Notes under the pieces: generated by a model | Seen by the model: only the letters and a program-made list of their open reading frames with translations | Told to the model about the DNA's origin: nothing | The model's database searches: none | Source of the DNA: Gaiellaceae bacterium | GTDB lineage: Bacteria; Actinomycetota; Thermoleophilia; Gaiellales; Gaiellaceae | NCBI GenBank assembly: GCA_036279015.1 | Contig: DASUJY010000072.1 | Span: 962 to 64,961 of the forward strand | Direction: 5' to 3' | DNA length: 64,000 bases | Shown here: positions 1 through 64,000 of the stretch, piece after piece | Layout: each line of letters starts with the position of its first letter | Numbering within the stretch: position 1 is the first letter of the stretch | Position numbers and translations under genes: made by a program

Positions 1-348
1 AACCATGCGGATCTGAGGCTGATCGGGTTCGTCAAGGAGAAGCTCAGCGACACGACGACTGTTATCGCGGGCGAGCGCGTCCGCCGCTCGAAGACGGTGA
101 GGCTCGAGCTCAACCGCGCGGCTGACGCGGCTCGAGCAGCTGGCGTGACCGTAAGCACGTCCGTCCGCGCAGGCAACGACATGCGCGGGCAACTGCTTCG
201 GGCGGCCGAAGCGAATGGCTCGGCCGAGGTCTTCTACGTTCGCACCAGGGGACCGATCCAAGCAGCGTTCACCCACGAGCCCCGGCGGGAGGTTGTGGGC
301 ACGTCAGTCGGTACGCCTACCGATCATGAGCTCGCTGCGGCCGCCTAG
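1..348 (+). CDS. hypothetical protein, C-terminal part (5' end outside window)
   Basis: Frame 1 is open from base 1 to TAG at 346-348 and third codon positions are strongly G/C-biased. No family recognised. Confidence 0.4.
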   Translation, partial: NHADLRLIGFVKEKLSDTTTVIAGERVRRSKTVRLELNRAADAARAAGVTVSTSVRAGNDMRGQLLRAAEANGSAEVFYVRTRGPIQAAFTHEPRREVVGTSVGTPTDHELAAAA

Positions 349-367
349 TCGATTGGAGCAATGTCGC

Positions 368-1015
368 ATGACGACCTTCAGGAAGACTGCTGTCCCTCCT
401 CGTCAGGCGGATCGCGAGTACATGGACTTCCGTGGCCTCAGCCTCGCTACCGCCCCGGGACGCGTGATGACGCCGAGGCCGGCGAGCGAGAAGCTCGTCA
501 GCGTCGCCATAGCACTCGTCGGAAGTCGACCGGCCCGGGTCGTCGACGTCGGCACGGGTTCAGGCGCGATCGCGATTGCGATCGCCAGCGAGCTTCCACA
601 AGTCGAAGTGATCGCCACCGATACCAGCCCAGCTGCCGTCGCCCTCGCCCGCCTGAACGTGGCCCGGCTCGGCCTATCGAGGCGCGTCAGCGTCCGTCGT
701 GGCGACCTCCTCGAGCCGGTCTCCGGCCCGGTGGATCTGATCGTCGCCAACCTTCCGTACCTGCCGATCACGGATGCCACTCACCACGAGGAGTTGGCCA
801 ACGAGCCGACCAACGCGGTCTTCGCTCCCGGGGACGGTCTCGACCTCTACCGACGCCTCATCGCCGTGAGCCGTCGGCAACTGAGAAGTGAGGGGACGCT
901 GGCCATTCAACTCCGCCGCAACGTATTCACGGCTCGCCGAGACGAGCTCCAGACGCTTGCAACAGTGATCGGAGGCCTCATTCCATGGCAAACCTCGTCT
1001 CGCATCGCCGCATAG
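368..1015 (+). CDS. HemK/PrmC-family SAM-dependent methyltransferase paralogue (short form)
   Basis: SAM-binding motif VVDVGTGSGAIAIAIA. The catalytic tetrapeptide position reads NLPY (IVANLPYLP) rather than NPPY. ATG 368 follows a GGAG. The longer ORF from 215 would overlap the upstream CDS. Confidence 0.75.
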   Translation: MTTFRKTAVPPRQADREYMDFRGLSLATAPGRVMTPRPASEKLVSVAIALVGSRPARVVDVGTGSGAIAIAIASELPQVEVIATDTSPAAVALARLNVARLGLSRRVSVRRGDLLEPVSGPVDLIVANLPYLPITDATHHEELANEPTNAVFAPGDGLDLYRRLIAVSRRQLRSEGTLAIQLRRNVFTARRDELQTLATVIGGLIPWQTSSRIAA

Positions 1016-1088
1016 GAACCTCGATGCGCACCGCCATCGTCGCGAATCTCGCGCCTGACCGCCCCATGGCCATCGAGCTGATCTAGCC

Positions 1089-1295
1089 ATGGCCTCACCA
1101 CTTCAGCGGCTGGCAGCATGCGGGCAAAGCGTCTGGATCGACTTCCTTTCACGGGCCCTCCTGCGCTCGGGCTCGCTTGCTCGAGCGATCGAGAGCGACG
1201 GCGTTGTCGCGGTGACTTCGAACCCGACAATCTTCGCCCAAGCCCTCACGGGCGGACGGTCACTCGAGCCCGTGCTCGCGCTCTCCGACCCGATC
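1089..1295 (+). pseudogene. transaldolase, N-terminal fragment of about 65 codons
   Basis: MASPLQRLAACGQSVWIDFLSR...GVVAVTSNPTIFAQAL matches the transaldolase N-terminus (GxSxWxD and TSNPxIF). Similarity stops near 1290 and the rest of the ORF to 1679 is low-complexity Arg/Gly/Ser. A full-length enzyme would be about 370 aa. Confidence 0.6.
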
Positions 1296-1306
1296 GGCGT
1301 GTCCGC

Positions 1307-1504
1307 TCAGCCTTCGGGGGACGGGTGGCGCGGCGGCCCCGGAGGCGGACAGCTCTTGCAGCCGAAGCCGTTCGTCTCGATCTGGAGGCACATCAACTCC
1401 TGGTCGGTGAGCGCGCCTCCGAGAATCTGCTTGAGCCTGATCGCGTCCATCCGGCTAGCCGTGCCCGCGGCGTCCAAGTCCGGTTCGTACGCTGGGATTC
1501 CCAT
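1307..1504 (-). pseudogene. 65-codon ORF, possibly an AhpD/carboxymuconolactone-decarboxylase-like fragment
   Basis: ALTDQELMCLQIETNGFGCKSC resembles the CMD/AhpD core (L-x-ELI-x-L-x5-N-x-C-x2-C). The ORF ends in a Pro-rich tail without the downstream His. GAGGA lies only 2 nt before the ATG. It abuts the transaldolase fragment. Confidence 0.25.
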
Positions 1505-1609
1505 GGTCCTCGTCTGGATCGGCCGGAAAAGACTTCTTCTAGAGGTCGCCGCTGATCGTCGCAGCCGGGCCGGACGTCGTCGTCTCCCGAAGCGCAGTGC
1601 TAGGGTGGT

Positions 1610-2569
1610 TTGCGGTGGTTCGCGCTCGCCCCACGAGCGCCAGCGGGGTGGCGCGCGCGGCTCGGGGGAGGGAGCGTAATCAGCACGCCGCCGGATCTTG
1701 GACGCAGGTTGGTCGCCGAGGCGATCGGCACAGCCCTGCTGGTCATCTTCGGCGCCGGAGCCGTGATTGCCGCGTTGAAGACCGGCAGCGGCAACCTCGA
1801 CTACGCCGGGCTCGGCATCGTCGGCATCTCGTTCGCCCTGGTGATCGCGATCGTGGTGTATGCGTTCGGAAGCACGTCAGGTGCGCACATCAACCCGGCG
1901 GTCACCGTCTCGCTCGCGGTCACGCGCCGCTTCCCATGGGCCGAGACGATCCCGTACATCGTCGCCCAGCTGGTCGGCGCGCTCGGCGGCGGTGTCCTGC
2001 TGATTGCCATCTTCGGCAAGGACGCGGTCGACCTCAACGCCACGGGCGGGACGCTGATCGGCGCGGGGTTCACGCAGACGCAGGCGGCCGTGGCCGAGGG
2101 GCTCGGCACCTTCCTGCTGGTGGCGACGATCATGGCGCTGGCCGTCGACCGCCGCGCGCCGGCCGGTTTCGCCGGTCTCGTCATCGGGCTCGCGGTCGGG
2201 TGCGAGATCATGGTCATCGGCCCCATCAGCGGCGGCTCCGTCAACCCCGCCCGGACGTTCGGCCCCTACTTGACGACGTCGATCTTCGGCGGCTCGGCGA
2301 CCTGGGATGACTTCTGGGTCTACGTGGTCGGCCCGCTGGTCGGGGGCGCGATCGCGGCCGTCGTCTACGAGCTCGTGGCGCGGCCCGGGCGGGAGGAGGC
2401 TCCGGCCGCGCAGGGGGCGGCGGGCACCGTGGAGGGCCGGCGAGCGGCCCCCGGCGAGGCGCTGCCGGTTGGCGGGCCGGAAGACAGTCCTCGACAGGGC
2501 GGTTTCCAGGGTACCGCCGGTGACATCGAGGGAAGGCGTGAAAGAGACCCGGACCAAACGAGGGACTGA
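1610..2569 (+). CDS. MIP-family channel (aquaporin/glycerol-facilitator-like) with a long charged C-terminal tail
   Basis: Two NPA boxes (HINPAVT, SVNPART) and six hydrophobic segments. The start is uncertain: candidates are TTG 1610, ATC 1679 behind a strong SD, or TTG 1709. About 70 residues follow the last TM helix. Confidence 0.9.
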   Translation: MRWFALAPRAPAGWRARLGGGSVISTPPDLGRRLVAEAIGTALLVIFGAGAVIAALKTGSGNLDYAGLGIVGISFALVIAIVVYAFGSTSGAHINPAVTVSLAVTRRFPWAETIPYIVAQLVGALGGGVLLIAIFGKDAVDLNATGGTLIGAGFTQTQAAVAEGLGTFLLVATIMALAVDRRAPAGFAGLVIGLAVGCEIMVIGPISGGSVNPARTFGPYLTTSIFGGSATWDDFWVYVVGPLVGGAIAAVVYELVARPGREEAPAAQGAAGTVEGRRAAPGEALPVGGPEDSPRQGGFQGTAGDIEGRRERDPDQTRD

Positions 2570-2587
2570 GGAAAGGAGCCGTTAGAT

Positions 2588-3823
2588 ATGGCTGGTAACA
2601 AGGCAGTCGCATACATCGAGCCGGGAAAGGTCGAGGTGCAGACGATCGACTATCCCAAGCTCGAGCTGCAGGACGGTCCCGGCGTCCACCCGGACAACGT
2701 GGGCCGCAAGACGCCGCACGGCGCGATCATCAAGATCGTGGCCACGAACATCTGCGGCTCCGACCAGCACATGGTCCGCGGCCGCACGACCGCGCCCTCC
2801 GGGCTGATCCTCGGGCACGAGATCACCGGCGAGGTGATCGAGGCGGGTCCCGGGGTCGAGTTCATCAAGAAGGGCGACCTCGTCTCCGTGCCGTTCAACA
2901 TCGCCTGCGGGCGCTGTCGCATGTGCAAGGAGGGCCACACCGGCGTGTGCCTCAACGTCAACCCGGCCGGCTACGGCTCGGCCTACGGGTACGTGGACAT
3001 GGGCGGTTGGGTGGGCGGCCAGGCGGAGTACGTCATGGTGCCGTACGCCGACTGGAACCTGCTCAAGTTTCCCGACAAGGAGCAGGCGCTCGAGAAGATC
3101 CTCGACCTGACGATGCTCTCGGACATCTTCCCGACCGGCTATCACGGCTGCGTGTCGGCCGGCGTCACCACCGGCTCGACCGTCTACATCGCCGGCGCCG
3201 GCCCGGTCGGGCTCGCAGCGGCGCACGCCGCCCAGCTCTTGGGCGCGGCCGTCGTGATCGTCGGCGACATGAACGCCGACCGCCTCAAGCAGGCGAAGAG
3301 CTTCGGCTGCGAGACCATCGATCTGACCAGGGACGCGCCGCTGCCCGACCAGATCGAGCAGATCGTCGGAGAGCCGCTGGTGGACGCCGCCGTCGACGCC
3401 GTGGGCTTCGAGGCGCGCGGCCACGGCAAGGATGCCGAGGAAGCGCCGGCGACGGTCCTCAACTCGATCATGCAGGTCACCCGCCAGGCCGGCAAGCTCG
3501 GCATCCCAGGCCTGTACGTGACAGGCGATCCCGGGGCTGCAGACGAGGCCGCCAAGGAGGGCAGCCTCTCGATCCGGATCGGGCTCGGCTGGGCGAAGTC
3601 GCACTCCTTCACGACCGGCCAGTGCCCGGTGATGCGCTACCACCGCCAGCTGATGAACGCGATCCTGAACGACCGCTGTCAGATCGCAAAGGCGGTCAAC
3701 GCCACCGTGATCTCGCTCGATGACGCACCGGGCGGGTACAAGGACTTCGACGGCGGAGTCGCCAAGAAGTTCGTGCTCGACCCGCACGACATGCTCGGGG
3801 ACAAGAAGAGAATCGCCGCGTAA
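2588..3823 (+). CDS. fdhA: glutathione-independent formaldehyde dehydrogenase (Zn-dependent MDR family)
   Basis: Near full-length resemblance to the Pseudomonas putida type enzyme (VATNICGSDQHMVRGRTTA, GHEITGEV, NIACGRCRMCKEGHTGVC, GGWVGGQAEY, GFEARGHG). AAAGGAG lies upstream of the ATG. Confidence 0.93.
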   Translation: MAGNKAVAYIEPGKVEVQTIDYPKLELQDGPGVHPDNVGRKTPHGAIIKIVATNICGSDQHMVRGRTTAPSGLILGHEITGEVIEAGPGVEFIKKGDLVSVPFNIACGRCRMCKEGHTGVCLNVNPAGYGSAYGYVDMGGWVGGQAEYVMVPYADWNLLKFPDKEQALEKILDLTMLSDIFPTGYHGCVSAGVTTGSTVYIAGAGPVGLAAAHAAQLLGAAVVIVGDMNADRLKQAKSFGCETIDLTRDAPLPDQIEQIVGEPLVDAAVDAVGFEARGHGKDAEEAPATVLNSIMQVTRQAGKLGIPGLYVTGDPGAADEAAKEGSLSIRIGLGWAKSHSFTTGQCPVMRYHRQLMNAILNDRCQIAKAVNATVISLDDAPGGYKDFDGGVAKKFVLDPHDMLGDKKRIAA

Positions 3824-3832
3824 GGCGAGTCG

Positions 3833-3876
3833 GGGGGAGCCCGAGGCCTCAAGGTCTCGGGGCCTCGTGCTCCCCC
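3833..3876 (+). terminator. GC-rich hairpin downstream of fdhA
   Basis: GGGGGAGC(C)CGAGGCC ... GGCCTCG(T)GCTCCCCC, about 15 bp of stem, starting 10 nt after the TAA. There is no clear T-tract. Confidence 0.55.
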
Positions 3877-4015
3877 TTCGACACTGGCATCGATTCCGCG
3901 CGTATTTCGCGCCTAGATCGAATTACGCAGCTGTCCGTCAACGTGACCGGCAAGCGGCTCGCGGGCCAACACCTCACACGCTATACCTCGTACACCACAC
4001 AGCGAAGGAGGCCCT

Positions 4016-5050
4016 ATGCGAGAGAACGCGCCCGCCGCGGTCCCGGACTTCGAAGCGCTACGCCACTGCTGGCATCCGGTTCGTTTCGCCGAGGATCTCG
4101 GCGCCGAGCCGAAGCGCGCGCGCCTGCTGGGCGAGGACCTCGTTCTCTGGCGGGACTCGGCCGGGACGGCGCACGTGCTTCGGGATCTGTGCATCCACCG
4201 CGGCACCGCTCTCTCACTGGGCCGCGTCATCGGGGACGAGATCATGTGCCCATACCACGGCTGGCGGTACGGAACGGACGGCGTCTGCACCGCGATTCCG
4301 CAGCTCGCCGACCCCACGCGCGTTCCGGCCAAGGCTCGCGTGGACGCCTTCCGCTGCCTCGAACGTCACGGCATGCTCTGGGTCGCGTTCGAGGACCCGC
4401 GCTGGGAGCTCGCGGAGGTACCAGAGCTCGAGTCGTCGGAGTGGACGCTCGTGCGGGCCGGCCCCTACTCCTGGAACTCGGACTCGTCTCGTCAGCTCGA
4501 GAACTTCACCGACTTCGGACACTTCCCGTGGGTTCATCCCGGTCTGCTCGGGGATCCGGAGCGCCCGGTCGTGCCCTCGCACACGGTTCGAACCGAAGGG
4601 CACATTCTCCACTACGAGATCGTGCGGCCGGAGGCGCCGAACACCGAGGACTATCCGGTCTTCAGCAACGAGGAGACGCAGACGCCCGAGCGTCGCAGCC
4701 GGTATCAGCTCCACCTGCCGTACACGATCGTCCTGCGGCTCGGCTGGGGCGGCGAGGCGGGCATGGTCTACTTCTTCTCGTCCCAGCCCGTCGACGAGGA
4801 CCGGTGCATCGGCTACGTAACCATCGCGCGGAACTACGACCACGATCAGCCGGCGAAGGTGCTGCAGGACTTCGAGGACACGATCTTCAACCAGGACAAG
4901 CTCGTGGTCGAGTCACAGCGACCGGAACGGGTGCCGTTCGATCTCGCAGACGAGCTGCATTTGAAGTTCGACGCCGTGGCGGTTGCCTACAGGAGGGCGA
5001 TGCGTGAACAGGGGCTTGCCACGAGCACACGTCGCTCGGCCGCGGCGTGA
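4016..5050 (+). CDS. Rieske [2Fe-2S] non-heme-iron oxygenase, VanA/phthalate-family alpha subunit (possible demethylase)
   Basis: Rieske ligands CIHRG ... CPYHGWRY. N-terminal WHPV and a C-terminal catalytic region are typical of vanillate-demethylase-like oxygenases. GAAGGAGG lies 5 nt before the ATG. Confidence 0.85.
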   Translation: MRENAPAAVPDFEALRHCWHPVRFAEDLGAEPKRARLLGEDLVLWRDSAGTAHVLRDLCIHRGTALSLGRVIGDEIMCPYHGWRYGTDGVCTAIPQLADPTRVPAKARVDAFRCLERHGMLWVAFEDPRWELAEVPELESSEWTLVRAGPYSWNSDSSRQLENFTDFGHFPWVHPGLLGDPERPVVPSHTVRTEGHILHYEIVRPEAPNTEDYPVFSNEETQTPERRSRYQLHLPYTIVLRLGWGGEAGMVYFFSSQPVDEDRCIGYVTIARNYDHDQPAKVLQDFEDTIFNQDKLVVESQRPERVPFDLADELHLKFDAVAVAYRRAMREQGLATSTRRSAAA

Positions 5051-5197
5051 ACGTTGCTGGCGTCGCTCGACACGAGATTCGAGTCGCAAGCATCCGCGAG
5101 CGGGCCGTGCGGGTGATCCGGACCGCGATCGTCTAGCGGAAGGTCGCGCCAGGGGAGATCTACTCTGCGATGATCCATACTTGGCGTGAAACCCGAG

Positions 5198-5231
5198 GTG
5201 GAGGCGGCGGGAATCGAACCCGCGTCCGCGG
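5198..5231 (-). repeat. 34-nt exact copy of the ssrA 3' end (att-like direct repeat, distal copy)
   Basis: GTGGAGGCGGCGGGAATCGAACCCGCGTCCGCGG is identical to 17508-17541 in the same orientation. Similarity ends abruptly on both sides. Confidence 0.9.
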
Positions 5232-5651
5232 CCCGGCGGCTTCTGACGCCGCCACGCCATTGTCAACCGGCCCGACGGAGACCAGGCGCACGTGACTCGA
5301 GCAGAGGTAGGACGGGGGCGCCCTAGCGAACATGAATCTCGCCAGCGACCCGCGGTTCGACTCAGTCGTCTTTCGCTGTCCGGCTGGCGAGAATTGGCCG
5401 GTGGCGAGCCGCCTCGAAGGTAAGTGGCTGACCTCAGGCTCGAGTTCGACCTTCCTTCTCGCCTGGAGCAGGAACGGATCACCCTCCTCCACCGTGGCGA
5501 GCTCGCGGTCAGACCGCTCGGCAGGCCTGTTTACAGGCCGCCACTAGGCCTGCCGTCGATCGACGAGGGGGCCGTTGGGGCTCTCACAATTCCCCACGGC
5601 GAGCCGTTCGCTGTGCGGCCATTCCATCCGACGTCGTGAAAAGAGAACGGT

Positions 5652-6797
5652 CTATCGGAGGGCAGGACGGCCGTTCAGGCTCGTCCAGCCTCGTGCGTCG
5701 ATCTCCCAGACGTCGGCCACCACGCCGTTCTCGGTGAGGTTGATGCGGTCGTGGAGGTTGAGGCAGGTGCAGGCGTGGTTGGGGATGATCCGGATGCGCG
5801 TGCCAATCGGGATGTCGCACGGCTCTGCCGAGGTGACGATTGCGTGCTCCTCGTAGAGTTGGTGGATGTTGAGCTCCGGATGGCCAACGACGGTCCCGTA
5901 CCCCCCGGTCTTAGAGGTGAGCCGGTCGGAGGAGAGCGATTTCGAGCCCGTGTCAGCGATGAGCCGTCGCGGATCGGGGCGTGAGACGACGGTGCCGAGG
6001 ACGCTGAGGGCGCAGCGCGCGAGCGGTACGAGGCCCAGTGCGACCTGGGTGGCATCGTAGAAGACGTAGTTGCCCGGTCGCGCTTCGCTGATCGGCCCTT
6101 CGGCGTCGAGGTTGTGCGTGGTCGGGGTTGTGCCGACGCTGGTCGCACGAGCCTCGACGCCGAGCTCGGCCAGCATCATCTGGACGGTTCGGACTGCGGA
6201 GCCCTCGTCTGCCGCCGCGGCCCGGATGCCCTCTGCGTCTGGGGCCGCGTAGGCGAACCCGGCGAAGGCCATGAGACCGTCGAAGCGGGCATGACGGGTG
6301 GACTCGGCGACTCGGGCGATCGTCTCTGCCGTCGGCGGCTCGGGGAGGCTGCCGCAGCGGGCGGTTCCGCATTCGATCTCCCATAGGTAGGCGATCTCGA
6401 CGCCGGCTTGGCGGCAGGCGTCGTCGAGGGCGCAGGCGACGCTTTCGTCGTCCAGGGCGACGCGCAGGCGGGTCGTTGCCGCGAGCTGGGTGAGGCGGCG
6501 CAGTCTCCACTCGCCGACAGGGGGGTATGCGATCAGGATGTCGTGGAAGCCGGCTCGCGCGAGCGCCTCGGCCTCGGTGATCGTCGCGACGGTCAGCCCG
6601 CGGGCACCGTGCTCGACTTGCAGGCCCGCGATCGCGGTCGACTTGTGCGTTTTCGTGTGCGGCCAGAGTTCGACCCCGGCCCGGTCGGTTCGGGCGGCCA
6701 TTGAGCCGACGTTTTCGAGCAAGATCGGACCGTCAACGAGCAGCGCCGGTGTCTCGAGGGCGCCGAGCTCATTGGCAAGGGAGTCGTTAGCGTTCAT
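5652..6797 (-). CDS. D-serine dehydratase-like / D-threonine aldolase-like PLP enzyme (alanine racemase N-terminal fold, DSD1 family)
   Basis: ETPALLVD...WPHTKTHKS (PLP lysine context)...GLTVATITEAE...ILIAYP. ATG 6797 overlaps the upstream stop by 11 nt. The 104-codon extension in the ORF track is a read-through artefact. Confidence 0.8.
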   Translation of the reverse strand: MNANDSLANELGALETPALLVDGPILLENVGSMAARTDRAGVELWPHTKTHKSTAIAGLQVEHGARGLTVATITEAEALARAGFHDILIAYPPVGEWRLRRLTQLAATTRLRVALDDESVACALDDACRQAGVEIAYLWEIECGTARCGSLPEPPTAETIARVAESTRHARFDGLMAFAGFAYAAPDAEGIRAAAADEGSAVRTVQMMLAELGVEARATSVGTTPTTHNLDAEGPISEARPGNYVFYDATQVALGLVPLARCALSVLGTVVSRPDPRRLIADTGSKSLSSDRLTSKTGGYGTVVGHPELNIHQLYEEHAIVTSAEPCDIPIGTRIRIIPNHACTCLNLHDRINLTENGVVADVWEIDARGWTSLNGRPALR

Positions 6798-7791
6798 GGT
6801 CGAAGGGGCGGACGTGGCAGGCAGCGTGGTGTCCTTCCGTGATGGAGAGCAGGGGCGGGTCTTCGCGCTGGCAGCGCTCTTCCGCGTAATCGCAGCGGGT
6901 GCGGAAGCGACAGCCGCTCGGGATCCGAAGCGGTGACGGCATGTCGCCGGCGGTCGCACTTCGAGTCCGGACGACCGTCGGATCGGGCACCGGGGCGGCG
7001 GCGAGGAGCGCTTTCGTGTATGGGTGCTGGGGGTCCTGGAAGACCTGGTCGGTTGAACCGGTCTCGACGATGCGGCCCAGGTACATGATCGCGACCCGGT
7101 CGGCGACATGGCGGACGACGGCGAGCTGGTGGGCGATGAAGATCATCCCGAGCCCGAGTCGCTCGAGGAGGTCGTCGAGGAGGTTGAGGATCTGCGCCTG
7201 GATCGAGACGTCGAGCGCGCTGACCGGCTCATCGGCGATCAGGAACTCGGGCTGGACTGAGAGCGCCCGGGCGATCGCGACCCGCTGGCGCTGTCCGCCG
7301 GAGAGCTGGCGCGGATAGCGGTCAGCCGAAGAGGCGGGAAGACCGACGAGGTCGAGCAACTCGGCAACGTGGTCCTTCGCCCGGTTCCGGGGTATGACGT
7401 GGTGTACGAGCGCCGGCTCGGCGATCGCCGTACCGACCTTCATGCGCGGGTTGAGCGACGAGTAGGGGTCCTGGAAGACCATTTGCATGCGTCGTCGCAC
7501 GGACTGGAGGTCGCCTCGGCTGGCGCCGACGAGCTCCTGGCCGGAGAAGCGGATCGAGCCCGAGTCGGGTTCGATCAGGCGCAGGATCGAGCGGGCGAGC
7601 GTCGTTTTCCCGCTTCCCGATTCGCCCACGAGGCCGAGTCGCTCGCCCTTGCCGACGGTGAGCGAGACACCGTCCACCGCGACGGCACGGAGGCCGGGGC
7701 GCCGGCGCACGCTGTCGGCGAGCGGCCGGCGGGCGGCAAACGTCTTGCGTACGTCCGAGACCTCCAGGAGCGGCGTCCGGTCGGCGCTCAC
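6787..7791 (-). CDS. peptide ABC transporter ATP-binding protein (DppF/OppF type)
   Basis: Walker A GESGSGKTT, signature LSGGQRQR, Walker B LIADEP, and a C-terminal oligopeptide-type extension with CxxxxC. The GTG start forms a GTGA overlap with the upstream stop. Confidence 0.9.
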   Translation of the reverse strand: MSADRTPLLEVSDVRKTFAARRPLADSVRRRPGLRAVAVDGVSLTVGKGERLGLVGESGSGKTTLARSILRLIEPDSGSIRFSGQELVGASRGDLQSVRRRMQMVFQDPYSSLNPRMKVGTAIAEPALVHHVIPRNRAKDHVAELLDLVGLPASSADRYPRQLSGGQRQRVAIARALSVQPEFLIADEPVSALDVSIQAQILNLLDDLLERLGLGMIFIAHQLAVVRHVADRVAIMYLGRIVETGSTDQVFQDPQHPYTKALLAAAPVPDPTVVRTRSATAGDMPSPLRIPSGCRFRTRCDYAEERCQREDPPLLSITEGHHAACHVRPFDHER

Positions 7792-8828
7792 AGTCCGACC
7801 TCGGCGTGGAAGGGACACGCGGTCACGTGGCCGTGGCCGACGTCCTCGAGCGCCATGGAGACTTCTGTCTCGCATTGCTCACGGGCGTAGGGACAACGCG
7901 GTGCGAAGGGGCAGCCGGGCGGAAGCGCTGCCAGATCGGGCGGCTGACCTTTCACCGGGATGAGGCGCCGGTCACCCCGCTGGACGGCCAGTTCGGGGAG
8001 TGCGTTCAGGAGTGCGACGGTGTAGGGGTGCTGTGGTCGGTGGAAGAGCGCAGGCGTCGCTGCTTGCTCGACGACGTAGCCGGCGTACATGACGGTGACG
8101 CGGCTGCTCGCCTGGGCGATCACGCCGAGGTCGTGCGAGACGAGGACGATCGCCATTCCTTCCTCGCCCTGTAGCTCCCGCAGAAGGGTGAGGATCTGGT
8201 CCTGGATCGTGACGTCGAGCGCCGTCGTGGGCTCGTCTGCGAGCAGCAGCTTGGGCTTGCAGCTGATCGCGATCGCGATCATGACCCGTTGGCGCATCCC
8301 GCCTGAGAACTCGTGCGGGTAGGCCTCGAGGCGCTCCGCCGCCGACGGGATGCCGACCCGGTCGAGCAGCGAGACGGCCTCCATTCGCGCCTGCCGCCGG
8401 GTCAGCTTGCGATGGATGCGCAGCGGCTCGGCGATCTGGTCGCCGACCGTATAGACCGGGTTGAGGCTCGACATCGGGTCCTGGAAGATCATCGAGATCT
8501 CGCTGCCGCGGACACGGCGAAGCTCCCGCCCGTTCAGCCCGAGCAGATCGCGGCCTCCGAAGACGACCGAGCCGGCGATGATCTCGCCTGGATGCGGGAC
8601 GAGACGCAAGATCGAGCGGCAGGTGACGCTCTTGCCGGAGCCGGACTCGCCGACGAGGCCGAGCGTCTCGCCGGTGTAGACGTCGAAGGAGACGCCGTTC
8701 GCGGCCGCGACCACGCCGTCCCGGGCAGGGAAGACGGTGACGAGGTCGCGTACGGAGAGGAGCGGCTCCTCGCCGTGTCGGCCAGCGCCCGACAGCGCTT
8801 CGGTGGACGGATGAAGCGCTTCCGTCAG
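7788..8828 (-). CDS. peptide ABC transporter ATP-binding protein (DppD/OppD type); start codon unresolved
   Basis: [28 protein letters not shown]. There is no ATG/GTG/TTG between the upstream stop and the conserved N-terminal strand. CTG 8828-8826 (CTGA overlap) follows AAGGGGA at 7 nt. Confidence 0.85.
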
Positions 8829-9673
8829 CTGTAGATCCCCTTCTGGCCGACCTGCAGGGCGAGGAGGAGCTCGGCGAAGATGATCCCCATCGCCTCGGGA
8901 AGGTCGCTGGAGCTGAACTCGGTAATGCAGGGCGTCTTCTTGACGACGCCGGGGATGAACTCGCAGGTGGCTGCGATCGTGGTCGAGCTCCATTCGAATC
9001 CGACCCGGACCGGAAGCTCCATCTCGTACGGCTGCCGCGATGTCTCGGCGAGCGAGCGAAGCGCCCGTGCGACGCCTTCGCGGATGCCCTTCTGGGCGAC
9101 GTCGGGGTGCAGGCAGGTGGCGGCGAACATGTCGATACCGTCCTTGACCGCGAACGTCTCGAGATCGTCGCCGAGCACGCCCTTCGCTTCCCGGCAGACG
9201 GTGTCGTCGCCGGCGACGAACACGACCGGGACGCCGTAGTGACCGGCCAGGAGCGCGTTCAGCCGCGTCTCGCCGACGGGCTCATCGTTGAAGAGCATGT
9301 TCTGGATCTCCTTGCCGAGCAGCGTATGGGCGAGCACGCCCTGCTCGGTGCCGGCACAGGAGTGGTAGCCGACGAAGACGGCCGCGTCGAAGCTCTCGTC
9401 GAGGCCCTGCACCATGCACATCGGCTTGTGGAAGCCCTTGATCACACGGGCGCGCGAGTCGATCTCCTCGAGCAAGAGGTTGCGCTGGATCCAGTGCGAG
9501 TCGTTGACGAGCACCTCGTCGGCGCCGGCGTCGAAGGCGCCGAGGACGGCGGCGTTGGCATCGCCGGTCATGAACATACGGCCACGCTGGTAGTCGGATC
9601 CGTCCGGGAGGACGTCCTCCGGGTCGGTCATGGCGGTGGCGCCTTCCATGTCGACAGAGATGAAGACCTTCAA
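8825..9673 (-). CDS. D-aminopeptidase, peptidase M55 (Bacillus DppA type)
   Basis: KVFISVDMEGATAM...VLVNDSH...GYHSCAG is characteristic of M55. TTG 9673 follows AAAGGAG with 7 nt spacing. Confidence 0.85.
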   Translation of the reverse strand: MKVFISVDMEGATAMTDPEDVLPDGSDYQRGRMFMTGDANAAVLGAFDAGADEVLVNDSHWIQRNLLLEEIDSRARVIKGFHKPMCMVQGLDESFDAAVFVGYHSCAGTEQGVLAHTLLGKEIQNMLFNDEPVGETRLNALLAGHYGVPVVFVAGDDTVCREAKGVLGDDLETFAVKDGIDMFAATCLHPDVAQKGIREGVARALRSLAETSRQPYEMELPVRVGFEWSSTTIAATCEFIPGVVKKTPCITEFSSSDLPEAMGIIFAELLLALQVGQKGIYS

Positions 9674-9686
9674 CGCGCGCTCCTTT

Positions 9687-10571
9687 CTAGACGGTGAGCC
9701 GGAATCGTTCCCCCATTCGCTCTGCAAGCCCGTCGCCGACCAGGCTGAGACCGATGCCCACGACGACGATCACGGCACCGGGGAGCGTGGTGATCCACCA
9801 GGCGTTTAGGAGGAAGTTCTGTCCGTCGGCGACCATCGCGCCCCATTCCGCCTGCGGAGGGCGGACGCCGAGGCCGAGGAACGAGAGCGCCGCGACGAGC
9901 AGAATGTTCAGGACGAAGTCGGCCATCGAGAAGACGATGCTCGGCCGCAGTAGGTTCGGGATCGCGTGACGGAGGATGATCCGCGTGCGCGAGTAGCCGA
10001 GCGCCTCGCCGGCGAGCATGAACTCCTGTTCGCGCAGAACGAGCATCTCCGCCCGGCTGAGACGGGCGTACATGCTCCAGGCGACGGCGAGAACGGCGAT
10101 GTAGACGCCGGTCACCCCCGGCCCCACGACGGCGAGGATTGCGATTACGAGCACGAGGAACGGGAACGCAATCACGACGTCGACGAGCCGCATGATCACC
10201 GTGTCAACCCAGCCGCCGAAGTAGCCGGCGACCGCCCCCAGCAGGACCCCGTAGGTGAGCGGCACATACGTCGTGATGAAGCCGATCTGGAGGTCGACCC
10301 GCGCTGCGTAGACGACCCGCGAGAAGACGTCCCGACCGAGGTTGTCCGTCCCCATCAGATGGCTCCACGACGGGGGCTGGAACGCATTGATCAGGTTCTG
10401 CGCATTCGGCGGATACGGGGCGATCAGTGGCGCGAAGATCGCCACCAGCGCCACGGCGACGACGATCCCGACACCCACGTACAGCGTCGCGTTTGCCCAG
10501 CGGCGTTCGGCCCGGCCTTGACGCCGGATCCGCGCCGCGCTCGCAAGCAGCACCTCCTGCCTGGCCGCCAT
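9687..10571 (-). CDS. peptide ABC transporter permease (DppC/OppC type)
   Basis: BPD transport-system inner-membrane component with an N-terminal OppC-type segment. ATGA overlap with the upstream permease gene. Confidence 0.9.
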   Translation of the reverse strand: MAARQEVLLASAARIRRQGRAERRWANATLYVGVGIVVAVALVAIFAPLIAPYPPNAQNLINAFQPPSWSHLMGTDNLGRDVFSRVVYAARVDLQIGFITTYVPLTYGVLLGAVAGYFGGWVDTVIMRLVDVVIAFPFLVLVIAILAVVGPGVTGVYIAVLAVAWSMYARLSRAEMLVLREQEFMLAGEALGYSRTRIILRHAIPNLLRPSIVFSMADFVLNILLVAALSFLGLGVRPPQAEWGAMVADGQNFLLNAWWITTLPGAVIVVVGIGLSLVGDGLAERMGERFRLTV

Positions 10572-11506
10572 CAGGACAGGCGCACCCGCGGATCGATCAG
10601 CGCGTAGGAGAAGTCGGCCAGCAGGTTGATCACGATCACAATCAGCCCGAACACGAGCGTGAGCGCCTGGATCGTCGGGAAGTCGCGCGTGTAGATCGAG
10701 TCGACGAGGAGCTGCCCGAGCCCGGGAATGTCGAACACCTTTTCGATCACGACCGCACTCGAGATCAGCCAGCCGAGGTTGACCGCGAGCACGGTGATCG
10801 TCGAGATCGACGAGTTCCGAAGCGCATGCTTCAGGACGACTCGCGACTCGGCCACCCCGCGTGCGCGCGCCGCCTCGATGTACTCGCTCGCGAAGACATC
10901 GGTCAGGCTCGAGCGCAGCGACCGGATCAGCATCGCCGCCAGGAAGACGCCAACCGTGAACGCAGGCAGGGTCAGGTGCATGACGTGGTCGAAAAAACCC
11001 TTCCCGTACCCGGACACCGGGAAGACGCCTAGGTCGAGCGAGAGCTTGCGGATCAGGAGCAGCCCGAGCCAGAACGCAGGCATCGCGAACCCGATCAGGG
11101 TCACGATCCGGATCGTGTGGTCCGGCAGCCGGTTCCGCCGCAAGGCCGAGACGATCCCCAGAGGCAGCGCGAGCACGACCGCGATCAACGTCCCGTAGCC
11201 GAGCAGGAACAGGCTCGGCCCGAGCCGCTCCCCGACCACGCCCGAGACGGGGCGGCGCAGGATGATGGACTCACCGAAGTCGCCGTGCGTAAGGCCGCCG
11301 ACGAAGTCGAGGTACTGGGTCGGAAGCGGCCGGTCGATCCCGAGCTCGTGCTTGACCGCGGCGATCCGCTCCGGCGGTGCCTTCCCGCCCAACATGATCC
11401 GGATCGGATCACCCGGGACGGCGTGAATGAGGACGAACGCGACCAGCGTGATCCCGATCACGACCGGGATCGCGTGCAGGACGCGCAGACCGAGGAAGCG
11501 AGCCAC
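10571..11506 (-). CDS. peptide ABC transporter permease (DppB/OppB type)
   Basis: MARFLGLRVLHAIPVVIGITLVAFVL start, and an EAA-loop region YIEAARARGV. Confidence 0.9.
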   Translation of the reverse strand: MARFLGLRVLHAIPVVIGITLVAFVLIHAVPGDPIRIMLGGKAPPERIAAVKHELGIDRPLPTQYLDFVGGLTHGDFGESIILRRPVSGVVGERLGPSLFLLGYGTLIAVVLALPLGIVSALRRNRLPDHTIRIVTLIGFAMPAFWLGLLLIRKLSLDLGVFPVSGYGKGFFDHVMHLTLPAFTVGVFLAAMLIRSLRSSLTDVFASEYIEAARARGVAESRVVLKHALRNSSISTITVLAVNLGWLISSAVVIEKVFDIPGLGQLLVDSIYTRDFPTIQALTLVFGLIVIVINLLADFSYALIDPRVRLS

Positions 11507-11512
11507 GAACCG

Positions 11513-13159
11513 CTAGTCGCTGAGCGACACGTCCTCGAGCGGCCACCAGGCCGTCTTCACGGTCCGGAAGCCTTGCACCTTCGAGTTGATCCCGGTCCGG
11601 GCCGGCGTGAAGAAGAGCGCGACCATCGGCGCGTCGTCCATGACCAGCTGTTGCAGGTCGCCGAAGGCCTTCTCACGCACCGACTCCTCCAGAGTGTTCG
11701 CCGCCTGGGCGATCAGCTTCGTCGCGTTCGCGCTGTTGTACTGGGTGAAAAACGACTTCGTTCCGCCCGGAGCGGTGTAGTCGAACTGGATCGCCGCCAG
11801 CTCGTCCGGAGCGGAGACGTCGCTCGTGATGTACCAGTTCGCGCCGGCGGTGTAGTTGAAGTTGGAGAAGTTCGTGTACGCGGTGCCGATGTCGGCGTTC
11901 TGGATCTGGACGTCCACGCCGATCCCGCTCCAGCTCTCCTTCACGATCTGGGCGAGTTGCTGCGTGATCACGTCGCCAGTAGGAACGACCAGCGGAACCG
12001 TGAACCCGTCCGCGGCCGACGACTGACCCATCAGCTCACGCGCCTTGTCAAGGTCGAACGGATACGGCTCCACGTCGCTTCGCCAGTACTTCATCTTCGG
12101 CATCATGTGGTTGGCGATCTCGGCGTTGCCGAAGTAGATCGTCTGGCGCATCGCCTCCTTGTCGGTGGCGTAGTTCAGCGCCTGGCGAACACGCGCGTCG
12201 TCGAGCGGCTTCTCCGCGTTGTTCAACCAGATGCCGTCGAAGCGGTAGATCTCTTCGATCTCGACGTCGATGTCGTCCTGCTTGTCCAGCTGCTCGATCT
12301 GGGCGTACGGAATGTTGAGCGCCACGTCCGACTCGCCCGCCTGCACCTTCAGGACGCGGGTGTTGTCGTCGGGGACGTACGGGATCATGACCTCGTCCAA
12401 GAGTGGCTTGTCCGCCTTCCAGTAGTTCTCGTTGCGGGCGAGGTGCACGAATTGGCCCTTGGAGAACTTGACGAGCTTGAACGGGCCCGTGCCGACCGGC
12501 TGCTGCGCGAACTTGTCACCGAGCTCCTCGACCATCTTCTTCGGGACGATCGAGGCGGCGAAGATATTCAGATTCTGCAGGAAGGGCGCGAACGGCCCCT
12601 TCAGCTGCACCTCGACATCGGAATCGCCGGTCGCGCGCACCGACTTCACGGGGCCGAACAGGAACGAGTACGCGCTGCCCTTCGGATCGAAGATCCGCTC
12701 CAACGAGAAGATGACGTCGTCGACCGTCATCGGCGTGCCGTCGGAGAACTTCACGCCCTTGCGCAGGTGGAACGTGTAGATCGTCCCGTCCGGCGAGATG
12801 TCCCACGACTCCGCCAACGAGGGGACGACGTCCGTGGAGTTCTCGTTGATCGTCGTCAGCTGGTCGAACATGTTGTAGAGCACGTAGATCGAGCCGTTGT
12901 CGCTCGGCACGATCGGATCGAGCGAGAGCGGCTCCTCTGGGCGGGCCATCGTCAACGTCCCGCCCCGCTTGCCCGTTGCGCCGCCGACCGCCTCGGCCGT
13001 CGACGTCTCACCGCCCGCCGACCCGCCTCCACCACCGCAGGCGGCAAGAAGACTCGGCGTCGCCACCATGGCGCCGAGCCCCCCGAAGCGAATCAGCAGC
13101 TGCTTGCGCGTGATCTCGCGGTTGACGAACTCTTCCATCGACTCGAACTCGTTGCTCAC
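11513..13159 (-). CDS. ABC transporter substrate-binding lipoprotein, family 5 (peptide/nickel type)
   Basis: Signal peptide with lipobox LLAAC followed by a Gly-rich linker, then a family-5 SBP body. GTG start follows GGGAGG. Confidence 0.9.
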   Translation of the reverse strand: MSNEFESMEEFVNREITRKQLLIRFGGLGAMVATPSLLAACGGGGGSAGGETSTAEAVGGATGKRGGTLTMARPEEPLSLDPIVPSDNGSIYVLYNMFDQLTTINENSTDVVPSLAESWDISPDGTIYTFHLRKGVKFSDGTPMTVDDVIFSLERIFDPKGSAYSFLFGPVKSVRATGDSDVEVQLKGPFAPFLQNLNIFAASIVPKKMVEELGDKFAQQPVGTGPFKLVKFSKGQFVHLARNENYWKADKPLLDEVMIPYVPDDNTRVLKVQAGESDVALNIPYAQIEQLDKQDDIDVEIEEIYRFDGIWLNNAEKPLDDARVRQALNYATDKEAMRQTIYFGNAEIANHMMPKMKYWRSDVEPYPFDLDKARELMGQSSAADGFTVPLVVPTGDVITQQLAQIVKESWSGIGVDVQIQNADIGTAYTNFSNFNYTAGANWYITSDVSAPDELAAIQFDYTAPGGTKSFFTQYNSANATKLIAQAANTLEESVREKAFGDLQQLVMDDAPMVALFFTPARTGINSKVQGFRTVKTAWWPLEDVSLSD

Positions 13160-13211
13160 GAAGCCTCCCTCACTCGGTTTCGTCCACCTGCCCCCACGTC
13201 GCCCCGACTGC

Positions 13212-13826
13212 TCACCATGGCGGCGTCGCCGCCCCGATGACGATGCTCACACCCGTCGCTGACGCGTTGCGAAACGCGTGCGGCCTCTCGGTCCGAAACC
13301 GCACTGCGTCGCCCTGCGCCATCCGGTACGGCTCGTCGCCGACGAGCAAGTCGACCGCTCCCTGGAGCACGTAGGCGAACTCCTCGCCCGCGTGCGCGAT
13401 CTTGTCGTTCGCGTATCCGCCGCCCGGCTCGAACGAGAGCAGGTAGGGCTGCAACTGGTGGCCCTTGCTCGGTCCGAGGAGCTGGTAGAGAACGCCCTTC
13501 CCGCGGCGAACGCCTGGAGTCGTGGCCGCAGCCCCCCGAAGAACCTCGACGTCGTCGCCGCCGTCTCCCGGGTTCTCCGCTTCCGCCAGCAGCTCGGTGA
13601 GCTGGAGACCGAAGTGGTCGGCGACCTGCTGCAGCCGGCGTAACGACACACCGCCCTTGCTGTTCTCGAGCGCCGACAGCGACGACGCGGCCATGCCGAT
13701 CGCCCGCGCTTGCTCGCGTAGGCTCAAACCCGCCTGGATGCGAAGCCGTCTAATCCGCTGACCGACGAACTCGGCGAGGCCGTCGTCACTCGGTATCTCT
13801 CTCGCCGCTACGGACTGTCCACTCAA
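13212..13826 (-). CDS. XRE-family HTH transcriptional regulator with C-terminal cupin domain
   Basis: HTH region GQRIRRLRIQAGLSLREQARAIGMAASSLSALENSK, and a cupin region HAGEEFAYVLQG...GDAVRF. Best start is TTG 13826. It sits directly upstream of the dpp-like operon and diverges from the DUF1611 operon. Confidence 0.8.
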   Translation of the reverse strand: MSGQSVAAREIPSDDGLAEFVGQRIRRLRIQAGLSLREQARAIGMAASSLSALENSKGGVSLRRLQQVADHFGLQLTELLAEAENPGDGGDDVEVLRGAAATTPGVRRGKGVLYQLLGPSKGHQLQPYLLSFEPGGGYANDKIAHAGEEFAYVLQGAVDLLVGDEPYRMAQGDAVRFRTERPHAFRNASATGVSIVIGAATPPW

Positions 13827-13847
13827 ACTGAACGCCGACGTTAGAGT

Positions 13848-13864
13848 GTTCGGCAGTGCCGAAC
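13848..13864. promoter_or_regulatory. perfect palindrome GTTCGGCA-G-TGCCGAAC in the divergent control region (candidate operator)
   Basis: 8-bp arms. It lies in the 29-bp gap between the XRE/cupin gene start and the DUF1611 gene, and covers the GTG start at 13856. Confidence 0.4.
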
Positions 13865-14953
13865 GTAGCACCTGGCTCCCGGCGGCGCAATCCCGTACCG
13901 AGGCGCTACCTCGTCCTCGCCGAAGGCCACGCGACCGACCTACACCACGGAAAGACGATGCGCGGCTTGCTCCGCTACCGCCGGGACGAGGTCGCCGCGA
14001 TCCTCGACTCCGAGCACGCCGGCGAGGAGATCGAGGGTGTTCCCGTCGTCGCAACCGTCGCGGACGGCCTGGGCCACGGGCCGAATGCCGCATTCATCGG
14101 AGTGGCGCCCGCCGGCGGACGACTGCCCGCCGTCTGGCACCAGATCCTCCGAGATGCTGTCGAAGCGGGCCTCGACGTCGAGTCGGGGATGCACGTCTTC
14201 CTCGCCGACGACCCGGAGCTGGCCGCGCTCGCAAGCGAACGCGGCGTCGAGCTCCGCGACCTCCGCCGCCCTCCTGCGGGCCTCTCCGTTCCCACGGGGG
14301 CGAACCTGGAGCATGACGCGGCGGTTGTCCTCACCGTCGGATCCGACTGCGCGATCGGGAAGATGACCGTAAGTCTCGAACTCGACCGGACCGCGCGCGA
14401 ACGTGGACTCGCATCCGTCTTCGTCCCCACCGGCCAGACCGGGATCGCCATCGCCGGCTGGGGCGTCTGTGTTGATGCGGTCGTCGCTGACTTCATCGCC
14501 GGCGCGACCGAACGGCTCGTCGTCGAAGGCGCCGACCGCGGCGACCTCCTCTGGGTCGAAGGACAGGGGTCGCTCGTCCACCCGCAGTACTCCGGCGTCA
14601 CGCTCGGTCTCTTCCACGGGAGCGCTCCGCATGTCCTCGTCCTCTGCCACGAGGCGGGCACGACCCAGATCGAAGGCTGTCCCGGTCACCCGATCCCGCC
14701 CCTGCGCGAGCTCGTCGAACTCCACGAGCGGATGTCGCTCCCAGCCCGCAAGGCCCGCGTGGCCGCCGTCGCGCTCAACACGCGTCGCCTCGACGAGCGC
14801 GAGGCGCGCGCCGCCGCCTCGGCCGTCGAGGACGAGGTGCGCCTCCCCGCGGACGACCCGGTCCGCTTCGGTGCCGACCGGCTGCTCGACGCCGTCCTCG
14901 CCGCACTCCCCGAGCGACACCCCCGGACACGGAACCCAATCGCCGCCCGATGA
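13856..14953 (+). CDS. DUF1611-family protein (P-loop; family linked to D-glutamate/murein-peptide metabolism)
   Basis: RRYLVLAEGH...GKTMRGLLRY...VAAILDS N-terminal Rossmann-like part, and a Walker-A-like GSDCAIGKMT. Confidence 0.75.
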   Translation: MPNVAPGSRRRNPVPRRYLVLAEGHATDLHHGKTMRGLLRYRRDEVAAILDSEHAGEEIEGVPVVATVADGLGHGPNAAFIGVAPAGGRLPAVWHQILRDAVEAGLDVESGMHVFLADDPELAALASERGVELRDLRRPPAGLSVPTGANLEHDAAVVLTVGSDCAIGKMTVSLELDRTARERGLASVFVPTGQTGIAIAGWGVCVDAVVADFIAGATERLVVEGADRGDLLWVEGQGSLVHPQYSGVTLGLFHGSAPHVLVLCHEAGTTQIEGCPGHPIPPLRELVELHERMSLPARKARVAAVALNTRRLDEREARAAASAVEDEVRLPADDPVRFGADRLLDAVLAALPERHPRTRNPIAAR

Positions 14954-16113
14954 CGCCGCCTGCGATCGATCCAGACGCGTTGGGCGACTTCGCCCGCCGC
15001 CTTGTCAGCGTGCGCAGCCCCTCCGGCGAGGAGGGCGACCTTGCCGTGCTCGTCGCCACCGAGATGGAGCGCCTCGGCTTCACCGTCGAGGTCGACGAGC
15101 TCGGAAACGTGATCGGCACGGTCGACGGCGGGCCGGGCCGGTGCGTCCTCCTCGACGCGCACATGGACACCGTCGGGGTCACCGACCCGTCCGCCTGGAG
15201 CCACGATCCGTCCGGGGAGATTGCGGACGGTCGCCTCTGGGGCCGTGGGGCGATGGACATCAAAGGCCCGCTCGCCGCTGCGATCCACGGGGCCGCCTCG
15301 TTCGCGGCCCACGTCGCCGGCCGCATCGTCGTCTCGGCGAGCGTCGCCGAGGAGCTCGTCGAGGGACCCGCGCTCGCCGAGATCGCCAAGCGCGTCCTCC
15401 CCGATACCGTCGTCATCTGTGAGGCCACCTCGCTTCGGATCGCGCGCGGCCAGCGTGGTCGCGCCGAAGTCCAGGTGGAAGTGCTCGGGAGCCCTACCCA
15501 CACGGCCCGACCGGAGCTCGGTGTCAACGCCGCCGAAGGAATGGCCGACGTCATCGCCGAGCTGCGCTCCCTCGAACTACCGACGCATCCCGTCCTCGGC
15601 GACGCGATCCTCGTCCTCACCGACGTCATCTCGCGGCCCTACCCCGGCCTTTCGGTCGTCCCGGACAGGTGCGTGGCAACGTACGACCGCCGCACGCTTC
15701 CCGGCGAGGACGAGGAAGCGGTGCTCGAACCGGTTCGCGCCACCCTCGAGCGGGCGCTCGCACGAACCGGCGCCTCCGGCAAGACACGGATAGCTGACGA
15801 CGACTTCGCGACCTACACGGGAGCCCGCCTGACGGCGCCGAACTTCGCGCCCGCCTGGTTCTACGACGACAACGCGCCACACGTTCGCACCGCGCTCGAC
15901 GCTCTCCGAGAAGCGGGTCTTCCGGCCGAGCTCACGCACTACGCGTTCTGCACGAACGGGAGCGCAAGCGCCGGACGGCTGGGCATCCCCACGCTCGGCT
16001 ACGGCCCGGGCGACGAGGCGCTCGCGCATCGCATCGACGAGCACATCGAGCTCGCAGAGCTCGAAGCCGGCTCCCGCGGCTATGCCGCGCTCACCGCCGC
16101 GCTTACCGGGTGA
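14950..16113 (+). CDS. M20-family metallopeptidase/deacylase (YgeY-like)
   Basis: SPSGEE...LLDAHMDTVGV...GRGAMDIKG are M20 motifs. ATGA overlap with the DUF1611 gene. Confidence 0.85.
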   Translation: MTPPAIDPDALGDFARRLVSVRSPSGEEGDLAVLVATEMERLGFTVEVDELGNVIGTVDGGPGRCVLLDAHMDTVGVTDPSAWSHDPSGEIADGRLWGRGAMDIKGPLAAAIHGAASFAAHVAGRIVVSASVAEELVEGPALAEIAKRVLPDTVVICEATSLRIARGQRGRAEVQVEVLGSPTHTARPELGVNAAEGMADVIAELRSLELPTHPVLGDAILVLTDVISRPYPGLSVVPDRCVATYDRRTLPGEDEEAVLEPVRATLERALARTGASGKTRIADDDFATYTGARLTAPNFAPAWFYDDNAPHVRTALDALREAGLPAELTHYAFCTNGSASAGRLGIPTLGYGPGDEALAHRIDEHIELAELEAGSRGYAALTAALTG

Positions 16114-17249
16114 CGCGGCTTCTGCGAAACTCCGGTCGCGGGCCGCTTCCCCGCTCTACGGCGCCGAGCGGCGAGCCGCTCGCCTACCACCGCCGTCTGC
16201 CCGGCTACCAGCCAACACCGCTCGTCGACGCGCCACGGCTCGCGAGGCGGCTCGGCGTCGGTCGCGTCTCGGTCAAGGACGAATCGGCCCGGCTCGGATT
16301 GCCCTCGTTCAAGATCCTCGGCGCCTCCTGGGCGACATACTGCGCCCTCCGCGAGCGCTTCCCCGAACGACTCGACGGCTGGGAGACGTTCGACGAGCTC
16401 GCGGCCCGCACCCGCATGCTCGGCCCGCTCACGCTCGCCGCCGCCACCGACGGCAACCACGGCCGGGCACTCGCCCGCATCGCAGCCCTGCTCGGCCTGA
16501 CCGCCCGCATCTACGTTCCCGCCGGCACGGCGCAAGCACAGATCGACGCCATCACCGGCGAAGGAGCAGCCGTTACGGTCGTCGACGGAACCTACGGCGA
16601 CGCCGTCGCCCGTTCGGCCGCCGACGCGGACGACCGCTGCCTCGTCGTCTCCGACACCTCGTGGCCCGGCTACGAAGACACACCGCGCCGCGTCATCGAC
16701 GGCTACTCGACGATCCTTTGCGAGATCGACGACCAGCTCGAGGCCCGCGGCTGGTCGCCGCCGGACGTGGTCTTCGTTCAGATCGGCGTGGGGGCACTCG
16801 CAGCAGCGGTCATCCGTCACGTCCGCCGTCGCGACAGCAACCCGCTCATCATCGGCGTCGAACCAGTCGACGCCGCCTGCGCCCTCGCCTCTGCCGAGGC
16901 AGGCGCCATCGCGAACGTCCCCGGTCCGCACCGTTCGATCATGGCCGGGCTCAACTGCGACGCCCCCTCCCTCGTCGCCTGGCCAACCCTGTACACCGGA
17001 ATCGACTGGTTCCTGGCCCTCGACGACACGTGGGCGGCGGAGGGAGTTCGAGCCCTCGCGGACGAAGCCATCGTCGCAGGCGAGACCGGAGCGGCCGGCG
17101 CAGCGGGAGCACTAGCGCTCGCCACAGAGCCCACATCGCCGCAGGACATTGGGCTACACCCACAAGCCCACCTCCTCGTCCTCTGCACCGAGGGCGCTAC
17201 CGATCCAGAAACCTACGCCGCGTCAACCGGCGACTGTATGGCATCGTGA
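16110..17249 (+). CDS. diaminopropionate ammonia-lyase-like PLP enzyme (YgeX type)
   Basis: DESARLGLPSFKILGASWA (PLP lysine), ATDGNHGRALA, tryptophan-synthase-beta fold. GTGA overlap with the upstream gene. Confidence 0.85.
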   Translation: MTRLLRNSGRGPLPRSTAPSGEPLAYHRRLPGYQPTPLVDAPRLARRLGVGRVSVKDESARLGLPSFKILGASWATYCALRERFPERLDGWETFDELAARTRMLGPLTLAAATDGNHGRALARIAALLGLTARIYVPAGTAQAQIDAITGEGAAVTVVDGTYGDAVARSAADADDRCLVVSDTSWPGYEDTPRRVIDGYSTILCEIDDQLEARGWSPPDVVFVQIGVGALAAAVIRHVRRRDSNPLIIGVEPVDAACALASAEAGAIANVPGPHRSIMAGLNCDAPSLVAWPTLYTGIDWFLALDDTWAAEGVRALADEAIVAGETGAAGAAGALALATEPTSPQDIGLHPQAHLLVLCTEGATDPETYAASTGDCMAS

Positions 17250-17508
17250 GCACACCGCCGGGCCATCCTCCAAGATCATGTCCACACAACCCACATTTGC
17301 AGCGGTTTCTTCGGGTGGTCAATGCCCCCCGCGTCCATCCGCGGCCGATCCTGTGCGACACGTCAGTGCACCGTTTCGCCCGGAGATAATCTCCTCCGCT
17401 CCGTCCGCTTGAGCTCCAGCATCTGCACCACAAATCGACCCGAGCCGGTGTCTGCGCGACGGTTAAGTGGACGTCAGAAGACGCTGATTTGCAGCGATTT
17501 TTATGAAG

Positions 17509-17866
17509 TGGAGGCGGCGGGAATCGAACCCGCGTCCGCGGACGCACCGGAGAGAGCCTCTACAAGCTTGTCCTGCGCTTTGAATTCGCCCGCCGGCCGG
17601 TTCGCAGGCGACCTACCGACGGACTAGCCATCCTTTGAAGTCCCGCTCCGGGCGATTGGCTCTCCCTCGGCGGCGAGCCCGTTTCTGGCGCCGGATTCCG
17701 TCCCACGGGCCGAAGACGGAGCGACGTCGCTACCTAATTACTTAGGCAGCGAGTGCGAGATCGTTCTTCGCACTTGCGTTGTTCCCGGTTGTTTTACGAG
17801 GCCGACCGGGGACCTCGGCTTGCAGCTCTTCCGGAGAACCGACCACGTCGAAGCCAGGTCGCCCCC
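17509..17866 (-). ncRNA. ssrA: tmRNA (SsrA)
   Basis: The 5' end GGGGGCGACCUGGCUUCGACGUGG pairs with the 3' CGCCUCC(A). T-arm is GCGGGUUCGAUUCCCGC. An internal tag frame at 17786-17742 reads (G)NNASAKNDLALAA-UAA. CCA is not fully encoded. Confidence 0.93.
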
Positions 17867-17879
17867 CAGTCCTCGAATT

Positions 17880-18899
17880 CTAGCGCCAGATCGTCGCCAT
17901 CGGGCTCACGTCGGCCGCGTGGGCGAGGTGCGTGCCGATGCCGAAGCCGTCCTCGACGGTGCGCAGGACGCTGTAGTGGTAGTACGAGCCTCCGTACTCG
18001 CCAGCAGCGACCAGCGGGCTGATCACGAAGCAGGCGACGTGGCCGCCCGAGCCGAGGCCGTTCTTCTTCGCCATGCCGTCCTGGCGTTGATCCTCGTCGT
18101 ACGTGACGATGATGACGCCGTCCGAGCCGAAGGCCGGCGAGGTCTCGATCTTCGGGATCTCTCGCTCGAGGAACGCGTCGAACTGCCGAATGCGGCCGTT
18201 GATCGGCTTGCAGTTCGATTCTCCGTCCTCGCAGCCGTTCGGGAGGACGAGATTGAAGTTCGGCACGTCGCCGGACGCGAGCGCGTCGTCGAAGATGTAC
18301 ATCGGCCGGTCCGCCTCGTCGCCCGCATAAATGTCATTCGCGAGGCACTCCTCCGACTTCGCCGTCTCGGACCAGACGCCGCCGACACCCTCGATGTTGT
18401 CGTAGTTGATGGGTGGATTCCCCGTCGTGTAGAAGCCTGTCAACGGGCAGGCGCCCTGCGGGGCGCAGCTTCCGCCCGAGCCGGTGTCGCATTTCGCCGT
18501 GCCGCCCTCGAGCCAGGTCTTCCACGTGAGGCCGTTGACGTCGAGCTGGTGGTAGATGTTGTTCACGTCCTGATGGCAGGCCGCGCCGCCGTCCTGCTGC
18601 TGGCAGCGGTTGAACTGCCCGGAGGTGAGGGCGATGTAGTTCGCCTGCGACCAGTGCGTGGCCGCACGGTAGTTCGTGAACCAGGCCGAGCGCGGACGCA
18701 GCGTCCCCATCATGTAGGGCGCCCTCGTCGCGTCGAGGTGCGTGTAGGTCGTGTTCTCACCGACGATGAGGAAGACGTGCCCGAAGCGCGGGATGCCCTC
18801 GAGTCCGGTCGTCGGAGCCCCGGCGATGCGCGCGCCGGCGGGAGATGCGGTGACCAGACACGCAACCGCGCTGAGCGCTACGAGAAGGGAGCGCCGCAT
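17880..18899 (-). CDS. secreted phosphoesterase-family protein (acid phosphatase/phospholipase C-like fold)
   Basis: Signal peptide MRRSLLVALSAVACLVTASPAGA. HVFLIVGENTTY and VIIVTYDED resemble phosphoesterase-family motifs. Cys-rich. Confidence 0.6.
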   Translation of the reverse strand: MRRSLLVALSAVACLVTASPAGARIAGAPTTGLEGIPRFGHVFLIVGENTTYTHLDATRAPYMMGTLRPRSAWFTNYRAATHWSQANYIALTSGQFNRCQQQDGGAACHQDVNNIYHQLDVNGLTWKTWLEGGTAKCDTGSGGSCAPQGACPLTGFYTTGNPPINYDNIEGVGGVWSETAKSEECLANDIYAGDEADRPMYIFDDALASGDVPNFNLVLPNGCEDGESNCKPINGRIRQFDAFLEREIPKIETSPAFGSDGVIIVTYDEDQRQDGMAKKNGLGSGGHVACFVISPLVAAGEYGGSYYHYSVLRTVEDGFGIGTHLAHAADVSPMATIWR

Positions 18900-18992
18900 C
18901 GTCCTGCGATTCTCCCGCGCCCAACGGCTCGGCGCAACCCCGGCGCTAGCGGCTCCGATCCGCCCCGCTTCCCATTGCCTTCCCAGTCGGGT

Positions 18993-19217
18993 TCAGCAGG
19001 TGTCTGCCGAGCGCCGCCTCCGGTGAAGCGCCGTGATGACCCCGACGTTCGCCGCCACGATCGCCAGCGAGATGGCAAGCCGGTACCACCACGCCGTGTC
19101 GTCTCTGAGCACCTGCTGCTGAACCGCGACGATCGGGACGATCGGGACGACATAGGTCCAGAGCGGAGCCCAACGGCCTTCTGCAGCCTCGCACCTGAAC
19201 AGCGCGCTTCCTCTCAT
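18993..19217 (-). CDS. small membrane protein (74 aa, two predicted TM segments)
   Basis: The ATG follows AAAGGGGAA. Hydrophobic stretches are LWTYVVPIVPIVAV and LAISLAIVAANVGVITAL. No family recognised. Confidence 0.4.
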   Translation of the reverse strand: MRGSALFRCEAAEGRWAPLWTYVVPIVPIVAVQQQVLRDDTAWWYRLAISLAIVAANVGVITALHRRRRSADTC

Positions 19218-19320
19218 CCGGTTCCCCTTTCGAATCGTAGTGCGAAGAAACAGGGTGGCCGAAGCGTCAGCGGGTCGCAGTGGGGTCAGCGTGCCTCTCG
19301 AAGTACGGGCAGCCGAACCG

Positions 19321-19785
19321 TCAGCCGCGGCGATCCTTGAGCGCCCGCTCGATCTGGCGCTTCGCGTCCCGATCGGCGAGGTCGCGGCGCTTGTCTCGCG
19401 CCTCCTTGCCACGCGCCAGCGCGATCTCGACCTTCACGCGTCCGTCCTTGAAGTAGAGGCGCGTGGGGACGAGCGTCAGGCCGCGCTCCCGCGTCTTCCC
19501 CAGCAGTGAGTCGATCTCGCGCCGGTGAAGCAGGAGCTTGCGGTCGCGATCCGGGTCGTGGTTGGCGAGGTTCCCCTGTGCGTACTCGTCGATGTGGACG
19601 CCGACAAGCCAGACCTCGTTGCCGCGCACGTCGGCGAACGCGCGCGCGAGATCGGCGCGGCCCGCCCGCAGCGACTTCACCTCGGTGCCCGTAAGGGCGA
19701 TGCCCGCCTCGTAGCGCTCGAGCAGGTGATAGTCGTGCCGGGCACGCCTGTTCTCTGCAATGAGCTTGGCCCCGCCGGTCGCCAT
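19321..19785 (-). CDS. smpB: SsrA-binding protein SmpB
   Basis: [11 protein letters not shown]...[13 protein letters not shown]...LLLHRREI...LVPTRLYFK. Confidence 0.95.
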
Positions 19786-19986
19786 GCCTGGATTGGACCA
19801 AAAGTTCGCCGAGCCGGGTGTCGCTTTCGTCCACCACCCCGGCTGACCTTCCGCTTCCGCGTAGTGCCTACCGGTGTGACTTCGACCTACTCGCGCCCCG
19901 TGCTCGGCGCAGGGGGGACGTTAAGGGACGCAGCCGCACCGGTTCAAGTGCCGCCGGAGAGAAGTCTTCGCAAAGAGCGGAGTTTT

Positions 19987-21666
19987 CTATCCGGCGAGCT
20001 CGAGGCTCACTCGTCCGCCCGGCCGCTCGAGCCGGTCGACCCGGACGCGGATGCCGTCGCCGAGCCGATAGGAGTGCCCGCTCCGCCGCCCGACGAGCGC
20101 GGTCGCGAGCGGATTGAGCTCGAAGTAGTCGCCGGGCAGCTTCCGCGCCGGTACGTAGCCCTCGAAGACGGCGTCGAAGCGGACGAAGATGCCGGAGCCG
20201 ATCGCGCCGACGATCTCGCCGTCGAACTCGGCGTCCCAGCCGAGCTCGAAGAGGCGCCGTTCGAGCAGCCAGGCGAGGCAGATCTCGTCGGCGTCGTACT
20301 CGATCGCCGAGATCTCGCGCTCGCGCGACGAAGTCCATTCCGCCAGGTCCCCCAGCGCTTCCGGAAGCGGCTCGTCGGCGGCGCCGAGCTCGCCCAGGAG
20401 CGCCCGGTGGACGACGAGGTCGGGATAGCGGCGGATCGGCGAGGTGAAGTGGCAATACGCCCGGCTCGCGAGGCCCGAATGCCCGAGGTTGCGCGGGTCG
20501 TAGCGCGCCTGCTTAAGCGCCCGCAGGACGAGCGCGGGAAACGCTTCGCCCCCGCGCCCAGACTGCTCGGTGTAGACCGCCACCCGTTCGCTCACCCGGG
20601 CCGCCAGCTTCGCGGCCTCGGCGGGCCGCAACTGCTCGGGCGCCGGCGGCGTCGGGACCTCGAGCTCAGCGAGCTTCGCGAGCAGGAGCTCGACCGACTG
20701 CGGATCGGGACGCTCGTGCACGCGGTAGAGGGCGTCGCGCTTCCTACCCGCGAGGAGGCCCGCAACCGCCTCGTTCGCGAGGATCATCAGCTCTTCGACG
20801 AGCGAATGGGCGAGCGGCTCCGCCTCGATCCAGGCGCGCTCGACGCCGCCCTCGCCGTCGAAGGCGAACGCCGTCTCGCCGGCCTCGATTCGGAGGGCGC
20901 CGCGCGCGTAGCGGCGGCGGCGTAGCTCGGTCGCCACGACCTCGGCGAGTCCCAGCGCATCGGTGACCTCGTCCTCGGCCCGCTCGACCCCGGCGAGGAT
21001 CGCCTGGGCGTGCGAGTACGTGAGGCGCTCGCGGCTTCGGATGACGCTCCGGTAGAAGCTCGGCTCGCCGGCCTCCATGGCGGCGTCGAAGACCACCTCG
21101 ACGGTCACGCAGCGCCGGTCCTGGTGCGGTCGCAGGCTGCAGAGATCTGCGGAGAGCTCGGCCGGCAGCATCGGCTCGACGCGGCCAGGCACGTAGGTCG
21201 AGAAGGCGCGTTCGGCCGCATCCCGGTCGAGCGCCGAGCCGGCCGGCACGTAGGCGGAGACGTCTGCGATATGGACCCAGGCGCGGATGCCCTCCCCCTC
21301 GCGCCGGAAGCTCAGCGCGTCGTCGAAATCCTTCGCCTCGTCGGGGTCGATCGTGAACGCGAAGAGGCCGCGGAGGTCGGCGCGGTCGGCCTCGAGCGTC
21401 TCCGGCGGCGCCGGGACGGGAGCATGCGGACGGCGGGCGCCACGGTGCCAGAGCAGCCCCTCGAGCACGGCGCCGACGTCCTCGGGGCGGCCGAGGAGCT
21501 CCTCGACGCGGGCCCGTCCGCGGCCGAGGCGCAGGACGACCAGGTCACCCGGGGACGCATCGCCGGACCCCTTGCGGTCGACCGTGACCGGAACGCCTCC
21601 CTCGAAGAACGGCTCGCCCACGAGGAGCTTCCCGCGCCGGGCAAGCTCCGCCACGAGGATCTCCAT
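19987..21666 (-). CDS. rnr: RNase R/RNase II-family 3'-5' exoribonuclease (short form, RNB plus C-terminal S1)
   Basis: RNB motifs FTIDPDEAKDFDDA and HFTSPIRRYPDL. C-terminal S1-like GEIVGAIGSGIFVRF. Confidence 0.9.
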   Translation of the reverse strand: MEILVAELARRGKLLVGEPFFEGGVPVTVDRKGSGDASPGDLVVLRLGRGRARVEELLGRPEDVGAVLEGLLWHRGARRPHAPVPAPPETLEADRADLRGLFAFTIDPDEAKDFDDALSFRREGEGIRAWVHIADVSAYVPAGSALDRDAAERAFSTYVPGRVEPMLPAELSADLCSLRPHQDRRCVTVEVVFDAAMEAGEPSFYRSVIRSRERLTYSHAQAILAGVERAEDEVTDALGLAEVVATELRRRRYARGALRIEAGETAFAFDGEGGVERAWIEAEPLAHSLVEELMILANEAVAGLLAGRKRDALYRVHERPDPQSVELLLAKLAELEVPTPPAPEQLRPAEAAKLAARVSERVAVYTEQSGRGGEAFPALVLRALKQARYDPRNLGHSGLASRAYCHFTSPIRRYPDLVVHRALLGELGAADEPLPEALGDLAEWTSSREREISAIEYDADEICLAWLLERRLFELGWDAEFDGEIVGAIGSGIFVRFDAVFEGYVPARKLPGDYFELNPLATALVGRRSGHSYRLGDGIRVRVDRLERPGGRVSLELAG

Positions 21667-22836
21667 CTAGGCAGTCAGCTGCCTGCTGAGAAGGCGCTCC
21701 GCCACCCGGAGCATCTCGTCCGGGCGCGTGAGCGGGTCGTCGCTCGCCCGCACCGCGGGATGGAAGCCGTGCCCGGCCAGGTCGACTCCCGAAGGCGTCA
21801 GGTAGGTCGCGGTCGTCAGCTTGAGGGCGCGCCCCTCCGACAGCGGGCGGATCGACTGCACCGACGCCTTGCCGTAGGTGCGCTTGCCGACGACGGTGGC
21901 GCGCTTGTTGTCGGCCAGTGCCGCAGCGACGATCTCGGCGGCGCTCGCACTCCCGCGGTCGACGAGGACGATGACCGGCAGCTGCGGGAAGTCGGCGCCG
22001 CCGCTCACCTCGTAGACGGTCTCGTCCTGATGCAGGCCCGAGACCGTGCAGACGACGCCCTCCTCGAGGAAGACCGACGCAGTGCGCACGGCCTCGGTGA
22101 GCAGGCCGCCGGGGTTGTCGCGGAGGTCGAGGATGACGCCCTGCGCGCCGCGGTCGACGAGCGCCTCGGTCGCGGCGTTAACCCGCTCGGCGCTCGAGTC
22201 GGGGAAGGAGAGGAGCCGGAGGTACCCGAGCTTCGCTCCGGAGAACCGCACGAGGCGAGAGGAGAGCGACGGCACCGCCACGTCGGAGCGCATGACCGTG
22301 AAATCGAGCTTGCCGCCCTTCCTGCGCACGGTCAGGTGGACGACCGTGCCCTTCTCGCCCTTGATCAGGTTGAGCGACTGGTCGAAGGTCAGCTTCCCCG
22401 CCGGCCGGCCCTGGATTCGGACGATGATGTCTCCCGGCCGAACGCCCGCTTCCCGGGCGGGGCCCTCGAGCGCCGACGTGACGACCAACCCCGCGCGCGA
22501 CGGCTCGACCGTGAGGCCAACGCCCGAATAGCTCCTCGCCGTCCGGTTCTTCAGCGACGTGTACTCGGCGGCGGTCAGATACTGCGTGTTCGGGTCGCCG
22601 AGCGCCTCGAGCAGGTCCGGGATCGTCTGCTGCGAGAGCACGTCAGGCCCGACCGGCCGGTAGTAGTTCTCGGCCAGCTCGGCCCGCACCTCGGCGACGG
22701 GGTCGACGGCGCTCGAGGTGGGTACCTCGCGCGTCTCGCTTCCCGCGAGGCCTCCCGAGCGCGTAAGCACCAGCCCGAGCCCGAAAGCAGCCCCGAGCAG
22801 GAGGAGGATCAGGGCAAATCCACCCGCGCGTCTCAT
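21667..22836 (-). CDS. carboxy-terminal processing protease (peptidase S41, PDZ domain)
   Basis: N-terminal TM, PDZ region GDIIVRIQGRP, catalytic GSASAAE and TYGKASVQ. Start taken at Met 30 of the ORF. Confidence 0.9.
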   Translation of the reverse strand: MRRAGGFALILLLLGAAFGLGLVLTRSGGLAGSETREVPTSSAVDPVAEVRAELAENYYRPVGPDVLSQQTIPDLLEALGDPNTQYLTAAEYTSLKNRTARSYSGVGLTVEPSRAGLVVTSALEGPAREAGVRPGDIIVRIQGRPAGKLTFDQSLNLIKGEKGTVVHLTVRRKGGKLDFTVMRSDVAVPSLSSRLVRFSGAKLGYLRLLSFPDSSAERVNAATEALVDRGAQGVILDLRDNPGGLLTEAVRTASVFLEEGVVCTVSGLHQDETVYEVSGGADFPQLPVIVLVDRGSASAAEIVAAALADNKRATVVGKRTYGKASVQSIRPLSEGRALKLTTATYLTPSGVDLAGHGFHPAVRASDDPLTRPDEMLRVAERLLSRQLTA

Positions 22837-22876
22837 AGTGGCCGCAGCCGAAGTATAGGCGCCCGGCGGATGGGCC

Positions 22877-23758
22877 TCAGACGCGCAGGAAGCGGCGCAG
22901 GGTGATGCCGGAGCCGGCCGCACCGACCGCGAGCGCGACGCCGACGAGGATCAGCGCCGTCAGCGGGAAGCTGAGCGCGTGCACGTCGTCCTCCCGGAAG
23001 GCGGTGCTGTGGCCCTCGATCACGGGCAGCGCGAGCTCCTTCGCCAGGACGAGCAGGACGACGGCCGCGATCGCCCCGATCAGGCCGCAGATCACCCCCT
23101 CGAGCATGAACGGCCCGCGCACGAACCAGTTCGACGCCCCGACGAGCTTCATCACCTCCACCTCTCGCCGCCGGGAGAAGATCGACAGACGGATCGTGTT
23201 CGCGATCAGGATCGTCGAGGCGATCATGAGGATGATCGAGCCGAGCAGGAAGATGTACTTGATCACGTTCGTGACCGAGAGGATCCGCTCGGTCTTCTTC
23301 TCGGCGTAGTCGACCTTGTCGACCCCCGCCGGGAGCGGCTCGAGCCGGTTGGCCAGGGCCGCGACCTGGTCGGCATCCTTCGGTGTCACCTCGAAGGCAT
23401 TCGGAAGCGGGTTCCCCGGAAGGTTCTTGACGAGGTCGGGGTACTTCTCCTTCATCCGGGCGAGCGCGTCCTCCTTCGAGACGAAGACGACGTCCTTCGT
23501 CTCGGGAAAGCTCTCGAGCTTCGCGCCGACGGCGTTGATCTGCGCCTGCGTGGCGTCGGGCTGCTGGACGAAGAAGACCTTGACCATGACGTCCTTGCGC
23601 ACGTGGTCGGTCCACGAGTTCACCCACGAGAAGAGAGCGATGAAGAGCCCGAGCAGGAACATGCCGATCAGCACGGTCATCGTCGCCGCCACGGTCGTGG
23701 AGATGTTTCCGCCGATCGAGCGAAAGGCCTCGCCGAAGAAGAGCTTCGCGCGCGGCAT
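22877..23758 (-). CDS. ftsX: cell-division ABC transporter permease-like protein FtsX
   Basis: Typical FtsX N-terminus MPRAKLFFGEAFRSIGGN, four TM segments with a large first loop, immediately downstream of ftsE. Confidence 0.9.
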   Translation of the reverse strand: MPRAKLFFGEAFRSIGGNISTTVAATMTVLIGMFLLGLFIALFSWVNSWTDHVRKDVMVKVFFVQQPDATQAQINAVGAKLESFPETKDVVFVSKEDALARMKEKYPDLVKNLPGNPLPNAFEVTPKDADQVAALANRLEPLPAGVDKVDYAEKKTERILSVTNVIKYIFLLGSIILMIASTILIANTIRLSIFSRRREVEVMKLVGASNWFVRGPFMLEGVICGLIGAIAAVVLLVLAKELALPVIEGHSTAFREDDVHALSFPLTALILVGVALAVGAAGSGITLRRFLRV

Positions 23759-23764
23759 CTACAT

Positions 23765-24448
23765 CTAGTCGGTCGTGTACTGGCCGCGCCGCTCGTCGCG
23801 GACGACGTCGCCGCAGTCGAGTGCGATCACGCGCTTGCGCATCTTGTCGACCATCTCGCGATCGTGCGTCGCCATGAGGACGGTGGTGCCGGTTCGGTTG
23901 ATCCGGTAGAGAAGCTGCATGATCCCGACCGAGGTGTCGGGGTCGAGATTCCCCGTCGGCTCGTCGCAGATGAGGAGCGGCGGATGGTTGACGAACGCGC
24001 GCGCGATCGAGACCCGCTGCTGCTCGCCGCCCGACAGCTCGTCGGGGAGCGAGTTCATCTTGCCGGAGAGGCCGACCAGCGCCAGCACCTCCGGCACCTT
24101 GGTCCGGATCGCGCGCTTCGGCTCGCCCTGTACCTTGAGCGCGTAGGCGACGTTCTCGGAGGCGGTCCGGTTCGGGAGCAGCTTGAAGTCCTGGAAGACG
24201 CAGCCGATGTTGCGGCGCAGCATCGGGACCTTCGAGCTCTTCAGGCGGGCGAGCTCACGGCCGCCGACGATGATCCGGCCCGCCGTCGGCTCGAGCTCCT
24301 TGAGGAGCAGGCGCATGATCGTCGACTTGCCCGAGCCGGAGGGCCCGACCAGGAAGACGAACTCTCCCTTCTCGATCACGAACGAGGCGTCGCGCAGCGC
24401 GACGACGTGCGGGTCGTAGACCTTGCGCACCTCCTCGAAGCAGATCAT
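23765..24448 (-). CDS. ftsE: cell-division ATP-binding protein FtsE
   Basis: [11 protein letters not shown]..., [28 protein letters not shown]. An alternative GTG start at 24553 would add 35 residues. Confidence 0.9.
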
Positions 24449-24637
24449 CGGCGAGCTCGCCGGGGCCGGTGCGTGCCCGTTTCCGTTCAACGGCGCCGCG
24501 ACGGGCGCCTCGGAGGCTTCCTGGACGCGTTCTGAAAGATGGGTTTCCTGCACCGGAAAAGAAGGAGCGCCCTGGGCACGAGCGCGCCGGTCACGTGGCT
24601 TACCAGCGGCGGAGTCTAGCGCATCCTTCGGCGGCTC

Positions 24638-25751
24638 TCACCCTCTACCCCCGCTAGTTGCAGCTGTTTTCAGGAGATATGCCTGGATGAAGGGGTCGAG
24701 GTTGCCGTCGAGGACGCCCTGCGTGTTGCCCTCTTCGACGTCGGTGCGGTGGTCCTTGACCAGCTGGTAGGGGTGGAGGACGTAGCTGCGGATCTGGCTG
24801 CCGAAGCCGGTCGTCATCACCTCGCCGCGCTCCCGCGCCAGCTCCTCCTCGCGTCGCTCCTGCTCGAGCTCGGCGAGCCGGCTCCGCAGGATCTTGAGCG
24901 CTGTCGTCTTGTTCGAGAGCTGCGAGCGCTCGTTCTGGACGCTGACGACGATCCCACTGGGCAGGTGCGTGATCCGCACCGCCGAGTCCGTCTTGTTGAC
25001 GTGCTGGCCGCCGGCGCCGCTCGCGCGATAGGTGTCGATCCGCAGGTCGGACTCGTCGATCTCGGTTCCTTCCCCGTCCGAGACGAGCGGGCTGACGATC
25101 ACCTGGGCGAAGGACGTGTGGCGGCGGTGCGCCTGGTCGAACGGAGAGAGGCGGACGAGGCGGTGGACGCCGCGCTCGGCCTTCAGCACTCCGTAGGCGT
25201 TCTCGCCGGAGACGGTGAAGGCGGCGGACTTGAGGCCCGCCTCCTCTCCCGGCGAGGCTTCCAGGAGCTCGGTCTTGTAGCCGCGCGCCTCCGCCCAGCG
25301 CAGGTACATGCGCAGAACCATCTCCGCCCAGTCCTGGGCGTCCGTCCCTCCTTCGCCGGCATGGATCGAGACGACGGCGTCGCCGGAGTCGTACTCGCCG
25401 GAGAAGAGCGCCTCCTCCTGGAGGCGCTCGAGCTCGCGCTTGAGCGCCGCGACGCTCTCCGCGACTTCTTCGAGCTCTCCGTCCTCCGAGGCGAGTCCGG
25501 CGAGCTCGTTCAGGTCGGTCGACTCGCGGGTGAGGCCGTCGTAGCGCTCGCGCCGGCGCGCGAGCCGCGCGTGCTCGGCCGAGATCTTCGCTGCCCGCTC
25601 CCGGTCGTCCCAGAAGCCGGGCGCTCCCATCGCCTCCTCGAGCTCGGCGACGCGGACGCTCAGGGCGTCCGGGTCAAAGGTAATCACGGACCCAGTCCAG
25701 CTGGGCCCTGATTTCCTCCAGGTCTCGCTCGACGGCGGCGCGGTCGGCCAC
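24638..25751 (-). CDS. prfB: peptide chain release factor 2, expressed through a programmed +1 frameshift
   Basis: Frame 0 runs from GTG 25751 for 25 codons ([25 protein letters not shown]) to CTT TGA C at 25679-25673. The +1 frame continues DPDALSV... to TGA 24638. SPF and GGQ motifs are present. Confidence 0.92.
25673..25679 (-). other. RF2 autoregulatory +1 frameshift site CUU UGA C
   Basis: Read directly on the minus strand. An in-frame UGA follows codon 25, and the downstream +1 frame carries the rest of RF2. Confidence 0.9.
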
Positions 25752-25766
25752 AGGTGGATCGTACCG

Positions 25767-26333
25767 TCAGCGGGTGCCGACGAAGCGGAAGCCGATCTCC
25801 CGCAGCTTCTTCGTCCGGATGAGGTTGCGCTCCTCCTCCTCGGTCACGGCCGCGTGCGCTTCCCGGAAGAGATAGGGCTCCCGGGTGAGCGTGCGGCGGG
25901 TGAAGCGCTCGTCCAGCCAAGGGATCATCGCTTCCGACGTGTGCAGTCCGCGGTGCTCCTCGTGCCAGTCGGCGTGGTCGAGCCCCACCGCGGCGGCTGA
26001 CTTTGCATCGAGGCGCTCCCAGGCGAACTCGTCGACGGCCAGGGTGCCGCCCGGCGCGAGCAGGCCGGCGATCTTGTCCAGAGCGGCGGGCAAGTCGTGG
26101 ACGTGGTGGAGCGAGCTGCTCGCGACGACGGCGTCGAACGACCCGGGCTCGTCGAGCTCTTCGATCGTCGTGCGGCGAAAGAGCGGCCCCGCCGGCGCCT
26201 TGGGGTCGATCGCGACGACGTCGTAGCCCGCTCCCGCCAACGCCTTCGCGAGCTCACCGGCGCCGCAGCCGACCTCGAGCACGCGCGCCGGCGGAGCAGG
26301 AAGCTCGGCCAGAAGAAACTCGTCCACCCGCAT
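25767..26333 (-). CDS. class I SAM-dependent methyltransferase
   Basis: VLEVGCGAGELAKALAGAGYDVVAIDP, then the later motif VVASSSLHHV. Confidence 0.8.
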   Translation of the reverse strand: MRVDEFLLAELPAPPARVLEVGCGAGELAKALAGAGYDVVAIDPKAPAGPLFRRTTIEELDEPGSFDAVVASSSLHHVHDLPAALDKIAGLLAPGGTLAVDEFAWERLDAKSAAAVGLDHADWHEEHRGLHTSEAMIPWLDERFTRRTLTREPYLFREAHAAVTEEEERNLIRTKKLREIGFRFVGTR

Positions 26334-26534
26334 GCCTTCAAGTCTTAGCGGAACGACGGCGAGAAAGTTCCAAAGTTGTCACAGTTTTCACTTGACGCCG
26401 TGCGGTGTCGGACACCGTTCGGTTGGCGCCGCGGGCTGGGCGTCGGAAGACCGCTTCACGACTGGGATCGAGCGTCGCGCCGAGGGTGGATCGCTATCGG
26501 CAGAGATCGCGGCGCAGCCGAAGATTTCGCCCGA

Positions 26535-29204
<2,670 letters not shown>

Positions 29205-29223
29205 CAGTTCAGGGTACCGGTTG

Positions 29224-29685
29224 TCACAGCGGGTCTATGCCGACTTCCCAGAGGCGACCGTCGAGCCGCGTGGCCCGCAGCACATAGGCACGGTAGCGGC
29301 CGCCGGCGCCCTCCTCGAGCCCGGGAACGAGGTCGGCCGTCGGCCGCCCGTCGATCTCCAGGGCCCGCTCTCCCTCTTCGGTCACGGTCAGCATCAGCTC
29401 GTCGCCTTCCGTATCGGCAGGAAGCTCCACGACCTCGATGGCAACCGCGCCGACGGCCCAGGTGCCGCCCTCGTGGCGGACGCCGGCCGCCCGGTACGGC
29501 GGGTCGATCGCGGCCGCGAGCGCCTCCGCGAGGCAGCCCGCCGGCGCCTCGTCCCCGCCCACGTGGATCGGCGCGCGGCCGGCGACGCCGACGAAGGCGC
29601 ACGTGTCCCCGGCCGAGCCGCAGCTCGCGGTCACGACGGCATCCCACTCGCGGGTGCGCGGGATCCCGGAGATGCCCGCCTCCAC
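29224..29685 (-). CDS. hypothetical protein (about 153 aa) between hpf and secA
   Basis: Strong G/C third-position bias in this frame. No family recognised. The GTG 29685 start is uncertain because no SD is seen. The long 360-aa ORF upstream overlaps hpf out of frame. Confidence 0.45.
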   Translation of the reverse strand: MEAGISGIPRTREWDAVVTASCGSAGDTCAFVGVAGRAPIHVGGDEAPAGCLAEALAAAIDPPYRAAGVRHEGGTWAVGAVAIEVVELPADTEGDELMLTVTEEGERALEIDGRPTADLVPGLEEGAGGRYRAYVLRATRLDGRLWEVGIDPL

Positions 29686-29708
29686 CCAGCGAAAGGCGCG
29701 GGGATCGA

Positions 29709-30248
29709 TCAGGAGAGCTGGGGCTCGATCAGCCCGTAGTTGCCGTCGCGGCGGCGGTAGACGACGTTCACCTCGATCGTCTCCGCGTTCTGAAAGACGA
29801 AGAAGTCGTGGCCGACGAGCTCGAGCTGGAGGACTGCCTCCTCCGGGCTCATCGGCTTCACCGGGAACTGCTTCGTCTTCACGATCAAGGGCGAGTCCTC
29901 GTCCGGGACCACGGGCCGGCCCTCGACCGGGTGGGAGTTCCTGGCCGACCCGCGGCGGCGCTTCTCGCGGTAGCGGCGCGCCTGGCGCTCGAGCTTGTCG
30001 ACGAGCTGGTCGATCGAGGCCTTCATGTCGGTCGAGCTCTCGCGGGCGCGGAGCACCGGCCCCTTCGTCCAGATCGTCGCCTCGGCGACCTGGTTCTCGG
30101 AGATGGAGGGGTTCTTCTCGATCTGAAGCTCGAGCTCGAGCCGCGCAGCGTCGTTCAGATGCTTGTCGAGCTTGCCGAGCTTCTGGAGGGCGTAGTCCTT
30201 GAGGGAATCCGTCACGTCGACGTTTTTCCCCTTCACCTGAAGTCGCAC
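29709..30248 (-). CDS. hpf: ribosome hibernation promoting factor, long form
   Basis: MRLQVKGKNVDVTDSLKDYALQKLGKLDKH N-domain. C-terminal dimerisation domain PVKPMSPEEAVLQLELVGHDFFVFQN. Confidence 0.93.
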   Translation of the reverse strand: MRLQVKGKNVDVTDSLKDYALQKLGKLDKHLNDAARLELELQIEKNPSISENQVAEATIWTKGPVLRARESSTDMKASIDQLVDKLERQARRYREKRRRGSARNSHPVEGRPVVPDEDSPLIVKTKQFPVKPMSPEEAVLQLELVGHDFFVFQNAETIEVNVVYRRRDGNYGLIEPQLS

Positions 30249-30302
30249 CGAAGCCTCCTCGTCGGGGTCGCTCTGAATCTACCGCATCGCCGCGCGGCGA
30301 AA

Positions 30303-30995
30303 TCACCGCCGCACCGTTCGCGCAAACGTGACGACGTGGACGCTCCGGGCGCCCGCGCGGCGAAGCTCCGTGGCTGCCGCGCCCACGGTCGCGCCCGTCG
30401 TGTAGACGTCGTCGACGAGCACGAGGCGCCCCGGAGGCGTCCCGGCGGCCGCGAACGACCCGCGCACGTTCCGGCGCCGCTCCTCACGCGAGAGCCCCCG
30501 CTGCGGCCGGGCCGGCTCTCTCCGCACGAGGAGCCTCGCGAGCGGGAGCTGCCAGAGCGATGCGAGCTCCCGCGCGAGCGCCTCGGCCGCGTTCTGGCCG
30601 CGCTTCAGGCTGCGGTCGGGGTCGCCCGGCACGAAGGTGAGCGCGTCGGCCGGCGGGCGCGGCACCGTCGTCCCGGCGAGGTCTGCGAACTCCCGCGCGA
30701 GCGAGCGGAGGCCGCGCTCCTTCCACGCTGCGACGAGGGGGCGTGCAGGCCCCTCGTAGGCGACCGCGGCGCGGGCAGTCGCGAAGGCGAGGCGCCGGCC
30801 GGCGCACTCGCGGCAGCGCTCGACGGGCCACGCGGTGGGCGCGCCACAGCGGGCGCAGAGCGGCCCTTCGAGCCGCCGAAGCGCCGCCAGGCAGGCGCCG
30901 CAGAGAAGCTCCTCCCCGCCCCCGCACGCCGCGCAGCGCCGCGGCAGGACGACGTCGAGGAGGCGAAGCGCGCGCGCTGCGAAGATCGGCCCCAT
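30303..30995 (-). CDS. comFC: ComF-family phosphoribosyltransferase-like protein
   Basis: N-terminal double CxxC zinc-finger-like motifs. C-terminal PRTase signature LVLVDDVYTTGAT. Confidence 0.85.
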   Translation of the reverse strand: MGPIFAARALRLLDVVLPRRCAACGGGEELLCGACLAALRRLEGPLCARCGAPTAWPVERCRECAGRRLAFATARAAVAYEGPARPLVAAWKERGLRSLAREFADLAGTTVPRPPADALTFVPGDPDRSLKRGQNAAEALARELASLWQLPLARLLVRREPARPQRGLSREERRRNVRGSFAAAGTPPGRLVLVDDVYTTGATVGAAATELRRAGARSVHVVTFARTVRR

Positions 30996-31061
30996 ACCCG
31001 CCCCTGCGTGGGATAGCGGGCCGCGGCGCGCGGGTGGCGCGCCGATCGTGCCGGCTTCGCC

Positions 31062-32090
31062 TTAAGAGGCCGACGCGCCCGCCGGATAACGGAGCAGCGC
31101 GTCCGCGAGCTTGGAGGCGTCGCCGAAGATACCGGCGATCGCGAGGCCCTCGTCGGGAACGGCGGTGCCCGGGAAGAGTGCAGCGCTCCTGATGGCTGCC
31201 CCGGCTCCGACGCGGCATTCGGCCCCGATCGCCGCCGGGCCGCGAATCTGGGCGCCCTTTTCGATCACGACATTGGGGCCGAGCACGATCGGGCCGTCGA
31301 GCTGGGCGGAGGCGTCGACCTGCCAGCCGGCCTCGGCCCAGACACCCGGTGCGATCTCCTCGCCGGCGCTGTCGATGCGAACGTGCCCGAGCACGGCGTC
31401 GAGGATCGTGTTCCGGAGCTCCTCGAGGTCGCCGACGTCGTTCCAGTAGGCCATCGTCGTGTACGCGTAGATCTCCTCGTTCCCGGTGACGAGGTTCGGC
31501 CAGATGTCGCTGCCGAAGTCGACGAAGGTGTCGGCGGGGATCCGCTCGAGCAGCTCGGGCTCGATCACGTAGACACCGCAGTTGGCGAGGTCGGAGCGCG
31601 CTTCGTCACGCGTCGGCTTCTCCTGGAAGCCGCGCACGCGCGTGTCGCGGTCGAGGATGACGACCCCGTACGCGCTCGGGTCGCTGACCGGCTTGACGGT
31701 CAGCGTCGCCAGCGCCCCGGTGCGCCGGTGGTGGCCGAGGAGCGCGGTCACGTCGACGTCATGCAGCCCGTCCCCCGAGGTGACGAGGATCGTCTCATCA
31801 CCCCAGAAGTCCTCGAGCTTCTTCGTCCCGCCGGCCGTGCCGAGCAGCTCCGGCTCGTGCGACCACCGAATCGACATGTCGAGCGAGGACCCGTCGCCGA
31901 AGTACTTCTCGATCATCTCGGGAAAGGCGTGCACGTTGATGCCCACCTCACGCACCTCGTGGCGGTGGAGCAGGTTCAGGAGGTGGTGGAGCACCGGTCG
32001 ATTGGCGACCGGCATCATCGGCTTCGGCAGGAAGTCGGTCAGAGGCCTGAGGCGCGTGCCGAGGCCCGCCGCCATCACCATGGCCTTCAA
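31062..32090 (-). CDS. NDP-sugar pyrophosphorylase (nucleotidyltransferase with C-terminal left-handed beta-helix)
   Basis: MAAGLGTRLRPLT..PKPM, TAGG and SGD motifs. TTG start forms a TTGA overlap with the mtnA stop. Confidence 0.85.
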   Translation of the reverse strand: MKAMVMAAGLGTRLRPLTDFLPKPMMPVANRPVLHHLLNLLHRHEVREVGINVHAFPEMIEKYFGDGSSLDMSIRWSHEPELLGTAGGTKKLEDFWGDETILVTSGDGLHDVDVTALLGHHRRTGALATLTVKPVSDPSAYGVVILDRDTRVRGFQEKPTRDEARSDLANCGVYVIEPELLERIPADTFVDFGSDIWPNLVTGNEEIYAYTTMAYWNDVGDLEELRNTILDAVLGHVRIDSAGEEIAPGVWAEAGWQVDASAQLDGPIVLGPNVVIEKGAQIRGPAAIGAECRVGAGAAIRSAALFPGTAVPDEGLAIAGIFGDASKLADALLRYPAGASAS

Positions 32091-33058
32091 GGCAGCGACT
32101 CCGCGTAGGGCGGCCGGTGCACGCCCTCCTCGGTGACGATCGCGGTGATGAGCTCGGCGGGCGTCACGTCGAAGGCCGGGTTCCGGGCCTCGAAGCGGCT
32201 GCTCACCTCACCCGGGTCACGCTCCTCGATCGGGATGTCCGCGCCCGTCGCGGCGGCGCGGTCGAGCGTCGAGGTCGGTGCGACGACGTAGAACGGAAGC
32301 TCGTGGTGCGAGGCCAGGACCGCGAGCGCGTAGGTGCCGATCTTGTTGGCCGTGTCGCCGTTTCGGGCGATCCGGTCGGCGCCCGTGATCACCTGCGTCA
32401 CCTCGCCGCGCGCCATCAGCGAGGCGGCGGCCGAGTCGGCGATCACGCTCGCCGGAATGCCGGCCCGCTCGAGCTCCCACGCGGTGAGGCGCCCGCCCTG
32501 GAGGAGCGGTCTCGTCTCGTCGACGAAGACGTGCGTCACGAGCCCGCGCGCGAAGCCCGCCTTCACCGCCCCGAGCGCGGAGCCGTACCCGCCCGTTGCG
32601 AGACCGCCCGCGTTGCAGTGCGTGAGCGGGGAGGCGCCGTCCTCGAGGAGGCCGGCGGCATGCTCCCCCATGCGCCGACAGCGCGCCACCTCGGCGCTGT
32701 GGAGCTCGCGGGCGCGCTCCGCGAGGTCGCCGTCCGCGGAGCGCATCTCGGCGATCGCCCAGGGGAGGTTGACCGCGGTCGGGCGCGCAGCGACGAGAAC
32801 CTCCGCGGCCTCGTCGAGGTCTTCTCCGCGCTCCGCGGCGAGCGCGTAGCCGTACGCCGCCGCCACGCCGATCGCCGGGGCGCCGCGGATGACCATCGTC
32901 CGGATCGCGTCCGCCACCTCGGCGGCCGAGCGGCACTCGACCTCGATCTCCTCCTCCGGCAGCCGCCGCTGGTCGAGGAGGACGACGGTGTCCCCCTCCA
33001 GACGAACGATCTCCTCCGGGCGCAGGTCGACCGACCCGCCCGCGAACCGCGGTCTCAT
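32087..33058 (-). CDS. mtnA: S-methyl-5-thioribose-1-phosphate isomerase (eIF-2B alpha/beta/delta-like family)
   Basis: LLDQRRLP..., IRTMVIRGAPAIGVAAAYG, THCNAGGLAT, GADRIARNGDTANKIGTY. Confidence 0.88.
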   Translation of the reverse strand: MRPRFAGGSVDLRPEEIVRLEGDTVVLLDQRRLPEEEIEVECRSAAEVADAIRTMVIRGAPAIGVAAAYGYALAAERGEDLDEAAEVLVAARPTAVNLPWAIAEMRSADGDLAERARELHSAEVARCRRMGEHAAGLLEDGASPLTHCNAGGLATGGYGSALGAVKAGFARGLVTHVFVDETRPLLQGGRLTAWELERAGIPASVIADSAAASLMARGEVTQVITGADRIARNGDTANKIGTYALAVLASHHELPFYVVAPTSTLDRAAATGADIPIEERDPGEVSSRFEARNPAFDVTPAELITAIVTEEGVHRPPYAESLP

Positions 33059-33068
33059 GCCCGGATTC

Positions 33069-34349
<1,281 letters not shown>

Positions 34350-34754
34350 CTACGGGTCGGCGCGCCCGTACTTGTCTTCGAGGCGGACGACGTCGCTCAG
34401 CTCCGGCGTCGATGCCTCGAGCACGATCGAGTCCTCGAGCGCTCGCCAGCGGTGCACGGTGCCGGGGGTGAGATGGAATGAGCGCCCCGGCCCGACGACC
34501 TCGTTGTCGAGCGGCTTGCCCGGTTCTCCGATCTCGAGCTCGATCCGCCCCGAGTGGACATAGATCGTCTCGTCCTTCGTCCGGTGGAATTGGAGGCTCA
34601 GCTGCTCGCCCTCCTTCACGAAGAGGAGCTTGCCGCAGTAGCGATCCGTGGCCGCGAAGATCACCTCGTACCCCCAAGGCTTCTCGACCCGCCGCACGTC
34701 GAACGCGAAGCGGTCGAGATCGAGGAGGTTGGGTGACATCTCGCTCATTTCCAT
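34350..34754 (-). CDS. cupin-domain protein resembling the C-terminal phosphomannose-isomerase domain of type II PMI/ManC
   Basis: KPWGYE...LSLQFHRTKDETIYVHSG...GTVHR. Separated by 4 nt from the preceding nucleotidyltransferase gene. Confidence 0.75.
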   Translation of the reverse strand: MEMSEMSPNLLDLDRFAFDVRRVEKPWGYEVIFAATDRYCGKLLFVKEGEQLSLQFHRTKDETIYVHSGRIELEIGEPGKPLDNEVVGPGRSFHLTPGTVHRWRALEDSIVLEASTPELSDVVRLEDKYGRADP

Positions 34755-34758
34755 GGTC

Positions 34759-35466
34759 CTACCCCAGCTTGCCGACGAGAGTCAAGGCCCCCTCCGAGCC
34801 GAGCGCCTCTTCGGCCCGACGCAGGTCCTTGGGCGTGTTGACGGTGATCCAGAGACCGGTGTGGCGAAACGCTCGCAGCCGTCCCGCGGCGGCCAGCTCG
34901 GGGAACGTCGAGTCCTCGTGGTCGCCGCGCTCCGGGAGGGCCTCGAGCGCGCTCTCGCCGAGGACGTAAACGCCGCAGCTCACCCAGTGCGGCAGCTCCG
35001 GCGCCTCCCGGAAGCCGGTCACGACGTCCTCCGCGCCGAGCTCGACGACGCCGAACGGCGACTTGAGCGGCACGACGGCGATCGTTCCCGCCGCGCCGGT
35101 CTCTCGGTGGCGCGCGAGCATCGCCCCCAGGTCGAGATCGACGAGCTCGTCTCCGTTCAGCGCGAAGACGTCGCCTGGCTCGCGGCGCGAGGCCGCGGCG
35201 AGCCGCAGGCCGCCGCCGCGCCCGAGCGGCTCGGGCTCCGGCGCAGGCACGATCTCGGGGCCGAGCCCGGAGAGCGCCTTCGTGAACTCGTCCTCCGTCC
35301 CCGCCGAGCAGCTGACGATCACGCGGGTGACCCCGGCCGCGGCGAGCATTCCGACCTGGTAGGCCGCGAGCGGCCGCCCGGCGACCGGCACGAGCGCCTT
35401 CGGCCGCCCGCCGGCCGCGGCGCCGAGCCGCTCGCCCTTTCCTCCTGCCAGGATGATCGCCTCCAT
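34759..35466 (-). CDS. sugar-phosphate nucleotidyltransferase (mannose-1-phosphate guanylyltransferase-like)
   Basis: MEAIILAGGKGERL...PKALVPV signature. Confidence 0.8.
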   Translation of the reverse strand: MEAIILAGGKGERLGAAAGGRPKALVPVAGRPLAAYQVGMLAAAGVTRVIVSCSAGTEDEFTKALSGLGPEIVPAPEPEPLGRGGGLRLAAASRREPGDVFALNGDELVDLDLGAMLARHRETGAAGTIAVVPLKSPFGVVELGAEDVVTGFREAPELPHWVSCGVYVLGESALEALPERGDHEDSTFPELAAAGRLRAFRHTGLWITVNTPKDLRRAEEALGSEGALTLVGKLG

Positions 35467-35479
35467 CGGTCCCTCCCGA

Positions 35480-36820
35480 TCAGCGCCGGAGCTCTGTCTC
35501 CGCTTCCGCCGCGACGGGAAGCGTTTCGAGCTCGTGTGCCGCGCGGCCGATCGACTCGTACGTGAAGCCCGCCGCGCGAGCCTTCTCCGGGTCGAGGAGG
35601 TTCCGTCCGTCGACGATGAGCGGGTTGCGCATGGACGCCGCTACCTCCGGGGCGAGCAGCCCGCGAAGCTCGTCCCATTCGGTCACGATGACCGCCGCGT
35701 CCGCGTCCCGGAGCGCGTCCTGAAGCGTCTCGCACAGGTCGACGGCCACGAGAGCGCGCCTCGCCTCGGCGAGCGCGATCGGATCCCAGCCCCTCACCAC
35801 GGCGCCTTCGGCGACGAGGCGCGGCGCGAGGATGAGACTCGGGGCATCGCGCATGTCGTTCGTGTTCGGCTTGAAGGTGAGGCCGAGGAGCGCGATCGTC
35901 TTCCCGCGCAGCGGCCCGAGATGCCTGACGAGCTTGCCGACGACGCGCCGCTTCTGGAGCTCGTTCACCTCGATCACCGCCGTGAGGAGCTGGAAGTGGT
36001 AGCCGGAGTTGCCGGCGAGTTGTTTGAGCGCGCTCACGTCCTTCGGCAGGCAGGAGCCTGAGTAACCGATGCCCGGCCGCAGGAAGAGCGAGCCGATGCG
36101 GCGGTCGAGCCCCATCCCTTCGGCGACGACGGAGACGTCCGCCCCCGTCTCCTCGCAGACGTTGGCGATCTCGTTGATGAACGAGATCTTTGTCGCGAGG
36201 AAAGCGTTCGACGCGAGCTTCACCATCTCGGCCGAGGCGACGTCGGCGCGCACGACCGGCGCTTCAATCGTCTCGTAGAGCGCCTCGACCGCGTCGCCGT
36301 CGGCGTCGTCGAAGGCGCCCACGACTATCCGGTCCGGATGCATGAAGTCGCGGAGCGCCGTCGACTCGGCGAGGAACTCGGGGTTCGAGACGTAGCCGAC
36401 ATGGGCGAGGCCGCGCGCGTCCAGCCCGTGCCTGACCTTCTCGCCGGTACCGACCGGCACCGTGCTCTTCATGACGAGGATCGCACGCTCCTCGAGGTCG
36501 GGCAGCTCGTCGAGGACGCGCCAGACTGCCGAGAGGTCGGCGTCCCCGGAGGGAGTCGGCGGCGTCGGGACGGAGACGAAGGCAATCCGCGCCCGTGCGA
36601 AGACCTCGCCGAGGTCGAGCGTGTAATGGATCCGCCCGCGGTTCGCGGCGAGCGCCTCGCCGAGGCCGGGTTCGAAGATGGGGACGCGCCCGGCCTCGAG
36701 CTCCGCGATCCGCTCAGGGACGACGTCGCGAACGACGACCTCGTGGCCGAGCTCCGCGAAGCAGGCAGCGGTGACGAGCCCGACCCAGCCGGCGCCGATG
36801 ACTCCGAGGGGTTCGTTCAT
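35480..36820 (-). CDS. ugd: UDP-glucose 6-dehydrogenase
   Basis: N-terminal GAGWVGLVTAACFAELGH, catalytic region GYSGSCLPKD, C-terminal UDP-binding domain. Confidence 0.93.
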   Translation of the reverse strand: MNEPLGVIGAGWVGLVTAACFAELGHEVVVRDVVPERIAELEAGRVPIFEPGLGEALAANRGRIHYTLDLGEVFARARIAFVSVPTPPTPSGDADLSAVWRVLDELPDLEERAILVMKSTVPVGTGEKVRHGLDARGLAHVGYVSNPEFLAESTALRDFMHPDRIVVGAFDDADGDAVEALYETIEAPVVRADVASAEMVKLASNAFLATKISFINEIANVCEETGADVSVVAEGMGLDRRIGSLFLRPGIGYSGSCLPKDVSALKQLAGNSGYHFQLLTAVIEVNELQKRRVVGKLVRHLGPLRGKTIALLGLTFKPNTNDMRDAPSLILAPRLVAEGAVVRGWDPIALAEARRALVAVDLCETLQDALRDADAAVIVTEWDELRGLLAPEVAASMRNPLIVDGRNLLDPEKARAAGFTYESIGRAAHELETLPVAAEAETELRR

Positions 36821-36829
36821 CGCCTGAGC

Positions 36830-38716
36830 TTAGTCGCCACGGAGCGGCTTCAGCCCCTTCGCAATGGCGAGCATCGTCTCGTTCGAAAGTCGGTTCAGCG
36901 TCGTGTTCATCACCCAGTAGGCGGCCCCATTCACGCGGAAGGCGACCATGTGCAGCTTCGGCCCGTCGAAGTAGAGCCCGTAGTCGCGCCCCTTGATGCG
37001 CCGCTGCACGCTCGCTCCGTCGAGGATCGGCGGGTCGTCCCAGGCGATCTCCTGGATGCCCCAGTACTCGGCGCCCGCGGTCTCGTAGACGAGGCGGACG
37101 GCGCCGTGGTCTCCGACCTTGTAGGCGCGCACGGGCTCGACCGTGGAGAGCGAGGAGGACGACTCCCGGACGCTCGGCGTGTAGAGCTGGAGGCCGACCT
37201 TCGACTTGACGCTTCGCAGCACACCGGCGGCGACCGTGTCGGTCGTGACGGCCGGAGGCTCGGGGGTCGGGGTCTGGTCGGAGGGACCCGGGGTGAGATC
37301 GCCGTCGAACGTCTGCCCGACGATCACGCGCAGCATCGTGTCGAGCTTCGTCCCGGCATCGGCCGCCTCGGTCTCCCCGTCGCCGAAGAGATCGGCCATC
37401 TGCTCGGCGGCGGCCTCGGCGCCCGCGACGGCCGGGTCGTAGAGGATCTTCGTCCGGAAGTAGTCGAACTTGTCGGCGTTGCCGCCGTTCACGACCTTGT
37501 AGCCGCGGTCGGAGAGATGGATCGCCGCCTCGTCGGCCGCGCCGGCGACCCCGTTCCCGTTCAGGACCTCGACGCTGACGTCGGAGGGACGCGGCCCGGT
37601 GTCCTTCGGCGCCTTCTCGCCGAGGGCGACGTTTGCCGCCTTCTCGGGTGCGGACACGTCGGGGTTCATGAAGTTGTTGACCGCCTCGTCGATCGAGGCC
37701 TGCGAGGCGGAGAGCTCGTTGTAGCCGGTGATCCCAGAAAGCTGCACCTGCTGGAAGTTCCCCGACGGGAGGCCGTAGATGAGCCGCGCATAGCCGTAGA
37801 GGGTGCCGACGTCGAGCGCCTTCCCCCCTCCCACGCCCACCTCGACGTTGTCGGTGACCGTGTTGACGATGCCGGGCACCCGGGTGACGGACCAGTGCGT
37901 CGCGATCTGCTGCTTCATCGCCTTGACGAAGTCCTGCTGGCGCACGACGCGGTAGAGGTCGGAGTCTGTGTGCCGGAAGCGGACGTAGTCGAGCGCCTGC
38001 TTGCCGCCGAGATGCTGGTAGCCAGGCTGGATGTCGATGGTGGCGTAGTTCTCGCCGTTCGAGTTGTCGTTGAAGTAGCGGTGGTCGACGTCGAGATAGA
38101 CGCCGCCGAGCTTGTCGACGATGTCGATGAAGCCGACGAAGTTGACCGTGATGATGTAGTTGATCGGGATGTGGGTGAGCTCCTTGACGGTCTTCAGCGT
38201 CCCGCGCGGCCCGCACGAGGTGTAGGCCTCGTTGATCCGGCCGGTGAACGGTGCCTGTCCCTTGCAGCCCGGGATCGGGACGACCAGGTCGCGCGGAAAG
38301 GAGAGCATCGAGACGACCTTCTTGCCCGGGTCGGCGCGGAGGAGCATGATCGTGTCCGAGCGCGAGCCGAGCGAGCTCTCCGGCCCGAGGCGCTTGTCGT
38401 ACCCGACCACCATCGCGACGGTCGGCTGGTCGGCCTTGGCGACGTCGAGCTCCTCCTGGGCAGCGATCACCTCCGGTGTGTGTGCACGCACCTCCGCGAC
38501 GCTCTGGTTGATGAAGAGCCAGGCGCCGCCCGCAAGGGCTCCGGCCGCGACGAGGACTGCGATCACGAGCCAGAGGAAGAACTTGCCGAGCAGGCGAAGC
38601 GGACCGCGGCGCTTGGTGCGATAGCGGTTCACGCCGCCGAGCGGAGAAAGCGGGATCCCGCCGTGGCCGTTGCCGGAGACATTGCCGGCTCTTCCACGCT
38701 TGAGGGTCGTTCGCAT
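36830..38716 (-). CDS. LytR-CpsA-Psr (LCP) family cell-envelope phosphotransferase with LytR_C and an extra C-terminal domain
   Basis: N-terminal TM, SRSDTIMLLRADP...SFPRDL LCP core, LytR_C-like VEVLNGNGVAGAA, then about 190 further residues. Confidence 0.88.
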   Translation of the reverse strand: MRTTLKRGRAGNVSGNGHGGIPLSPLGGVNRYRTKRRGPLRLLGKFFLWLVIAVLVAAGALAGGAWLFINQSVAEVRAHTPEVIAAQEELDVAKADQPTVAMVVGYDKRLGPESSLGSRSDTIMLLRADPGKKVVSMLSFPRDLVVPIPGCKGQAPFTGRINEAYTSCGPRGTLKTVKELTHIPINYIITVNFVGFIDIVDKLGGVYLDVDHRYFNDNSNGENYATIDIQPGYQHLGGKQALDYVRFRHTDSDLYRVVRQQDFVKAMKQQIATHWSVTRVPGIVNTVTDNVEVGVGGGKALDVGTLYGYARLIYGLPSGNFQQVQLSGITGYNELSASQASIDEAVNNFMNPDVSAPEKAANVALGEKAPKDTGPRPSDVSVEVLNGNGVAGAADEAAIHLSDRGYKVVNGGNADKFDYFRTKILYDPAVAGAEAAAEQMADLFGDGETEAADAGTKLDTMLRVIVGQTFDGDLTPGPSDQTPTPEPPAVTTDTVAAGVLRSVKSKVGLQLYTPSVRESSSSLSTVEPVRAYKVGDHGAVRLVYETAGAEYWGIQEIAWDDPPILDGASVQRRIKGRDYGLYFDGPKLHMVAFRVNGAAYWVMNTTLNRLSNETMLAIAKGLKPLRGD

Positions 38717-38767
38717 AGAAAAAATCGCCGCACGGCGACTAGGGGAGGATAGCCAAGCGCGCGGGCA

Positions 38768-39889
38768 TCAAACGCCACGAACGGTTTCCGCGGCCAGTTG
38801 CTCCGCGACCGCCAGCAGGCTCTCGCTCTGCTCGTAGACGGCGAGCTGCTCGTCTGCGCCGGTGCCGCGCTCGAGGAGACCCTCGACGAGGTCGAGCTGC
38901 GGCGCGCAGCCGAGCTCCTCGGCCGCGGGCCGGCTGAGCTCGACGAGCCGGCGGAGGGCCTCTCGCGCCGGCCGTTCCGTGTCGTTCGCGAAGTCGATCA
39001 GCTTCGCGTCGAGCCCGTCGCGCGCCGCGCGCCACTTGTTCTCGGCGATCAAAGTGATCGGCTCGGTCGCGGGCGGCTCGCCGCGGTCGAAGTCCGCAGC
39101 CATCGTCGCCACGAGCGTCTGCGTAAGGGCCGCGATCGCCGCCACCGAGTCGATCCGCGTCTGGGCGTCGCAGATCCTGAGCTCGATCGTCCCGAGGCGG
39201 GGATGCGGGCGGAGATCCCACCAGATGTAGGTGTAATCTTCGAACGAGTTCGTCTTGATGCCGCGCTCGACCATGAGCTCGAACTCCTCGTAGGAGGCGA
39301 ACGCGGGCGGCAGCCCTGCGCGCGGGAAGGGCTCGAAGACCTTGACGCGCGTCGAGGCGAGCCCCGTCTGCCGGCCCTGCCAGAACGGCGAGTTCGCCGA
39401 GAGGGCGAGGAGCTCCGGGAGGTAGGTGCGCAGGCCGTTCGCGCAGGCGATCGCCTTCTCCGGCGAGTCGAGCCCCACGTGCACGTGCAGGCCGAAGATC
39501 AGCTCGCGCTCGGCGATCCAGCGCATCGACTCGATCAGGTCGAGATAGCGCGGCTCGTCGGTGACCTCCTGGTGCTCGTACCGGGAGAACGGATGCGTCC
39601 CGGCCGAGGCGATGACCGCGTCCCGCTCGGCGGCCGCGTCCCGAAGTCGGCCACGCAGATCGCGCAGGTCCGCGATTGCCTCCTCGACGGTGGCCGCGAC
39701 GCCCGTCGCCACTTCCACGACCGACTGGAGGAGCTCCGCCTTGACCCGGTGCTCCGCCTCCTCGCCCTCGAAGGCGCGGAGGATCTCGTCGATCCGCGAG
39801 ACGAGCTCGTAGCTCTCCGCGTGGAGGAGCTGGAACTCCTCCTCGACCCCGAGGCTGAACGGGGCGCTCTTGCCGAAGTTCTGGTCCAG
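38768..39889 (-). CDS. ybdK: carboxylate-amine ligase, glutamate-cysteine ligase family 2 (YbdK type); start unresolved
   Basis: FSLGVEEEFQL..., GTHPF, IFGLHVHVG, LALSANSPFW, WWDLRPHP..GTIELRICD. The 140 upstream codons in the ORF track overlap the neighbouring gene out of frame. Confidence 0.85.
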   Translation of the reverse strand: MDQNFGKSAPFSLGVEEEFQLLHAESYELVSRIDEILRAFEGEEAEHRVKAELLQSVVEVATGVAATVEEAIADLRDLRGRLRDAAAERDAVIASAGTHPFSRYEHQEVTDEPRYLDLIESMRWIAERELIFGLHVHVGLDSPEKAIACANGLRTYLPELLALSANSPFWQGRQTGLASTRVKVFEPFPRAGLPPAFASYEEFELMVERGIKTNSFEDYTYIWWDLRPHPRLGTIELRICDAQTRIDSVAAIAALTQTLVATMAADFDRGEPPATEPITLIAENKWRAARDGLDAKLIDFANDTERPAREALRRLVELSRPAAEELGCAPQLDLVEGLLERGTGADEQLAVYEQSESLLAVAEQLAAETVRGV

Positions 39890-39899
39890 CGGTCCGGCG

Positions 39900-41045
39900 C
39901 TAGAGCGCGTCCTCGGCGAGGCGCGTGCCCTCCACCATGTTCGAGAGCTTCTCGTACACGACCTCCCAGCTGCGCGTGCGGAGACCGCAGTCTGGATTGA
40001 CCTGGATCCGCGCGGGATCGCCGAGCACGTCGACGGCGTAGAGGATCCGGTCGCGCACGAGCTCGGCCGGTTCGACGAAGTCAGAATGGATGTCGAGCAC
40101 GCCGAGGCCCACGTTCGGGTAGCCGTGCTCCTTGAAAAGGGCGAGCGTGTCTGCGTAGCCCGGCCGGTCCTCGTCGCGCGTCCCGAGCTCGCGCGAGTCG
40201 CGGTTGGCGAACTCGAGCTGGAGCTCGAGGCAGTCGTCGAGCTCGAGGACGGCCGGCCAGAGCGCGCCGTAGTCGGAGAAGCAGATGTGCATCGACTTCT
40301 TCGCCGCGACACCGCGCGTCGCCTCGTTGAACCCCTGGACGACGAGCGGCACCTCGTCCGGCTTCGTCGTCGCGGCCGGCTCGTCGATCTGAATCCACTC
40401 GGCGCCGGCCGCGACGAGGCCTTCGACGTTGGGGCGGATCACGTTCGCCGCCACGTCGTGGACGAAGCGCCGGCGGGCCTCGTAACGGTGCTCCGCCGAG
40501 GCACCGAGCCCGCCCTCGTGGCCGTAATGCTCGTCGTAGGACCAGTCCTCCATCGTGTAGGCGCCGGTGAGCGGCACCTTGACGACCCGGTTTGTGTGGG
40601 AGCGGACGAACTCGTACTCCTCGACGTCCTGGGGCCCGGACACCGAAGGCGACTCCACGACCGCCGCCTTGGCGTAGTACTTGTTGTCGAACGAGCGGAC
40701 GATCCCGCGCGGCTCGAACCCGCCGGCGAAGGCTGCGACGTGGTCGTACATCTCGGTCCGCTTCTGCTCACCGTCGTAGACGACGTCGAGCCCGACCTGC
40801 TCGAGCAAGCGAATGGCGTAGCGGGCCGCCCAGTCGTCTATATCCGGCAAGTCGCCTTCCCCCACTTGACCGGAGGACAGGAGCTCGACGAGCTCCTCGT
40901 GATCTTCGACTCCGAGCCGGCTTCCCCAGCTTCGAGCGGCTTCGACGTCGCTGTCCTCGAGCGGCCGGCCGGCGAACGTCTTCACGCGCCACGACGGCTT
41001 CCCGAGACTGCCGATCTCCTGGGTGAGGAAGCGAACCGGGCTCAT
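39900..41045 (-). CDS. cobalamin-independent methionine synthase catalytic-domain protein (Meth_synt_2-like, 381 aa)
   Basis: Zn-ligand contexts SMHICFSDYG (His-x-Cys) and VNPDCGLRTR are present. ATGA overlap with the upstream gene and GGAGGAGG SD. The 618-aa ORF in the track is a read-through artefact. Confidence 0.85.
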   Translation of the reverse strand: MSPVRFLTQEIGSLGKPSWRVKTFAGRPLEDSDVEAARSWGSRLGVEDHEELVELLSSGQVGEGDLPDIDDWAARYAIRLLEQVGLDVVYDGEQKRTEMYDHVAAFAGGFEPRGIVRSFDNKYYAKAAVVESPSVSGPQDVEEYEFVRSHTNRVVKVPLTGAYTMEDWSYDEHYGHEGGLGASAEHRYEARRRFVHDVAANVIRPNVEGLVAAGAEWIQIDEPAATTKPDEVPLVVQGFNEATRGVAAKKSMHICFSDYGALWPAVLELDDCLELQLEFANRDSRELGTRDEDRPGYADTLALFKEHGYPNVGLGVLDIHSDFVEPAELVRDRILYAVDVLGDPARIQVNPDCGLRTRSWEVVYEKLSNMVEGTRLAEDAL

Positions 41046-41953
41046 GCGACGGCCTCCTCCATGGTCGCCTGGACGCGACCGAGGTTTGCGACCTTCTGGC
41101 GCGCGATCGGCTCCGACACGAACTGGAGATCTCCGTTGGGTGTGACGGAGACACCGCCGGCCACCCGCTCGGCGAGCTCCTGGACGAAGCGTGCAAGCTT
41201 GTCCGGGTCCTCGAGCGCCGAGCTCCGCGCGTCGACGACGCCGGCCATGATCTCCTTCGGATACCCCTTCGGCACGGCGTCGAGGCTCGTACGGTAGAAG
41301 TCGACCCCGATGGCATCCACAGGAAGCTCGGCCAGCGGCTCGAGCAGCGGCGCAGCGCCGAGAAAGGGCAGCTGGAGCGCGTATGGGCCGTCGGGAAGCT
41401 TCGAAATCGCCGCCGCGAGCTCGGCGACGTCCTCCGAAGCGAGGAAAGGCTCGTAGAGGACGACGAGAGCGCACCCCGCCTCGAGGTCGGCCTCGACCTG
41501 CGCCGCGAGCACGTTCGCTGCGAGGGCTTCGGGCGAGGCCGCGCCGTTCGTCGCACGGCTGAATGCAAGCGGCGACGGGAGCGTCCGCAGCCAGCGCCCG
41601 GCCGGCAGCCCAGGAGCGGGGATTGGCTCCCGGAGGCTCGGCTCTCCCTCCACGAGGACAGCCCGGTAGAAGGTGTTCGTGTCGAGAAAGCGCGTGAGTG
41701 GGCGCGCGTCGAGGCCTTCGGAGCGATCCGCCAGGGGCCGGAAGACATCCTGCCACTCCAGCATGCCGTCGGAGAGAAGCGCGAGGCCCGCCTTCTTCTG
41801 GACGGAGACGAGATCTCGGACGTCTGAGGCGGCCTGGCCCTCGACTGCCTGCGCCGTCGTCCGGCCGCGGTCCAGGTCTCGCGTCGCCTGGACGAGGGCC
41901 TCCGAGCGGGGGTAGATCCCGGGTGCGAACGCCCTCAGTTCCATCCGCGGCAT
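41042..41953 (-). CDS. MetE N-terminal-barrel-like / UROD-MetE-like protein lacking the Zn ligands (303 aa)
   Basis: GIYPRSEAL...LSDGMLEWQD...DTNTFY resembles a MetE-type barrel. The position equivalent to PDCGL reads TPNGDL. Confidence 0.65.
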   Translation of the reverse strand: MPRMELRAFAPGIYPRSEALVQATRDLDRGRTTAQAVEGQAASDVRDLVSVQKKAGLALLSDGMLEWQDVFRPLADRSEGLDARPLTRFLDTNTFYRAVLVEGEPSLREPIPAPGLPAGRWLRTLPSPLAFSRATNGAASPEALAANVLAAQVEADLEAGCALVVLYEPFLASEDVAELAAAISKLPDGPYALQLPFLGAAPLLEPLAELPVDAIGVDFYRTSLDAVPKGYPKEIMAGVVDARSSALEDPDKLARFVQELAERVAGGVSVTPNGDLQFVSEPIARQKVANLGRVQATMEEAVA

Positions 41954-41982
41954 CCTAGCGACGCAAACCTGGTGTCCCCGGC

Positions 41983-42401
41983 TCAGCGGCCGGCGACGGA
42001 GATCTTGTTCTCGGCGTGCGCGAGGCGCTGCTCGAGCGTCCAGCGGTCGAGCTGCTCGTCGCCGGACTCGAGCTGCGCGCGAAGCTCTTCCGCCTCGCGG
42101 CGCGCCGCGTCGACGTCGATCTCCTTCGCGCGGACGGCGTCATCGACGAGCACGATCGCCCGGTCCTGCTGCACCTTGAAGAAGCCGGGCCCGGTCGCCA
42201 TGAACGTCCAGTCCCCGCCCGCCTTCACGCGCGTCTCACCGGCTCGGAGCATCGCCACGAGCGGCGCGTGGCGCGCGAGGACGCCGATCTCGCCGGCGGC
42301 CCCGGGCACGATCACCATCTCGGCCTCGCCCTCGAAAGCCGCTCCCTCAGGGGTGACGACCGAGAGGTCGAAGGTGCGAGCGCCGCCCTCGGCGGTGGCC
42401 A

Positions 42402-42402
<1 letters not shown>
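41983..42402 (-). CDS. atpC: F1 ATP synthase subunit epsilon
   Basis: VVTPEG...VPGAAGEIGVLARHAPL..., C-terminal helical hairpin. 1-nt TAATG overlap with atpD. Confidence 0.93.
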
Positions 42403-43907
<1,505 letters not shown>

Positions 43908-43954
43908 TCATCTTGGCCGGGCTCAGTGTAGCCAAGCCCTTCCGGGGCGAGCGA

Positions 43955-44431
43955 TCAGACGACGCCCTCGGGAGGCTGTCCGGGAACCCTCGCAGGTGCG
44001 GGCGCAGGCCGCTTCTTGTCGCGCGGCAGCTGGAGCAACTGGTTCATGTCGGTCCGGAAGCTGAGCTGAGGGGCGGGAGCCGGCGCGGGCGCCGGCGCGG
44101 GCCGCTGGAGCGAGGATCCGACGAAGCTTCCGAGCGCGGCTGCGGCCGCGATGGCGACGATGGCGACGCGCCGGCGAACCGGCAGGCGGAGGACGCCGCC
44201 GCGCTCGGGCGGCGCGTAGACGATCTGCGGCTCCTCGACCGGGGTCGCGCGCACGATCTCGGTCACGGAGGTGAGGCCGGCCGCGAAGGAGCGGCAGGCG
44301 GGACAACCATCGAGATGCTTGTCGAGCAACGCGCCTTCGAGCTCCGAGAGCTCGCCGTCGACGCGGAGCGACGCCCACTGACGGGCGCGGTCGCACCGTC
44401 CACTGCGCGGAGAGAGCGCTTCGCCGGCCAT
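43955..44431 (-). CDS. zinc-binding anti-sigma factor (ZAS, zf-HC2), single-pass membrane protein, no adjacent sigma gene
   Basis: C13 ... H39-x3-C43-x2-C46 (RCDRARQW...KHLDGCPACRSF), a TM segment VAIVAIAAAAALGSFV, and a Pro/Ala-rich C-terminal region. Confidence 0.75.
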   Translation of the reverse strand: MAGEALSPRSGRCDRARQWASLRVDGELSELEGALLDKHLDGCPACRSFAAGLTSVTEIVRATPVEEPQIVYAPPERGGVLRLPVRRRVAIVAIAAAAALGSFVGSSLQRPAPAPAPAPAPQLSFRTDMNQLLQLPRDKKRPAPAPARVPGQPPEGVV

Positions 44432-44484
44432 ATCTGCTCTGACGATAGCCGAGGAAGGAGGTTAGGAAGTTCCCGAAACGGGCG

Positions 44485-45381
44485 TCAGGCGACGGCGCCG
44501 TTGCCGGAGCCCGAGCGGGCCTCCTGCCGGATGCGCGCGCGCTCGAGCTTCCGCTCGCGCTGGCGGCGCGGGTCCGGGACCGGGACGGCGGCGAAAAGCG
44601 CCTTCGTGTATTCGTCCCGCGGCTCGTGGTAGACCTGCTCGGCCGTCCCCACCTCGACGAGCTTGCCCTGGTTCATGACCGCGATGCGGTCGCTCATCGT
44701 CCGCACGACTGCGAGATCGTGTGAGATGAAGAGGTACGTGAGCCCGAAGTCCCGCTGCAGGTCCTTGAGGAGGTTGAGGATTTGGGCCTGGATCGAGACG
44801 TCGAGCGCCGACACGGGCTCGTCGCACACGATCAGCTTCGGGTTGAGCGCGAGCGCGCGGGCAACTCCGATGCGCTGCCGCTGGCCCCCCGAGAACTCGT
44901 GCGGATAGCGGTTCGTGAAGTTCGGGTTGAACCCGACGATGTCGAGAAGCCGGCGGACCGTCTCGGTCCGGCTCCTGCGCGTGCCGATGCCGTGCACCTC
45001 GAGCGGCTCCGCCACGATTCCGCCCACCGTCATGCGCGGGTCGAGGGAGGCATACGGATCCTGGAAGACGATCTGCATCTCGCGCCGCATCCGGCGCAGG
45101 TCCTCGCGACCGAGCGCGGTCAGCTCCTTGTCCATGAACCGGATCGAGCCAGAAGTCGGCTTGAGGAGCTGGAGGATGCAGTAGCCGGTCGTCGACTTGC
45201 CCGAGCCCGACTCGCCGACGAGTCCGAGCGTCTCCCCCTCGGCGACCTCGAAGCTGACGCCGTCGACGGCCTTGACCGCTCCGACCGTCCGCTCGACGAG
45301 GACGCCCTTCCTGATCGGAAAGTGCTTCTCGAGATCGGAAACGGCGAGGAGCGCGCCGTTCGCGGAGGCGCCCTCGCTCAC
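44485..45381 (-). CDS. oligopeptide-type ABC transporter ATP-binding protein (OppF type)
   Basis: [27 protein letters not shown] overlap with the upstream gene. Confidence 0.9.
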
Positions 45382-46397
45382 GCCGTCACCGGCTCTGGCG
45401 AGCCCGAGCGCTCGCTCGTCGGATGCGCCGTGCGAACCCAGTGCCCTGGCCGAACCTCGCGGAGCTGGGGCTCGACCCGGGTGCACGAGTCCTCGTAGTG
45501 CGCGTAGGGACAGCGCGCGGCGAAGCGGCACGCTTCGGGCGGGGCGACGAGGTCGGGAGGGCGTCCGGGGATGGCGGTCAGACGGCTGTCCCTGATCTCG
45601 CGCTCGTCGCCCTCGAGCTGGGGCAACGCGCCGAGGAGCGCCTCGGTGTAGGGGTGTTCCGGATGGTCGAAGAGCTCGAATCCGGTCGCCTGCTCGACGA
45701 TCTGCCCGGCGTACATGATTGCGATGTCGTCACAGACCTCGGCGACGACACCCATGTCGTGCGTGATCAGGATCATCGCCATGTCGTGTTCCTGGCGCAA
45801 CTGGTCGAGCAGGTCGAGAATCTGGGCTTGAATCGTGACGTCGAGCGCCGTGGTCGGCTCATCGGCGATGAGGAGCCGCGGGTTGCAGGAGAGCGCGATC
45901 GCGATCATGACGCGCTGGCGCATGCCGCCCGAGAAGCGGTGCGGGTAATCGTCGATGCGCTCGGCCGCCCGCGGGATGCCGACCTCCTCCATGAGCTCGA
46001 TCGCGCGCTTGCGCGCGACTTCCTTGGGCACCTCCTCGTGCGCGCGAATCGTCTCCGTGATCTGAGTCCCGATCTTGAGCGTCGGGTTCAGGCACGTCAT
46101 CGGATCCTGGAAGATCATGGCGATGTCGTTGCCGCGGATCGACTGCATCTGCCGGTCCGAGAGGTTCGTCAGGTCGCGTCCGTCGAAGAGCACCTCGCCG
46201 CTCACGATCTTCGCCGGCGGCTTCGGGATGAGACCCATGATCGAGAGCGCCGTGACTGACTTCCCGCAGCCCGACTCTCCGACGATCCCGAGCGTCTTTC
46301 CCTTCTCGACGGCGAAGCTGATGCCGTCGACCGCCTGCACGACCCCTTCGCGCGTGAAGAAATGCGTCCTGAGGTCGTTGACCTCGAGCAGCGCCAA
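45378..46397 (-). CDS. oligopeptide-type ABC transporter ATP-binding protein (OppD type)
   Basis: [42 protein letters not shown] 46397 follows GCGAGG. The 596-aa ORF in the track is a read-through artefact. Confidence 0.9.
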
Positions 46398-46408
46398 CTC
46401 GTACCTCG

Positions 46409-47383
46409 CTAGCCCGTTTCCCGCGTGCGCGGATCGAGCGCGTCGCGAAGCCCGTCGGCGATGAAGTTCGCGCAGAGGACGAGCGTCGCGATCGCCAGGC
46501 TCGGGATGAAGAGCACCTCCGGATGGAGGCGGTACGCCTCGCGACCGTCCTGGGCGATCGAGCCCCAGGAGGCGGTCGGCGGGTTGATCCCGAGGCCGAT
46601 GAAGCTGAGGAACGCCTCGCCGAGGACGACGCCGGGGAGGTCGAGGAAGATGGCGATCACGAGCACTCCGAGGGTGTTCGGCAGGAGATGGCGCGCCAGG
46701 ATCCGGTACCAGCGAGCGCCGACCGCCTTGGCGGCGCGAACGTAGTCGTTCTCCTTGAGCGTGATGATCTGACCCCGGACCACGCGGGCGGCGGTGAACC
46801 AGCTCGCGATCGTCAGCGCAACCACCATCGACCAGAAGCTGACCGAGCCCGAGGGGCTCAGGATCTGCGTCGTGATGATCGCGAACGGCAGGTACGGCAG
46901 GCCGTAGAGCGCGTCGAGGAAGCGCATCATGCCGTTGTCGAGCTTGCCCCCGATGAACCCCGCGACCGACCCGTACACGACGCCGATGATGAGGATCATG
47001 AACGTTGCCGCAAAGCCGATCGCGATCGAGATCTGGCCGCCGACAGCCGTCCGGGCGAAGAGGTCGCGACCGAACTTGTCGGTCGAGAACGGGTGGTCGA
47101 GGCTGAAGCCCGCGTAGGACTGCGAGAAGTCGACGTGGTTGGGGTCGTAGTCCTTGATCGACGTCCACGCCCCGGGGATCTTCCAGAAGCCCGGGATGAC
47201 CAGGCAGTAGAGGACGATGATGAGGAAGATGATCGCGGAGACCACGGCGCCCTTGTTGCGGATGTAGCGCGCCCAGGCGTCCTGCCAGAGGCTCGACTGC
47301 CTGACCGCCGCGCCTGCGGCCGGCTCGGTCGCTGTCGGCGGCGCCGCAACCGGAATGGAGGCCTCCCGGCGGTCGACGGCCAC
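46409..47383 (-). CDS. oligopeptide-type ABC transporter permease (OppC type)
   Basis: OppC-type N-terminal segment plus a BPD transport domain. The GTG start overlaps the upstream stop by 1 nt. Confidence 0.9.
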   Translation of the reverse strand: MAVDRREASIPVAAPPTATEPAAGAAVRQSSLWQDAWARYIRNKGAVVSAIIFLIIVLYCLVIPGFWKIPGAWTSIKDYDPNHVDFSQSYAGFSLDHPFSTDKFGRDLFARTAVGGQISIAIGFAATFMILIIGVVYGSVAGFIGGKLDNGMMRFLDALYGLPYLPFAIITTQILSPSGSVSFWSMVVALTIASWFTAARVVRGQIITLKENDYVRAAKAVGARWYRILARHLLPNTLGVLVIAIFLDLPGVVLGEAFLSFIGLGINPPTASWGSIAQDGREAYRLHPEVLFIPSLAIATLVLCANFIADGLRDALDPRTRETG

Positions 47384-48321
47384 TATCGCGCCTCGCGGGT
47401 TCGCGGGTCGAGGATGCCGTACATGATGTCGACGAAGAGGTTGGCGATGATGACGATCACCGAGGTGAGGACCGTGATCCCCATCACGACTGAGAAGTCA
47501 CGGTTCGAGACCGAGTTGATGAAGTAGCGGCCGATTCCAGGGATCGAGAAGATGAACTCGATGATGAAGGTGCCGGTGATAATGACGCCGAGGAGCGGGG
47601 CGGTCGCCGTCACGACCGGTATGAGCGAGTTGCGCAGCACGTGCAGGCCGACGACCCGCTTGTAGGGGAGGCCCTTGGCCTTGGCGGTGCGGACGTAGTC
47701 CATCTGCATCGTCTCGAGCATCGAGCCGCGCACGAGCCGCGCGAAGTACGCCATCGGGAAGAGGCCGAGTGCGAATGACGGCAGGATAACGCGGTCGTCG
47801 AGGCTCCAGAACGACAGCGGCCACCCGTTCGTGGGCACCACCCCGGCTTTCAGCGCCACGTAGTAGATGAGGAGCGTGGCGACGAAGAAGCTCGGTAACG
47901 CGAAGCCGATGCTCGAGAAGAACATCGCGAAGTAGTCGAAGATCGAGTTCGGCTTGAGCGCGGCGAGGACGCCAAACGGGATTCCCAGCACCGCGGCCCA
48001 GAGAAAGGCGAGGATGCCGAGCTTCAGAGACTTCGGGAAGCCGTCCTTGATGATGTCGTTGACCGTGCGGGTCCGCTGCGACATCGACGGGCCGAGGTCG
48101 AACGTGAAGACGTCCTTGACGTAGTAGACGTACTGGACGTACCAGGGCTTGTCGAGGTTGAACTTGCGCTCGAGATTCGCCTGGATCGCCGGCGGCACGT
48201 TCCGCTCCGTGTGCCGGAACGGGTTGCCGCCGATCTGCTTCATCATCACGAACGTCATGAGGATGACGAGCAGGACGACCGGGATTGTCCAGACCACTCG
48301 CCGGATGATGAAGGTGGTCAT
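47383..48321 (-). CDS. oligopeptide-type ABC transporter permease (OppB type)
   Basis: MTTFIIRRVVWTIPVVLLVILMTFVM..., EAA loop YVRTAKAKGL. Confidence 0.9.
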   Translation of the reverse strand: MTTFIIRRVVWTIPVVLLVILMTFVMMKQIGGNPFRHTERNVPPAIQANLERKFNLDKPWYVQYVYYVKDVFTFDLGPSMSQRTRTVNDIIKDGFPKSLKLGILAFLWAAVLGIPFGVLAALKPNSIFDYFAMFFSSIGFALPSFFVATLLIYYVALKAGVVPTNGWPLSFWSLDDRVILPSFALGLFPMAYFARLVRGSMLETMQMDYVRTAKAKGLPYKRVVGLHVLRNSLIPVVTATAPLLGVIITGTFIIEFIFSIPGIGRYFINSVSNRDFSVVMGITVLTSVIVIIANLFVDIMYGILDPRTREAR

Positions 48322-48380
48322 CTAGTCGGAATTCTGTACCCGATTGGTGTGTCTTCGCAACGGTGAAATCGAAGCGGGCC

Positions 48381-48406
48381 GGGCGGGGCGCCGGAGCGCC
48401 CCGCCC
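48381..48406 (-). terminator. 11-bp GC hairpin between the substrate-binding-protein gene and the permease genes (attenuator or partial terminator)
   Basis: GGGCGGGGCGC-cgga-GCGCCCCGCCC, located 24 nt downstream of the SBP stop in a 108-nt spacer. Confidence 0.5.
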
Positions 48407-48429
48407 GTCCGCGGTCTTTCGCGTCTTGC

Positions 48430-50097
48430 CTAGCTGCCCGTCACGACCACCTTGGTGAGGTCGAACTGGTCGAGCGGGTTGATGTTGAACGTGTCCTGGA
48501 TGGACTGCTTTTCCAGGTTCACGTACGTGTACCAGTAGATCGGAGCGATCGGAACCGCGCCGTCCTGGCCCAGCAGCTTCTGCTCGAGCTGCGCGTAGAT
48601 CTGGAACCTGGCTTGGTCATCCGGCGTCTGCCGGGCCTTGGCGACCAGATCGTCGTAGCTCTTGTCGCAGAAGTTGGTGTTGTTGTTACCCGAGTCGCAC
48701 GTCCACTGATCGAGGAAGTTCAGCGCGTCCGGGTAGTCCGCGATCCAGCCGAGGCGATAGACGTCGACCGCCTGGTTGGGCGGCGGGCCCAGGAACTCGA
48801 GGAACTGCGCCCACTCCTGCTGCTTCAGAGTGGTGCTGATCCCGAGCTCCTGCCACTGTGCCTGGACAGCGGTCGCGATCTCCTTGTGGCCCGGTGAATC
48901 GTTGAAGAAGAGCGTGATGTCCGTCTTCGGATTCTGGGCCTGGGAGAGCTCGTCCTTCGCCTGGTCGAGGTCCCCGTTCTCGGGCGTCCAGGGCGAGTTC
49001 GGATTGAACACGTCGAACCCAGGCATACCCTTCGGCGTGTAGCCCGTGGGCGGCAGCTGGTCCGCCTGGGCGATCTCGTCGATGATCTGCCTCCGGTTGA
49101 TCGCGAGCGACAGAGCACGCCGCTCGTGGATATCGGAGAGGTTCTTCATGTTGAACCCGTAGTAGTAATCGCCGAGCGCCGGATACTGCTGGTACTCGGG
49201 CGTGTCCTTCAGCCGGGCGATCTCGTCCGGAGGCAGTCCGCCGCCGTCGAGGGTGTCGATCTCGCCCGATTCGAAGGCCTGCACACGCGTCGTGCCGTCG
49301 ACGATGATCTTGCCGGGCACGCTCGTGAGCTTGACGCTGTCTGCGTTACGCCACTGATCCCACTTGACGAGGTCGATCTCCGCGTCGTGCTCCCACTTGG
49401 CGAGCTTGAAGGGACCGTCGGTGACGATGTTCTGCGGCTCCGTCCACTTGTCGCCGAACTGCTCGACCGCCGACTGGTTCACGGCGAGGAACGAGTGGTG
49501 CGCCGACTGCTGGACGAACCAGGGCTGCGGCGAGGTGAGGTGGACGACGAGCGTGTAGTCGTCGGGCGCCTCGACGCCGACCTTGTCGGCGAGCGCGTCG
49601 CAGTTCTTCGTGCACGCGTTGTACTCCTGCGCGCCGACGATGCCGTACAGCTGGTAGGCGTAGTCCGCCGCCAGGTCGGGCGAGAGCGTCCGCTTCCACG
49701 AATAGACGAAGTCCTTCGCGGTCACCGGATCGCCGTTCGTCCACTTGCCGTCCTTGCGCAGGTGGTACGTCACGGTCTTCCCGTCCTCGCTGACGTCCCA
49801 GCTCTCCGCCAGGTTCGCCTCGGCCTCGAGCGTGTCGGGGTTCAGCTTGACCAGCGGATCCATGATGTTCAGGAGCACGTTCGACGACGTCGTGTCCGTC
49901 GCGAGCCCCGGATCGAGCGACGGCGGCTCGGCGCCCCACCCGATCGTCATGGTCTGGTTGGCGGCCTCGCCTGTCTGGCCGCCTTCGCTTCCGCCGGCCG
50001 GGCCCGACTCTTCGTTCCCCCCACCGCATCCAGCGGCGGCGAGCGCGAACGCGCCGAGCAAGGCCACGACGAGCGGAAGCAATCTCTTTCCTGTCAC
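48430..50097 (-). CDS. ABC transporter substrate-binding lipoprotein, family 5
   Basis: GTG 50097 follows AAGGAGGAGGG. Lipobox LAAAGC followed by a Gly/Glu linker, then a family-5 SBP body. Confidence 0.9.
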   Translation of the reverse strand: MTGKRLLPLVVALLGAFALAAAGCGGGNEESGPAGGSEGGQTGEAANQTMTIGWGAEPPSLDPGLATDTTSSNVLLNIMDPLVKLNPDTLEAEANLAESWDVSEDGKTVTYHLRKDGKWTNGDPVTAKDFVYSWKRTLSPDLAADYAYQLYGIVGAQEYNACTKNCDALADKVGVEAPDDYTLVVHLTSPQPWFVQQSAHHSFLAVNQSAVEQFGDKWTEPQNIVTDGPFKLAKWEHDAEIDLVKWDQWRNADSVKLTSVPGKIIVDGTTRVQAFESGEIDTLDGGGLPPDEIARLKDTPEYQQYPALGDYYYGFNMKNLSDIHERRALSLAINRRQIIDEIAQADQLPPTGYTPKGMPGFDVFNPNSPWTPENGDLDQAKDELSQAQNPKTDITLFFNDSPGHKEIATAVQAQWQELGISTTLKQQEWAQFLEFLGPPPNQAVDVYRLGWIADYPDALNFLDQWTCDSGNNNTNFCDKSYDDLVAKARQTPDDQARFQIYAQLEQKLLGQDGAVPIAPIYWYTYVNLEKQSIQDTFNINPLDQFDLTKVVVTGS

Positions 50098-50113
50098 GTC
50101 TGCCCTCCTCCTT

Positions 50114-50125
50114 GGGTACGTACCC
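50114..50125. promoter_or_regulatory. perfect 12-nt palindrome GGGTACGTACCC just upstream of the SBP gene SD (candidate operator)
   Basis: Read directly. It lies in the 90-nt Kelch-SBP spacer, next to a GGCCGC...GCGGCC hairpin at 50127-50153. Confidence 0.35.
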
Positions 50126-50187
50126 GGCCGCGCGCGCTTGCGCCGAGCGGCCAACCAGATGCTTAGACGCATCCGGGCGGCGGAAAG

Positions 50188-51135
50188 TTAGCGGAATGCG
50201 ATCTTGCGTGCCTCCACGACTTGTGAGTCGTGCAACGCGGTCGTGCAGCCGCCCACGGTGTAGAGCGTGCCGTCGATCGCAAACGCCTTGAGACCGTGCC
50301 TCGCGACGAGCGGCTCGGGGCCCTGGCGCCACTCGCCGGTGCGCGTGTCGTAGATCTGATACGTGTGCTCCCAGATGGTGTGGATCTCGGAGCCGGAGAC
50401 AGCCGTCCCGTTCAGCTCCATCGGCTTCGGCATCGTCGGCCCTGCGCGCCATTTCGACGACCGAGCATCGAAGATCCAGACGTCGCGAAGCGTCTCCTCG
50501 CCGCGGCGCCCGCCGAAGGTCCAGATCTCGCCGCCGAAGGCGACCGCGCCGAACGTGTGGTTCGGGATCGGCATCGGCGTCGACCGGCTCCACGAATCGG
50601 TGTCCGGGTCGTAGACGTAGACGGTCCGCCGCTCCTTGCCGCCCTCGAAGCCGCCGAGGACGTAGATCTTCCCGCCCAGCGCGACCGCCGCCTCGTTGAA
50701 GAGCGGCTCCGGCAGGGGAGCGCGGTCCTCCCAGCGCCCCGCCGCGACGTCGTAGGCGAGCACCCGGCGCGTGACGCCGCTCTCGACCTGCCCGCCGAAG
50801 ACGTAGACCTCGCCGTCGAGCGCGGTGCCGGCCGCCGCGCGCGTCGGGTCGGGCAGGCGCGTCAGCGTCGTCCAGGTGTTCTTCTTCGGGTCGAAGCGCT
50901 GGAAGGTGGCGAGGAAGCGCCCCGTCTCGCCCACCATCCCGCCCGCCGCGTAGATCTTTCCGTCCAGCTCCGACGCGGCGATGTAGCTCCGCCGCTGGGA
51001 CATCGAGGCGGCGTAGGTCCACGGCGCATCCATGGCGCCCGCCTGCGCGGCGTCGCCGGAACCCCGCGTCCCGAGAATGCCCGCGACCGCGACCACGACG
51101 ACCGAGGCAAGGGCGACGGTGACGACCGTCTTCAT
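50188..51135 (-). CDS. secreted or membrane-anchored Kelch-repeat beta-propeller protein
   Basis: N-terminal hydrophobic signal/anchor. Repeated G-KIY/VYV-GG...W units (KIYAAGG, EVYVFGG, KIYVLGG, EIWTFGG, TLYTVGG). Confidence 0.8.
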   Translation of the reverse strand: MKTVVTVALASVVVVAVAGILGTRGSGDAAQAGAMDAPWTYAASMSQRRSYIAASELDGKIYAAGGMVGETGRFLATFQRFDPKKNTWTTLTRLPDPTRAAAGTALDGEVYVFGGQVESGVTRRVLAYDVAAGRWEDRAPLPEPLFNEAAVALGGKIYVLGGFEGGKERRTVYVYDPDTDSWSRSTPMPIPNHTFGAVAFGGEIWTFGGRRGEETLRDVWIFDARSSKWRAGPTMPKPMELNGTAVSGSEIHTIWEHTYQIYDTRTGEWRQGPEPLVARHGLKAFAIDGTLYTVGGCTTALHDSQVVEARKIAFR

Positions 51136-51160
51136 CTCAAGGAGTAGGACGCGCGGACCG

Positions 51161-52050
51161 TTACTGCGTTAGCGCGTCGGCGCCCGCGACGACCTCGAGG
51201 ATCTCCTGCGTGATCTCGGCCTGGCGCGCCCGGTTCATGTCCAGCGTGAGCCGGTCGATCAGCTCGCCGGCGTTCTTGGAGGCATTCCGCATCGCGGTCA
51301 TGCGCGCCCCGTGCTCCGAGGCGGCCGACTCGAGGAGCGCGCGGTACACCGTCGTCTCGAGGTAGGTCGGCAGGAGCCGCGTCAGGATCTCCTCCGGCTC
51401 CGGTTCGTAGATGAAATCGCCCTCGAGCGCGATCTCGTAGGACGACTTCTCCTCCTCGTCCTCGAGCGCCGTACGCGGGATGGGGAGCACGTCCTCCACG
51501 ACGACGCGCTGGGTGAGGGCCGACTTGTAGTGGTTGTAGACGATCACGACCCGGTCGACCTCGCGCTCGATGTACAGCTCGGCCAGGCAGTGGGCGATCG
51601 AGACCGCGTCCGAGTACTCGGGCCGGTCGGTGAAGTCGACCCAGGCCTGGGCGACGTCGTAGCGGCGAAAGCGAAGCGACGAGCGGCCCTTCTTCCCGAC
51701 CACGACCCAGCGTGCGCTCTGGCCCTCCGCGCGCGCCTCGCGCTCGAGCGCGAAGGCTCGGCGGAGAATCTGCGCGTTGAAGGCGCCGGCAAGCCCGCGG
51801 TCGCCCGTGATGGGGAGGATGGCGACCGTCTGCACCTCGCGTTCCTCGAGGAGCGGGAACTGGCGCGACGGCGTCGCGCGGGCGGTCCCGATCATGAGCT
51901 CGCGCATGCGGTCGGCATAGGGGCGCAGGGCCTCGATGCGGGCCTCGGCTCGGCGGAGCTTCGCCGCGGCGACGAGCTCCATCGCCTTCGTGATCTTGCG
52001 CGTGTTGCGGACGGAGCGAAGCCGCCGTTTGATGTCCTGGACGGTGGCCA

Positions 52051-52051
<1 letters not shown>
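51161..52051 (-). CDS. atpG: F1 ATP synthase subunit gamma
   Basis: VATVQDIKRRLRSVRNTRKITKAMELVAAAKLRRAE..., C-terminal ITQEILEVVAGA. GTG start in a TAGTG overlap with atpA. Confidence 0.94.
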
Positions 52052-53592
<1,541 letters not shown>

Positions 53593-53610
53593 AATCTCTC
53601 CTTCGCGGTT

Positions 53611-54141
53611 CTAGCGGTTGATCAGTTCTTCACGGAGCTGCCCGAGGCGGCCGCGCACGCTCGCGTCGGCGCGCACCGAGCCGGCCTGGACAACGAGGCC
53701 GCCGATGATGTCCGGGTCGACGGTGCGCGTCGCGACGACGCGGCGTCCGGAGGCCTCCTCGATCTGCTTCACGACCTTCGCAGCCTCCTCGTCCGAGAGC
53801 TCGACCGCGGTCGTCAGCTCGAGCTCGAGCACACGCTCCTCGCGCGCGAGCAGCCGTCCGAACTCCTCGTGGACGTCCGCGACCTCGGCGATCCGGCCCT
53901 TCTCGGCGAGCAGGTGTAGGAAGTTCGAGAAGAGCTCCTCGCCTCCGGAGATGAGGTCGTCGAGCACCGCCACCTTGGTCTCGCTCTCGATCTGCGGGTT
54001 GCGGAGGAAGCCGCGCAGCTCGTCCGACTCGGCGAGCGCGGCGGCGAACGCGTCGAACTCTCCGCGCACGGGCGCGAGACGGTCCTTGCCCTTCGCCGCC
54101 TCGAGCAGAGCCTCGGCGTACACGCGGTGGGCGACGGCCAC
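53611..54141 (-). CDS. atpH: F1 ATP synthase subunit delta (OSCP)
   Basis: RVYAEALLEAA start, C-terminal DPDIIGGLVVQAGSVRADASVRGRL. Confidence 0.9.
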   Translation of the reverse strand: MAVAHRVYAEALLEAAKGKDRLAPVRGEFDAFAAALAESDELRGFLRNPQIESETKVAVLDDLISGGEELFSNFLHLLAEKGRIAEVADVHEEFGRLLAREERVLELELTTAVELSDEEAAKVVKQIEEASGRRVVATRTVDPDIIGGLVVQAGSVRADASVRGRLGQLREELINR

Positions 54142-54659
54142 TAGTTCTCCGAGACCAGCTTCTTGACGTCGACCTCTTCGATCGTCTCGTCGATCAGCCG
54201 GCGCTGGTCGTCGGCGTCGAGGGACTTTCCCGTCACCTTCTCCGCCGCGAGGAGCGTCAGCTCGACGACGTCGCGGCGGATCTGCTCGGCCATGCGCCGG
54301 TTCTCGGCCTCGATCTCGCGCCTGTTCTCCTCGAGGCGGCGCTTGAGGTCCTCGTCGGCCTGGGCGCGGGACTGCTCGAGCTGCGCCTTCCCCTGGCGCC
54401 GGCTCTCCTCGAGGATGCGCTCGCGCTCGGCCTTCGCGTCCTCGCGCTCCTGATGAGTCAGCTCGCGGAGCTCGCGCGCTTCCTGCCGCGCCTTGTCGGC
54501 CTCGTCGAGCGCCTCGCGGATGCGGTCGCGGCGCTGGTCGATCATCCCCTGGATCCGCCCGAACGCGAGCCTGCGCAAGAGGTAGAAGGTGATCCCGAAC
54601 GTGATCACCGTCCAGACCATGAGGCCCGGGACGACGGAGATGAGGTCTGCGAAGAGCAT
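54141..54659 (-). CDS. atpF: Fo ATP synthase subunit b
   Basis: Single N-terminal TM followed by a long charged coiled coil. ATG 54659 in a TGATG overlap with atpE. Confidence 0.88.
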   Translation of the reverse strand: MLFADLISVVPGLMVWTVITFGITFYLLRRLAFGRIQGMIDQRRDRIREALDEADKARQEARELRELTHQEREDAKAERERILEESRRQGKAQLEQSRAQADEDLKRRLEENRREIEAENRRMAEQIRRDVVELTLLAAEKVTGKSLDADDQRRLIDETIEEVDVKKLVSEN

Positions 54660-54919
54660 CAAACGAGCACGTAGGCCAGGAGCCCGCCGAGGAGCGCGTA
54701 GAAGACGACGGCTTCGGTGAGCGCGAAGCCGAGCCACTGGATGCCGGTGAGCTCGCCCCGGAGCTCGGGCTGGCGGGCGACCGCCTGGATCATCGAGCCG
54801 AAGATGTTGCCGATGCCGATCCCGGCGCCGACGGCGCCGAGCCCGACCCCGACGCCGAAGGCGATCGCCTTGCCGAGATCGCTGAGGTCACCGGTGGTCT
54901 GTGCGAGAAGTGTGGTCAC
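54659..54919 (-). CDS. atpE: Fo ATP synthase subunit c
   Basis: Hairpin with a Gly-rich helix 1 (GVGLGAVGAGIGIG), loop ARQPE, and the ion-binding Glu in FALTEAV. Confidence 0.93.
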   Translation of the reverse strand: MTTLLAQTTGDLSDLGKAIAFGVGVGLGAVGAGIGIGNIFGSMIQAVARQPELRGELTGIQWLGFALTEAVVFYALLGGLLAYVLV

Positions 54920-54932
54920 TCTTTCCTCCTAG

Positions 54933-55760
54933 TTAATGCTCGGGTTCGATGGCGCCGCCGATGTAGATGGCGGAGAGAAGGGCGAAGACGAAGGCCTGGA
55001 TCGTGACCACGATCGCGACCTCGAAGATGTAGACAGCCGTCGCCACGGGAACTGAGATGACGGCGATTGCGTAGGACTCGAAGATGAAGATCAGTCCGAT
55101 CATGACGAGGATCAGCATGTGGCCGGCGAGCATGTTGGCGAAGAGCCGGACGGAGAGCGAGACGAGGCGCATGAACTGGGAGATGACTTCGAGCGGCACG
55201 ATCAAGCCGAGGAGCGGCTTCGGCGCGCCCTGCGGAATCCAGCTCCTGAAGTAGCGGGAGGGGCCGTTGAACCTGATGCCCTCGAAGTGGGTGGCGACGA
55301 ACGTGATCAGCGCGAGCGCGAGCGTGACCGACAGGTTCGCGGTCGCCGCGTAGATCCCCCACGTGGGGAGCTCCACCCCCGCCACGTGGAAGTGCTCGTT
55401 CGAGATCGGCAAGGGGATGAAGCCGATGAGGTTGAGGATGAAGATGAAGAGGAAGAGCGAGGCCACGTACGGAAACCACGTCCCGATCGCCTTCGACGGC
55501 AGGCTGCCCTCGGCGATCTGTCCCTGGATCAGCTCGTAAACCGACTCGCCGGTCGTCTGGCGGCGGCTCGGACGCAGCGAGAGCCCGAAGCGCATGATCC
55601 AGACGCCGAGGAGGACCGTGACGGCCGCGCCGACCCAGAGGTAGACGACGGCCTTGTTGATCGACATGTCGAGCGGGCCCAGATGGATCGAGATCCAGGC
55701 CGGGAGGTCGAACTCCTCCTGCGGCTTGAAGTCCTCGGTGGCAGCGAGGAGCAGGGTCAC
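54933..55760 (-). CDS. atpB: Fo ATP synthase subunit a
   Basis: Conserved LSVRLFANMLAGH (essential Arg). Polytopic membrane protein. Confidence 0.93.
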   Translation of the reverse strand: MTLLLAATEDFKPQEEFDLPAWISIHLGPLDMSINKAVVYLWVGAAVTVLLGVWIMRFGLSLRPSRRQTTGESVYELIQGQIAEGSLPSKAIGTWFPYVASLFLFIFILNLIGFIPLPISNEHFHVAGVELPTWGIYAATANLSVTLALALITFVATHFEGIRFNGPSRYFRSWIPQGAPKPLLGLIVPLEVISQFMRLVSLSVRLFANMLAGHMLILVMIGLIFIFESYAIAVISVPVATAVYIFEVAIVVTIQAFVFALLSAIYIGGAIEPEH

Positions 55761-56149
55761 CGTCTCGGCTCCCCGGAGAAGTAGAGCGTGAGGCTGAGCC
55801 CGAGCTCGAGCGAGTAGGCGGCCGCGTAGACGAGCGCGCCGGCGATGGCGAGCGACGGGCTCGACGCGGCGACGGCGACCGCGACGATCATCAGGAGGAT
55901 CCCGCGCGCCATCATCCCGAAGGCGACGACCCCGGAGCCGCGCAGGTTCGGCTCGCCGATCCCGACCCGCGCGAAGAGCGCCCCGAGGAGCTGGCTCGCG
56001 GCCCAGAGGACTGCGCCGAGGAGCCAGCCGCGAAGCGGCCAGCCGGCGACCACGAAGATCGGCAGCGCGAGGGCGACCACCGCTCCGCCGGCGACGACCG
56101 GCAGGCGGCGCTCGGGCAGCGGGCGCGGGCTGAGAACGACGCCGGGCAC
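55757..56149 (-). CDS. hydrophobic AtpI-like protein preceding atpB
   Basis: 130 aa with about four TM segments. GTG 56149 in a TAGTG overlap. The position is typical of atpI. Confidence 0.55.
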   Translation of the reverse strand: MPGVVLSPRPLPERRLPVVAGGAVVALALPIFVVAGWPLRGWLLGAVLWAASQLLGALFARVGIGEPNLRGSGVVAFGMMARGILLMIVAVAVAASSPSLAIAGALVYAAAYSLELGLSLTLYFSGEPRR

Positions 56150-56358
56150 TAGTACGAATCCTTGTAGCGGCTGTACACGGAGAGGATCGCGGCGGGGATG
56201 CCGATCACCGCGCCGATCGCGATTCCGATCCCGACAGAGCCCGCGGCGAGTCCGACGAGCGCGCCTACGCCGACGCATGCGAAGAGCACACCGGCGAGAA
56301 GCGCTCCGGCGCCAAGTGGGTCGATCGAAGTGCGGCCTGCCGCCACGTCCGCCAGCAT
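56149..56358 (-). CDS. AtpZ/AtpI-family small membrane protein
   Basis: 69 aa with two Gly/Ala-rich TM helices and a basic C-terminus (SVYSRYKDSY). First gene of the atp cluster. Confidence 0.6.
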   Translation of the reverse strand: MLADVAAGRTSIDPLGAGALLAGVLFACVGVGALVGLAAGSVGIGIAIGAVIGIPAAILSVYSRYKDSY

Positions 56359-56415
56359 CTTAGTCGCCCCTAGCGTAGCAGCGGACTCGACTTCGTGACA
56401 ACGAAAACGGCCTAA

Positions 56416-57552
56416 CTAAGCGGAAATCGCCTTACTTTGTTCAGCCTTCGCCTCGCGCCGGCGCTCGGCCCAGGCGCGTACGCGGCTCAGCTTCAGGATC
56501 TCGAGGACCATGACGATGTAGAGCGTCGCGCCGACAGCGGTGGCGCCGACGAGAGCGACGACGACCGTCGGCCAGAGATGCCATTCGCCCGCCTCGCGGA
56601 AGGGCACGAAGCGGGTCGCGAGGGCGGCCCCTCCGAGGACCGCGCACCACGTGTAGAGGTAGAGGACGGCCCGGCGCTGCCCGAAGCCTCGTCGCAGGAA
56701 GCGGTGGTGCAAGTGCGCCTGGTCGGGGAGGTAGAGCGGCTCGTGGTGCTTGATCCGTCGCAGGACGACGAATGACGTGTCGAGGATCGGGACCGCGAGC
56801 GCGAAGAGCGGGAAGAAGAGTGCGACCGTAGCGGCCGTCTTCAGGAGGCCCTGGATCGAGACCGTGGCGAGCAGGAAGCCGAGCAGGAGCGCGCCGGAGT
56901 CTCCCATGAAGATCCGCGCGGGATAGAAGTTGTGGCGCAGGAACCCCAGGCAGCCGCCCGCGATGATCGCCGACAGCACTGCCGCCCCGGGCTTCCCCAG
57001 CGAGAGCGCGATGATGGAGAACGTGATGCCCGAGATCCCGCAGATCCCGGCGGCGAGGCCGTCGAGGCCGTCGAGGAAGTTGACCATGTTCATGATCGCG
57101 ACGATCCAGACGAAGCTGAGGGCCACGCCGGCCCAGAAGGGCAGGTCGTGGATCCCGACGACCGGAAAGGTGAAGCGGTCGATGCGGACGCCGAAGTCGA
57201 TCGCGATCGCGGCCGCCCCCGACTGACCGGCGAGCTTCACCCACCAGGGGAGGCCGCGGAAGTCGTCCGCCATGCCGAGCGTGGTCGCGAGCGCGGCGCC
57301 GAGCAGGATCCCGCGGTAGGGCCCGGAGAGGTCGAGGAACGCGAGCGAGGGGACGAAGACGCCGAGGAAGAGCGCGAGGCCGCCCAGGCGCGGGACGGCC
57401 TGGAGGTGGATCCGCCTGCGCTCGAGCGGCTCGTCGACGATCCCGAGCACGCGCGCCACGCGCCCGACCGCGGGCGTGAGGACGAGCACGACCGCGAGGG
57501 CGACGAGAAAGCCCCAGAGCACGTCCAGGTGGTTGCGAAATGTCTCCCACAC
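56416..57552 (-). CDS. undecaprenyl-phosphate N-acetylhexosamine-1-phosphate transferase (MraY/WecA/TagO family, GT4)
   Basis: MADDFRG, NMVNFLDGLDGLA, FMGDSG, HLHH motifs. Polytopic membrane protein. Confidence 0.9.
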   Translation of the reverse strand: MWETFRNHLDVLWGFLVALAVVLVLTPAVGRVARVLGIVDEPLERRRIHLQAVPRLGGLALFLGVFVPSLAFLDLSGPYRGILLGAALATTLGMADDFRGLPWWVKLAGQSGAAAIAIDFGVRIDRFTFPVVGIHDLPFWAGVALSFVWIVAIMNMVNFLDGLDGLAAGICGISGITFSIIALSLGKPGAAVLSAIIAGGCLGFLRHNFYPARIFMGDSGALLLGFLLATVSIQGLLKTAATVALFFPLFALAVPILDTSFVVLRRIKHHEPLYLPDQAHLHHRFLRRGFGQRRAVLYLYTWCAVLGGAALATRFVPFREAGEWHLWPTVVVALVGATAVGATLYIVMVLEILKLSRVRAWAERRREAKAEQSKAISA

Positions 57553-57554
57553 GG

Positions 57555-58196
57555 CTACTTCGTCCCGTAGAGGCGGTCGCCCGCGTCGCCGAGGCCGGGC
57601 ACGATGTAGCCCTTCTCGTTGAGCGCGCGATCGACGGCGGCCACGACGACCGTCACGTCGGGATGCTCGGAGTGCAGCCGCTCGATGCCCTCGGGCGCCG
57701 CGATGATCGCGATCAGGCGCACGGAGGTGGCGCCCGCGCTCTTCACCGTCGCGACGGCGGCCGAGGTCGAGTTTCCCGTCGCGAGCATGGGGTCGAGCAG
57801 GATGACGTCCCGCTCGGCCACGTCTGCGGGGAGCTTCACGTAGTACTCGACCGGCTCGAGCGTCTCCTCGTTCCGGTAGAGGCCGATGAATCCCACACGC
57901 GCGCCGGAGATGAGGCTGAGGACGCCGTCGAGCATGCCGATCCCCGCGCGGAGGATGGGGCAGACCGCCACCTTCTTGCCGGAGATCCGCTGCACCGTCG
58001 TGCGCTCGAGCGGCGTCTCGATCTCGACCTCCTCGGTGGCGAGCTCCTTCGTCGCCTCGTAGGTGAGCAGGAGCGTGAGCTCGTCGACGAGCTGGCGGAA
58101 GAGGTGCGTGGGCGTCGCGGTGTCGCGGAGGAGCCCGAGCTTGTGCTGCACGAGCGGGTGATCGACGACGACGAGGTTCCGGGTCGCGACGCTCAT
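57555..58196 (-). CDS. upp: uracil phosphoribosyltransferase
   Basis: [52 protein letters not shown] overlap with glyA. Confidence 0.95.
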
Positions 58197-59485
58197 GCGT
58201 CGTAGCTCGTGTAGCCCCGGAAGCCGGGGTAGAGCGGCCGCTTCTCGCAGAGCGCTTCGCTTCGGGCCCGGAGCGCCGACAGGTCGGGGTCGGAGCCGAG
58301 CGCGCCGGCGATGATCTCCCCCACCTCGCGAAGGTCGTCCTCGTCGAAGCCGCGCATCGTGACGGCGGGCGTGCCGAGGCGGACGCCCGAGGCCTCCATC
58401 GGCGGGCGCTCGTCGAAGGGGACGGTGTTGCGGTTGGCGGTGATCTTGACCTCGTGCAGCCGTTCCTCCGCCGCCTTGCCCGACCACTCGCCGCCGCGCA
58501 GGTCCATCTGGAGGAGGTGCGTGTCGGTACCGCCGGTGAGGACGTCGAGCTCGTTCGCCATCAGCGTGTCGGCGAGCGCGTCGGCGTTGGCACGGATCTG
58601 CTTCTGATAGTCGCGGAAGGGCTCGGAGCCGGCGATCTTGAAGCAGGCCGCCTTGCCGGCGATCACGTGCAGAAGGGGGCCACCCTGCATCCCCGGGAAG
58701 ACCGCCTTGTCGAGCGCCTGGGCGTGTTCCTCCTTGCAGAGGACGAAGCCCGCGCGCGGGCCGGCGAGGGTCTTGTGCGTCGTCGAGGTGACGAAGTCGC
58801 AGTGGGGCGTCGGGTTCGGATGGAGCCCGGCCGCGACGAGGCCCGCGAAGTGCGCCATGTCGCAGAGGAGGAGCGCGCCGATCTCGTCGGCGATCGCGCG
58901 GAAGCGGTCGGCCTCGATGGTGCGCGGGTACGCAGAGCCGCCGCAGACGATCAGCTTCGGCCGGTGCTCCTTCGCGAGACGCAGGACCTCGTCGAAGTCG
59001 ACGCGGAAGGTCTTGCGGTCGACGCCGTAGCCGACGAACTCGTAGAGCTTGCCGGAGAAGTTGACCTTGAGCCCGTGGGTCAGGTGGCCGCCGTGGTCGA
59101 GGCGCATGGCGAGCACGGTGTCGCCGGGATCGAGGCAGCTGAAGTAGACGGCCATGTTCGTCTGCGCGCCCGCGTGGGGCTGGACGTTCGCGTGCTCGGC
59201 GTCGAAGAGGGCCTTGGCGCGGTCGATGGCGAGCTGCTCGATCTCGTCCACGACCTCGCAGCCGCCGTAGTAGCGCCGGCCCGGATAGCCCTCGGCGTAC
59301 TTGTTCGTGGGCACGCTCCCCATTGCCTCGAAAACGCTCGGCCAGGTGAAGTTCTCGGATGCGATGAGCTCGATCTGGCCGCGCTGTCGCTCGAGCTCTC
59401 GCTCGATCAGGGCCGCGGTGTCGGGATCGATCTCGGCCAGCCCGGCCCGCTGGAGCTCCTGGAGCGTCTCCTGCGCGATCGCCAC
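58193..59485 (-). CDS. glyA: serine hydroxymethyltransferase
   Basis: LIASENF, YYGG, and the PLP site [12 protein letters not shown]. Confidence 0.97.
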
Positions 59486-59519
59486 GGGGCCACCTTACCG
59501 CGTGATCCGGCCGCGGGCT

Positions 59520-60149
59520 TCAGGCCGAGACCGCAGCCGTGATCGCCGCGAGCGCGTCCACGGCCGGGACGGCTCCCTCGCGCAGGATGCGCGGCTCCGG
59601 GCTGGTGAGATCGACGACGGTGGACGGGGTTCCGGGCAGCCTGCCGGCGTCGACGACGGCTCCCACGCCGCCGCGGATGGTGTCCGGGATCTCCTCGACC
59701 GCAGCGGGGTCGGGTCCGTCGTGGAGGTTCGCGCTCGTCGCGGCGACGGCGCCAAAGCGCTCGAGAACGGCTCGGGTCTCGGGCGGGAGCTCGGGGACGC
59801 GGACGCCGATCGTCTCCGGGCTGGTCCCGGTCAGCCAGCGGTAGCGCCGGGCGGGGTTCGGGAGGACGAGGGTGAACGGGCCTGGAAGGAGCGCGCGCGC
59901 GAGCACGGCGGCGCGGCCGCGGAGCTCGGGCACGGCGTCGAGGACGGCCTCGAGGTCGGCCGCGACGAGCGCCACGGGCATCTCGGGCGACCGCTCCTTC
60001 AGGCGCGAGAGCGCCCGAACGGGCGCCTCGTGGTACGGGTCGGCGCAGAGCCCGTACACCGTGTCCGTCGGCAGAACGACCGGCTGCCCGGCGCGCAGCG
60101 CCGCCACCGCCTCGTCCGCTCCGGACATCGGGGTCTGACCCCCTGACAT
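59520..60149 (-). CDS. tsaC: L-threonylcarbamoyladenylate synthase (Sua5/YrdC/YwlC family)
   Basis: LRAGQPVVLPTDTVYGLCAD, ATSANL, STVVDL. The start is ATG 60149 or ATG 60128. Confidence 0.85.
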   Translation of the reverse strand: MSGGQTPMSGADEAVAALRAGQPVVLPTDTVYGLCADPYHEAPVRALSRLKERSPEMPVALVAADLEAVLDAVPELRGRAAVLARALLPGPFTLVLPNPARRYRWLTGTSPETIGVRVPELPPETRAVLERFGAVAATSANLHDGPDPAAVEEIPDTIRGGVGAVVDAGRLPGTPSTVVDLTSPEPRILREGAVPAVDALAAITAAVSA

Positions 60150-60251
60150 GGCTCTGAGGGACACGGGGTCGGATTCTGCCCGCCCAAGGCACCAGCTGCC
60201 AACGCAAGAGCGGATGGGAGGTTGCCAGACGGACATGCCCCGACCGGCCAT

Positions 60252-60274
60252 GCCCCGGGGTCTGACCCCGGGGC
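60252..60274 (-). terminator. 9-bp GC hairpin just after prmC
   Basis: GCCCCGGGG-tctga-CCCCGGGGC, 8 nt downstream of the prmC TAA, with no U-tract. The core GGGGTCTGACCCC recurs at 60130-60142. Confidence 0.35.
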
Positions 60275-60281
60275 ACGTCCC

Positions 60282-61133
60282 TTAGGGCCAGGTGGCCTCG
60301 ACGACGCGGGGACGGCCCGCGAGGTCCGGCGTCTGCACGACCTCGGCGTAGCCGAGTCCGGAGAGCGAGGCCGCCAGGGCGGGTGCCTGCCCGTCGCCGC
60401 ACTCGAGGACGAGCCGGCCGCCGGCGCGTAGGACCGAGCGCGCCTGCCCGGCGATCGCCTCCCCCACCCCCTCGCCGACGAGTGCGTCGCGGGGCTCGTA
60501 GAGGCGGATCTCGGGCTGGAGCATCTCGTACTCCTCGGGCGTGACGTAGGGCGGGTTCGAGACGACGAGGTCGAAGGCCCCCTCGACTCCGGCCAGGAGG
60601 TCGCCCTCGGCGAGCCGGACCCGCCCGTCCGCGGACAGACGAGCGAAATTCTCCCGAGCGAGCACCAGCGTCGCCGCGGAGCGCTCCACGCCGAGAACGG
60701 AAGCGCCGGGGTGCTCGTCGGCGATCGCGAGCGCGATCGCGCCGGAGCCGACGCCGACGTCGAGGACGCGTGGCGCCTCGAGGTCCCGGAGCCACGCGAG
60801 GCACCGCTCGACGACGACCTCGGTCTCCGGCCGCGGCACGAGCGCGCGCCCGTCGATCCGAAGCGCGAGCCGCCGGAATCCCCATTCGCCCAGGACGTAG
60901 GCGAGCGGCTCGCGCGCCACGCGGCGCGCGACGAGCGGGCGCAGCCGGCGCAGCTCGAAGTGGGTGACGTCGCGCCCCGAGGCGTAGAGCTCCGAGCGGG
61001 CGAGACCCAGGACCTCGGCGACGAGTATCTCCGCGTCGACGCGCGGCGAGGGTACGCCGGCAGCGTCCAGCTCGCGCTCGACCTCGCGGACCACGTCCAG
61101 GGGCACGACGACCCTTTGGGACGACACGGGCAC
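60282..61133 (-). CDS. prmC: release-factor glutamine N5-methyltransferase
   Basis: VLDVGVGSGAIALAIA, canonical VVSNPPYV, immediately downstream of prfA. Confidence 0.93.
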   Translation of the reverse strand: MPVSSQRVVVPLDVVREVERELDAAGVPSPRVDAEILVAEVLGLARSELYASGRDVTHFELRRLRPLVARRVAREPLAYVLGEWGFRRLALRIDGRALVPRPETEVVVERCLAWLRDLEAPRVLDVGVGSGAIALAIADEHPGASVLGVERSAATLVLARENFARLSADGRVRLAEGDLLAGVEGAFDLVVSNPPYVTPEEYEMLQPEIRLYEPRDALVGEGVGEAIAGQARSVLRAGGRLVLECGDGQAPALAASLSGLGYAEVVQTPDLAGRPRVVEATWP

Positions 61134-61141
61134 TTCGGTTC

Positions 61142-62191
61142 TCAGCCGGCGCCGTCTTCGAGAGCCCGGCGCTGCTCCTCAGCGGTCAGCGCCTCGGTGA
61201 AATCGTCGAGGTCGCCCTCGACGATGCGATCGAGCCGCTTGATCGTGAGGTTGACCCGGTGATCCGTGACCCGGTTGTCGGGATAGTTGTACGTGCGGAT
61301 CTTCTCCGCGCGTGCGCCGCGCCCGATCTGCGAGCGGCGCGCTGCCGAGAGCTCCTCCTCCTGGCGCTCGCGCTCGAGCTCGAGCAACCGGGCGCGGAGC
61401 ACGCGCAGCGCCTTCGTCTTGTTCTGCAGCTGCGATTTCTCGTCCTGCATGGCCACGACGAGCCCCGTCGGCAAGTGCGTCACGCGCACGGCGGAGTCGG
61501 TCGTGTTCACACTCTGGCCGCCCGGCCCCGTCGAGCGGTAGACGTCGATCTTGAGGTCGTTCGGGTCGATCTCGACCTCGACCTCCTCGGCTTCGGGCAT
61601 GACGGCGACGGTCGCCGTCGACGTGTGGATCCGCCCCTGCGACTCCGTCGCCGGCACCCGCTGGACCCGGTGCGTGCCCCCCTCCCACTTGAAGATCGAG
61701 TACGCGCCGTCGCCCTTGATCGCGAACGTGACGTCGTTGTAGCCCCCGGTCTCGCTCGGGTTCGAGCCGAGCACCTCCGGACGGAAGCCGCGCCGCTCGG
61801 CAAAGCGCGTCAGCATGCGGAACAGGTCGCCGGCCCAGATCGCGCCCTCGTCCCCGCCCGTGCCTTTGCGGATCTCAACGATGACGTCCTTCTCGTCGTT
61901 CGGGTCGCGCTCGACCAGGGCGAGCTTGAGCTCCTCCTCGAGCTCGTGGAGCCGGCGCTCGAGCTCGGGGACGAGCCCGCGGAGCTCCCCGTCTCCGTGG
62001 GCGGCCTCGAGGTCTTCGTTCGTCGAGCGCCACTCCTGCGCGAGCTTGAACGGGCCCTCAAGCTCCTTCAGCCGGCGCCCGGCGGCCGCGGCCGCATGGT
62101 GGTCGGAGAAGATCGCGGGGTCGCTCATTCGCTCCTGCGCGTCTGCGTAGGAACGCTCGAGCTCCTCGATCAGGCTCTCGATCCCGGCCAT
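61142..62191 (-). CDS. prfA: peptide chain release factor 1
   Basis: PAT codon-recognition tripeptide (RVQRVPATESQGRIHTS) and the GGQ motif (STGPGGQSVNTT). Confidence 0.97.
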   Translation of the reverse strand: MAGIESLIEELERSYADAQERMSDPAIFSDHHAAAAAGRRLKELEGPFKLAQEWRSTNEDLEAAHGDGELRGLVPELERRLHELEEELKLALVERDPNDEKDVIVEIRKGTGGDEGAIWAGDLFRMLTRFAERRGFRPEVLGSNPSETGGYNDVTFAIKGDGAYSIFKWEGGTHRVQRVPATESQGRIHTSTATVAVMPEAEEVEVEIDPNDLKIDVYRSTGPGGQSVNTTDSAVRVTHLPTGLVVAMQDEKSQLQNKTKALRVLRARLLELERERQEEELSAARRSQIGRGARAEKIRTYNYPDNRVTDHRVNLTIKRLDRIVEGDLDDFTEALTAEEQRRALEDGAG

Positions 62192-62247
62192 GGAGTCAGC
62201 ATAGACTCAGGGTATGGCGGAAATGCCCGCCGGTACGGGCTAGATGG

Positions 62248-62688
62248 TCAGGCGACGAGCTCGGCGCGGACGTCGACCTCGACGTTCCCGCGCAGCGCGT
62301 TCGAAACCGGACAGCCCGCCTCGGCCTCGCTGATCGCCGCCTCGAACTCGGTCTGTTCGAGCCCAGCTGCCTGCACCCGGACGTCGAGGTCCATCGACGT
62401 GATCCCGTAGCCACCGCTCTCCACCGGCTCGAACCGGCACGCCGCGTCGACCTCGATGCGCTGCGGGTCGTGGCCGCCGCCGGCGAGCACGTTCGAGAGG
62501 GCCATCGAGAAGCAGGCGGCGTGGGCCGCCGCGATCAGCTCCTCCGGGCTCGTCATCCCGCCCGCCTCCTCGGTCCGCGCCTTCCAGGTCACGGCCTGCT
62601 GGCCGAACGCGCCGCTCTCGACGGTGACGTTGCCGTCCCCCTCGAGCAGGCTTCCCTGCCAGACAGCGTGTGCTCGTCGCTCGGCTAT
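62248..62688 (-). CDS. osmC: OsmC-family peroxiredoxin-like protein; homology-defined start codon is ATA
   Basis: PEELIAAAHAACFSMALS and C-terminal AEAGCPVSNAL. 32 in-frame codons upstream of GTG 62592 (IAERRAHAVWQGSLLEGDGNVTVESGAFGQQA) align without gaps to my remembered E. coli OsmC N-terminus. Confidence 0.8.
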   Translation of the reverse strand: MAERRAHAVWQGSLLEGDGNVTVESGAFGQQAVTWKARTEEAGGMTSPEELIAAAHAACFSMALSNVLAGGGHDPQRIEVDAACRFEPVESGGYGITSMDLDVRVQAAGLEQTEFEAAISEAEAGCPVSNALRGNVEVDVRAELVA

Positions 62689-63599
62689 GCCATTACCTCG
62701 ACCTTGCGCTCCTCGGGCGTCAACCGTCCCTCGAGACGGAGGACTTCCCGGAGGGCCCTGATCGAAACCTCGATCTGGTCGAGGGAGGGCTCCCGCGTGG
62801 TCAGGCGCTGGAGCCAGAGGCCGGGCGCGAGCAGAGAGCGCAGAACCGGGTTTTGCGCGTGCCGGCCGGCGAAGCGGATGATCTCGTACGCGATCCCGGC
62901 GATGACCGGCAGGAGCAGGATGCGCGTCACGATCAGCCAGTACCAGGCGGGCCGCCCGAAGAAGGCGAAGACGAAGATCGCAACGACCATGACGTAGAGG
63001 AGGAATGCGGTGCCGCAGCGGACGTGCAGGAGGCTGTGGCGCTGCACGTTCTCCGGGGTCAGCTCCGCCCCGGCCTCGTACGCGTTGATCGCCTTGTGCT
63101 CGGCCGCGTGGTACTGGAAGACGCGCTTCAGGTCGGGCAGCATCGAGATCAGGAGCAGGTAGAGGACGAAGATCGTGACGCGGACGATGCCCTCGACGAC
63201 GACGAAGCCCCCGGTCGAGTCGATCGGCAGCCAGTTCGTGATGAGCGCCGGCGAGACCTTGAAGAGGAGGAGCGCGAAGCCGATCGCGACCCCGAACGCG
63301 AACAGGAGCTGCCCACGCGTGAGCTCCGTCTCGACCTCGCCGTCCTTCCCTTCCTCCTGGGCTGCATAGTTCGCCGAGATCGCGAGCGCCCGGAAGCCGA
63401 TCGCGAGCGACTCGCCGAGCGCGATCACCCCGCGGACGACGGGCAGCCGCATCCAGCGATGGCGGAGGAGGACGGAGGCGATCGGCCGGTTGACCTCGGC
63501 GATCAGCCCGTCCGGCTTGCGCACGGCGACCGACCAGTTGGACGGGCCGCGCATCATCACGCCCTCCAGGACGGCCTGGCCTCCGATTGGGGCGCTCAT
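62685..63599 (-). CDS. DUF1385-family membrane protein
   Basis: IGGQAVLEGVMMR, YHAAEHK, and a typical position between rpmE and prfA/prmC. Confidence 0.85.
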   Translation of the reverse strand: MSAPIGGQAVLEGVMMRGPSNWSVAVRKPDGLIAEVNRPIASVLLRHRWMRLPVVRGVIALGESLAIGFRALAISANYAAQEEGKDGEVETELTRGQLLFAFGVAIGFALLLFKVSPALITNWLPIDSTGGFVVVEGIVRVTIFVLYLLLISMLPDLKRVFQYHAAEHKAINAYEAGAELTPENVQRHSLLHVRCGTAFLLYVMVVAIFVFAFFGRPAWYWLIVTRILLLPVIAGIAYEIIRFAGRHAQNPVLRSLLAPGLWLQRLTTREPSLDQIEVSIRALREVLRLEGRLTPEERKVEVMA

Positions 63600-63616
63600 G
63601 CCTCTTCTGTCGCTCT

Positions 63617-63826
63617 TTAGGCCCGGCCGGCCTTCTCGAGGCGCCGCTGGAAGCGCTCGACGCGTCCGCCGGTGTCCATGAGCTTCTGCTTGCCGGTGTA
63701 GAAGGGGTGGCACTCGGAGCAGATCTCGACGTGCAGCTCCGGCTTGGTGGATCGTGTCTGGAAGTCGTTCCCGCACGAGCAGCGAACGGTGGCGAGAACG
63801 TAGTCGGGATGGATGTCAGGCTTCAT
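63617..63826 (-). CDS. rpmE: 50S ribosomal protein L31 (zinc-binding type)
   Basis: MKPDIHPDY...CSCG...[13 protein letters not shown]. Confidence 0.96.
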
Positions 63827-64000
63827 GTCCCACTCAGAATAGCAGCGGCGGTCTGGGGCGAAACGTTGCCTCCCGAGACGACAACCGCGACCGTCCTGCC
63901 TTCCACGTCCGGGACCTTCCCCGCAAGCAGGGCGCCCACTCCCGCCGCCGCCCCGGGCTCGGCCGCGAGCTTCGCGCGCTCGTAGAGGAAGCGAAAGCCG
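63823..64000 (-). CDS. PLP-dependent threonine/serine dehydratase-like enzyme, C-terminal end only (5' part outside window)
   Basis: The minus-frame translation ...[47 protein letters not shown] is typical of the fold-type II PLP C-terminus. ATGA overlap with rpmE. Confidence 0.55.

Follow-up and report, generated by a model that had tools for sequence, protein, structure and literature searches.

How the last 34 nt of a tmRNA gene come to stand a second time, 12.3 kb away from an intact ssrA, and whether the genes in between arrived as one unit are the questions that this locus raises. The window (the whole stretch analysed, 64 kb of DNA from an uncultured soil actinobacterium of the Gaiellaceae) had been read in an earlier note as holding an ssrA-targeted island without an integrase. 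Judged from its sequence, the 12.3-kb segment is probably a cargo-only island inside a true ssrA integration scar, and it would be either decayed or cis-mobilizable.

The 34-mer GTGGAGGCGGCGGGAATCGAACCCGCGTCCGCGG occurs exactly at 5198–5231 and 17508–17541, both on the plus strand, with no further match in the window at up to 3 mismatches and a chance expectation of 0 (100 shuffles). ARAGORN places an intact tmRNA gene with the tag AKNDLALAA on the minus strand, and Rfam RF00023 matches 17506–17866 with 171.9 bits over the full model (1–374). The repeat is the final 34 nt of this gene and consists of 8 nt, the T-stem GCGGG, the loop TTCGATT, the stem CCCGC, the acceptor CGCCTCC, and then A and C. 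The features at the two boundaries, written in gene orientation, are as follows.

17508–17866, minus strand: tmRNA gene, ssrA (ARAGORN, Rfam RF00023, sequence)
17508–17541, minus strand: proximal repeat, attL-type junction, comprising T-arm, 3' acceptor strand, discriminator A and one C
17250–17507, no strand: 258-bp non-coding spacer adjoining ssrA, 59.3% GC
5232–5651, no strand: 420-bp non-coding spacer at the distal end, 66.0% GC
5198–5231, minus strand: distal repeat, attR-type junction, a displaced tmRNA 3' fragment without tmRNA body

Thus, one boundary is an intact tmRNA gene. The other, 12.3 kb downstream of where the gene ends, is a direct repeat of its 3' part in the same orientation. 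Sequence identity between the copies ends immediately at both edges. The earlier description of an exact direct repeat, with one copy at the end of an intact tmRNA gene and the other without a tmRNA body, is therefore accurate, as are the sizes given for the two spacers. The spacers had also been described as visibly less GC-rich than their surroundings; this holds for 17250–17507 and does not hold for 5232–5651, where the GC content resembles that of other intergenic stretches (window, 68.7%).

Between the repeats lie 11 metabolic and transport genes, arranged as follows.

5652–6794, minus strand: PLP enzyme with a D-serine dehydratase / D-threonine aldolase fold (Pfam Ala_racemase_N and D-ser_dehydrat)
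6787–7875, minus strand: Dpp/Opp-type ABC transporter ATPase, DppF/OppF-like (Pfam, NCBIfam)
7788–8993, minus strand: Dpp/Opp-type ABC transporter ATPase, DppD/OppD-like (Pfam, NCBIfam)
8825–9727, minus strand: M55 D-aminopeptidase, DppA-like (Pfam Peptidase_M55, E 5.8e-91; NCBIfam DppA 215 bits, below cut-off)
9687–10571, minus strand: ABC permease, DppC/OppC-like (Pfam, NCBIfam)
10571–11506, minus strand: ABC permease, DppB/OppB-like (Pfam, NCBIfam)
11513–13159, minus strand: family-5 solute-binding protein, peptide/nickel type (Pfam SBP_bac_5, E 5.4e-94)
13212–14093, minus strand: HTH and cupin regulator, PuuR-like (Pfam, NCBIfam)
13856–14953, plus strand: DUF1611 / DgcN-like N-acetyltransferase of D-amino-acid metabolism (Pfam DUF1611_N and DUF1611; NCBIfam DgcN 281 bits, below cut-off)
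14950–16113, plus strand: YgeY-family M20 hydrolase (NCBIfam PRK13004, 361.9 bits against a cut-off of 321; Pfam M20)
16110–17249, plus strand: diaminopropionate ammonia-lyase, YgeX-like PLP enzyme (Pfam PALP; source names of homologues)

The PLP enzyme at 5652–6794 resembles 3-hydroxy-D-aspartate aldolase, with an NCBIfam BhcC score of 153 bits that lies below the cut-off of 690. Its gene likely starts near 6794, although the mechanical ORF extends to 7109, and the true start of the DppD/OppD-like ATPase gene is probably downstream of 8993. The domains of the regulator begin at residue 104; hence, the real gene probably spans about 13212–13790 and is divergent from the next operon. Judging by the predicted products, the cargo genes form a catabolic module that is complete in itself and includes a regulator, and in which a Dpp-type importer is combined with D-amino-acid and peptide enzymes. 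Such a module would probably allow the host to use D-amino-acid-containing peptides.

All 11 genes were assigned to these functions, so the integrase that usually adjoins the t(m)RNA gene inside such an island is not among them. Pfam and NCBIfam scans of the 11 genes and of the spacer ORFs found no integrase, excisionase or transposase, as had been stated before. Searches of the kind that the earlier note proposed for integrase pseudogenes in the spacers revealed no trace: neither spacer contains an integrase remnant by tblastn, by Pfam on the spacer ORFs, or by an HMM built from the integrases of relatives, and the ORFs of 5232–5651 have no family match. A weak tblastn integrase match at 60.4 kb belongs to the PrmC/RF-1 region. 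In addition, a terminator-like hairpin lies at 17482–17496 on the plus strand and is followed by ATTTTTAT, and a hairpin with a 6-bp stem and a 7-nt loop (5235–5253) stands directly beside the distal repeat. Prophage or satellite genes for structure, replication or packaging are likewise absent, since the island holds only metabolic, transport and regulator genes.

To place the locus in its lineage, SmpB relatives in GTDB genomes were used to collect 80 loci, of which the closest come from Gaiellaceae/Gaiellales MAGs with up to 81% SmpB identity. The window and these 80 loci have no downstream genes in common, and in 34 related loci neither island genes nor left-flank genes follow ssrA. An empty-site allele was not found because no genome in the collections is closer than 81% SmpB identity. 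Against all of the relatives' loci, blastn with both spacers and the outer flank gave nothing significant. Nevertheless, among the 29 Thermoleophilia/Gaiellales loci in which 2 kb or more of sequence follow ssrA, 8 contain the tmRNA 3' end a second time as a direct copy. These copies lie 0.5–5.4 kb downstream, always in the same orientation and never elsewhere in the locus, and their identity blocks of 24–38 nt start just 5' of the T-stem, as in the window.

In relatives that retain it, the integrase gene lies directly beside ssrA on the opposite strand, which is the position of the spacer 17250–17507. In L019 (CAWEXL010000004.1, an uncultured Thermoleophilia MAG), an intact tyrosine integrase abuts ssrA, and an HTH_17 excisionase-like gene also lies between the repeats. 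Integrase fragments stand right beside ssrA in L033, L008 and L027 (confirmed by Pfam) and were seen at the BLAST level in L023, L028 and L032; the relatives' integrases are tyrosine recombinases of Pfam PF00589. Five islets (L004, L006, L016, L030 and L032) carry cargo and no integrase, indicating that integrase loss is common at ssrA in this lineage. Collectively, ssrA is, on the pattern of these repeats, a recurrent integration site in Gaiellales/Thermoleophilia.

The attL/attR reading of the earlier note is supported by the anatomy of the locus and by this comparison, as an intact ssrA and a displaced 3' fragment in the same orientation recur in relatives, some of which have a tyrosine integrase or its remnant beside ssrA. 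The event that we infer would have begun with a circular DNA that already contained a copy of the terminal ~34 nt of ssrA. Recombination between this copy and the chromosomal ssrA, catalysed by a tyrosine integrase similar to those adjoining ssrA in related Gaiellales, would have rebuilt an intact gene at 17508–17866 and displaced the original 3' end to 5198–5231, with 5232–17507 as the island. The integrase gene may since have been lost by deletion, with the 258-bp spacer remaining in its place; otherwise, the island may never have had one, and an integrase would have been supplied in trans. Williams (2002/2003) reportedly set out a sublocation scheme for islands and prophages that target tRNA or tmRNA genes through tyrosine integrases. 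As in such islands, the identity block runs from the T-arm to the 3' end, the element DNA restores the gene, and the fragment is left at the far end. In contrast, the window island has no integrase beside the gene and no phage or conjugation genes.

Whether the island could still move is a separate matter. A persisting mobility of the CIME type, in which the identical att sites are recombined by an integrase encoded elsewhere or on a co-resident ssrA element, so that a 12.3-kb circle excises and then reintegrates or travels with a helper, is an unlikely reading but the strongest of the alternatives. The island is flanked by attL and attR and, by Pfam, NCBIfam and HMM searches, contains no recombination, conjugation or mobilisation genes, as CIMEs do; to our knowledge, no conjugation genes are known for the elements of this lineage. 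Both 34-nt sites are perfectly identical, and integrases specific for the ssrA site exist in the lineage. However, this identity does not prove maintenance, since 34 identical bases are expected below a few percent of neutral divergence. Upstream of ssrA, L032 and L033 have 90% identity, and after it they carry the same short modules in a different order, as expected if att-flanked modules are shuffled. On the other hand, an integrase of the relatives' family was not found within the 64-kb window (custom HMM, best E-value 0.24). CIME status requires that mobilisation by an element sharing the att sites be demonstrated or inferable, and no such helper is visible within the window. The concept belongs to the ICE/IME literature, with the streptococcal ICESt1/3 family (PMC3146451; passages of PMC5704250 and PMC6323972), and has already been applied to the integrase-less ssrA islands of Dehalococcoides (PMC3146451).

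The origin of the cargo was approached through its homologues and composition. Among 5.8 billion proteins, the best homologue of the diaminopropionate ammonia-lyase has 65% identity, and for this protein, the only one of the island for which the search gave taxon labels, the named matches include no Gaiellaceae. The core neighbours SmpB and RNase R reach 77–81% identity in Gaiellaceae, and the Rieske protein of the left flank has no homologue closer than 80%. Two genomic contexts of ammonia-lyase homologues showed no synteny with the island. The DUF1611 homologues in metagenomes have at most 74% identity, and their contigs contain neither common neighbours nor a tmRNA. A related element with the same cargo was not found in the genomes, metagenomes or viral contigs searched. 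The 34-mer and the island genes are absent from IMG/VR contigs, although 94 of them contain the 29-nt tmRNA end, a match that is uninformative because this end is too widely conserved. The island has a GC content of 67.9% (window, 68.7%), and its tetranucleotide distance ranks 6th of 52 windows (z 1.1–2.5), with the flank beyond the distal repeat equally atypical. The k-mer comparison suggested in the earlier note thus yields a weakly atypical composition and does not mark the island as clearly foreign.

This composition, slightly atypical throughout the region left of ssrA and unchanged at the distal repeat, also bears on a somewhat less probable alternative, which we regard as doubtful: the repeats may stem from an old, small integration or a decayed tandem array, and most of the 12 kb would be later additions or rearrangements. 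Homologous recombination, insertion into an islet and deletions would then have shaped the segment, and the repeats would delimit no single transferred unit. The relatives' islets are small (0.5–5.4 kb) and mosaic, and the cargo genes form two divergent operons, with homologues in other genomes that lack synteny. However, the loci are viewable only up to 9.5 kb after ssrA, so larger islands in relatives would escape notice. Moreover, the genes are tightly packed, have a regulator in common and are functionally coherent. The 25-nt core of the repeat has no degenerate third copy in the window, internal or otherwise, with up to 6 mismatches allowed, and the tandem array is unsupported for the same lack of further degenerate copies.

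It is very improbable that the second copy is no scar but a chance match, the last trace of a tmRNA gene duplication, or a chimera of the assembly, joined at sequence that is conserved among co-occurring Gaiellales. In favour of this reading, the window belongs to a metagenome-assembled genome, relatives hardly differ in the tmRNA 3' end, and short-k Logan contigs break inside both copies. Against it, the shuffles exclude chance, and the repetition is limited to the terminal 34 nt, which stand in direct orientation exactly as in relatives with integrases; even if the assembly were chimeric at one of the copies, some genome would still need a bare tmRNA 3' fragment beside island DNA. Exact look-ups of SmpB, the Rieske protein and the ammonia-lyase returned no more than short Logan contigs from the same strain; as these end within both copies of the repeat, they do not independently confirm the joins there. 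Many related MAG contigs are named k141, and if the same assembly was used here, single reads would span the 34-bp repeat.

Taken as an integration scar, the island has its closest described counterpart in Dehalococcoides, where the ssrA locus varies between strains and many islands lack an integrase (PMC3146451). McMurdie et al. (2011) reported 15 ssrA islands without an integration module and read the integrase-less islands as possible cis-mobilizable or fixed elements (PMC3146451). In both systems, ssrA marks one end and a directly repeated copy of its 3' end marks the other. In contrast, the repeat is 20 bp in Dehalococcoides and 34 bp in the window, and long tandem arrays in Dehalococcoides correspond to a single island here (PMC3146451). 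Dehalococcoides uses the serine recombinase DsiB within a six-gene integration module, whereas the Gaiellales relatives have tyrosine recombinases, and the window island has no recombinase, DsiB-like or other, beside attL (PMC3146451). The cargo differs as well, with reductive dehalogenases in Dehalococcoides and D-amino-acid/peptide catabolism in the window (PMC3146451). By this analogy, the integrase-less situation is already described and the window island is an ordinary example of it; the conceptual gain is small because tmRNA-gene scars with integrase loss or CIME status are well known.

Within the lineage, the 3.6-kb integrative element of L019 offers the closest comparison. It occupies the same target gene in the same orientation, and its 33-nt block starts within 2 nt of that of the window. 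L019 consists of an integrase and an excisionase-like gene with almost no cargo, whereas the window island is all cargo without recombination genes. These loci document integration at ssrA in the Gaiellaceae, soil actinobacteria that are abundant yet hardly represented in culture, and they flag a portable D-amino-acid/peptide catabolic module. Furthermore, most islets at ssrA here have lost the integrase, so island finders anchored on integrases would miss them. A bolder and rather improbable extension is that ssrA in Gaiellales/Thermoleophilia serves as an integron-like cassette platform for recombinase-less cargo modules of 0.5–12 kb; the further proposal that a few trans-acting tyrosine integrases capture, reorder and exchange modules carrying a copy of the ssrA 3' end is equally speculative. 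If this were so, the window island would rank as the largest of the cassettes observed here.

Two exact copies of the 34-nt sequence GTGGAGGCGGCGGGAATCGAACCCGCGTCCGCGG are present in the window, both on the plus strand (5198-5231 and 17508-17541). A third copy with up to 3 mismatches is not found in the window (0 expected from 100 dinucleotide-preserving shuffles), and when both strands were searched for imperfect versions of the 25-nt core (up to 6 mismatches), only the same two sites were returned. The second copy is the 3' end of an intact tmRNA gene with the tag AKNDLALAA, the one tmRNA gene called by ARAGORN; Rfam RF00023 matches 17506-17866 with 171.9 bits over the whole model. In the tmRNA orientation, the repeat reads CCGCGGAC-GCGGG-TTCGATT-CCCGC-CGCCTCC-A-C: 8 nt are followed by the whole T-arm, the 3' acceptor strand, the discriminator, and one more base. 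This acceptor strand base-pairs with GGGGGCG at the 5' end (17860-17866), including a G3:U wobble. The distal copy has no adjoining tmRNA body, and identity stops immediately at either side. These junctions bear out the description in the earlier note, as do the spacer sizes of 420 bp (distal) and 258 bp (beside ssrA). Its statement that both spacers are GC-poor holds for the spacer beside ssrA (59.3%) but not for the distal spacer (66.0%), which resembles ordinary intergenic sequence; the island has 67.9% GC and the window 68.7%.

Features at ssrA:
17508-17866, minus strand, tmRNA gene (ssrA)
17482-17496, plus strand, terminator-like hairpin just before ssrA

Beside the distal repeat, at a distance of 3 nt, lies a hairpin, GGCGGC-(7 nt)-GCCGCC (5235-5253), whose loop on the tmRNA strand, GTCAGAA, is anticodon-loop-like; ARAGORN calls no tRNA there. 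The adjoining 13-mer GAAGCCGCCGGGC (5232-5244) is found again in the related locus L004, close to its distal repeat but at another distance.

The segment between the repeats contains 11 genes in two divergent blocks.

Genes between the repeats:
minus strand, PLP enzyme with the D-serine dehydratase / D-threonine aldolase fold, weakly 3-hydroxy-D-aspartate-aldolase-like
minus strand, two Dpp/Opp ATPases
minus strand, M55 D-aminopeptidase
minus strand, two permeases
minus strand, family-5 binding protein
minus strand, HTH-cupin regulator, PuuR-like
plus strand, DUF1611 protein, DgcN-like
plus strand, M20 hydrolase of the YgeY family, exceeding the NCBIfam cut-off
plus strand, diaminopropionate ammonia-lyase, named from the source annotations of homologues

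Based on family membership, this cargo would form a coherent module for the uptake and breakdown of D-amino-acid-containing peptides. Family scans of the genes and spacer ORFs agree with the earlier note that no integrase, excisionase, transposase, or conjugative transfer gene lies between the repeats. The integrase pseudogene traces that it had proposed to seek in the spacers did not appear: ORFs of both spacers gave no Pfam match at E up to 1 besides a weak, sub-threshold one (E 0.0012) to the unrelated family COP23, and none that is recombinase-like, tblastn with the integrases of relatives returned only the translated tmRNA end, and an HMM built from these integrases reached at best E 0.24 among the ORFs of the 64-kb window.

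The contig that contains the window is 74 kb long and belongs to a Gaiellaceae MAG. With SmpB, encoded by a single-copy gene 1.4 kb upstream of ssrA, as the anchor, 80 loci were retrieved from GTDB species representatives, the best being Gaiellaceae, Gaiellales, and Thermoleophilia MAGs (70-81% identity). In none of these loci is ssrA followed by the island genes or by the genes of the left flank.

Genes of the left flank, window 1-5197:
methyltransferase
aquaporin
Zn alcohol dehydrogenase
VanA-type Rieske oxygenase

What follows ssrA therefore varies across the lineage as a whole. Closer sequences, sought by exact-protein look-ups, were limited to short, independent Logan contigs that represent the same strain, L082 (window 3616-5224) and L083 (14338-17532), which come from two sequencing runs and are 100% identical to the window. 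Each ends inside a repeat copy (at 5224 and 17532), as expected when a k=31 assembler meets a 34-bp repeat. The strain is present in at least two samples. In a metagenome scan, matches to the DUF1611 protein reached at most 74% identity, with no shared neighbours and no tmRNA. The nearest homologue of the Rieske protein is 80% identical (Solirubrobacteraceae), and that of the ammonia-lyase 65%. Named ammonia-lyase matches belong mostly to Chloroflexota lineages; a few are from Chthoniobacterales or unclassified Actinomycetota, and Gaiellaceae are not represented. Two contexts of ammonia-lyase homologues are not syntenic with the island.

Of the related loci, 34 contain a tmRNA gene called by ARAGORN, and 29 of these extend at least 2 kb past the gene. 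Allowing up to 3 mismatches, the final 24 nt of the locus's own tmRNA occur a second time in eight of these 29 (L004, L006, L016, L019, L030, L032, L033, and L041), although islands of the window's size would be missed because the flanks reach at most 9.5 kb after ssrA. All second copies are in direct orientation, 0.5-5.4 kb downstream and nowhere else in the locus. The identity blocks span 24-38 nt and start just 5' of the T-stem, that of L019 within 2 nt of the start in the window. The 3.6-kb element of L019 carries an intact tyrosine integrase gene (PF00589 plus a SAM-like N-domain), abutting ssrA on the opposite strand, and an HTH_17 excisionase-like gene. In L033, the integrase is reduced to an 82-aa C-terminal fragment at the same position beside ssrA; integrase pieces are Pfam-confirmed in L008 and L027 and seen at the BLAST level in L023, L028, and L032. 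Five islets (L004, L006, L016, L030, and L032) contain only cargo, which across them includes a glyoxalase, an ABC-2 transporter, an aldehyde dehydrogenase with a cyclase-ATPase, peptidoglycan peptidases, and an AraC regulator. Overall, ssrA is a hot spot of integration in this lineage, either still active or formerly so, and integrase loss there is the rule rather than the exception.

Up to ssrA, L032 and L033 show 90% identity; after it, they share short modules in different order. Comparison of L032:11216-12504 with L033:11242-13211 places a 74-bp att-plus-flank piece after ssrA in L032 and after the second repeat in L033, and the integrase remnant (77% identity) after ssrA in L033 and after the second repeat in L032, which looks like reshuffling of att-flanked modules. 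The repeat of L016 (3750-3820 and 9170-9240) extends ~44 nt past the tmRNA 3' end (~68 nt in total, 3 mismatches); therefore, the att copy of that element included post-gene sequence. A similar motif (GGAACGTTGC/GGAACGTTAC/GGAATGTCAC) lies directly 5' of the T-stem at the distal copies of several unrelated loci, suggesting that the element ends there are related to one another as a family; the motif is absent from the distal copy of the window.

Motif before the distal copy, coordinates of each locus:
L004, ~13685-13697
L016, ~9158-9170
L032, ~12277-12289
L030, ~15215-15227

Several related MAG contigs break just after ssrA (L002 and L022, after 39 and 54 bp), as would be expected from the effect of repeated att copies or strain heterogeneity on short-read assemblies.

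The best-supported account, which we consider probable, is classical site-specific integration into the ssrA 3' end by a tyrosine integrase. We infer that the element brought a new ssrA 3' end, that the original end was pushed out to 5198-5231, and that the integrase gene was later lost from the 258-bp spacer. The anatomy of the repeat, together with the integrases and islets at ssrA in relatives, supports the earlier note's reading of site-specific integration into ssrA. Williams' work on sublocation reportedly describes integration into the tmRNA gene, with its 3' end as a direct repeat. Such integration is long established (sources cited within PMC3146451), and the mechanism here holds nothing surprising. 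The closest described case is the ssrA island family of Dehalococcoides, in which the islands are arranged in tandem, have a repeat of 20 bp, and carry metabolic cargo (PMC3146451). The window island differs in lineage, repeat length, and cargo, and the recombinase is a tyrosine enzyme in the window's relatives versus the serine recombinase DsiB in Dehalococcoides. Fifteen of the Dehalococcoides islands have no integration module and were read as possible cis-mobilizable or fixed elements (PMC3146451). The window island likewise encodes no integrase of its own, unlike a classical self-encoded island, and has the two structural traits of a cis-mobilizable element (CIME). That it can still be mobilised in trans or in cis, a refinement of the integration account rather than an alternative to it, is unlikely; the 34 identical bases set only an age limit of a few percent neutral divergence. 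It is somewhat less likely again that the repeats are an old small scar to which cargo accreted later; no degenerate att copies lie between them and the cargo is functionally coherent, both of which argue against this reading. A second copy arising by chance, duplication, or assembly chimera is essentially excluded because every such scenario would still have to place a bare 3' fragment of the tmRNA gene next to island DNA. An island integrated at ssrA as proposed here would be a tidy case with clear boundaries, in a soil lineage that has been little studied, and of a kind that integrase-anchored island finders miss.

In tetranucleotide distance to the rest, the island ranks 6th of 52 equal-sized windows. 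With the 46 kb right of ssrA as the reference, every 5-kb segment on the left side is mildly atypical (z 1.1-2.5), and none exceeds the maximum of the reference part, which would fit either an ameliorated island or a donor of similar composition. The left flank is as atypical as the island (z ~2.2), which hints that the variable region extends past 5198; this flank may be an older island with its far boundary outside the window. Within it, the ORF at 1089-1679 has a sub-threshold match (E 2.9e-5) to only the first 44 of the 285 positions in a transaldolase profile; the gene may be truncated, or the ORF spurious. In the region 17880-18899 and 18900-19320, a phosphoesterase-family gene lies between smpB and ssrA, with no counterpart at that position among the related loci. 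The SmpB-to-ssrA spacing ranges from ~0.4 kb to ~8 kb among relatives, and the upstream side of ssrA is therefore also variable.
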